In this document: positions 1-64,000 of the stretch, piece after piece
Layout: every line of letters begins with the position of its first letter
Numbering within the stretch: position 1 is the stretch's first letter
Assembly: GCA_037379345.1 (NCBI GenBank)
Contig: CM074513.1
Coordinates: forward strand, 53,981,195 to 54,045,194
Origin: Perna viridis
Taxonomy: Eukaryota
Direction of reading: 5' to 3'
DNA: 64,000 nt
Notes under the pieces: model-generated
The model's input: the letters and a program-made list of their open reading frames with translations, nothing else
Databases searched by the model: none
What the model was told of the DNA's origin: nothing
Translations under genes and position numbers: made by a program

Positions 1-179
1 TACCAAAATCAACAATCTACCGTCAAAACGGGAGTTTTAGCAGCATTCGGAAACACATATACACATGCTACAAGGAAATGCCTGCCCCTCCCGATTCCGA
101 CAAAAACGGTAAAACTAGCGAAGAGTCTAAATTATGAAAAACGAAAAACGATGTAGAATATTACGATATAAAATAGAGC

Positions 180-1520
180 CTCTAAAGAGCTTGAATCGCC
201 CCTAGAGATTTGAGATCACGTAGTTATCAATTGTAGGTAACATTTCATCCATTGGAACAAGTCTATCATTTAAAGAGGTGTCTATACTCACATTATTTCT
301 GCTTCCTGATGAAAAAATAAGACAAAATGGAATGTTTGTAGAAGGCATTGAGGTCAACAACCATGTCAAGGTTCAAAATATTTCAAAACCTGCGATGTTT
401 CAGAAGGGTTGATAATTTGCCAATCAGAAGCTTAGATAAAGTCTGGCAGCCATCTTGTTTGATAAAGAAAAAAAACAAAATCTTATCACTTGTAGAAACT
501 ACTCCTTTTATTATTTCTGCTAATTTCGGTCATAATTGGCTTAGTATAGGACAAAATGTGTTTCCACATAGGGTTTCCATGGCAACTTTGAGAGGCCGCA
601 ACCACCCGCTGAGCCATCTGATGCACACAAAAAGTACAGTGTATGTAGAGGGCATTGTTGGTCATCAAACATATAGTTTCATACATTGGCATCTGTTGAT
701 TTCTGAAGAAATTGTCTTTAAAAATTGCAAAAAAGTAAAACAAGGCAATAATTTCGACATTGGTCAACGGTTTTATCACATTATTAGAGATCATCTCGTC
801 GCTCAGTATTTCACTCCGGTCAGAATTTGTCTCAACTAATTTTTAAGATACATGTATTTACAAAAATGTGCTATTTGATCCCTACGATGTATGTTAAATA
901 ATATGTATAATGTCCGTTGACGGATCGAACATCAGCACATCAGTTCTGAACAGGATACCCTAGGAAAGTTAAGTAACAATTTGGTCAGGCAGTTTTGAGA
1001 AGATTGGTAGAATAGATAACTAGAATATAACAAAACAGTCAAATAGGACAATAACTCCAACATGAGTAAACAGAATACCCATTTATAGAATTCCATTTTC
1101 TTAACACTTAAGCCATGTCAGAACTTAACCTAATGTTTTTTTAGATGTTTGCAAAAAAAAACAGAATATAACTGCTGTTTGACCTTTACATTTCAATTCA
1201 AGTAAAAGCGGCCATGATCGAGGACGATTAAAATATCCCTAAATAAGTTCTGAGCAGGATACCCTAAGGAACATTCTAACCAAGTTGGGCTTCAATTGGT
1301 CAAGTAGTTTCACAGACGATGATTTTATGTATAATATCAAGAAAAAAGCAAAAAAGACTTTAAAAGATATGTTATTTTAGGGGTCACCATTTCATATTTT
1401 TAAATGGTCTTATCCTCTTTAATCTAGGGAACAATCCAAACAGGTTCTATTGAGTTCTAGTAGTTGAAGGGAAAGACGACCACGGATACCGAGTGATGGC
1501 AATCGGGTCAAGCTAAAATG
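180..1520 (-). mobile_element. Degenerate non-autonomous Helentron-associated (HINE-like) repeat
   Basis: Shares blocks with 4840-5950 (cattgaggt.aaca, caggataccctaag, caataactcc) and ends in gacgac..cgga..agtgatggcaat..agctaaaa. ORFs 348-839 and 486-794 are spurious. Confidence 0.5.
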
Positions 1521-1616
1521 AATATGATAATTGAATAACATTAAGAAAACCAATTAACTTATGCGATTTTTAAAAAATGTCAAAAGACATATACGAATTA
1601 TTTCTGTACCTATTTA

Positions 1617-2142
1617 GGGACCGGTCAAAATTTATCGCCATCATAGGACCAGTGCAAATAGCAGTAGTACAGATACTTTTTCGATGTAATGCTTTTGTTG
1701 GGACACCACTTTTTTTTACTGATAATATCCATAGGACGCAAGTCTCTTTTTTACGATCATATACTTTGAACCAATTTTTTTATTAACTTAAAAAAAGAAC
1801 AAACTATTATAACAAAAATAGTCTACAACGTATAAATGCAGTAGAAAATACAACTATTTAACATAATTCATTGTAATTGGAATAACTATATGTATTAAAA
1901 TAGAAATAGCTTTATATCAATACCTCATTTGTAAGATCTTTAATACACTAGTACTGTATGTGTTGATATAATATTTTCAAATAAAAGCTTTTTAAGAAAA
2001 CAATGATAGGACACTCATTTTTTTCTTACCAAGTTGACATAGGACATCATTTTTTTTTCAAGTCAGATAGGGTTGCAACTTTTACATAAGCTCTTATTTC
2101 TTTTGCACCGGTCATATGTGGCGATAAATTTTGACCGGTCCC
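1617..2142. mobile_element. PIF/Harbinger-type MITE
   Basis: Perfect 24-bp TIR GGGACCGGTCAAAATTTATCGCCA (1617-1640 and 2119-2142); TTA on both sides (1614-1616, 2143-2145). Confidence 0.85.
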
Positions 2143-2145
2143 TTA

Positions 2146-2649
2146 GCTCCGTGCAGGTCCGGGTGTCAAAAGAATAGGCTTGCAGCAGCGCTAAGCTTGT
2201 CGTAAAAGGCGACTAAATAGTGCTCAGAAACCTAGTCGGGGGCTAGGCGCTCTGCCCACAGAGCAACTAGGTTGTGTGCCCCAGGTGATGGAATGGGGTA
2301 CCCCTGGCGTGTCACATGCTGGGGTTGTCAGGCTGTAATACGGAAAACCTGACCGCAAACCATAGTGGTTCTTCGTGTTGGGAAAGATGCCACGTTCCTC
2401 GCACGTTAAAGAACCCTGCTGTGGTATTCCATAGGAGTAGGAACCTTTGCGCTCCGCCACATGAGGCTAAATTGCCCGATCCTACCTTTCTAGAGGCAAT
2501 CTAAATTTGTCGACCTTGCTGCCCTTGTCACGGATTGTGTCCCATCCCTTTTTCATTTCATCATCATCATTTCATGTTCATCGCCTGAATTTAGCTGAAA
2601 TATTGCTACTCGGACGTTAAACCCCAACAATCAATCAATCAATCAATCA
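2146..2649 (+). mobile_element. 5'-truncated SINE with Meta/MESC-like and Deu/Nin-like cores and a (CAAT)n tail
   Basis: GC-rich body with the GTCGTAAAAGGCGAC hairpin and a GCACGTTAAAGAACCC...GAGTAGG block, then the (CAAT)n tail. 14-bp TSD TCTGTACCTATTTA at 1603-1616 and 2650-2663. Domain names are from recall. Confidence 0.75.
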
Positions 2650-2921
2650 TCTGTACCTATTTATAATTTATGACCATGTAAACATATCTCGATAAACAAA
2701 ACTTGTTCTAAATATTAAACTCTAGTCTAAACGAGGTCGATGTCGTGTTCAATGGCTTCTTCAGAAATCTTACACCCGTTAAATTTGTACTACAAAATAC
2801 ATATAGAAATTAGAATACAAAAATTCAGATCGAAAGATATCTAGAAAAATCTTAAAACGGACTACACAAATTAAATTGTGTAGAACGTGAATACAGCAAT
2901 TTTGATAACATCGCCGCTTAC

Positions 2922-3008
2922 CTTGTGACCTCTTTTCAGTAAGGCCTCACTGAATGCCCTGCCTAAGCCCCGTGAGGCCCCAGTAACGATTGCCACGCAA
3001 CTTGCCAT
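2922..3008 (-). CDS. HPGD: First coding exon of a classical short-chain dehydrogenase/reductase, 15-hydroxyprostaglandin dehydrogenase-like
   Basis: Reverse strand ATG at 3008 gives MASCVAIVTGASRGLGRAFSEALLKRGHK, then donor AAG|GTAAGC. Contains the TGxxxGxG Rossmann motif and resembles HPGD N-terminus ([20 protein letters not shown].KGAK, recalled). No downstream exons recognised in 1-2921; subfamily rests on 29 aa only. Confidence 0.7.
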
Positions 3009-3406
3009 AGAACTATATCATCCCTTTGAAGAGTGACTTTGTGAACTTTGATATGGCAATGTACACATATTCATATACTCATTTTAAACCGTGAAGTAAT
3101 CCAATTAAATTTTTGTTATCAGTTTTCATACAACCTGACAGTGTAAATACAAGCACACAGGTATATACGGAAGCCGAAAACGGTTACGCATTTTTTTTCT
3201 TTTTCTTTTCTTTTCTTTTTTTTTTTGGGGGGGGGGGTATTTCTCGAACATTCGAGATAATAACTTGAAAAAGAAAAACACCGAAAAAATTAAAAATGCT
3301 GGAATGTCGTTTAAAATTTATACACAAGAAAAGTTCCCTTGAGTGGAACTGAATTTTCTAAACTGGATGATTGATCGATTATTTGATACGTCCTCGTGCT
3401 CATATC

Positions 3407-3495
3407 TAGTCCGAATTTCCTCTGACCCTGCAACCCTCCTATCAATATCCAAATAAAAAAGAGAAGGGTTGCAGGGTCAGAGAAAATTCGGACTA
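3407..3495. mobile_element. 89-bp fold-back MITE, Academ(H)-like
   Basis: TAGTC...GACTA termini and ~31-bp arms with one mismatch; 9-bp TSD GCTCATATC/GCTCATGTC. Confidence 0.65.
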
Positions 3496-4011
3496 GCTCA
3501 TGTCCTGTGCGATGCACTACAATTCATTTTCTTTATACATATCTTAAGAAAAATGCACCGATTTTAGTAAATTGGCGCAAATTACCATCAATATAAATTC
3601 GGAAAACGTGCTTGTCCATTGTTAACGTCACAATTTTTAATATGACGTTAGTGTCCATGAATTCAAAATGATTGCAGGAATTCTAACTTTAGCATGTTCG
3701 CGTTTATGGGTCAGTGAAGTACATGTAAGTATCCTATATGTCTATGTCTATATCCAAAATAATTCGTATATGTTTAATGCTGGAACTCTGTGTCTGAAGA
3801 AATTCAGCATTACTTTTCAACATTATAACCTATGACGGCCATGTCTCACTACAGTATATAAAAATATGATGGCTAAATATTAACATTATTTTTTGGAAAC
3901 AAGATAATAAATCTCTGGCCGCGCAATATTGATTTCCAGTAATTATTTAGTTCGAATGCAACCTGTAGTTACCAAAGGTTATTGTGTTCTTAATCGCGTT
4001 TTTTTTTTCAG

Positions 4012-4072
4012 TGAGCAATGCCAAAACTTTTACCAACGTACTCTTGAGACCAAAATATAACTACGAGAAGTG
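4012..4072 (+). other. Probable 5' UTR exon of the 1234-aa gene, containing a short uORF (4018-4047)
   Basis: Strong acceptor (poly-T + cag ending 4011) and donor TG|GTGAGT at 4073. All frames stop either internally or on joining to 7339. Confidence 0.5.
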
Positions 4073-4140
4073 GTGAGTATATATAATTACTAGAATAAAC
4101 ACAGAAACATTCTTATAATCAACAACTAATATAGAAATAA

Positions 4141-4330
4141 TTCCCGGTCGAGTCACACCTAAGACTTTAAAACTACTCGCAGCATAAAGAAGATGGAGTG
4201 ACGACTAGTCGTTCTGTTTCAGAATAATGTCTGAATGATAACCCGACAACCTGTAGCGTATCGGACTTATACAATTCATGAAGAATCAGTAACCTCAAGC
4301 AAACATTGTAGAAGCATACCTACGCGTTTG
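4141..4330 (+). mobile_element. Degenerate V-domain-like SINE fragment
   Basis: CCGGTCGAGTCACACCTAAGACTTTAAAA...CGCAGCATAAAGA...CAGAATAATGT resembles the bivalve V-SINE consensus (recalled). Confidence 0.45.
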
Positions 4331-4428
4331 GTATTAAATGAGACTTGGCGTTTACCAAAAATTAATCGGTCTTATAAAAATAGAAGTTCAAGTTCATATT
4401 TCTCAATATCTATTCTGATTATATTCTG

Positions 4429-4746
4429 ATGGACCAGGTCCACCAGTAGGGTAAGCGTCCTCTGCTTTTCTAGAAACACCCGCCGAGTTGATAATAAAAA
4501 GTCAAGTCCGGGGTAGACAAACGAGGAAAGGAAAACTATGAACCGTTGAATAAATCGGTTTTCATGGTGCAGATGGATACACCATAACGATCCACGAGTT
4601 CATGATGACGACCGTAAAACTTTTGTAGTGATGACTTCAATCCTGTAGCAACATAATCCTGTTCCAGAAACCTATTTGTTAGAATTCTAGCGCGATACAA
4701 AAAGTCTGTGTAGCTTCGGCAAGCTCTGGCATAATGTATGAGTTAT
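4429..4746 (-). mobile_element. Penelope-like (Naiad-type) retroelement 3' fragment, copy A
   Basis: Reverse strand encodes YARACRSYTDFLYRARILTNRFLEQ...KFYGRHHELVDRYG; aligns to 43909-44225. Confidence 0.8.
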
Positions 4747-4839
4747 AACGTATAACGTATAAGCCGCCCCTATACTTATTAGTATACCATTCCTGCAACC
4801 CGCTGAGCCATTTTAGCCACGTAAAAATGCATTATATGT

Positions 4840-5952
4840 AAAGAGCATTGAGGTTAACATACCAGTCCTGTGAAGTCTCAAAACATTGGCACTTTAGGTT
4901 CCAAAGAAGTTCGTCTATAAAGATGAAAATATCTAAAAGGCTAAAAGAAACGTCCAAAGGGAAAATAACTCCCATCAAGGGTCAATAGATTTTCACGAAA
5001 ATATCTCAATGGTAAAATTACATCAAGCTGAATACTTTAACCTGGGTCAAATCATTTTTTTTTTTAAATATGTTAACAAAACTGCAGTTTTACGCCTGCT
5101 GTATATTTTAGTAATATGGAAGCCATATTTGTCAACGGATCAGAAGTCCTAACGATAGATCTGTGCACAATACCCTAAGAAACATGTTTACAAAATTTGG
5201 TGAGAATTTATTTTTTTTATAATTTCGGAGAAGTAGAATTTAGAAATAATTACACGAAATTAGCAACAAACAAAAAAAAAACAAACGAAAACAAACAAAA
5301 ACAAAAAAAAAACAAACAAAAAAACAAAAACAAAAAAACATAAAAAGGGCAATAACTCCAAACGGGTCAACAGAGAATTTTACGAAAATTTCACCATGGG
5401 TAATTTCATTTTGCGGAAGACATTTATCGATGTCAGAATTTGTCTTAATCTTAATATTTTAAAGATATTTGCAAAGCACGTCGTTTGTCGACGACTGAAA
5501 AAATCCCAATCCCAATATCAGTTCTGGACAGGATAACCTTAGAAATATTCACACCAAGTTAAATTCCATTTAGTCCGGTATATTTCTAGAAACATATAAT
5601 GCCAATCGTTTTTTTTCTTCTAAAATTCTGACCGAATGATGTAGAATAAACCTCTTGAAGTTAAACTGAAGTTGACTTTTCAAATTAATAAACGAAACAT
5701 GAAAAAATGATAAGAGTGTTATAAAAAGAAGGAATAACTCTTGAACAGGTAGTTTTATTAACTTGAAAATCCCCATATCAGTTCTAGGCAAAATAAAACC
5801 CTAATTATTAACCTTAATTAAATAATAATTAAATAATTGAAACATTAATACCAGGTTTTTTTTTTAATTTGTCCAGAAGTGTCAGAGGAGGAGATTTTTG
5901 AAAAATTGTTAATGACGACGGACGCCACATGAATAGCTAAGTGAGTTAAAAG
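4840..5952 (-). mobile_element. HINE-like non-autonomous repeat
   Basis: Same family blocks as 180-1520; terminal gacgacggacgcc..aatagct..gtgagttaaaa. Confidence 0.5.
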
Positions 5953-6204
5953 TCTTATATTTTGACGCCATAACACGACTTTCACTCACAAATCCGACTG
6001 TTAAATAAAATTTAGGCTAGAGTTTTGTTTACCTATTTACTGAATAACGGTAATTACTACATTTCTTATCTAAGAAAAAAGTACTTTCAAGACCAAAATC
6101 CTTTTAAAATTCAATACGCGTGCAATCCCAAGTCGTAAAAATCCATACGGTTATTATTATGCTTTCTTGTTTAAACGATATTAGTAATTGGCTCTACTTA
6201 TAAA

Positions 6205-6530
6205 GAGAAGAGTAATCAAGGGAACCAAGATTCTAGCTGAAATTAAAAGAATGTAACCAAGGGACAAAGACCAGACATGGAAAACAAACACAGGAAAGAA
6301 CATAAAGTAACTAAAATAATACATACAAAGTGACAATTGTAAATGAGCAACTTGGACTCCACTGAAAACTGGTAGCATGGACCAGGTGAATCGGTAGGGT
6401 AAGCGTCCTCTGCTTTTCTTGAAACAATCACCGAGTTGGTCATAAAAAGTCAAGTACGGGATAGACGAAAAAAAAATCAGTTTTCATTGTGCAGATGGAT
6501 ACACCGTAACGATCCACGAGTTCATGAAGA
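6205..6530 (-). mobile_element. Penelope-like 3' end, copy B
   Basis: Aligns to 43735-44085 with an internal deletion. Confidence 0.8.
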
Positions 6531-7338
6531 AGAGTAGACTGCACCTTTTTATGACTCCATGAACTAACAAGACGAAGAAAACAAAACAAATCAAATCAAA
6601 ACAAAATACGAAAAAAAAATAAAATGAACATAACAATCCGTCTACGTTTCATATCCTTGGGATGCGAAATAAATCAAATAGACACACCTTAGATTCTTCT
6701 TCTGGTATCCAGTTATCCATCACATATTTAATGATTACTAACTGTTGTGCATGCGTGGTGAAAACCAAAACATTTATACATTTATCAAATGCCAAAAAAA
6801 AAAAAAAAAAAGTGATGAAAAACAAACAAAAATCATGTGAATAAAGATATTTACATTTTTACTGGATTTAGTCTACATTTCTGTTGTCGAAAGAGCTGGA
6901 GCCAGCTGACCTTTAAAAGCTTCTAATAAATTGACTCAACTGGTTATATCCGTTGAAACGGATAAATGCAGCAGGTTTTTTTTAATACTATACATCTTTA
7001 TTTTAAGTGGATGTTCATTGCTGGTGTTACTATTATTTCTAAAACAACGAAAATATCATACTAGTGTCGAAGTCAAACTTTCTATTGTTTATGTTTGAAT
7101 ATATTACATGATAAGTACTTGGATTTACCCATGTAGTTCTTCAAGTCGAAGAATGTGTGTTTTTCGAATTTTTAAAAGTTGAAAAATAAGCAAAAAAAAA
7201 TGTATACTCGTAAAATTAAGATTAAAAATAAAAATAAATTGAAAAAAATCACAAAACGGCGTAGTGTTAAATGCAAAGTGCGCAAGATAATAAAAAAAAC
7301 CCAATAATTTGTTGTTTTTTTTTGGTTTTTTTTCACAG

Positions 7339-10300
7339 ATGAATACATCAAATTTAAACTACGAACTGAAAGAGGCATCTGTTGTCTTAAATAAACTCAG
7401 TGATCAGGAGCTACAAATGATTTCTCCTTATAAAACTACTGATATTCCCAGTACCAACTTCCGTAACGAAGAAAACGCGTATTCTGATTGTGATGATACC
7501 ATGAATGAGTACTTATTACAACAAAATGGAATGCTCGTTGATTCTGAGTGTGAAACGTCCCATACTTCCTATAATATAGTAAAGCAGCCTTCTTTAGTCG
7601 CGAACGAGGAGACTGGAATAGGTAGAAAACGGAAGCGCAAAAATGATGCGCCGAAGCGAAAAGTTGTTGTTCTTCAACAGAATATACTTGAAGGAGAAGA
7701 TTATAGAGATGTATGGTGCAGTTCTTATACTGATGGCAAATGTATAGACAAACATGGTGATTATCAATCGTCCACATCTATCCGAGAAATATCAGCAAAT
7801 GGTATGTGTGGTAATAACAATGCAAAGTCGGTAAGTGGGAAATGCTTCATGAGTAAAATGACTGAAGACTGTTCAGAAGAAAAACCAAAATGTAGCAGGA
7901 CACCAATGTTTGCAAAGAAGACGAAGTTTGAGAATAAACGAGAAAGACTGACCGATGAAAACATTGTTACTATTGGAAGAGGAGAAGATAAATCATTAAA
8001 TGTTCAATCTTCCACTTCTGACCGTGATACAGGCTCATATTTACACGGAGAAACCTACAGACTCAGAAAAAAGAACGTTAAAAGGATACCTATCATATTG
8101 AATAGAAAAAAGAAAACAATATCTATGAAATCCGAGTTTTCTGACAGTAAAACAAATCACTCCGAAGTCAGAATTCTTCCAAAATTAAATGAAAATCCAG
8201 AGAAGATTTCTTTTCAACAGACCACCCGAAGTGTATTCAAAGATGTATCAGGTAAACAGTCTACAATGAATGATCCAAGTCCAGAGTTACGAAGTTCGAC
8301 AATCAAAGGAAACGTAGAATCGCAAGGAACCAGTCAAAGTATGCCAGGAAATTCCTCATGTTCATTACCGCCGCTACGGAGGCCATCGAAAAAAATATCA
8401 AACATATTGAATAGCGAGGTGCCATTAGAACAACAGAGTTCATGTACAATGAGTGACAGTGGATGTCTAAAGCCAGCTTCATTTACTCCTCTGATCGTCA
8501 GTCAGTGTGCTCTGTCAACATCTGTCTCTCCAGAAGTAATACCAAGTTCTTCATATGTAAAACCATACATCTCAACAAATTCTCCTGACGTAAAACCATA
8601 CATCTCAAAACCCCGTTATAGCACTAGACTTACATCAAAACCGGGAACTAAGTATATTGTCAGAAAAGACAGTATCATAAGTGCTAATATTGAAGACTTC
8701 ATTGAACCGCCACCAAGCAGCTGGTCTAGCAATGTCAGCGGTCTGAACAAGCTAATTCTAAAACTACCTGACGCATATTTAAACGAGAAACAGTTCTACA
8801 ACAGTTTTGTGAAGAAATCGGATTCATTAGAATCCCCTGTAAACCTAGGGAGAGTATCATACGACTATAACCAGTTGTCTCCTAGTCAGCAACCTACAGT
8901 AGTGACTCTAAATATGACCTCAAGCCCAATTCAACCTATAACCACTCGGTCAACTGAACACTGCACTGACTCGGGAGTTACAGATGAGAAAATAAAGCGG
9001 AAAATGGAAAAAGCAAAGAAGAAAGCTGAAGGAAAATCAATAATCCTGCAAGGTAGAGGCACACTGGATGATATCAAACAGGAGATGCGCAAAACCAATC
9101 CGGATTTGTGGAAAACACAAGACCCAACAACTTTAAGTGACCAAATTTCTAAAACGACTGGCCAAAAGCAGAATCTTTCCAGGGTAAGGAAAGTTGTTCA
9201 ATCTCAGGATACCACTCCAGTTGGTTTGTTCCTCGACAACTTAAAAGAGAGATTGATGGAAAAAACAAAATTGTCAAACGATGTAATTAAACGTCTTCCT
9301 AAAGTAAACGAGTTTGAAGGTTTGGTGGATATTTGTAGCGACTTAGTTGAAACCAATTCAAAAACTAGAAACATTGAGAATGAACATGATGCGACAAATG
9401 TCAGCACTTCACAGAAAACAAATGATGAGAATAATATAACAACATCGGATACGAGTGGCGAATCCGTTATTAATGCGGAAAAGGAGGGTGGTGACATGAC
9501 AGACACAAAAAAATCTCCAACGAAGGAATATAAAGGACTTCATGCACCACATTTAAAGGACCAGAAAGTAGTTATACGCTATGCCGGTCGTCAAACATCG
9601 ATTGTCGATATACAATCAGCTGAGGGTAAAATCAAACTGGAGAATCTTATCAGACCAGCCCAAAAGGAAAGGAAAGAAGTTGAATCAAGGGATTTCGTTC
9701 AACAGGAACCAAATGTTCACCCAGACAGCAATATAGGAACTCCGACGTCAACGGTATGGAAATATTCCCAGAACAAAGCCAACTCCTTTAGTGGAAAACT
9801 GCAGTCACCATTTAGAGAGACTGCTGCACTTATAAGTACTACTATAAAAAAGGAACCCTTTCCCGCAGAGGCAAGTCCGTGGCAATCTCCCCAGAAAGAT
9901 AGTAAAACGATAAACACAAGTAATTCAGCGCAAGGACAGTCATCTAATGACCATGCTTACACCAGGTCGGAGACAAAAATGGTACCACCATCTGGGAGGG
10001 GTGTACCATTTACAGTAAGAGAGTTATTGTCGAAGGCAACAAAAACAGAAGGTATATCCCCAGGGAAACTGCCTATTCCGAGCGCATCGTCACAACAAAT
10101 ACCACAGATTCCCGTGTATGCCGTAAGGTGCGGCGAGAGGGTTATTTTGTTTCCAACGTCTAAGATCGCCAGCCAGAGTGTCAATATAAAAGCTGTGATA
10201 CCAAAAACAAATGAGTCACCAAAACCATCAGCAAAGTCACCTCTTAATCTAAAAAGTGTTAGGAAATGTCAACAGTTAGTCTTGAAGAAAAGTAAAACCA

Positions 10301-11043
10301 AGGTCTTTGATTTCACGAAAAAATGTGATCTAATTCATGCTACAGATTTGAAGCCAAAGAAACCAGACTCTTGTGTGAATCAACTCGTCCCAGTAAACTT
10401 TAACACAATAATTCCAAAAAGACCTAAAAATCAAATAAAGCACATGTGTTCAGTTGTCGTTCAAGTAACAATATTGGAAAACAGTTCGTTCTCTTTTACT
10501 AAGGATATTCTTGCTCTTAGTTTCACACACGGATCCAATCCTAGTTTAATCAGATGGCACGAGGACGGCATTCATGTAGCGTTAATAACATTCAGCAACA
10601 AAAACAAAATACAACATCTTACTGTTGATCATATAACTCCGGGCTTCTATTGTATGAGTTTAAAGAATAACCCGAAGATCAGACGAAATAGAACATTCGA
10701 GGGTTTACTGACTTCAACACTGCCCAATGAGGATTTGATGGGCTTGGAAAAAGACTTTCTGGCCATTGGACAAATAAAAGGCATCATGGATCCAACACTG
10801 AAGAAGCCAGAAGTGACTAATTGTAAGGATTCCACGTTAACAGAAGTACTGCGAGACGTTTTACCAAATGATTTAATGCACGCGTGTAATCCGACAATCA
10901 GTGATAGAAGTTATAAACCAAAAGTGAACGACAAGGCATGGTATTCAATGCAAATGTTTGATCTATTTACCAAGACATATGGACGGACTCGTGGCTATCA
11001 CCCCCTGAATGGATGTCGACTTCAAGGTGAAGTTGCCAGCTAG
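7339..11043 (+). CDS. Uncharacterised 1234-aa protein, single coding exon; S/T/K/P-rich disordered body, basic NLS-like clusters, ~200-aa globular-looking C-terminus
   Basis: 3.7-kb uninterrupted ORF in AT-rich DNA. The ORF track start at 7309 is a polypyrimidine tract; acceptor tttttttcacag ends at 7338 directly before ATG 7339. AATAAA at 11050 and 11252. Confidence 0.85.
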   Translation: MNTSNLNYELKEASVVLNKLSDQELQMISPYKTTDIPSTNFRNEENAYSDCDDTMNEYLLQQNGMLVDSECETSHTSYNIVKQPSLVANEETGIGRKRKRKNDAPKRKVVVLQQNILEGEDYRDVWCSSYTDGKCIDKHGDYQSSTSIREISANGMCGNNNAKSVSGKCFMSKMTEDCSEEKPKCSRTPMFAKKTKFENKRERLTDENIVTIGRGEDKSLNVQSSTSDRDTGSYLHGETYRLRKKNVKRIPIILNRKKKTISMKSEFSDSKTNHSEVRILPKLNENPEKISFQQTTRSVFKDVSGKQSTMNDPSPELRSSTIKGNVESQGTSQSMPGNSSCSLPPLRRPSKKISNILNSEVPLEQQSSCTMSDSGCLKPASFTPLIVSQCALSTSVSPEVIPSSSYVKPYISTNSPDVKPYISKPRYSTRLTSKPGTKYIVRKDSIISANIEDFIEPPPSSWSSNVSGLNKLILKLPDAYLNEKQFYNSFVKKSDSLESPVNLGRVSYDYNQLSPSQQPTVVTLNMTSSPIQPITTRSTEHCTDSGVTDEKIKRKMEKAKKKAEGKSIILQGRGTLDDIKQEMRKTNPDLWKTQDPTTLSDQISKTTGQKQNLSRVRKVVQSQDTTPVGLFLDNLKERLMEKTKLSNDVIKRLPKVNEFEGLVDICSDLVETNSKTRNIENEHDATNVSTSQKTNDENNITTSDTSGESVINAEKEGGDMTDTKKSPTKEYKGLHAPHLKDQKVVIRYAGRQTSIVDIQSAEGKIKLENLIRPAQKERKEVESRDFVQQEPNVHPDSNIGTPTSTVWKYSQNKANSFSGKLQSPFRETAALISTTIKKEPFPAEASPWQSPQKDSKTINTSNSAQGQSSNDHAYTRSETKMVPPSGRGVPFTVRELLSKATKTEGISPGKLPIPSASSQQIPQIPVYAVRCGERVILFPTSKIASQSVNIKAVIPKTNESPKPSAKSPLNLKSVRKCQQLVLKKSKTKVFDFTKKCDLIHATDLKPKKPDSCVNQLVPVNFNTIIPKRPKNQIKHMCSVVVQVTILENSSFSFTKDILALSFTHGSNPSLIRWHEDGIHVALITFSNKNKIQHLTVDHITPGFYCMSLKNNPKIRRNRTFEGLLTSTLPNEDLMGLEKDFLAIGQIKGIMDPTLKKPEVTNCKDSTLTEVLRDVLPNDLMHACNPTISDRSYKPKVNDKAWYSMQMFDLFTKTYGRTRGYHPLNGCRLQGEVAS

Positions 11044-11251
11044 ATCGACAATAAAGAAGCTGGTGATATTTCCAGCACTATCCCTTGTAAGAACTGCTTT
11101 CAAATCTGCTAGTATTGTATGATCTTAAGTTGAAGAGTTTGTATGTAAGCAATACTACAATTCAACAAGAGGGATTTACATTTACAAATGTAAATTTGAA
11201 GTCAACATTTACTAAAATTCTGTTGCAGACCTAATTAGTATTCAGCATATA

Positions 11252-11313
11252 AATAAAACAAAAATCAAGTTTTCTTCTTACACACTATTTGATTATAAAA
11301 AAATCACTTTATT
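11252..11313. terminator. Convergent polyadenylation signals of the orphan gene (+) and probably the ankycorbin-like gene (-)
   Basis: AATAAA at 11252-11257 (+) and TTTATT at 11308-11313 (AATAAA on -); implies a ~4.5-kb ankycorbin 3' UTR. Confidence 0.5.
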
Positions 11314-12307
11314 TTAAAGCGTTACCTGTCCTAAGAGAAAGACACCAGAAAATGCATCTACAAAACACTGTGTTTTATTATTGGCTTTAAAAGAGTTAAT
11401 CAGGTGTGTGTTCCCTGCTGAAACTGGCCAAACTTATAATCTATCATCCCTTTTCAAATTAGTTGTTGTTTAAGTTTGTGGAAATAAAGATATCTAAGCA
11501 GTAAAACCATAGAAGTCATTGGGGGCATGGTTCATTCTCAGAATCAAAGACAATTGAATATATATGTATATATATATATTTTATTCAATAATATAATAAT
11601 AATAATGGCTGATAGACTGTGATATGTATGATGCACAACCATGATGATAAAAACGAAATAAAATGTTACAGACAACAAAAGTGCATATATCTTGTTCTGA
11701 CACCAAAAAAAATAAAACAAGCACATAATACAATAACCATATAATCAATGGCTAGTTCTGAGTAGGAATCTTCATTGTACATATTTAAAGGTAAACAACA
11801 TCCTTCCTTAAATGAAGTGAAAAATTCAATACTGTTAATATTCATTACAGATGACTACATCAGATGCTGAACCCTGTAATTAATGGTAAACCAGAAGACA
11901 ATTTAAATTCTTCAATCAAAATCTTCAAATTACATGTTCATTCACACTACAAATGAAATCAGAATTAAATTTTCTGATTAAAATAATTAAAATCAATTTC
12001 TTGGATTAGCCAAATAATTTAGTATTCATTACAGACTGTGTAATTTCCAATTATTAATTACCAGGTTAATGTAAGAGATTCTATCATGAAACAACCCGTA
12101 ATACATTTCTTTCTGGTGAGGAAACAACAAACACAGATAAACTATTTGTTTAATTAGCTCTTGTTTAATATATCTTTCAATACATTAAATGGTTACAATA
12201 TTAACAAACCATACAAATTGTGTATAATTAAAAAGTTAAAACATAAAACTGATAACAATATAACAATGAGGCAATAAAACATAATTAATAAGGAGACAAA
12301 GCATCTC

Positions 12308-12686
12308 TAGAGCTCCAGACAAGGGGATAATTGAGTAATGGGCAAAAACCATAAGAGTGTTAAAAAAACCAACAGCAAAAAATTGAAACCCAATTTAGAA
12401 AAAGTTGAAGGATGAAAAATATTGTTTAAAGAAACAATTTCTGATAACAGACAAAGGAATAGTAACGTATTTGGTCAGAGCTCTAGTTAGTGGTTTTCTT
12501 AGAACTAATAATTTTATAGCATTTCAATGTGCTTCATAAGTCTTAACACGAAAAACTGCATACTGATCAATTACTCACCTCATATCAAATTGAATGATTG
12601 ACATTTTGCTTTATAAAATTACAAAATATGTTTTCCCCAATGAAGGGTAATTTCACTCATTAGACCAATTCTTATCTGGAGCTCTG
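12308..12686. mobile_element. MITE in the putative ankycorbin 3' UTR
   Basis: TIR AGAGCTCCAGACAAG / CTTATCTGGAGCTCT; no clear TSD. Confidence 0.5.
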
Positions 12687-13962
12687 TCCTCTTTTAGCAC
12701 ACAGATAGACAAAGCATCTCTGTAAGCACACAGAAGTACTGCGTAGACATTGCGGGGAATTTAATGCAGTTTGGGATAAATAAAGATATAACAAAGTATT
12801 GAGCTGTTTACACATATGCAAGTCAAAACCCTGTAATACAATCATGACTCTAAATATCCCGTAGATATAGAATAAGTTTTTATGTCCAACGTTAAATATA
12901 AGGCACTATAATTATACACTGCTACACAAATAAAATACTATAATTTGTACAATACGGTTTTATCATCATAAAATGGTGTTTTAGGGGTAGTTGTAGATTA
13001 TGCAAGCATTTCTTTCTATACTAAGCAAATTCAATATCTTTGCATAAATAAGTTCAAAGCTGATAGTACGAAAATTTTATACAGCCAAATTTTTGGTACA
13101 AGATTTGGTAATGCCTCTCCTTTACTGTGATACGAAAAACAAAACAGTATGAAAAGGAGAGTATTGCTTTATGAAACCCAGGTAGCCAAGAGAATATCTT
13201 ACAGTGGTGGATAGAGAAATCGCACATTCTGTAGCAAAGATATCTGAATCTAGTGGCTCTGTTGAAGGAATGGTTATAGGATATGTTTGCCTTAACTCTA
13301 CTTAGTGAGTTAGAGATACTCTTTCCAACCTGATTAATCAGTAAAATCTAATGTTCAATAGATAACAATACCTACTGTAAATGACAGAATTGTGATGCAA
13401 CAAGAGAACAATATCTAGGATATTCTTCTGTATATACTTATACCATATAACTATTTCACACCAAAGATGTCATTTTCTGTAGACAAGAAAGCCTATTCTA
13501 ACAAAGATTGTGGAAAAATATAAAACTGTAAAAACTACATGAAAAACTTTAACATTTGCAAGTAATTATGAATCACTTTCATGGGACAAAACAAGCACTA
13601 AACAAAACGGTGGACTATAGAGGTAAGACAGAACTTTATGGAATGATAGCTAAATTAAAGCATCAAATGAGAGTGTCAGGACAATGGGTAATAATAATCT
13701 TGATAAGACTGCAGAGATTAAACCCTTAACAGTTGGGGAAAGTATGGACATGTACTTCAAGCTAGCTACAACTTTGTATTTGGATAATGATTAAATGACA
13801 TGACCCCTTTTTAACCCCTTGTTCCTAAATAGTTGAAATCACAAACTCCAAAAGTCATCTTTTTGTAGTACTGCACCTACAATTTCAAAGAAATCAAAAC
13901 ACTTTTAATCTAGTTATTATCAAGACATCAACACTTATTTCTGACCCTATCTTGGCTCCTAA

Positions 13963-14598
13963 GCCAGCACTCCACAGTATTGTAGAACTGCCTAATTTTG
14001 GTCTTGTAATCTGATGCTTTGTAACAATTATTACTTTAAAAAAGTGTCAAGCATCTGTAAATCTATATATCTAGAAATAGCTCAAGCCAAGGCCTTCAGG
14101 ATGCAGTGAAAATATTCTGGAAAAAAATTACCTACAGCAAATAGGGTTACCATAGAAACCATGCAAAAATATGCAAAAATTTGCAAAAAAGTTCATAAAA
14201 TCAGGGAAAAAAATATCAAATTTCCCGCAAAATATCTTAAATTTTTATTTCATGCCAATTGTCCAAACTTTTTCCTTCGAAAACCCCTTCCTCATATGGG
14301 CATCGCCGGTTAGATTTTGAGCTATTTCACTTTGTAATCCACTTATTACATTTAGCATGGTAAAAAATTGACTTACTTTCACTTTCACAATGAAGTCAAA
14401 TTGTCATTGAAAAAAAGCCCCTTCAACATTGAAAATATATAAAACATTGCAAAATACTTTGAAAAGTCTCCTTTTTTCAGAAAATGTTTTATCAACAATA
14501 GATTCTTCATTTTTAATCACTATAGCAACCAGTGGTTTTCATTAATGTCATTTCTCATTCCTAGCCAAAAGTGCGAAACTAAACTGTGGAGTGCTGGC
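13963..14598. mobile_element. Harbinger-type MITE
   Basis: 16-bp TIR GCCAGCACTCCACAGT; TAA on both sides. Confidence 0.8.
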
Positions 14599-14669
14599 TA
14601 ACTATACACTTAAACTATTGTCTAGACACCAAATGTCTACAGACAATGCCAACAGCATGATATCATCAC

Positions 14670-14758
14670 ATGCAATGATATAAAGATCAGACTATAGCAT
14701 GCAATGATATAAAGATCAGGCTATAGCATGTAATGATATAAAGATCAGGCTATAGCAT
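14670..14758. repeat. 29-bp tandem repeat, 3 copies
   Basis: Unit tgcaatgatataaagatcag(a/g)ctatagca. Confidence 0.85.
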
Positions 14759-15792
14759 GATATTTCTTTAAACAATATACTCTATGAAAACCTTAAATTG
14801 AATGTTTCGGCAAAAATATCCTTGAAAAAAATACATAAAATACAACCTTGTTATTTCAAATGTCATTGCACAACATTGGCTAATCAGATTGCATAGAAGT
14901 ATAATATTGTAAAATATACTCTCATAATAAGCTACAAATTTATGTATAACTTTATATAAATCTAACTTAAATACTGGCACTTTCTATACAACTTTTCAGT
15001 ATATACTATTGTGTAGTCTAAATTGCTTCATTTTTTTCTATTTTCTTCTGTCATTTTGTTTTATCATTATTTCATTAAACTTTTACTTCAACATCTTCAG
15101 CAATTTCTCTAGTGATATCATTCTATAACTAAGTTCAGGAATTTAATAAAATATATATCTGTCCCTGATCCTTTTCCATAAAGCTGGACATGACCAGCTG
15201 TTCCTAACAACCTGAAACTTACATGTAGTTATATACAAAGTATCATATCTTAGCAGAATACAACACATACATATCTCTTGCAACTTATTTAACAGTTATA
15301 AATGTCCTGGTCATTGATAAAACTCATCATAGGCCTTACATCAGTCACCAATTGATTACATCTGTAATACTTGTCAATTAAACACATCAATAATTTTGAT
15401 AAATAATTTCCATTAGAAATTCCAGCATCAAAACTTATGAGCTAGTGATTATTTTGAAAACAAATCATTGAAATAAATAAATTTGGTGATTTAATGGCGT
15501 CTAATTGGACAAGAAGTATATTTTTCAGACATCTTGAATTTATCTTGTTTTAACTAATCACTCCTCATCAAAATCATTGAACCATCTCCCTACAGACTTT
15601 GATCAATAAAAGTTCACTCAACAGAGTGAATGAAGTGATTACCATTTGATAATCAATCAATAATTAGTTTGATCATTTAGTTAAATCAAGAAATTTGAAC
15701 AGATTTATATACATGTTTTATAGCACCTACTTAATCATGCCAGTAAATTCTTTTACAAAAATCTCCAGTGTCTTTATAAAGAGATTCCTATG

Positions 15793-15867
15793 TCAACAGA
15801 ATTCCTCCATACTTCTCAGTTCTATGATATTATATATTGCCTGCTGGACATCTTCATCCATATGACC
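15793..15867 (-). CDS. Terminal coding exon, GHMDEDVQQAIYNIIELRSMEEFC*
   Basis: GHMDEDVQ family motif; TGA at 15793-15795. Confidence 0.9.
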   Translation of the reverse strand, partial: GHMDEDVQQAIYNIIELRSMEEFC

Positions 15868-18800
15868 CTGATAACATATAGAAACAACACAATCAATGCC
15901 CTCTTTGTTAGACATTTCAATAAATAGCTATGTCATATCAGACTTTAACCCAAACATGTCACACTAGATGTATTTCCACTAGTTGTAACAGGTTGTCTTG
16001 AGATTGTAATATACCATTCAACACAGATATTAATGAAATGAAGTACAAAATGGATAGACACTTTTTTAATTATTTATGGGTTGTTTTACATTTTTGACCA
16101 GGTTATACAGAATTACCAACTTGGGGGCAGTTTACACTTCATGAAGCAGTCTATGAACAAGTGTTAAGTTGGTTGCGCAAGCATAATTCGGTCAAAAATT
16201 GAAAATAATTCTTATAATATAATTTCTAATGAATTTAAATCAAAATTAATTAAGATTTGTTCCTACATCAAAGTCTTTACTTCCGAATTATTTGAATTGC
16301 AGACTGATCGATGTTAATGACGTGACAGTAACAAGTCAGTATATGGAAAATAACCTATTTTGCCCAAATGAGAAATAAACAACAAAATTAAATTTTTTAA
16401 AGATATATGAAAATATGATAGACAGTGATAAGATGAAATAAAATATCATGATCAATTACATTCCACAAATGACTTATGACAGGGGTCACGCTGGGCTTCG
16501 CCAATGTCGCAATTTGCGATTTTTTATTTGATCTGGTGACAAAAATAACCAGCTGGCAATTTTCTTGGCGCCTAAGCTTTGTATAATAAAATTGACAGGA
16601 AGTTTATCAGCAAGGGATATTTTCTCTAATTATCAAATTATGTTGGCACCTGGTCAGAGTTAACTGACCATGACCAATTTACGACTGAAGGCAATTAACG
16701 GTAATTAGACCAGACGACCGTGACCGACAATATCATGGGAGGTGTCAATCAAATGAAAATATATTATTGAGCCAATCAAAACTCTCATCACCTAGTCAAA
16801 GGTAAACACAGTTATGGCCATGTGCATGTGGCTACATGCAAGCTTCACAGCCCTGTTTAACCATGTGATACATTCAGAAACAGACTTATCTAATAACAGA
16901 ATAAATTAAATCCAATTAACAATGATTATCCCATCAGGAAGTGTCTAAACACTTAGAAATTAAAGAATTGATGAAAGAAAATGGATGACATTTGTTTACA
17001 CTTTTGCCATGTGACTTTTTGGCGGGAAAATCGGTAAACAAATAGAATGGGGATTCCCATAATCTAATTAAGGAAATACTATTCAGATACCAGGATAATT
17101 AAACAGGATCTAATTTCTGAAAATTGGCGACATAAAATGGCAGCTGGCGATTTTTCTGGCGACAGAATTTTGGAAGCCAGAGCAGCCCCTGCTTATGATT
17201 GATAATAAACTCCTTCATGTCAAAAATTGCATAGTTGATGCACCATGGCTTCATAGTTAATGAAACATAGCTAGCCATTTAGGAAGAGTTGAACATTCCA
17301 ATCATTAAATACAATACAGAGATATAAACATACCTGTACTGCACTGATAAGATGTGTCCTGTAAGTGTTGACGATATCCATATGTCTTCTGTCTGTCTCC
17401 TGGAAAACAATGTCATAGTCTTTATGTTAACATTCTATACTACATTGTAATATCATATCAGTAACATGTAAATAAGTTTGCTTTAAACTATATATAACAG
17501 TATTCTACTCCTGGAATGGGATTAAGATAGTATTAACTTCATATTAAAAAACAGGCATATTGTAAATAAGAAGATTTTTTAACAAGATATCACATTGTAC
17601 CATAAAGGATGAAAACAATATGTACTCCAAATTTTGACATACCTGTAATCTTGAAAGTTATTTAATACTCTAACATTAAAATAATGACAGAAATACATTT
17701 AGTTCCTACATGAGATCTATATGCTTGAGAAACTGAAGCGAAAATTCAATACAAGAATGGAATAATACCTGGTCACATCAAGGAAACAACCTGCTGTCCT
17801 ATACACACATTACATACATATGCTTGGTAAGACTTCCACAAAATAAAGATATAGAAGAAGCAAAGCATAAATAAAAGTCACTTCTACAAACTGATTATGT
17901 GTGAATTGAAGTGTATCTACTGAGTTATCTATGTTTCTACGACAACAAGTGTATACCTTTCTACCAAAGTGCTTCAAATGATGTGCTGATTTCCACACAA
18001 TGTATACCTGATGTACAACTTGAACACTTTTTGATTTATCTCTTTGAACACATGGTTGGCAAGTTAACACAGAAATATAACACAATTCACACTTATACAG
18101 TTTGTAGAGGTTGACTAGAAACGTACTGCTAACTGCTGCTGGAGTCTTTGAACCTGGACTTGTAATGATTTGATCTGTTTCTCTTTATCTGTTGTAGCCT
18201 CTGTATCTTGTTTAACACGCAATGAAGCTTCTTTCTTCAACTTCTCTAGAGTTTTTCCTAATTCTCCTCTTGTCCTTTCCAGTTTCTCCTCCAACAAAGC
18301 ATTGTTTTTAGATAATTCTTTAATTGTCATATCAAGTTGATCTTTTTCATAAGTTAACATTTCATTTTCTTGTTTTAATTCTTCCGTTTCCTGTTCAGCT
18401 AGAGGATTTTGTTCCTTAACACTAGCTGTTTGCACTTCTAGAAACTCTGTCTCCAATTTTTCTTTGTCTGCCAGTAATTCTTGATAGTCTTGCTCCAGCT
18501 GATTATAGTCCTGTTGTATCCCTTCATGTTGCTGAGTCAGCTGATCAAACTCTTCCTGAGAGGTCTCAAAATCCTGTGTTATTTGTTCATTCTCTGACTG
18601 CAGCTGATTGCACTGTTCCTGCATACTTTGAACTTCCTCCAACACAATTTCATGATCATGCTTTAATTTTTCATTTTCAGTCTGTAGTTCTTGGCATTGT
18701 TCTTTAAGTTTATCCCTCTCCTCTATAATTTTAGCCATTTCACTAGCCTTGGCTGGGATATTAACAGCACCAAGCTTCCTCTCAAGGTCTTCCTTTTCAC

Positions 18801-21800
18801 TTTGTACAATCTTTAGCTGTTCCTGCATGTCTTCTACCTCCTGTACAAGTTTTTCTAAATCATTGTGCATAGCATTACCTTCCAACAACAGAAATTCATT
18901 TTCTTTTACTATTTCTTCCTTTTCCCGAGCAAGTTTTTCTATCTCACCAAACTGTTGATCTTTTTCAAGTAGGAGTTGATCATACATGTCTTGAAGATTG
19001 TCACCAGCTTGTACTAGTTTTTCATATGTTGATTGCAGATTGTCAAGATCTTGTCTCAATAGAAGGTTTTGTTCTAACAGTTTCTCATTGTTATCTTTTA
19101 GTTGAAGAACCTCAGATTTATCATTAGAACCATCAATTTCAGTCAGAGGTGATTTACTCACTAAAGACACTTGTTCACTTGAGACGTGGTCAACAACAGG
19201 CTGAAATAAATACAGCATATATTTGGTTTAAAAGGGTAAGGGAAGTAAATGTGAAATGATCAATTTAAAACAGTATTAAATTGAAACTTTCATCTATCAC
19301 TACATTTTCACTATGGGCAGATTAACTATGGTTTAAAAAGTTAAAAAGACTTGTGTTTTTATTTTTTTTTAATTAACTTATTTTTTTTTCCCAATCCTCA
19401 CACCCTCCCTCTCCCTACTGCCCTCTCGGCAACATTCAATACTTTCTCACCAATCAAAAATTATCTCAGTAAATTATTTCATGATACAAAATATTCTAAT
19501 GCAAGTTGACTTACTACATTTATAATAATGTATACAATAAATGGTCACAGCAAATCTGGAAAAAAATATCTTTAAAAGGGGGCCATGATTGTAATATTTT
19601 ATTTCCTCTATTAAGCTCTTTCGCAACAAAGAGCTCTGAACTATAAATATTTAAAACCTCCTTTTTTCATCCCATTATATCTGGGCACTTTTCCTCCAAT
19701 TTACATTTGAAAATAAAATTTTTGGCAATTACCAAAAGTAAATTCAATAAACTCCTGGGAAAAACTCTGCCTTTTTCAATTCCAAATCAACATAAAGGTT
19801 AAATGCATTTGTTAAAGGGTAAAGGAGTTTCAATCAGCAGATGAATACTTCTGCTTGTTTAACTCTTTGAACTTGGATCAAATGACATTTTGCTTGAATT
19901 GTTCACCTAGAAAATAAGAAATCTAGTGCCCATATAGTTTGATCAAGTGGAATTTAAAGTAAATAATTTCTAGCAGTCCTTCCTTACATCATTTCTGCAA
20001 AATTTGCTAAAACTTGATTAAGTATTTGCAGTGATACACAAGTATGTCAAAATGTGTTTCCCTTTCAGATTTCATTGGCTGCTGAGTCATCTAAGCCACA
20101 CAAATAGTTCATATTGTGTAGAGAGCAGTGGGGTCAACAGCCTTCACCTCAGCTACACAAATAGATAATATCGTGTAAAGGACAATGGGGTCAACAACCA
20201 TATATAGTTTCAAATTATCAGCACCTGTATTTTCAGAGGAGTTCATCTTTGAAATTTGCAAATTAGAGGCTTAGATAGCCCTGGCAGCAATCTTGTTCAA
20301 TCAAGGGGAATCAAAAGTAGATTGTTTGTATAGGCTCTACCAAAACTGCTAAGTTTGCTCAACCTTGGTTAAGAATATGCAGAGATATAAGCCAAAATGG
20401 GTTTTCATGCAGGGTTCCATAATCACCTTTGAGCAGCTACAGCCGTCTTAGCTCCTAACCACTTCTACATTATAAGTAGTTGATGATGCTTAAGGTGAAG
20501 TCACAAAACTCTGACAGCCCCTAAGCCACAATATCACTATCTGTTGAGTACTGTATATACTCGCATATAAGTCGGATTTTTGGGAGTAAATTCTGAGTTG
20601 CTTAGAGGGATTCCGACTTATAAGTGAGGTCTTGGCTGTGGGTTAAAAATTCTTGTCGGAAGCAAGTGGGAGAATCAAGGTATTGACACGAAAATGACAC
20701 CTACGTTAACAGTCAGATCGGCACCGTACTTGTGTATTGTAAAAGTCGACCTATATGTCATATTTGTTATTGTTGTGTATGGTTATAAAGTGATGAAATA
20801 AATGAATATTTGCAGTTTTATTTTTATTATGCCTTACAACTAAACTATCTTTAATAAAATTTGTATTTCCTGTATCAGCTTCTTGTGTTTGTTATTTCCA
20901 CTTGCATGTCACATGGTTGTTGAATTTATCTGAATACCAAAAAGATGGCATGAAACATGGCTAAGCGATGTACCGTAGTCTACAAGTAATATTAGCAATG
21001 CTAAGAAATAATTAAAATTTAATTTTAAATTGTAATAAAATTTCATAACAATATAACGATAACAGGTATGGTGTACATGTCAAAGAGAACCGTCTTCATA
21101 GACTTGATTGAAAAGAAAACAATGGAAGATGATTACCGGGTAAAAAGGTATTATAACATTAACGAGCAATCAATCCTTTAATCACATTAATGGGTAATTA
21201 ATTTATTAAAATCGTTTGATCTCAATAGGTGTCCATTTTTCCGTTAAAAAATTTTTCTTCACAGTTCTTAGTTTTTACTTATTCTAATCTGGTCATTAGT
21301 TGTATAAACAAATTATCGTAAAAATGGCTTTCATGCTTGCTTGGGTCATCGGTAAACATGGAAGAATGATGATAATTCAAATGGCTTCTTATATTAATTA
21401 TGTAAATAATTTCAAATATGTACAGAGGAATTTGATTTAAAACACAAAACATACACATGTTTATGTTGATCAGACACAACGTACACCCTGGATGTAAAAA
21501 CTTCTGCAGCACAAAAAAAAAAACAAAGCAAAACAAAACAAACACATGATCATTCTTCACATTTTCCACCAAAAATTGTGCCCTTCCTTACAATTTTACT
21601 GATTGTTGTACCAGTAAAAATTTGGTAAAAGTTCCATCCGACTTATAAGTGGGTCAAGGCTATATTCCAGAATTTTTGGTCCGAGAAGGGGGTTCCAACT
21701 TATACACGGATCAACTTATAAGCGAGTATATACGGTAACTTTATTATGATAGAGTGGTATCAGGATTTAACTACTCTTTTCTTTATCAAAATTTTTCATG

Positions 21801-24800
21801 ATGTTTCATGCATACTTTTTCTGTTAATTCCATCAGCTTTCATACTAACTCTGTAATATTCAACTTTTTTTACTAATTATTCTATATACCTCAGCTTCCT
21901 TTTGTTCAGCACCAGATGATTTAGTATGACTACCTAAGTAACTAGAGCTATATAAAATTTGAAATATTTTCTCAAGTTCTTGTCCTTTCTGACATATCTC
22001 CTCCTCCTCGGATTCAGAACTGGTTTTAATGATGAACTTGATATCACCAACAAAACTCTCAGCTGATGAGTATTGTCCTGATGTCAATTTTTTCTGTAAG
22101 AACAAATAACAATTTCACATTAAACTTTTAAAAGTGATGCATTTGAAATGTATGAAAAAAAACATATTAAGAAAACAAATTAAAAAAAAAAAAAAAGATA
22201 ATGTTGAGTTTTTATCACATTGAACTTTTAATGTAATGAAATTCTTCAATACAGATTATCTAAACACTGACATAAACATATCCAAATTTTCTTGATTGGA
22301 AATTGACCCATGTCTAGATTTTTGCTCTGTTACCAATTTTTATTTTTAAATTAGATATCCCTACTCACCTGTACAGCTGTAAGTGATTGAGAATCTGTTT
22401 CTGTACTACAGAAAGGTTCAGTTATATCCTGCAAGATAAAGACTTCTCTATCTAAGAATCAGGCGAAATGTGTAAAGAGAAAAGAAACACAGATATTTTG
22501 AAGCATTATCCAAATATTTTTTACTACATAACCCCAAGAAACAACAACAAAAGTGTTGGTAAAGTTTGCCTTTTTAAAAAATTGAATTGTCAAGTTTAGT
22601 TGAAATGCACTATGAAAAAATGGCAAGATAATTTTCATACACTTTTTCCCTAAATAAGCACTTAAAAAATATCCAAGTCACAGATGCTTCAGGATAAATT
22701 TAAATTGCTTTTCTAGATGTACTGAGTATATATAGGGCAAACATGACTAATTTGGGAAAAATAGTGTGCCACCAATTGCCTGACTTTTACACAGAATAGT
22801 ACTTTAATATCTACCAGATAAAACCATCACAAAGTTTTTGCATTACACTTTCTACTCTTTTTAAAGTTTTAACAATTCTTCAATCAGAAAGGTAATCAGT
22901 GATTTGTTTAAGAATTGGTCCTGTTCAAGTTATTCTATTAAAGTAGAAGAAAATGTGACAAAATTCCTCTTTAGACAAATTGACAGATGAAATGCATGAA
23001 AACCTTAACATGGGTATTGGAATTTATCCTTATCTTATATACAAGTAAAGGAAAGTAATTCAATATCAATAACCAATAGTCCAGACGGCTTAGCTTCTTG
23101 GTTATTGGTTGATATCATTTGTTTTATTCCCAACAGTACAAAGTTCATGTATTTCTAAATAAATAGTGGACAGCATCATTATTCAAGAAAAAAGAGGTTA
23201 AGAAGGGATACTGTCATATTTAAACCCAACAAGTTCTTGTTTACTATATGATGTTTGTTGAAAATGTTTCACTGTTCAGCACAACAAATAAAAACAAAGT
23301 TTGTAAGACAAATTTTGATATCTGTGACATTATTTACTATAAACAAATTTATTTTTAAATGCACTTTATTTTGGCTATTTTCACATGAAACAAAGTAAGT
23401 CTGAAAAATAGTACTCACATAATTGAATTTTAATATGATAAACTTAGTGATTAATGCCTTCAAATTTTACAGACATCTCTTTCATGAAAAATACATTTCT
23501 TCTTGCAGTAGGCATTACATTTATTTATCTCCAACTGAAATCGTACAAAAAATATAGACATCTACAGGAATATATAATAATTAAACAGATGGTTTGATTA
23601 TATACCTGATACTTGGGTGATAAAATTTCCTCCATTAATGAAGAGCAGGCATTATACTGGTCTGTACTGTTTCCCAATTTATACTGGTTCTAGAAATAAA
23701 TACAATTCATAAAAAGGTCTGGTGAGAGATTCATTGCATGTTCACATATGATCGGATGTAAAAAGAAGACTATCTTAATATAATAAATAATTTGATGAAT
23801 TCACAGACAGAATGACAAAACTGCAAAATTTACATTTTCATTGTTGGAACAAAAGACTGAAATTGTAAAAAGATTACATATTATATTAATAAAACTGATG
23901 CAAATGGCTACTTCAGGAGTTCAAAATTATTTTCAAGAGGGTAAGGTCCTTGACTTTTTAAACTTTTACATCAATAACAATGGTTCACTTGAGGAAAACC
24001 CAAACCACACTAAAGTGTCAACGAACCAAAGCAACACTTAATGTGTCAAAAACCGAAGCCATACTAAAGAGACGTTGAACAAAAACCATACTAAAGAGTC
24101 GTTGAACCAAAACCATACAAAAGTGTCAACAAACCAGAACCACACTAAAGCATCATCGTACCAGAACCACAGAACCACACTATAGTGTCAACGAATCAGA
24201 ACCATACAAAAGTGCCAAAAAAACAGAACCACACTAAAATGCCAACGAATCAGAACCATACTAAAGTGCCAACGAATCAGGACCATACTAAAGTGCCAAC
24301 GAACCAGAACCACACTAAAGTGTCAAAGAATCAGGACCATACTAAAGTGCCAACGAACCAGAACCACACTAAAGTGCCAACGAACCACAATCACACTAAA
24401 GTGTCATCGTACCAGAACCACACTAAAGTGCCAATGAACTAGAACCACACTAAAGTGTCAACGAATCAGGACCATACTAAAGTGCCAACATACCAGAACC
24501 ACTAAAAAGTGTCAATGAAACAAAACCCCACAAAAAAATCTATGACAAAGATTAATGGATCAAGGACTTAGATAAATGAAAATTTAAAACTGAGGACCCA
24601 CATTAACCTGAATCCCTGTGCTGAACATTCATTCAACTTTAAGTCAAACTCCTGACATTTTTTGTTGCCATTTCCTGACCTATGTACAGAATTTATATCA
24701 TAAAAAGAGCAGGAGTACAAAACATTAAAGGAAATTAATTATCAACTTTCAAACTACTTTGCATTTAAGTACAAAAACAATAAAGAAAATACAAAGTAAC

Positions 24801-27800
24801 AAACTACATTGTATTCATTTTACACATTTCAGTGTTCTACTCATGTCCAAGAAATATACTGACTCACATAAAAAAAAACTGCAAAGATTTTTACAATGGG
24901 AAGGGGAGATAAAATTGAAAGAGTAACTTATACCCACAGGACTCGATACATGCATTTGTTAATTTTTTTCTTATGTTATCATCACAGAACAATTTAATGT
25001 AATTTCTATCAATGTCACAAAATAAAAAAAAGTCATGTGAGACAGAGTACTAACCACTTGTAACTGCAATGATTCCCTGTGTTTCTCTAACTGTGAAAGT
25101 TGATGACTCATCACCTCCATTTTCTGAAGTAATTCATGATCTGAAGTTGTTGTTGTTGTCTTGCTGTCTTCATTCTATTTAATAAATTAAAACTGAAGTT
25201 CCCATACTCATCAAACCCTTAAAGGCTTATTTAAAAATAATAGTAAATTGATAACTCACCTCTGCCAAATATGAAATCAGCTTTATTACAGATTACACAT
25301 TCAATAACATATATCCATTTAAAGAGTAATAGACATTTGATTAAACTGAACCAGATTAAAACTTATTTCCAGGTTTGTTTTCTAAGTTATACCTTCTGCA
25401 GTATTTTTAACTATTTAAACTGATGGTATTATACATGGTTTACAACGAAGAATCTTATAACTGTACTATTTCATTAACAACAGACTTGTTAAGACCATGC
25501 TTACAACTCATGCTGGAATGTTTTCTTTAAGTTATAAAGTATATTCAAAGTTGAAATGCATGTAACAATTTACAATGTATTACAACATCAACATAACCAG
25601 CCAATCAGAACAAACAATTTAAGACATGCTCATATATATACAAAGACAAAGTCTATATTTTAAGTTAAATAAAGATGAATCTGTAATAATTTCCTGTGTT
25701 TCTCTAACTGTTAAAACTTCTATTCTTTGTTGTTCTTTCTGAATCTTGAAAAGTTCTACAAAATCTAGGTCTAGAACCAAATTTTCAAAATGCATTGATG
25801 TCCTCTATAAATAAACCCTATCAAAAATCAAAGCTAGCATTAGCGCATTGAACTAAATCTTCAGCGGGTGAAACTGTCCTCATAACCCAATAAAAGCTGA
25901 TTTATTCACAGTTTAAAACCAAACCAGCACTGGATATATTCACTAACTGACTAATTGGTACACAGGATAAGGATAAAATATCTTAATTTAAAAGAAAAAC
26001 AATTTTCTTTTCAGGGACCTCACTACAAATTAAAAAAAAAATGATTTCACACTTTTGTACGAACAAGTGGTCCATGCATGTGAAAATGCTACTAAATTTA
26101 AGAACATGCAGATAATGAGAATGTATTAAAACCTTTTACATGATGTCTACAAAAGAGATGTTTATCATAATGAAAAGTCAGTAAAGTAAAAAAAAAAGCC
26201 ACACAAAAAATTATTAGTCATTAAAATGATATTCACACAAAATAAAAAAATAGAAATGAAAATTAAGTCAATTATCCAAAGGACATAATTTGAAAAAAGG
26301 CAAAAACTAATGACACAAATACATTTTCCTTCAAATATCCTTGTTACAGATTTATTGGTAAAAAATAAAATTTTATTTCACCATGCAAGCTATAACCCTA
26401 TTTTTTTTTAAATATTTAAATTAAATCTACACAATTCAGAAACAGACTTCATTGACAAAAATCTTAAAAAAATCTTTTAGCAACTGTACAAAACCTTAAC
26501 AGATTCAAGAACTAAGATATATTGATTGGACATACAATGTTGCGTGATTACTTTATTATTGCGAGAGAAAAATTTAAAGAGTATACCTGTACTTGTTTTT
26601 GCTTCAACTGCTCATTTTCTGATTGGTATGTTAGAATCTGACTCCTTAGGAGAGCGATTAGCTGTTTGTCATCAGTGTCTCCATCTCTATTTGTCTTTTT
26701 ACCTACAAAGAATCACAGAGCATTGAAATGATATTACCTACAAAGTATCACAGAGCATTGAAATGATATTACCTACAAAGTATCACAGAGCATTTTCTAT
26801 ATTTGACAGATACAGCAATACTTAGTGGGCATAATATCTATAAATATCAAACACCACTTATATTTAAATCCATGAAACTAATTTATCATTGTATGCTACC
26901 CATATTTCCACCAATTAAATAACCTAATATGTTGACACTATTATCACATTTTCTAAATTATCATAATTAGTAATTTATATACAAATGTATTTAAGTTGGA
27001 AACAAGAAGTAAGTAGTGGACTTCAGTAAACAAAGAATCAGTTGATCACTTTTTGTCATGAGTATTTTTATCTGTATTAGATGTTATGTTTCTTAATCTA
27101 CATGTAGTTTGTGTACTATTACAATTCCCTGTCATGTTAGTCCTACCTCTCTTCAATGAACCAAACAGTTCCTCTTCACTGTCATTCCACTCCCCTGTTG
27201 TATCTATCCCATCATCTGTACTCTAGAACATACAAAGATTGTAAAGCATGGCAGTCATTTGAAACTAATAAAAAAAAAACAAGATTGCTACACATAGCCA
27301 AATGTCCCTGGCCATCCTAAATAAAGATAGTGCAAAAGTCCCACAACTCCTATAGAATTTGACGAATCAAAATGGTGGCACAATATGATCCAACTACATG
27401 TGGAGACTATCAATCCTACAAATTTTAAACAAAATCCATTAAGCTGCGTCCACAAAGTTAAGTGTGAAAGATGGACACAGGGATGCACAGATGCATGGAA
27501 ATCGGTATTTTTATGCCCTTCTCCACGTTGCGGCTGAGAATAAAAATGTTTCAAGGATAACACTGATAATATATATATGGGATAATTTACAGCTCCTTTC
27601 ACAATGAACCCAATATTATGACAACAAAACTTCATGAAAAAGATTTAAAGCAAACATAAACCCAAAGTAGGCTGAATTAACAAATTAATCAAAAGTAGAC
27701 AAGATTGAGACACAAAATTGCAAAATCAAAATTCCAAACCACAGATATTAATTCACACAATAATCTAGAGATTAACAAAAATGCAGTATTAAAAAGCATT

Positions 27801-30800
27801 AATAAGGAAATCTGTAAAAACTGAGACTGAACCAGGTGATAAGCCTAAATCAATCATTTTTCATCAAATCCACATCCCTATCGCCTGATCTCTGTCAAAA
27901 CCAATCTTATCCAATTCATACTACTAATTAAGATTCACCAAAGTATGTAAGAAATCTGTCAAATTATGAAGTAAATAAATTTTACCTAAACCCCCCTCCC
28001 CATGCTTTTTATTGGTACAAATCAGAGATATTAAGACAGTACATCATACCTCAGTCATGGTGTTAGATATGGAGACAGAGGGTGAGCTAGTTGTTTCCGT
28101 GGTCTGTGATTCTAACTGATTCTTCAAATCCTTGATCTGAAAATAATTGTACATTTATGGTAAATCTTGTCCATTGTACACTTACAATACTAGATTTAAA
28201 TGAATATTTTAATGTCCCTGACCATTTGCTTTACTCTTATTGCCACACAGTTTATTTTGACTGAACAATGCCCCATTTTGTGCTAAACTCACTTATCCTC
28301 ATTCACCATAGAGTTAACTAAATGATATATTTGTCATTAATAAGACAAAATTTACACCTGATCATGATGCCGAAGTTCCATTAAGGTAGTCTTAAATCAA
28401 CAACTTGGAAGTCGTTTTTAGGTTAACTTTGTGACAAGCTTATGATCATAATGTCCTAAATAAATAATCAACTACATCAAGAGTCTTAACATTCTGAGCC
28501 ATGTTTATAAAGTACTAGTTCACAGAAGCAACAGCCCACAGGTAAAATTGATAACCAATACTTATACAAACACTGTACACCATAGTTTACCTTTTGCTCA
28601 TAATCCTGAGTTTCTTTTGATTTCTGTAATAAAATATTTTTACTTGTAAATAAGAGTCTGCGTGAAAACAAACTACTCTGACAACTCCAAAACTGATGAA
28701 AATGTTATTGATATCCTAAACTTGTATTAGCATAACAAACACAGAATAAAATTCATAATGTACTTTTTCCATGCTGATTACCCAAATATAAATGACTTAG
28801 TTCATTTTTCATTTAATTTTGATATAGTGTTGTATTATTATTATTCTTTTAATGAGAGACTAGGATCTGTCGTTATAATTTACTTAACAATGAATTGTAT
28901 ATTTGATGTGTGGAGGACTATTTTCATCTTATCTATCATTCTTCTATAATAGTTAGCAATGTTTGATGAGTTAAGTGGGGTTCCATCATGCCTGAATGGA
29001 GAATTATTTCTTGTAACATCATTTGTCTATATAATAATGTAAAGACACTTCATATGATCACTGACCTCCTTTAACTGATTCTGTAATGAGGTAATGGTGT
29101 CTTGGTTTTTGATGTTCTGAATTCTCATTTTATGTAATTCATCATTCAGCTGATCATTTTCTTCTTCGAGTTCCTAAAAATAGAATATTCTAAATAATAT
29201 TTACACCAATAAATAGGAATCATAAAAAAAGTAGATATTTTATGATGTAAGTAAATCTTCATTTTCTTGGTTTCTTTTTATATTCAGTATTTAGAATTTA
29301 CCTTGTAACAATAGACATTTTTGAGAAAGAAAAGCTCTTTGACTTCAGAAACAATATCTGATAGATCATATATGTCACAGTATTGTCAATTTATGCTTCA
29401 GGAAGTAAAACAATTCAAAAGAAAGAACAGTAACAATAACCCTAAAGTCTTATCAATGAAGGGAACTGCCAATAGTAAGTCTGCTTAACAGTATTAAATA
29501 TATAATCTGGCATATAAAATACATGTTGCATGCAAAAGGTAATATGTTGTCTACATTTGAAAGTGCATTTTTCATTGATGCACCCCATCATTTAATCCAT
29601 TATAAAACTGTATAACTAAAGTCGGTGTTATTTATTAATATCCCAATAATTAGATCTGTCTAGCAATTAAAAATTAAGCAATTTGTAGTCACTGAGTAAA
29701 CAATAAAAAAAATAAAGCTGAATACAATCCAAGGAATACATAATATTGCTTTACTTTAAAAAAAACTATTAAAATATTTTTGATGAAATTGACAAAGAGA
29801 AGGAACGTGCAGAAATGCCCATGAGACCATCAAGATATGTCATGGATCAAGTATATTCTTCCACACATATTCTAATTGAATACTGTATTGGTACCAAACT
29901 TGAATATACCAAACATGTACAACAATGGAACCAATACAAGTCTGCAATCAACCCTAGTAGTAGAAACCTGACCTACTTAGTTCATTACCAAATGGGAAAA
30001 AAAATGAAGGAAATGATAAGCTGTAAAGGTAATAAAATATTCTAATGCTAACCTTAATTCAAATTTAAACAGATAAGCACAAAAAATTTGCTCAAGGAAA
30101 AAGTTCCTAAAAACGCCAATTTATCACTACAAAAAAGCAACACTTCAAATAGCTGATTACTTGATAAAATCTAAAGAATGCCAAGTATTTCATGAAAATG
30201 TTTGAGAATGGAATGATGTGTAAGAGTATGTGAGAATAGACATTCCATGTGCCATTTGCTGGTATAGACCAAATTTTTCTTACCTGTGGTCGGACATCAG
30301 CCTTAATAGGGAAAATAGTATAAATTTAACAGCTAAATATCTGATAATGCAATAAAACTTACCTGAGAAATAGTGCTTTTTATTCATGTAAATTTGAAAA
30401 GTGTCACTGTACATGATTTACTAAAGAAAGAACTGTTTGAAATCAAACCACATCTCCTATTTTAATGTTGATTTAATTGTTTTAATAACAATAGTCACCA
30501 TCACATTCATATTATCAAAGTATTATTATATTTTTTTCAGCTAAAACCATTTAAAATAATATATGCACTACTATACCTGTAGTGCTTTCTGATCTATAAG
30601 TGGTTGACTTGAAGCTTTCTGTGCTGCCTAGAAAAGAAAACAACATGGATTTAATAACAAAGAACCTAAATGAATGTTGAACAGTCAATACACCTGAATT
30701 AGTAACCTATTTTCCAGTCAACTTCTTGCAAGCAATATTTGTACCAATTTTGACAGGTATAAGTGTTATATTACATATATATATACAATAAGACTTTCAA

Positions 30801-33800
30801 GTCATTTATATATATACTGCAAACATCTTTTTAATGAATGTATTCAATTTCTGATTAGTTTATATGCTGTAACCTAATTTGCTTCGTGGATTATTCAGCG
30901 TTAACAGATCCAAATTAGGTTACAGTGTATAAACTAATCAGAAATTGAATACATTCATTATATTTTAATTAAAAAAAAAAAAAAAAAAAATATATATCCA
31001 TCACTTTTATTACACTGCGTAAACAGCAACTTTAATTTTCACGCCATGTAGTAATTATTGTAAACAAATTGGCCGCCATTTTAAAATCAGCCACAAGACA
31101 CTGTCATTTCATCACTGGGAAATGTTCAGTTATTTTCATAAATTAGAGACAGTTATTAAAGCAGGAATCTGATATAAACCCGGGGGACATAAAGTTAGTT
31201 AATAATTTATTGTCACAAAAACGTTACAATGTGACTGAAAACGTTGTTTCGGTTGTTGACAAACAAAAAGTAGTTCCTTAAAAGGTGGGCATAGCAAGTT
31301 AGTTTATACAATTGAAGCAATGTTGATTTTTGTCATCAAACCAATCAAATGGCAGGATTCTCATCAAATTAAAATATTAAACCATAATTTCATCATTCAT
31401 ATCTAAAGGTTTGTTCTCTATGAAATAAGTACCTGTTGAAGAGTTTCTTCTTTTCTCTGAGGACCAGGTGACGGTGTATTATCGGCTACAAAACAATCTA
31501 CTACATCAACCTAAAAATAATCAATTCACAAATGGCAGAATAATTAAATGTAGATAAGTCAAAATGTATGTTGTTAACAAAGAATTATGACTAAAGGTTA
31601 TTAACAAGCATCCAACAACTAACTATTACCATCTGAGAACAAACTACCAAATTTGAATTTGATCATCCTTCTTAATAACCAGAATTTTTTTTCTTCAACT
31701 CACATCAACAAATGATACTTGGAACTAGGTTTTAATTATAAAGTGGACAGTGTCTTCTAACTGATTACTCTGATTAAGAAGAAACATCTTTCACACGATA
31801 CACTTTCATACTATAATGAAATGTACATGTATAACATAAGTTTACAAACCTGATCAGCCTCAGGCATTTCTGATGTATTGGTTGCACCCTCAGCACCTTG
31901 TACGTTGGGTTTCTTTCTATCCACTACAACATACAACATAATCCATCCAAAAATTATTAACTACGATATACAAATAATCTCATGAAACATACATTATATT
32001 TTTCATCAGAGTGGGATTGTTGTCTCTTCACCATATCCATTCTCTTTATATATCATATGAAGCAGACAACTCTTATCATAACTACAGATATGACACAGGA
32101 ACAGTCTTGTTCTTTATGATAGTTTTGTCTTTTTTTTTTTTTTAGTAAACAGCATTTTTTAATCATCAGCTTTTGCTACAAAGTCATTATTACACTCATT
32201 TCAACCATAGCTTTCATAAGTTGAAAATAAATTAAAGTATCAATCTCAGTAAGAATCAGGCAGTAGATAACCTAGAACACAGAGTGTCACCTCTATACCA
32301 TTAGAATCAGGCCGTAGATAACCTAGAACACAGAGTGTCACCTCTATACCATTGGAATCAGGCAGTAAATAACCTAGAACACTGAGTGTCACCTCCATAC
32401 CATTAGAATCAGGCAGTAGATAATCTAGCACAATGAGTGTCACCTTTATACCATTAGAATCAAGGAATAAAGACAAGATTTTCCATTTTGGAAAAATGAG
32501 AAACAATTTTATTGTAATGCACTACAAATGGACGTTTCTGGGGAAGATAACTGTCAAAAACCTCACTTTTATAATAAGGTAACTAAAAATCCTCAAACAT
32601 ATCCAGTAATGCACAGATCGAAGAGCAGATAGTAATTTCAAATAGAAAAGACTTCTCAGAGTAAATATATATTACCAAATGGGTGTTTTTTTTTACAAGC
32701 ATGTTTCAGATTTTTCAAGTTCTGCCAGATAGACTTGTACTTAAATGCAATGATAGATTCCTCACATGTACTGCCTGGGACATCCCATGAGGCTCTGGTG
32801 GGGGCTTTCTCAAAAACTTCTTTAATGTCCTGATGACCTTCCTCTACTGCATGCTGCAATGCTGTATTACCTGAAAGACAAAACAATCAGATACTGTGCT
32901 ATATCTGTGTTTAAAGTCCTATAACTATGTAATCCAAAATATGTCTAAGACAAGTTTATAAAAACAACAACAGAAAATGTAACATGTTCATAGACAAAGA
33001 TATTTTATTCTTCTTTTTAAACCCAATTAGAACACTGGTTAACCATCAGACAGACTTTCTACATATTTCTTATGTTAACTAACAAAAAATTAAGGACGAT
33101 AGCATGTGAGGAAAATAAATAATCAAACTGTATCATTTAAGTGGGTTCTCAATTATATCAGGACCTCCATAATTCAATTTCATGAGCTCCTCAAATATTT
33201 CTGGGCTTCAATAATTTAATTTCTGGATCTCTGTAAAAAAAACTTATTTATGGTAGTCCTGAAATAATATGAGGATCTCAAGTAATGATAATTTTGACTA
33301 ATTCCATGCCTTATATTCATACCTCTAATATCAGTGAGGTTCCTCTCAGCACCTTTTCTAAGAAGGAACTCACAGACTTCTTTTCTTCCTCTATTAGCAG
33401 CACCCATCAAAGGAGTCCTGAAAAAACATGACATACAAGTATATGCTTATGACACTAATAGAAATAAATTACAAATTATCAGTAAATGACTTTCATATAT
33501 TTCCTTAAGTAATATGTTGATTCAGATTTTATATCATCAACAAACATCTCCTATATAAGCCAATCAATGAAATCAATGCTGTTTATTGAATCCAAATGAA
33601 AGGATAATTTCAGGTGGAAGAAGAATAAAGATATTTAACCCGAGCCCAAAGAACATATGTAATTTATTCCAGAGGTACATACATTTATGAACTACTGCAT
33701 TGTTCCATTGTACATTTTTTTTTCAATTATTCCACTTTTAGAATTAGTTTACATTCTACAATGAGAATTGGTGGACACAAAAATATTCTAACTGTTACAC

Positions 33801-36800
33801 ATAACAGTATTAAACCAAATATATGATTAGGATAATTATTGACTCTAGAAACCATTTAGTTTTCTCCTACAACTTAAATTATGCCAATGTTTCTCAATTT
33901 CAAATTAATTGATTATGACAAACAAATGGTCCTTTTATCTTCATCACATTCACGATCTCTACTGAATACTGTTAATCAATTCATTTTTGTTGTTTCAGAT
34001 ATAAATTATTTACTCTCTGTGACTAATATTCTGTTTCACATGTATACCATAGGAAAGGGAGTTATTTGCCACAATTCATTTACCAATATTTTCTTGCTTG
34101 CAAGATAATTGAAAATAAATCACTCCCATAAGCAAGTTTTTTTTTTCCAGTCAATCATATCTCAATTAAAACAGTTGATACTTACATTTGATTATTATCA
34201 ACACAGTTGATATTGGCACCTTTATCTAAGAGGTCTTTACATATTCCTACTTGTCCTGCCATTGAAGCATAAAACAAGGCAGTTCTGCCAGTCTAAAAAT
34301 ACATGACAAAATGCATTGTAGTTAGAGTATCATCTGTGTGTCTAGTTTTACTTTGGTTTGACTTAACACATACTTCACTTTTCATACTCAAACAATTCAT
34401 GTACATTGCTGAAAAATATCAAATTTATTTGTTCGAGCTTAAAAAACAGTCCCATTGTGAGTTTATACGGATCAATTATTTTTCACTGCCTGTACAACTG
34501 AATTTGATATTTTCCAATGTAGTACATGTATTGCTTTTATCCTGCAAATGTATTTCATTGTGAGAAATCTATGTAGAAAAAAAGATGATAATTCATATAA
34601 TTGTTATGCTACCATAAAACTAGTCACCTGTATGTCTACTTAAGGTTTTACTCAAAATCAAAAAGGTAATCAGGAGACTATATTATGCAATATTTGTACT
34701 AAACAAAAACAGCAATGGTTTATTCAACACCATGTATTTGAATAGTAGAACGCCCAGTTGCGGGATAAATAGGGTTAAGACAACATGTGATTTAAAAGAA
34801 AAAGATATGAAAAAATTTTTTCAAAATAATGCAAATTTCTCTCATATCTGAAAATGAAAGCACCTTTGTCTATGACAATCAGATATTATTTAACATTATC
34901 AGTTCATTTGAAGAATTTAGTGATGTACTGGGTGCTGTGGTATTATTATTATAATTTTCCATGTAAATCAGAGTTTTCCAAGAAAAAAAAAAACAGACAA
35001 TAGAAAGAAAAAGCTTTCTTGCTTTCATGATAGTATGGTGGGTTATTTTGGCAGGTGTAAAATTCGGCAAATTTTAGGCAAAACAGTATGCAAAAAACTT
35101 TGGCAATTCTAATTTTGGCAGAAGTTGTGCTTTATGTACCTAAGCTCAGAGTAAATATTTTACAGAATTCGTTTTGGCATTTTCAGACAGACAGCTAAAT
35201 TACGCCTAAATTAGCATCAAGCGAAAATTACGCATTATACGGTATGCAAACTAACCTGGTCACCCATCGAAAAGTCAGCACCATTTGCAAGAAGAATTTG
35301 AACACATTCATGGTAGCACCCCATACATGCATGGTGTAAAGCAGTTAGCTGTTGACCATCCTTCACATTTAGCTCTGCTCCAGCCTGTAATTAAAACATG
35401 TCAATATAAAATCAAGAAAAAAATGTACCCTAATAAAACATAAACCCATGCATGACGGTAACAGAGGAAAAGTAAAGCAAGACAAAAAGGAATTTTGAAC
35501 TAGTAGTTGTAAAAAGCATTATTTTTTTACATTTTCAATTCATGTTCATTCTTCTTTGTGAAAAAAAAATGATGAAAACATGAACAATTATCTTTAAAAA
35601 AAATTGAACTCTTTAAACCATAACAAATAAACAAGTGTCTTAAACACTAAAAACTGAATTATTAAATAAATAAGCAAAAAGTATGCCTGATAAAACATAG
35701 AAATACATTTTTATGGTAAATGCAAATGAACTGCCTTATTCAGAAATATATATATATATATCAGGTATATGAAAAACTTGTATCTATACCTTGGTGAGAG
35801 TGTTAACAACATTTGCCTGACCAGATCCAGAGGCTAAGTGTAATGCAGTAGATCCTACAAGTATAAAACAAATGTAACATCTTCATTCCTGCCAATTGTA
35901 ATTATGGTGGCCTTACTTAATAGTGGTGTTGTTCAATTAAAAAAAAAGATTACAGCTCAAACTTAAAAGCTGGATGTGAATTTTTAATACTTCAACATCC
36001 TTACTACCTGCTGATTATATCAATATTTACCTGCTCCAGTTAACTTTACACTTCACTCTTCTTTTGGGAAAAACATACCATAAATATTGTAAATTATCAA
36101 TGACAGGTTACCGGTACTGTATTTCTGAACACTACCACTAAAAATCATATTATGTTTGCAAAAACTTCTCTCTTCAAATTCATATTTTCAAAATACAATT
36201 TTTTTTGTACCTTGAATAGTAAGACTATTGACTTCAGCACCATAGTCAAGTAGCTTTTCCACAATGGCTTCAAATCCATATCTACTTGCTACATGAAATC
36301 TGGAAGAAAAGAAAAAAAAAGTAGTATTAATGGTTTTAATAAAGCCACACAAATACCTGAGGCAGATATAATACAAGATGTAATGTGACTGACTTTTTCT
36401 TTTCTGACCCAGTCTTTTCTCAAAGAGCTTGAATTGCTATTCTGGAAAAATTAAAAATCTGGGGCCACATTATTTGATCTAGCAGAAAAAAATCATTATC
36501 AAATATTTCATCTACAGTGGCCCATCCGTACACCTCTGGAGATTTCTGTCGACCTTATCATAAGGATCATTATAGCAACTAAATTTTCTTTCTATATGTT
36601 ATGGTTTTCAAGATATTACAAGAGTAAAAAAAAAAGAAAGTTTTTGCCTTTCAAGGGCAATAACTCTAAAAAGGAGTCATCCTACAACCTAAATTTGATA
36701 TTTTTCAGCAATGTACATGAATTGTTTGAGTATGAAAAGTGAAGTATGTGTTAAGTCAAACCAAAGTAAAACTAGACACACAGATGATACTCTGACTACA

Positions 36801-47026: not shown

Positions 47027-49219
47027 GTAGGATTAATGTCAATGTTCAGTATATTTCTCTTAGTTTTTTGTCCTTTTTTTTAACTTTATATTTGATAAAA
47101 CAGATTGGAAACAACCCCTGAAATTAGTGACTCGAAGTGTACTTATGCTGATATGGAATTATTTACATTATAAAACAAAGAAAGTTTTGCATGTTAGCAA
47201 AATGCAATATTTATAATTTATAAAGCATTTTTTTCTAAAGAAGGTACATAATTATTTTTATCAGCGACCTTTAAAAAATGTGTTTTATTTGGGTTCCTAA
47301 CTTTTGAAATAATTAGATAGATAAAGTCTGTTGGTTTCCTCATTGTTTGTTGAAGACCAAAGGGTAGCCTTGTGCTGATATTTTCATTCTGGTGGGGTTG
47401 TTGTCTCTTTCATATTCACCATACTTATTCTCGTTATATATTGAATTGCTTTTGCAAAAACTTGACAAAATCACATAAATATTCCTACTTTATAACATTA
47501 AAAAAAAACACCATGTGAGGGGGCCCCCAATTTTGAAGGTTGTTCCTAATCTTTTTAAGAGTAACAAACAAAAACGACCAAATTATTCTCATGCAGTAGA
47601 CTAGACAACAAATGTCTGTTAACTGGATAAAACCTTCAGGCACGAGACTTGAAATGCAGTATTACAACTAAAAGAACACTAGATACTTTAATAGGAAATA
47701 CACACAATATACTGTACAATGTATACATGTACAAAATGTATATACAATGTAGACTATGATAAGAGTAACATACATGTACAATTTTTTTTGTACATCTTAA
47801 ATGCACCTTTTTATGTACGTGTAAAAATGTCACAACTTATGAATTTGGTTAGCGGAATTTGAAAATTACACCTTTGTAGATGCTTAGAATTAATACACTT
47901 AAATGATATTTATGCTGAAAATTCTTTTGCACTATGAAAAAAATGAAGAAAAAAACTCCAAAATGATGGGCATACATTGTATATTTACATTTGTAAATGT
48001 ACAAATACATGAATGGTGTATGTACATTCACATTGTACTGTATACATGGAGCAAAGGTATTTTGGATTTTACAGGGTGTATATTCATCAAAAACAATCCA
48101 AAGCTTGTAAGTCTGGTACATTTGCATGCAGTACATGTAACAGATTTTGGTTTTCTATTAGACACTTGCACTAGTATGCCAAGCTTTTATCGAAAGCAAC
48201 ATGAAAAAATATTCATCACCATATTCCAAAATAACACTTTTCAGTTAAATTATTGTAAAGAGATTAAGTGATCTTGAATTAGGAAAAAATCTAAGTTCTC
48301 ATGTTCTGTGTCAGTTAATATTGAATGAGAAACACTTTACTTGAAAAACTTTTAACATAGATTGCATTAGTAGAATGGGGAACATTTTCAAAGCCCCACA
48401 AAATTTGCTTTTATTTCTGATTTATTTCCGATTCAGGAGCAATTACACAATGGTACACAATGTTCTTTTTTCTTTAGGCCACATCAAATTATTTTGTAGA
48501 TTCTCATCCACCAGCAACTAAAAAAATGGAGCAGGTGGGAGGATTTTATTTTTTTTGTTTTTCCAAAATTTGTGAAATCTTGTTCCCACTGATGAATTTG
48601 TTAAAGAAATCCTGGAAATGTGTACTTTCGGTTATGTTTGTTTATTTCTCTAATTCCCCTTATAATCCGACTAACAATGAAAACCATCCTAAGATCTGCC
48701 AAAAAATATCAAGATATTCTGTAAAGTTTACAGTGTAAACATACACCATGTTACTCGTTCTTTTATAAGTAGAGTCTTGATGGAAACGGATATGAAAGAA
48801 ATAAAAAAAATTTGAACCAATGCAAAAAAATAAAAAAATTGGGGCAGGCCATTTTGGGTAGGGGCAAGCGGGGAAGAGAACATGTTACCAGCATTAGGTG
48901 CCATCAGGATAATCATACCAGTATGTATCATTCTTTTTACTTTTACTCATTTTGGTAGGTTATTTAACTTATTTTGTTTGACCTGCTTTACTGTGACATC
49001 ATTAAGTGTAAGTTTTTGTAAGAATCAGGCAAAATGGGGAAAAAAAAAACAGAAACATGCATGTCAAAAATCCCACCGATCTGACCATATAATTTCACTC
49101 AAGGATGCTTTCTCTATTTGAAAAAACAATGCATCACTGGATTTGCTCAGAAATTTTTCAATAGAATGTTAGATAAATGAGGTTTTGACATAGTTATCTG
49201 GCGGTCCTTGAAATGTTCA

Positions 49220-50325
49220 CAGACCCATCGAAACTTTTTTAAGCACATCTGACATTCGGTCAGACACAAGGTGATGACTTGTCTGACCGAACAACAATTT
49301 GTCTGACTGAAAAAACTCTGAACAATTTATCGACACGCTAACATTTTTGATGGGGGGTGGGAATCTCCAAGTACATTTTATTATCAAGCTGATTTTAAAA
49401 CTACTGGGTATGGGCTCTTGAATTTGTTAATTTGTCACCATTATTCATTTTGGCTAGAGTGTATCTGATGAGTCTTCATAAACGAAACATGTGTACTTTG
49501 TTTTGAGTTCTTTGTATTATATATTGTTGATTTTTTAAATTTGAAATAAAGTATTGTTATTAAATTATAAAATCTATTCTCAATCTCTGGCATAAAACAT
49601 AATCATTTCAAAATTCAACATTTCATCTTGATAGTCAAAACATTCACTGTCTTCATAATCATCATCATTGTCACAAAGGCTCTCCACAATGTTAAGTGTT
49701 GAGTTAACTTCAATTTGTACATTATCAATATCATTCTTTTCCTCATCAAGTATTTCAATATCTGCATCATTAGTCATTATAACATCAACAGTATTTTGTG
49801 TTTCATTTTCAGTTTCCAAATTGGTATTAATAACAGGCTCTTTGGATTGATTTTGGGTTTCATTTACAGTTCGACCCAACAAAATTTCAAATGAAAATTT
49901 GTTTTATCAGATGTTTAATTATTAATCTTTATCAATTTCGATGTAAAAGAAATATACTTTATTATTTTTTTCATTATTATTTTGACAATATAATGACCAC
50001 ATGTTTCACATGTAAACGAGTAGCGAGACAACGGAAGGGACGATATATCAAAGGACGAAATGACGTGTAGCGAATGAACCAGAAGTTACATATTATTGTT
50101 TACAATCAAATTGATTGACTATCTCGCTAGACTGTAGACTAATTCACGTAATTATTAAAACGTTCTAGTTTTATTATTCACAAAAACCACTTCAGTTTTG
50201 AGAAAATCTTCTTTAACGTAAGAAAAAAACATCGGACACCCGGGCCGACAAGCAACGTGTATTTACCGGACCCGTGACAATTTTATCGGACAGGTCCAAC
50301 GGTCCGGCAGGTTTCGATGGGTCTG
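49220..50325. mobile_element. Internally deleted hAT-like DNA transposon
   Basis: 15-bp TIR CAGACCCATCGAAAC, 6-bp direct repeat TGTTCA, subterminal cggac repeats, acidic ORF remnant 49580-49882. Confidence 0.75.
49455..49497 (+). ncRNA. Decayed minimal (Penelope-type) hammerhead ribozyme motif
   Basis: CTGATGA-GTC-TTCATA-AAC-GAAA-CATGTG-TA; core boxes intact, stems II and III mutated. Confidence 0.45.
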
Positions 50326-53274
50326 TGTTCATTTTCAGTGCATTTCAATGAAATTAGAACTCAATTTACCATAATGATATTCAAAATCTTCCCTTTTTTT
50401 CCTTGATTCTGATTCAAATTGGTGTTTTTTTTTATACCATGCTTCACCCACTCCATTACCTGAAGCGATCAATGCAATTCTAATACATGTAGTTGGGATC
50501 TGCCATCAGTCACCAATCAGTTTCTGATCAGTCACTATACTTACTATACTTTTTACTATACATGTACAATGTTCTTCCATTTAACTTGGAATGGCAATAG
50601 TGCACATTGCCATAGTGCAACTCTTTTCTCCAATTCGTAACAGCGAATTTCAACCAAATTGAATGTCAGGTAGCACTGCAAAGCATGGTCCCAGAAGGAC
50701 ACTGTCTACATGTATATTATTATGAGTTGGGATTTTTCCTTTTCGGAAAACATGTTGGGGTAGTCTTGTAATAAATTTGTACATGTAGCTAAGTTTACCT
50801 TTAGTGACTTTAGTTACATGATTGATCTGTTATAGTGTAGTAAATACAAATTCATTTTGTTGTTGCTGTTGATACCCGTTCATAGGACATTGTTGATAGG
50901 ATACATGTAGTGAATAATATACTGAAATATGTGTTCATGTACAGACTACTCTTGCCTCGTTTGTATGTATGTACATGTACATGTAGTTGTGATGAATTAA
51001 TTATCAAATATATTTGTATAACATTACACCTACATTTACTAAATTTTGCAAACAGGAATATTAAAGTTACTTTTGTACATGTGGTTAATTATAAATTCTG
51101 AAATTTGTCTAGCTATTTGTACTTGCTTTATTTCAAGCTGTCTCCAGTAGGACATATTTACTCGCTATTCTCCTGTTGGACTACAATTATGTTAAGTATC
51201 TTAATAAAACAAAGTGCTGACAGAAACAAACATACCACATGTAATGTATAAATCAACTAATTTATTCAGCATCATATACCTTGATTAGAATTTCTATTAT
51301 TTCTTTGATGTTCTCAAACATACATGTACTTGTAGAAGTCCTACATTGATGAACAGGTTTTGTAATTGTTTAGCTCATAATTAATGTTTATCACATTCAT
51401 AGTGATAGCATTCTGTCTCCCCCATGTAGATTCAGCAGAGGATCAAGTACAAGATCTAAAAACAAATTTCTAATTGAGGATATCCCAAGTTAGTGTGGCA
51501 GCTTGAAATACTCTTTATATGTATTGTTTTCTTTATAATAATGGCCCAGAAGTTTGAATTATGTATTTCGTTCTTTCTTATATTTTGTACTTACATAATG
51601 TAGCTTCTTTAAATTGGTAAATTTTATACAAAACAAAGAAACTTAATGTTTTAATTTTGAGAACTTAGACATACAGATTTTCAAAAGTGCAAGAAAAAAA
51701 GGAGAATTTAAAAAAAAAGAAGACTTAAATCAATGGACAGAAATCTTAAAAAATAGTTTCTCTTCTAAGAATGCTAATTTCACCGGTAATATGCCTGAAC
51801 ATTTGATTTCAAATCTTTGGACTTCAGATATTTTCTAATTCCTTTGTTCACTCTGTCTAACACTTCAATTATTTATTGACAATTGCATCAAGGATGTGAT
51901 CATAGGATAAAAACATAGCACATGTTAAAACACAGGCATTGGTAAATTTGTAGAAAAATTCAGGACAGAAAAAAAATCAATGAATTTGTTCCATCCATAA
52001 CTAACATTTCCAGATGTTGGCATATAAATTATCGATTAACTGTGTTGGTTCTTTGTGTAATTTGATTTGTGATATGGAAATAAGGGTAAAAATATTGGTT
52101 ACTGTCTTTTTCATTCTGCTTTGTTCAGTCAGTAATATTGCTATTGATCTCCACATTTCTAGAATGCTGAATCAACAAATCTTCTTAAATTATAACATTA
52201 AATCTATAATAGAAAGCAATTGACTAATTAGTTCTGTACATTAAAACTTTCATCTCTGTATTTTGTTTTATCATTATTATTTTGATTCTAATACTTCCCA
52301 AGCACCAATACTTAATTTGAAGTTAGAATTCTGTATGTTTTTTTTATAGGACAATGTTATAGGAAGACCTAGCATTTGTTGCCTTTAGATTATTTAATTG
52401 CATGTCCTTCTTGGTTATGTATTGATTTCCTATATGTGTTTTATTTCAAATTATGTATTTAGATCTTAACGGAGGACTTTCTTGAGTTCTCACACTGAAA
52501 AGAAAGAATATTATCTACTGAAAGATTCCCTAAGTACATGTATGGTCTAAGCAAATAAGATAATATGATTACTGAGATCCCTTTAGTAAACACCCTGTAT
52601 TGTTGTGAAAATTGTCTAATTTGACTTCGAAATTCAAAACTAACTACTCCATTTAAAGTTGATATAGCTATAAGCTGTTAAAGTTTCCATTGAAATTAAA
52701 ATGCTCAACGGCAGTTGCCGAAGTATTTAAAAGGTAATACACTGAATCTTATCTTTTCCTGCCTATTGTAGAACACGAGACATTGTTTATGTTGCTTTAC
52801 ACCCCTGACGTTTATTGAAAAGGTCACCTTAGTCAATTTTTTTTTATAGTTGTACATTAAACCTTTTTGCAAAGGTTCAGATTTTGAAAGCTCAGTAGTA
52901 ATCACTATATCAACTGCTCACAATGTAGACTTGTAGATGTGATGTACATTTACACATATTTTTTTTATCCCAATCCATAGAAATTTTAATTTGGGTTTTA
53001 GACCATAACTGTTATACATGTATAAGAAAACAGAATGCAAGTCTATTTGATTTGACAGTTATAGAGAAGATAATTCATCTGTGATCCTGGTCATACAGTT
53101 TTTGTAATGCTTTCTATTGTAACAACAAATATGAGTTAGATGAGACACAAATACTGTACAACATGGTCATCAATGCATTTCCAGTATGTGTACATATGGA
53201 CAAGTATTACTTGTACAGTGCATGCTTGCAATAATGGCCATTACTAATACCTAATGTTGTATTATATTTTACAG

Positions 53275-53373
53275 ATTATGCCAGAGTATTATTTATTCCG
53301 ACACAGAAAAGTAGCCAAAAGATCAGTTTATTCAAGTTCTACCCACCATAGAACTCTGTCTCAGGAAGGAAGT
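53275..53373 (+). CDS. FURIN: Furin-like coding exon 2 (prodomain)
   Basis: IMPEYYLFRHRKVAKRSVYSSSTHHRTLSQEGS with internal RxxxKR site; tttacag acceptor, gtaagt donor. Confidence 0.88.
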
Positions 53374-54432
53374 GTAAGTTCATTTTTCATTGTTGAGTAC
53401 AGTTTTGGGTAGTTTTTTTAACCCCCTTAAAATATAAATGATTGTCTTGTAACTATACATTAAATAGCTACTAAGATGTATACGATAAAAAATACACTGT
53501 ATAATGTAAGTTTGTATATTTTTTGTTAGTCTTCGAACAATTTTTGTTTATTCCTTCATCAGAATTTGATTTCTATTCTTTATTTGTTTCTGATGTAGCT
53601 GTTCTTATAGACCTCATTGGTGGACCTTTTGTAGAATTATGATTTTTCCAGTTGAGTGCATATTTAATAATTTGATGGATGGTGGTACACTATTCTTTTC
53701 TGTAATCCATCCGTGAATGCCACACACCAGTAATACTTTACTTAATCCACCCTGAGTCTTTAAACACCTTTTATTGGTAATAAAGACTTGTCAAATAACT
53801 ATGATTTATTCATCATATTTATTATTAATGTAATATGTTAAAAATGAAATAAGATATTATTATTTTTTTAGGAGTTTATAGGCTAGTAAACATGTACAGC
53901 ATCTAAAGATTTACTTTTATAAAGAAGTTAACTAATACATGTACAAATCTTTGTTGGGGTTTTTTGTCTGCTATTAAACTGTTACAGAACAGACATGCAA
54001 CATACTTTATTTATCTTTTGATTTTGTAATTTCAGTTGAGAACTATTTTGTTTAAGTAGACTTTTTTGACTGTTTGTTTCAAGAAACTCAAACCTTACTT
54101 GGTACAAATGTACTACTAATTAAATTAGCAAGTGAAATTGCTATACTAAAAGTAAAAGGTATAAAAATGGATTTCAATTTTGTAGCTGTCAATTTATTTG
54201 GACCACATAAGTTGTAATAAGATGAATGAATAGAAAAAAAATTACATATGCTGTTTAAAAAGACCCCATTACAAAATATCATGTGCCAATTAATCTGTCA
54301 ATGTCAAAATAGGCAGTGACTGAAAATTTATAAAATTTAATTACAGCGAAATTGTGCTATGTCATTTATTCATTGTTGTTAAAGGTTAGAATGATTGAGT
54401 GAAATTTCTTATCATGCAGTTTTGAGTTTATA

Positions 54433-54992
54433 TTCTGCACTCTGTATTTGTACACTATACAGCTGTTTTCCAACCTTTAATTGTACATTATACAGCTCTT
54501 TTTCATCCTGTATTTGTACACTATACAGATCTTTTTCATCCTGTATTTGTACACTTTACAGCTCTTTTCCACCCTTTAATTGTACATTATACAGCTCTTT
54601 TTCATCCTGTATTTGTACACTTTACAGCTCTTTTCCACCCTTTAATTGTACACTATACAGCTCTTTTTCATCCTGTATTTGTACACTATACAGCTCTTTT
54701 TCATCCTGTATTTGTACACTTTACAGCTCTTTTCCACCCTTTAATTGTACATTATACAGCTCTTTTTCATCCTGTATTTGTACACTTTACAGCTCTTTTC
54801 CACCCTTTAATTGTACACTATACAGCTCTTTTTCATCCTGTATTTGTACACTATACAGCTGTTTTCCACCCTTTAATTGTACATTATACAGCTCTTTTTC
54901 ATCCTGTATTTGTACACTATACAGCTCTTTTTCATCATGTATTTGTACACTATACAGCCGTTTTCCAACCTGTATTTATACACTATACAGCT
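54433..54992. repeat. 33-bp minisatellite, ~17 copies, two interleaved variants
   Basis: Unit tgtacactatacagctcttttt(catcctgtatt / caccctttaat); gives the spurious 214-aa ORF. Confidence 0.95.
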
Positions 54993-55617
54993 GGAGTGGA
55001 CTGAAGATTTTCCATTTACAGTGGTTGCTAGATATGTGATAACATTGTCATAAATTGAACCAAAATTTAAGAATTTTCGTATCCTGCATGATTTCTTACA
55101 TTATAAGGACATGTGCTTCCCCATTGCTGGATCAATGAAGATTCATACTATCACCTTAAATGATTGTGTATTTGTAAAATTTCATTGTAAGAGTAACCAG
55201 ACCAGATCATTAGGCAGGTGGATGTGCAGGTTGGCAGGTGTAGAATTTTAACTTTAAATGTTTCTTTATATTGGCACAATTTATAGATCTGATCGTTTAC
55301 CAGTACATCTTTTCATTAAGCATAGTTAAATACAAACATGACCATCTGTTGATTGTCAACACTGTATACTCTTATATAATGTTATCTCATTAACTCAGAC
55401 ATTCTCTTCCCTTCTAATCACTGTTTACCCAGGATGATTGAAGAATTTTAGTAGAATATCTTGCACCTTCTGCCAACTATAGTTGACTATAAAAATATTA
55501 CACAAATACACATTATCATCAAAATCAGTGATATTAAATAGGTTCTTTTCATACTCTATACATTGGATTTTTACTTCCATATTGTTTGGAAATTCACTAA
55601 AATATTGGACTTTACAA

Positions 55618-56168
55618 TTTTTATACGCCCATCTAAGACGGGACGTATTATGGTATACCATTGTCCGTCCATCGTCCACACTTCGGACAATAACTCAAAA
55701 ATTCTTTCACCAATTTTATGAAACTTTGGTGAATTATTTGTATTTATTGACGTAAGGTCCTTTTCGATTTTTATAAATTTCAGATTTTTCTTTTCCATGT
55801 TGTGAATTTTTTTACTTAAAAAAGGGGGATTTTCAAATTTTTGGACAATAACCCAAAAACACTTTCACCTACTTTTATGTTATGAAGTTTTACTCTCTTA
55901 AAAAGGGCGGAAATGGCCAAGGAAATTTTATTCGTTGAAAAATTGTCAAAAACGGACCGTTTATTATGATGATTGACTAATGGATATAAAAGGTACTTCG
56001 TAACCTTGTCAGAAAAGTGTGTTTTGAACAAGATAGGAATGTATGGGTGAAAAATCAAACTTAGTTAAACTTGAGGTAGCCTTGATAGTGCGAAATTTTT
56101 TGTGCATTTTTTATTTACTTTTTTTTGGGGGAAAAGGGTATTTGACAGGGCTCACAGTATTTCTAGTT
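55618..56168 (+). mobile_element. HINE-like element in a furin intron
   Basis: TTTTTATACGCCC..GACGGGACGTAT 5' hairpin, gtccgtccatc microsatellite, internal caataac repeats, ctagtt end. Confidence 0.65.
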
Positions 56169-58168
56169 GATCATGTAAATTCATTAAAAGCATAAGGACA
56201 AGTTAACAGGGCAACGGGCATATCAAGGGCTTAAAGCGCAGCTCTTTACTGGATATATACTCATACTCCTGTACATGAACCAAATAATAAACTTTTATTT
56301 ACTTCATACATGTAGGTCTCATCATTCTTGATCTAGTTCTGGTAAGAGGTAGCTGTAAATTCTAGGGGATATATGACACATTCACTCAGCCAAAATGGAC
56401 CAATGTGATAGATTTCACTTGGACAGCCAATCTTACAAAGTTCTAATGCTGGTGCTATATTCTTATGGATCTGTATAAGTCTCTGTTGCTCGTCATCTTC
56501 TTCACCTGTCTTTGAACATTTCTTAGTCTCTGTTGCTCTTGTCACCTTTTTCATCTGTCCTTGAACACTTCTTATTACATGTAAACATATACAAAAAGGA
56601 TACCTGACCAGTTCAGATACTCAAATAGACTTGTTCGTCAGAAATCATAAACACTATGCTGTATCGCTATGGGTTATGGGGATGAGTAAAGTTATTATCT
56701 ATTTCACTTTTGTACTGATTATCAATACTATTTGAAAAATATCTGACATAACATACAGTAACTGAGATATAATTAACCATTTCCTCCCTTGTCTTATCTG
56801 CTCCCATGATATATAACTGATTTTTCTCATCTATAAATTTCATCAGAATTTTTAGATTCAGAATTGAGAAATAAACGATAAGATTTTTATAGAACTTAAT
56901 CTACATTTGAAGGGAGTTTATAGGTGTGAAGTTAGAAATAGAGCCCAACCATCTAAGTTGGTTTGGAAGATAAAGTTCTCTTTTTGATTAGTTTTGTGTT
57001 TATAATCTTTTGTAGTTAAAACTGCAAAAAATCAAAAGGAAACAATTTGAACCTATTAAACAATGGAGAGTCTCTGTTGGATGAGTGAACACATTTGTAG
57101 TTTCTGATGTATTGTGTATTTAGGACTCTTTGTATGGATTTTTGAAGTGATCTCTGTTGTAAATGTTAGATTTTGGTTTGATAGGCTTTGTGATGTGATG
57201 TGTGTTATTTTAATTAGATAGTCCATTAACTCTGTATTCTTGTTTTCTCTCTGTGACATGATTGTCCCATTGAGGTTGCTCGTTGATTTTTGATTATGAA
57301 CATTTATGATAGTTTTGTGATTGAACATCCAGTGAATGTCTGAAATGTTTACATAGGCAATTGAGTAATATTCTGTTTTATTATCTCTTCTGATAAGACT
57401 CTAGCTGTTGGCATTGGTTGGCATTGGTAAATTAATATGCCAACTGTAGACCTATACTTATCTTTACATCTTGTGTCATTCTACCTTGGGCCAGTTAAAT
57501 AAGAGCCTTTGGTACTCCATTAATCCATTGGCTAACATCTTGTGCTATGATGTCCTATCACTAGTGTACATGTCAAAGGTTGTGTGTCTATCTCTCAGTA
57601 TCATTATATTTCTTGAGTATAATTTCCAAATGGAATCTTGATAAGGCAAAGAAACAGAGGAAATGAAAAAGAAAGAATGTTTATGAAGCTTTTAAAATGA
57701 ATGGCCATTATGGGATTCATTTGTTTTGTTGGTATGAACTTCATTCTGTATCAGTAGTACAATAGATTGATATTTGGATATATAATGTAGGTGGTCTAAG
57801 CCACCAAATTTGTCTGAATTAAATTAGGGTTGACATTTACTTCAATCAAATTCAAAGTAGTGCATTGTATTCCTTATCCTAAGGCTGATCAGTAATTGTT
57901 TTATTGACTAGTTAACTGTAAGTACCAACTAAATAAACAACATAGTGAAAAAAAGATTAGTTACACAATGTATTTTTCTAAATATTAGAATACTGTCTAT
58001 TAACTTAAAGTTAACAGAGATTTGTATTTCATCATGGTCTCCGATTATTGGACAACAGTTTTGCTATGTCTTGAAGCTAACATTTCTGATAGATCAGAGG
58101 TATTAATTTGGTTTAACATTGGAAAGTTTTAAACAAATAACAACTAGTTTTTAACATTTTCTCTTTAG

Positions 58169-58291
58169 GTACATTGGTTAGAACAGCAGGTTGTGAAAAA
58201 AAGAGTGAAAAGAGATCTGTATTATTCTGACTCCAATTCACCAAAGTCCATAGAATTCAATGATCCAAAATGGTCAAGGATGTGGTACTTG
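58169..58291 (+). CDS. FURIN: Furin-like coding exon 3 (RVKR autocleavage site and start of the mature enzyme)
   Basis: VHWLEQQVVKKRVKRDLYY...FNDPKWSRMWYL; ctttag acceptor, gtaagt donor. Catalytic exons lie beyond the window, so the paralogue (furin vs PC5/PACE4) is not certain. Confidence 0.88.
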
Positions 58292-61200
58292 GTAAGTTTC
58301 TGTTATTAAAATATAATTCAAAGGAAGTGATTAGGTTTATTTGTTGCCAGACATGGTTTTCAGTCTGTGCTATGATCTTTAGATAGTTGTAATTATGAAG
58401 TCCTCAGATTTTAATTTTGGTTTGAAGTTTGTAAATGAACTTTTTTGCTCTCTTGGTAAATAAAAGGAAGAAATGTGTATTAGTTTTTTGATGAAACTGC
58501 ACAGTTCAGTATTGTGGTATTATTTAATCCTTATAAAAACCACACACAATCAATGCAGTTTAGTAAGTATTGGGTTTGCCACTTTAGATGTTGAACATCC
58601 TATAGTAATTACTTTGTTCATAAAGTTGTACCTGTAACTAGAATACCAAGCATCATCTTCAAGACTAACGATATATATCAAGATAACCAGAATAGGTTTC
58701 AGACAGGCCTGCAGAAATGGGTCTGGGAAGTCATTATATAATGAAAGTAGCTTTTAAATTGAAATTATGTTGCCGTAACAAAGTTTTGTGACTTATATAT
58801 TATTGTTTTTGCTTTTTCTTCTTTTGAACGTAAATATGACCAAGGGATTACTCAGAGACTGTTTATTGATTCATACCAAACAGCTAAAAAATCAAGCATG
58901 CTGAGGGGGTGTGGATGCAATTTCGAAATTTCAAAATGGCCATTAAACCAAAAAAGAAAAAAAAAATCCATATAATTAGTGGAACTATTTAGTTGTATGA
59001 AAATAACTCAAATATCATTTCTTGACTTGCTTCCATCACAGTCATAAAGAATTTTTTTATAAGGATGCCATTTTTTTTCAAAATGTCCTATATAATCGGC
59101 AAAGTTTAAACATTGTTTGATTTTGATGAAAATAGATTTAAAGGGTAAATATTAATTTCTAAATTCAATGGTGGCTTCATTATTTGGCTGCATTTGACTA
59201 TTTGCAGGTTTTGGCGACAATTGTGTTTTGCTTGCAAACACAGCATCACTTGTTAAAATTGAATTTTGCAGCTCATAGACAAAGTAAAAAAAAATCAACA
59301 GGAATTATTTACAGTATCTATAGACTATATTCCTTAAACTCAATTACTTTTTTTTTAAAATGGGCAAGCGTTGTACCCTATTCTTGTTATCAGTGTGATG
59401 TCGCAGGAAATATTGTTGAAGTGGCCGCCATATTGTCAAGGTGTAGCAACACTATGTTTTGATAGGCCCTTTAAGCTATTGTCCCTTTTTGCAATGACTT
59501 TACAAACATAATAAATGTAAGTGCAGTGCCTGGTTGTAGGTTGTCATATTACCACTATTTAGTAGTGAGGTGAACCTTGCATCAGTTTAGCAGTTGGGAT
59601 TGACGTCCAAAACAATAAACATGAATATTAAGGGCAGGAATGTCTGCTACATTTATGTGCCTTTTCAAAGGCTTTGTCAGGGTCATGGTTTGCATGCCCT
59701 TTGTCAAGTTCATGGTATTTCTGTTACATTTGTGTGCCCTTTGTCGGGTCAGTGTGTCTGCTACATTGGTGTGCCCTTTATCAGCGATTTTGAAATAAAT
59801 ACACTGTATGTATGTTTTTCAGCTTCAGGTGTGTCTAGATTCATACTAAAATCTATGATCTAATTTTAAGTATGGAAATCATTGAGTATTCATTATCATT
59901 TGATATAGACCAAACTTTTGAAGAATATATGTATTGTGTTTAATCTAGTGCACACCATTGCAGCATTTTTGTAATTTTTGCCATTTGTGCACTATAAAAA
60001 TGGTTATCTAGGCCATTTGGACACACTGTAATGAATTTATTTAGTTTCAGAAAAGCCTTTGTCTGAGTAAGAGCCGTTAGATCCCTAAATGATTTTTTTG
60101 TGTGTCTAATTCCAAAGTCATTCAGTCTTTCAGAATTATGTCAAAGATCCCTTTAAATTTTGCTTTCGTGGGGAAGATAAAAATTACCTCAAAGTAAATC
60201 ACAGTCCAAAGGAGTGCAGCATGACGATATGACATAATGAATTGTTTATTCTTTGAGCATATAAACTAAAAAAAAAGTATTTTTATTGCTTTGTGTACAA
60301 ATTTCAAGACTTATTTCCTTGAAAGACCTTGTCAAATCTTCTGACTTTCATCATTCTGGTTTCGATTATATATGTATGGGATTGAATTTAAGATTTTTTT
60401 TCACTGGCTTTTAGCAAGCACTTGCTAAATCTAAGTTTCTAGTGTTATTTGTGAACTAACTTATGATACATATAGAATTCCATAAGCAAATTTTAGCTAA
60501 TGGAAATAATATCTACTAGCAAAATTGAATTTTAACTTGCATTTAGTTTTTCTCCTTAAATTTGATCCCTGGTTATTAAACTTTGACATTGTAGGGACAC
60601 TTACAGTTAAACAACTTCTTGCCAAAAGCTCACCATAGAAATATGTATTCGGTTCATTCTCTGGTTACATCAAATGTGTGGGCAGTCAAACCCTTGATAG
60701 GTATTGTCTTTTATAATGAAGAAACTTATTAACTAATTAGTTGCAAGGAGAGAGTCTTCCCTGTTGGTTAATTGGACTACAATGTAAGATAAATATTTAT
60801 GATCCAGATGTACTTGAGATTTGCATTATATTATGTATAAACATGAAAATATGATATCTTAATAGTAGTTGCTTGTTTTTTTTTATAATTCAAGAGGTAC
60901 TATACCTTTAGATAGTAGTTTGATTGGTAAAGGAATGATGCACCATTTTGTTAGGTTTCGACTACCATGATTTATTGTCAAATACCTTTTCATTTTCTTC
61001 ATCTAGACTGCTCTCTAACCATTTTTATGTGCACATACACCTTTAAGATACTCACTAAAATAATGAAAATATCCCAGTGTTCTTATTTTGAAAGATATAA
61101 TTATGCTTGTACCAGTAGCAAAATAATCCTAAGTTATGTCAGACATTTATATCCCAGCACTGAAGGAGAGGTACAGTGTATATTGTTTTACCTTTGTTTG

Positions 61201-63774
61201 TGTGTAGGTCTGTTTCTTACACTTTTTTGTTTTCTTTGTAGTCTTGGTATTTTGTCACAAGCTTTGTAAAGGTGTGCCATATTGTACTGATTTTAAGCTT
61301 GGACAAAAACAACTTTCATGACTGTTTAAATCACATACTGTAGATAGGTTGCAGTGATATCACTAGTGGGCATTGGCTCACAGTTTTCTTCTTTATATAG
61401 TCTTAGTATAAATTGGTGTGTATAATTTAGTATAAATTTAAATCAGTGGAAAATTGTAGTAAAGACAAGGAACACATAAATGTCAGTATGAAGCTTTACA
61501 TTGGATTCCGAAACTTTGTGAAGTTTTTAAGTAAAAAATGATACGAAAATGACAACAGTTTTTTGTCTGCTTTATATTTTATTGTCTTTTCACATTTAAA
61601 AAAGAAAATATCAAAAAAATTAGTTTGAACATATAATATTATTGAGGCGTTACTGATTTTCTTCATAAGAAGATTAATTCCTTATTAACTTCAAAGACAG
61701 GACAGAATGTCATGTGAAACTTTCCTATTTTAAATTTCAAATTTGTATTACATCAAATATTTTATTTAGAATTGAGACAAATAATCCATCTTGAAACTTT
61801 GGTCAAAAAGCAAATATTATGTCTGACTGATTTTGAAAAAATATACATGCATCTGAAGCTGGGTCATGTTGAAAAGAAGTAGCCTAGAACCATTTTAAAA
61901 CCTGTTTAGGCTGTGACCTGAGTCATTGGTTGTAATTCTGAAGTACTATTATTGAAATTAGCAGCTGGTTCCCACCAGCCCTGTTAAGTCTCTATTGTTT
62001 TGGCTATGATCTCTGGAGTGCATCAACCCTGTCAAGTCTAAAAAGTTCAGTGTCCTGCCAATCCTATTTTGGGATACTTTATTTTGGTATTTAGTTTGCA
62101 TGATGATTTGCTTCAGTTTGGTGTAGATTCTTATAAAATGTAATGAATACAGATAAAATTAAAATAGTTACTAAAACCATTTGATGAAGATAAAATCAGA
62201 TGACCTGTTACAATGCTACATGCTGGCAGGAGTAGGTTCATAAAGTACCCTGACGTCAAATGTTTGATAACATTAAAACATCTAGGAAGTTTTCTATTAC
62301 TGATGAGGGCCTCAGCAGAGTAATGGTATTTTTACAACTTTGATGAAATATCAATATTACATGCAGATTGATGGTATAAATATTGATGAAAGCTACTGAA
62401 AGCTTCAAATTTCGTAATCATTTTTATGAGAAAAGGTATTATTTCTTCTCTGTAGCCTGATATAACAGTGCACATCTGCTTGTTAATGAAATAAGGTAAT
62501 TTAAAGAAGAAGCATTTTTGCATAGCAGGGGTTAATGAACAGTTAACCTTTTGGTGAATATAAACAAGTGTAATTTGTGTCTGGGTAGAGGTATTGATTA
62601 AAGATTCCTTTAGATTTGATGTTCTGAAAAGTGGACAGAAAATAAAAATCTCTTAAGAGCCTGATTGTAGTAAACATTTACTTAAAGTAACTTAAAAATA
62701 GTTAAATTCATACAAGAAAAATGTCAGTAAATTTAAGTATATTTGTGAACCTAAACAGTAATGGAAATATGTTTATCAAGGTAAGGTACATGAAAATGTA
62801 TTGAACAATCCCAAGCCTCTGTTTAATAAAATCATATGGAAGGTCATCTTTCTTAAGTAGGCTCTAGGACAAGGCAATAACATGATTATTATGGTTATTT
62901 TGGCCATGAATGAGCTGTATTTACTGCCTCTGATAAAGTCTTCCTATATGTCCATAAAATAAAGATATATATTGATCATTCTCTTAAAATAACTAGCTTG
63001 GAAATATTTACTTCTCAACCTCTCTTCTGGCTTTTGAGAGTTAAGTACACTTTTCACTTCATTTAGTGGAGTTATGATACTTTAGCCTTCAATTTGTCTT
63101 GTATTTGTGGATTATATACCATGAAGACATAAGGTTTCTTTATTTTGTCTTTTTCTTCATGTTATGTTTTTTTTTATTTTAGGGGTTAATTTACAGGTCA
63201 GTCCAAGTGCCATAAAATCATGCAGTTGGGTTGTTATAATGCAATTAAATTAGATTTGAAATTTGAAACAAATTATTACACTTCATTATAGTACATGTAT
63301 TAGTGAAATTTTGATGATTCCACTTAATTTGTCAAAATCTGTAAATATTGGTCAACTTGACTGCTAAAATAGTAGCTATTTCCACCATATGTTGGCCTGT
63401 GTTTATTTCATATTACTGGTGCGTTATATTTCACAGGGATGGAACCTGTGACACTATAGATGTTGTCATACAAATTCAAAATTTTCTGCTTTCTTTTTAA
63501 CCTTAATTTGACTTGTATCACACTGGTGGTTTGGTTAATAGAATTAATAACCCCATTAGGTGGGGATATACTATTTTACCCTTTCATGTCCATCTCTCTG
63601 ACACTTTTTTTAGTAACAGTTTTCTCAGTTACTTTTTGTCATGGCTACTTTTTTTATTTTAAACTTGTGTAACAACAATTTCCAGTTTGACAAGTCTGTG
63701 AAATATTTGGACCATAAACTTAAATTGGGGTGCAGTGATACCACTAGCGGTATCGGCTCACATTTAATGTTTAA

Positions 63775-64000
63775 CTTCTTTGGGCAAGATTGGTGATCCA
63801 GTACATCCTTACTGTGGTTGGCTGATTCTCTCTAATTCTTTGGGCAAGTTTGGTTATCCATTACAACCTTACAGTGGTTGGCTGATTCTCTCTTAATTCT
63901 TTAGGCAAGTTTGGTGATCCAGTACATCCTTACTGTGGTTGGCTGATTCTCTTTAATTCATTGGGCAAGTTTGGTTATCCATTACAACCTTACTGTGGTT
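63775..64000. repeat. ~60-bp tandem repeat with alternating A/B monomers, running off the window
   Basis: Units start near 63781, 63841, 63902 and 63962; gatccagtacatcc alternates with tatccattacaacc. Confidence 0.9.

What the first reader, a model, noticed from the sequence alone, without database searches (positions are those of the whole stretch)
21890..23689. Pocket-less BET BD2-like bromodomain inserted into an ankycorbin/UACA-type cytoskeletal protein
Seen: three in-frame exons between the coiled-coil segments give DQYNACSSLMEEILSPKYQDITEPF-CSTETDSQ-SLTAVQKKLTSGQYSSAESFVGDIKFIIKTSSESEEEEICQKGQELEKIFQILY. Known (recalled): BRD4 BD2 reads [25 protein letters not shown]...[56 protein letters not shown]. 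All four helices align by eye (Q...CS....E, PF, KL...Y..A..F..D, E.....L..F). About 14 aa of the ZA loop including the conserved Tyr are missing, WPF is EPF, and the acetyl-lysine-anchoring Asn is replaced by S/E residues. Vertebrate RAI14/UACA/ANKRD24 have no such domain to my knowledge. All flanking introns are phase 0, and the TAVQ|KKL intron appears to match a BET intron at STIK|SKL (recalled, needs checking). Inference: a pseudo-bromodomain was exon-shuffled from a BET gene and repurposed as a protein-interaction module on an actin-associated scaffold.
Basis: partly seen in the sequence, partly recalled or inferred. Interest (0 to 1): 0.78.

Follow-up and report, generated by a model that had tools for sequence, protein, structure and literature searches.

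The report
Pocketless BET bromodomain in mussel scaffold
Three small exons inside a mussel ankyrin/coiled-coil scaffold gene encode a real but degenerate bromodomain that was copied, introns included, from the second bromodomain of the BET chromatin-reader gene, which makes it a clean lineage-specific case of exon shuffling and not a new kind of domain.

Summary
The minus-strand exons 23689-23606, 22428-22369 and 22093-21890 read as stated. All have AG/GT borders and phase 0. They lie in an ANKRD24/ankycorbin-like gene that spans at least 37661-15791.

- A profile of the same domain from three related mussels' spliced transcripts hits PDB bromodomains over its full length (E 1e-9). All 60 best hits are BET proteins, and BD2 wherever it could be identified.
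- AlphaFold gives a confident bromodomain bundle (pLDDT 88.6). VIA-align gives Z 14.3 and rmsd about 1.7 Å to BET BD2.
- Both introns inside the domain sit at exactly the codon positions and phase of the two introns in BD2 of this genome's own BET gene. BD1 and the TAF1 bromodomain exon I read are cut elsewhere.
- The acetyl-lysine pocket is gone. WPF is now EPF, 12-14 ZA-loop residues including the Tyr are deleted, and the BC-loop Tyr-Asn is missing.

The insert is present in all mytilid orthologues retrieved. It is absent from the gastropod, chiton, protobranch and heterodont orthologues fetched. It is single-copy, spliced into mRNA and under purifying selection.

Function is inferred: a non-acetyl-lysine interaction or structural module. 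UniRef already auto-labels a Mytilus orthologue "Bromo domain-containing".

The parts
25055..25174 (-). Upstream coiled-coil exon of the host gene (ends ...SLQLQV, phase 0). It is the 5' flank of the cassette. The start at 25174 is inferred from the AG and the frame.
   Evidence: Sequence. L035 1515-1598 maps to 25138-25055.
23606..23689 (-). Cassette exon A (28 aa): helix Z of the bromodomain. It corresponds to BET BD2 exon 1.
   Evidence: The A2 profile hits it at 38.7 bits, E 6e-7. SW score 46 against BET BD2 exon 1, 0/2000 shuffles.
22369..22428 (-). Cassette exon B (20 aa): EPF motif plus a shortened ZA loop and the start of helix A. It corresponds to BET BD2 exon 2 (34 aa) minus 14 residues.
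   Evidence: P0008 has the same 20-aa segment. Both it and the BET exon start with Asp, 3 residues before the W/E of the (W/E)PF motif. The alignment alone is not significant.
21890..22093 (-). Cassette exon C (68 aa): helices A (end), B and C, an acidic Ser/Glu BC loop in place of NCYxYN, and a 16-aa tail. It corresponds to the start of BET BD2 exon 3.
   Evidence: A2 profile 63.9 bits, E 9e-15. SW score 54, 0/2000 shuffles. 15 of the 18 weak PDB hits are bromodomains. The RNA joint 21890->19200 is.
18127..19200 (-). Downstream large coiled-coil exon of the host gene (358 codons, phase 0 at both ends).
   Evidence: It is 92% aa identical to P0008.
15791..37661 (-). Extent of the host ANKRD24/ankycorbin-like gene as mapped by a relative's transcript. 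There are at least 21 exons: ankyrin-repeat exons at about 37661-32768 and coiled coil from about 31900 downward.
   Evidence: blastn of L035 against the window. Ank Pfam hits on the orthologues.

Best explanation
In an ancestor of mytilid mussels, a genomic segment carrying the three exons of the second bromodomain (BD2) of the BET gene, with its two internal phase-0 introns, was copied into a phase-0 intron of an ANKRD24/ankycorbin-like gene (N-terminal ankyrin repeats plus a long coiled coil). It has since been spliced in as a 0-0 symmetric cassette between two coiled-coil segments. Shown: the domain keeps the bromodomain four-helix bundle. Shown by sequence: it has lost the acetyl-lysine site. 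The ZA loop is 12-14 residues shorter and lacks its Tyr, Trp of the WPF shelf is Glu, and the BC-loop Tyr-Asn is deleted and replaced by a conserved Ser/Glu-rich acidic loop. Shown: it is expressed, single-copy, and conserved under purifying selection across mussels whose synonymous sites are saturated. Inferred: it no longer reads acetyl-lysine and acts as a globular interaction or structural knob that interrupts the coiled-coil rod, possibly regulated through the acidic Ser-rich loop.
For: Homology:
- Pfam Bromodomain is the only non-ankyrin, non-coiled-coil family hit in all five mytilid orthologues scanned (17.7-26.1 bits). It is above the 21.7-bit cut-off in both Mytilus proteins scanned.
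- The profile of three transcript-derived domains (A2) against PDB gives E 9.9e-10 to 2.8e-7 over positions 6-97. All 60 best hits are BET proteins, and BD2 wherever a title or alignment identifies them.
- That profile was built without the window. In the whole genome it finds only window exons C (63.9 bits) and A (38.7 bits).

Fold:
- AF2 gives pLDDT 88.6 and pTM 0.80 from three sequences.
- Foldseek gives TM about 0.8.
- VIA-align gives Z 14.3, rmsd 1.5-1.9 Å over 89-96 of 100 residues.

Origin:
- The own-genome BET gene (C7, identified by the ET domain) has BD2 exons cut at ...KKHA|DYAWPF... and ...GSIK|KKMDNREY, all phase 0.
- The window is cut at ...PKYQ|DITEPF... and ...TAVQ|KKLTSGQY. 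The exon B and C alignments start at residue 1 of both partners.
- BET BD1 and the TAF1 bromodomain exon I read (L026) have their introns elsewhere, and another 17 bromodomain matches run uninterrupted across profile position 42/43.

Distribution:
- The HMM finds the domain only in mytilid proteins among the 134 fetched.
- Exhaustive phmmer of exon C against 1.84e9 representatives finds only mytilid-type hits.

Expression.

Constraint: pN/pS is about 0.27-0.35 in the domain. The one unsaturated pair gives dN/dS 0.27 in the domain against 0.50 in the linker just downstream. The other two linker pairs, where dS could be computed for the linker only, give 0.69 and 1.38.
Against: - The window's own exons give no Pfam hit one by one. 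Under the operators' rule the joined window protein was never scanned or folded, so the profile and fold evidence comes from relatives that are 49-64% identical.
- The BET-BD2 specificity rests mainly on helix Z, the PF region and the introns. The C-terminal half alone is generic: exon C alone ranks BAZ2B and TRIM24 first, and exon-level HMM scores rank other bromodomain exons above BET BD2 exon 3.
- Three of the four junctions were not seen in this species' RNA.
- No oyster, scallop or ark-shell orthologue was retrieved, so the age of the insertion is bounded only loosely.
- Loss of acetyl-lysine binding and the proposed role are untested.
Confidence: 0.85

Rival explanations
1. The domain is still an acyl-lysine reader that uses a remodelled pocket, which would bring acetylation-dependent recruitment to a cytoskeletal scaffold.
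For: The fold is intact and confidently predicted. The domain is under purifying selection. From general knowledge, some atypical bromodomains lack the canonical Asn.
Against: All the main pocket elements are missing together. The ZA-loop stretch holding the Val/Leu/Leu/Tyr pocket residues is deleted, Trp of WPF is Glu, and the BC-loop Tyr-Asn is deleted. An acidic loop sits where the acetyl group would bind.
Confidence: 0.06
2. The bromodomain is an ancestral feature of the ANKRD24/RAI14 family that was lost repeatedly outside mussels. On this reading it is not a mytilid insertion.
For: Oysters, scallops and ark shells were not sampled. The domain diverges fast (49-64% identity among mussels), so old copies could escape detection.
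Against: It is absent from orthologues of a protobranch, three heterodont bivalves, a chiton and the 10 gastropod orthologues fetched. Those proteins have coiled coil at that place. Several independent losses would be needed. The intron positions and helix Z still match the present-day BET BD2.
Confidence: 0.07
3. The cassette is a tolerated passenger: an expressed but functionless spacer that is decaying slowly.
For: It evolves much faster than the rest of the protein (64% aa identity to P0008 against 92% for the next exon). The ligand site is destroyed.
Against: With synonymous sites saturated, 40 of 100 positions are still invariant among three species. The frame, the splice sites and the hydrophobic core are kept in all six mytilid species or lineages. 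pN/pS is about 0.3, while the adjacent linker gives dN/dS 0.50 to 1.38. AF2 folds it confidently.
Confidence: 0.1
4. The similarity is convergent, or the copy arose by retroposition of BET mRNA. In either case it is not DNA-level exon shuffling.
For: None beyond the low pairwise identity (about 20-25%).
Against: E 1e-9 over the full length. Two internal introns lie at identical codon positions and phase. A retrocopy would lack them, and convergence would not place them there.
Confidence: 0.02

Closest known systems
Second bromodomain (BD2) of BET proteins (BRD2/BRD3/BRD4/BRDT; Schistosoma mansoni BRD3(2), PDB 7amc)
   Same: Best sequence-profile matches (E 1e-9 to 3e-7, full length). Same four-helix bundle (Z about 14, rmsd about 1.7 Å). 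The BD2-type helix Z is kept (..Q...C..IL.EL.S.K). Both internal introns match this genome's BET BD2.
   Different: There is no WPF Trp, no ZA-loop Tyr or hydrophobic pocket residues (a 12-14 aa deletion), and no BC-loop Tyr-Asn. It is a single domain with no BD1 and no ET domain. It is embedded in a coiled-coil scaffold and not in a chromatin protein.
Atypical or degenerate bromodomains that lack the canonical Asn (a class recalled from general knowledge, not tested here)
   Same: The fold is retained while the acetyl-lysine anchoring residue is substituted.
   Different: Here the loss is compound: Asn, both Tyr residues, Trp and a ZA-loop segment are all gone. The host is a cytoplasmic-type ankyrin/coiled-coil protein.
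RAI14 (ankycorbin) / UACA / ANKRD24 family of ankyrin-repeat coiled-coil scaffolds
   Same: The host gene's orthologues are named ANKRD24-like, ankycorbin-like or RAI14-like by NCBI. They have N-terminal Ank repeats, a long coiled coil and a conserved C-terminal ...YRTHL(L/I)SAVQGHMD... motif shared across molluscs.
   Different: No non-mytilid orthologue fetched has a bromodomain. Orthology to the vertebrate proteins was not tested here.

Membership tests
Bromodomain (Pfam PF00439), homology | Significant match to the family profile | tested here: met
Mytilus orthologues score 23.2 and 26.1 bits (cut-off 21.7). Three other mytilids score 17.7-20.6. The A2 profile against PDB bromodomains gives E 1e-9. 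The window exons alone give no Pfam hit, but the A2 profile recognises window exons A and C.
Bromodomain (Pfam PF00439), homology | Left-handed four-helix bundle (Z, A, B, C) with ZA and BC loops | tested here: met
   AF2 model of the P0008 domain: pLDDT 88.6, helices 10-23, 26-35, 45-54, 60-75 and 80-99. TM about 0.8. Z 14.3, rmsd 1.5-1.9 Å.
Functional acetyl-lysine-reading bromodomain | Conserved BC-loop Asn (with the preceding Tyr) that anchors the acetyl group | tested here: not met
   In the profile alignment to BRD2 BD2, the 'YN' of NCYKYN falls in a gap of the mussel domain and is flanked by S/E residues. Window exon C shows the same 2-residue gap against the own BET BD2.
Functional acetyl-lysine-reading bromodomain | WPF shelf and ZA-loop pocket residues including the conserved Tyr | tested here: not met
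   WPF is EPF in all mytilids. There is a 12-residue gap opposite VDASALGLHDYH of BRD2 BD2. Exon B is 20 aa against 34 aa for the BET exon.
Functional acetyl-lysine-reading bromodomain | Binding of acetylated peptides | not testable with these tools
   This needs recombinant protein and peptide arrays, ITC or NMR.
BET family protein | Tandem BD1 + BD2 followed by an ET domain | tested here: not met
   The host has one bromodomain, no ET domain, and Ank repeats plus coiled coil. The genome's only ET-domain matches (PF17035) lie in one gene on another contig. Only the domain is BET-derived.
BET BD2-derived domain (origin) | Closest sequence relatives are BD2, and the exon-intron structure is shared with BET BD2 | tested here: met
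   The top 60 PDB hits are all BET proteins, BD2 where identifiable. Two introns lie at identical codon positions and phase 0. BD1 and the TAF1 bromodomain exon read (L026) differ. No formal phylogeny was made.
RAI14/UACA/ANKRD24 scaffold family (host gene) | N-terminal ankyrin repeats followed by a long coiled coil | tested here: met
   Ank Pfam families score 1e-24 to 1e-42 on residues about 20-250 of the orthologues. Coiled-coil-type weak hits lie downstream. The window exons map to these regions.
RAI14/UACA/ANKRD24 scaffold family (host gene) | Orthology to the vertebrate proteins, and actin association | not tested
   This rests only on NCBI product names of the orthologues. No vertebrate sequence was compared.

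The most novel reading that the evidence does not exclude
The pocket-less BD2 has been neofunctionalised, for example as a phospho-regulated module (its conserved Ser/Glu-rich BC loop looks like casein-kinase-2 substrate sites) or as a reader of a non-acetyl ligand. This would give the mytilid ANKRD24-like scaffold a lineage-specific partner and would show directly how a chromatin reader fold is re-used in the cytoskeleton.
Probability: 0.25. Interest if true: 0.6.

Novelty: new variant of a known kind. Interest (0 to 1): 0.52.

Why it matters
Well-documented animal cases of exon shuffling in which the donor gene, the recipient gene, the retained donor introns and the phase-symmetric cassette are all still visible in one genome are uncommon. 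This is such a case. It moves a nuclear chromatin-reader fold into an ankyrin/coiled-coil scaffold and strips its ligand site while selection keeps the fold. That gives a natural experiment on what a bromodomain bundle can do apart from reading acetyl-lysine. It also shows that automatic 'Bromo domain-containing' labels on the Mytilus orthologues should not be read as acetyl-lysine binding or chromatin function.

Tried and rejected
- Pfam on the three window exons one by one gave no bromodomain hit. The exons are too short, so I moved to orthologues.
- Alignment A1, which mixed domain pieces with full-length proteins, produced a 1025-position profile. The PDB search returned only ankyrin proteins. 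I discarded it and replaced it with the domain-only alignment A2.
- I ranked this genome's bromodomain exons with the A2 HMM. The ranking is not fair, because BET BD2 is split by introns while others are contiguous. It only shows that the C-terminal half is generic and that the N-terminal half matches BET BD2 exon 1 alone.
- PDB search with window exon A alone gave nothing. Exon C alone gave only sub-significant bromodomain hits.
- dN/dS: synonymous sites are saturated in most pairs, even with the closest relative. Only pN/pS and one pair (0.27) are usable.
- Read laying: no contigs cover 21950-25140, apart from a few isolated low-depth bins and a repeat at 22550-22749, so three junctions stay unconfirmed in this species. 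The loose ends at 22442 and 24955 lie in introns or repeats and are not splice sites.
- Convergence, retroposition and gene-model artefact were considered and rejected (see rivals).
- Joined step left out: the three window exons were never joined for any search or fold. Natural spliced transcripts of relatives were used by reference instead (L035:1596-1895, L036:1599-1907, L037:1714-2016).
- The scan's earlier notes hold nothing on this.

Full report
**Observation**

Read on the minus strand, the region holds three exons:
- Exon A, 23689-23606 (28 aa)
- Exon B, 22428-22369 (20 aa)
- Exon C, 22093-21890 (68 aa)

Each is bounded by AG and GT and is in phase 0. The upstream exon ends at 25055 and the downstream exon starts at 19200, both in phase 0. 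The cassette is therefore 348 nt = 116 codons and is 0-0 symmetric.

**Host gene**

An exhaustive phmmer search with exon C against 1.84 billion representative proteins found three hits:
- an ORF copy from the same species
- a 1032-aa Mytilus californianus protein (P0002, "ANKRD24-like")
- a 93-aa fragment

Word-based searches then added more orthologues:
- Mytilus edulis orthologues ("ankycorbin-like"; one is named "Bromo domain-containing protein" by UniRef)
- three transcript-derived mytilid proteins (P0006, P0007, P0008)
- orthologues from gastropods, a chiton, Solemya, Mercenaria, Dreissena and Mya

All have N-terminal ankyrin repeats, a long coiled coil and a conserved C-terminal motif. 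The transcript that encodes P0008 (L035, a Logan RNA assembly) maps onto the window as at least 21 exons between 37661 and 15791 on the minus strand. Its exon boundaries fall at 25055 and 23689/23606, and the match resumes at 19177, just inside the exon that starts at 19200. Its protein has the same order ...QV|NQYKLG...KYQ|DI.EPFC...|..L.SG.YSS.

**Expression in the window's own species**

Contigs of two runs from two studies carry the joint 21890->19200 (GT..AG on the minus strand). Depth is 67-97, against about 5 for intron contigs. Nothing was laid over the bulk of exon C or over exons A and B. The tool warns that such a dip is no finding, so three junctions rest on the relatives' transcripts only.

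**Is it a bromodomain?**

The window exons give no Pfam hit one by one. I used the natural spliced transcripts of three relatives by reference instead (alignment A2).

Sequence evidence:
- Pfam Bromodomain is hit in all five mytilid orthologues scanned (17.7-26.1 bits). It is above the 21.7-bit cut-off in both Mytilus proteins scanned. It is not hit in the gastropod or Solemya orthologues scanned.
- The A2 profile against all PDB sequences gives E 9.9e-10 to 2.8e-7 over profile positions 6-97. All 60 best hits are BET proteins. The printed alignments and the titles seen identify them as second bromodomains. The best is Schistosoma BRD3(2).
- The same profile was built without the window. Across the 723-Mb genome it finds only window exons C (63.9 bits, E 9e-15) and A (38.7 bits, E 6e-7). 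The cassette is therefore single-copy, and the window belongs to this domain family.

Fold evidence:
- AlphaFold2 on A2 gives pLDDT 88.6 and pTM 0.80, with helices at 10-23, 26-35, 45-54, 60-75 and 80-99.
- Foldseek finds BET BD2 structures at TM about 0.8.
- VIA-align gives Z 14.3 and rmsd 1.5-1.9 Å over 89-96 of 100 residues.

**Origin**

This genome's only ET-domain matches lie in one gene (PF17035). It sits on contig C7 and carries BD1 and BD2. BD2 is split into three phase-0 exons:

| Boundary | BET BD2 | Window cassette |
|---|---|---|
| First internal intron | ...ELMAKKHA \| DYAWPF... | ...LSPKYQ \| DITEPF... |
| Second internal intron | ...DLGSIK \| KKMDNREY... | ...SLTAVQ \| KKLTSGQY... 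|

Both internal introns are at the same codon positions and in the same phase. The middle exon starts with Asp in both, and the third exon starts with Lys-Lys in both.

Controls:
- BET BD1 is cut elsewhere (NLP|DYF and KPGE|DIV).
- The TAF1 bromodomain exon I read (L026) is cut one codon away at the second site and differently at the first.
- Another 17 bromodomain matches in this genome run uninterrupted across that profile position.

Exon-by-exon local alignment of the window exons to the BET BD2 exons gives these scores:

| Exon pair | Score | Shuffles reaching it |
|---|---|---|
| A vs BD2 exon 1 | 46 | 0 of 2000 |
| B vs BD2 exon 2 | 15 | 300 of 2000 (not significant) |
| C vs BD2 exon 3 | 54 | 0 of 2000 |
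| Sum | 115 (z 11.2) | 0 of 2000 |

Shared introns exclude retroposition and convergence. They point to a DNA-level copy of the three-exon BD2 segment into a phase-0 intron, which is classical exon shuffling.

One caveat applies. The BD2 specificity comes from helix Z, the PF region and the introns. Exon C alone looks like a generic bromodomain, with BAZ2B and TRIM24 first at E about 0.07. Exon-level HMM scores do not single out BET BD2 exon 3.

**Degeneration of the ligand site**

In the profile alignment to BRD2 BD2:
- Trp of WPF is Glu.
- A 12-residue gap removes the ZA-loop stretch that holds the pocket Val, Leu, Leu and Tyr.
- The Tyr-Asn of NCYKYN falls in a second gap.
- Cys-Tyr is replaced by Ser-Ser, followed by an acidic run (SSESEEEE in the window, with similar Ser/Glu-rich loops in all mytilids).

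Exon B is 14 residues shorter than the BET exon. The domain is therefore very unlikely to bind acetyl-lysine in the canonical way. This is inferred from sequence and was not measured.

**Distribution and constraint**

An HMM of A2 finds the domain only in mytilid proteins among the 134 proteins fetched. The orthologues from 10 gastropods, a chiton, Solemya and three heterodont bivalves have coiled coil at that place. No oyster, scallop or ark-shell orthologue was retrieved. The insertion is therefore dated only to the lineage leading to Mytilidae, after its split from the heterodont lineage.

Synonymous sites between the mussels are saturated (pS 0.6-0.86). Even so:
- The domain keeps 40 of 100 invariant positions among three species.
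- It keeps 64% aa identity between the window and P0008.
- pN/pS is about 0.27-0.35, and the one unsaturated pair gives dN/dS 0.27.

For that same pair the adjacent linker gives 0.50, and the other two pairs give 0.69 and 1.38 for the linker. The ankyrin region gives 0.08-0.12, and the C-terminal coiled coil gives 0.025. The cassette is thus the fastest-evolving folded part of the protein, but it is clearly constrained.

**Mechanism**

Shown: a BET-BD2-derived bromodomain fold, spliced in-frame between two coiled-coil segments of an ankyrin scaffold, with the acetyl-lysine residues gone.

Inferred: it acts as a globular interaction or structural module that interrupts the rod. The conserved Ser/Glu BC loop is a plausible regulatory (phospho-acceptor) surface.

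**Novelty**

Two full-text searches found no paper that links bromodomains with ankycorbin or with a Mytilus ankyrin protein in this sense. Automatic annotation already flags a Bromo domain in the M. edulis protein, so the domain call itself is not new. What is new:
- the BET BD2 origin with retained introns
- the lineage restriction
- the compound loss of the pocket

I class it as a new variant of a known kind, of moderate interest. The scan's earlier notes contain nothing on it.

Noticed in passing
window 24003-24535 (intron between the 25055 exon and exon A): An array of a 27-nt unit, 19.4 copies at 76% match. On the plus strand it is open and reads as a 9-aa repeat (...NQNHTKVPT...) for 97 aa. 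It is probably an intronic minisatellite.
   Followed up: partly
window 22550-22749 (intron between exons A and B): RNA-like contigs pile up here at depth 343-741 in all four runs, against 0-20 elsewhere. This is probably an abundant expressed repeat or SINE-like element. The loose ends at 22442, 22590 and 22624 belong to it.
   Followed up: no
window 7294-11040 (+): A single uninterrupted open frame of 1249 aa with no Pfam family at E <= 0.01. It may be a large single-exon gene or an exon of unknown function next to the scaffold gene.
   Followed up: partly
window 6184-6483 (-), 43688-44031 (-), 36796-37017 (+): Similar open frames recur (...SMLPVFSGV.VAHL...CMY.FSYFMFF...), which suggests copies of one dispersed repeat.
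   Followed up: no
G000:C10:13372653-13376222 (L025, L026, L029): A double-bromodomain gene that looks like TAF1. The intron in the bromodomain exon read (L026) lies one codon away from the BET/cassette position (..SILK|KVQ..). It was used here only as a control.
   Followed up: partly
P0005 (Mytilus edulis, 965 aa) vs P0004 (1026 aa): The M. edulis 'unnamed protein product' model keeps the bromodomain cassette but lacks the coiled-coil exon just upstream of it. This could be an isoform or a gene-model gap.
   Followed up: no
window 54395-55036 (+): A long open frame made of a repeated ...CTLYSSFSSCI / FPPFN... unit (214 aa open in two frames). It is probably a coding-looking tandem repeat.
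   Followed up: no
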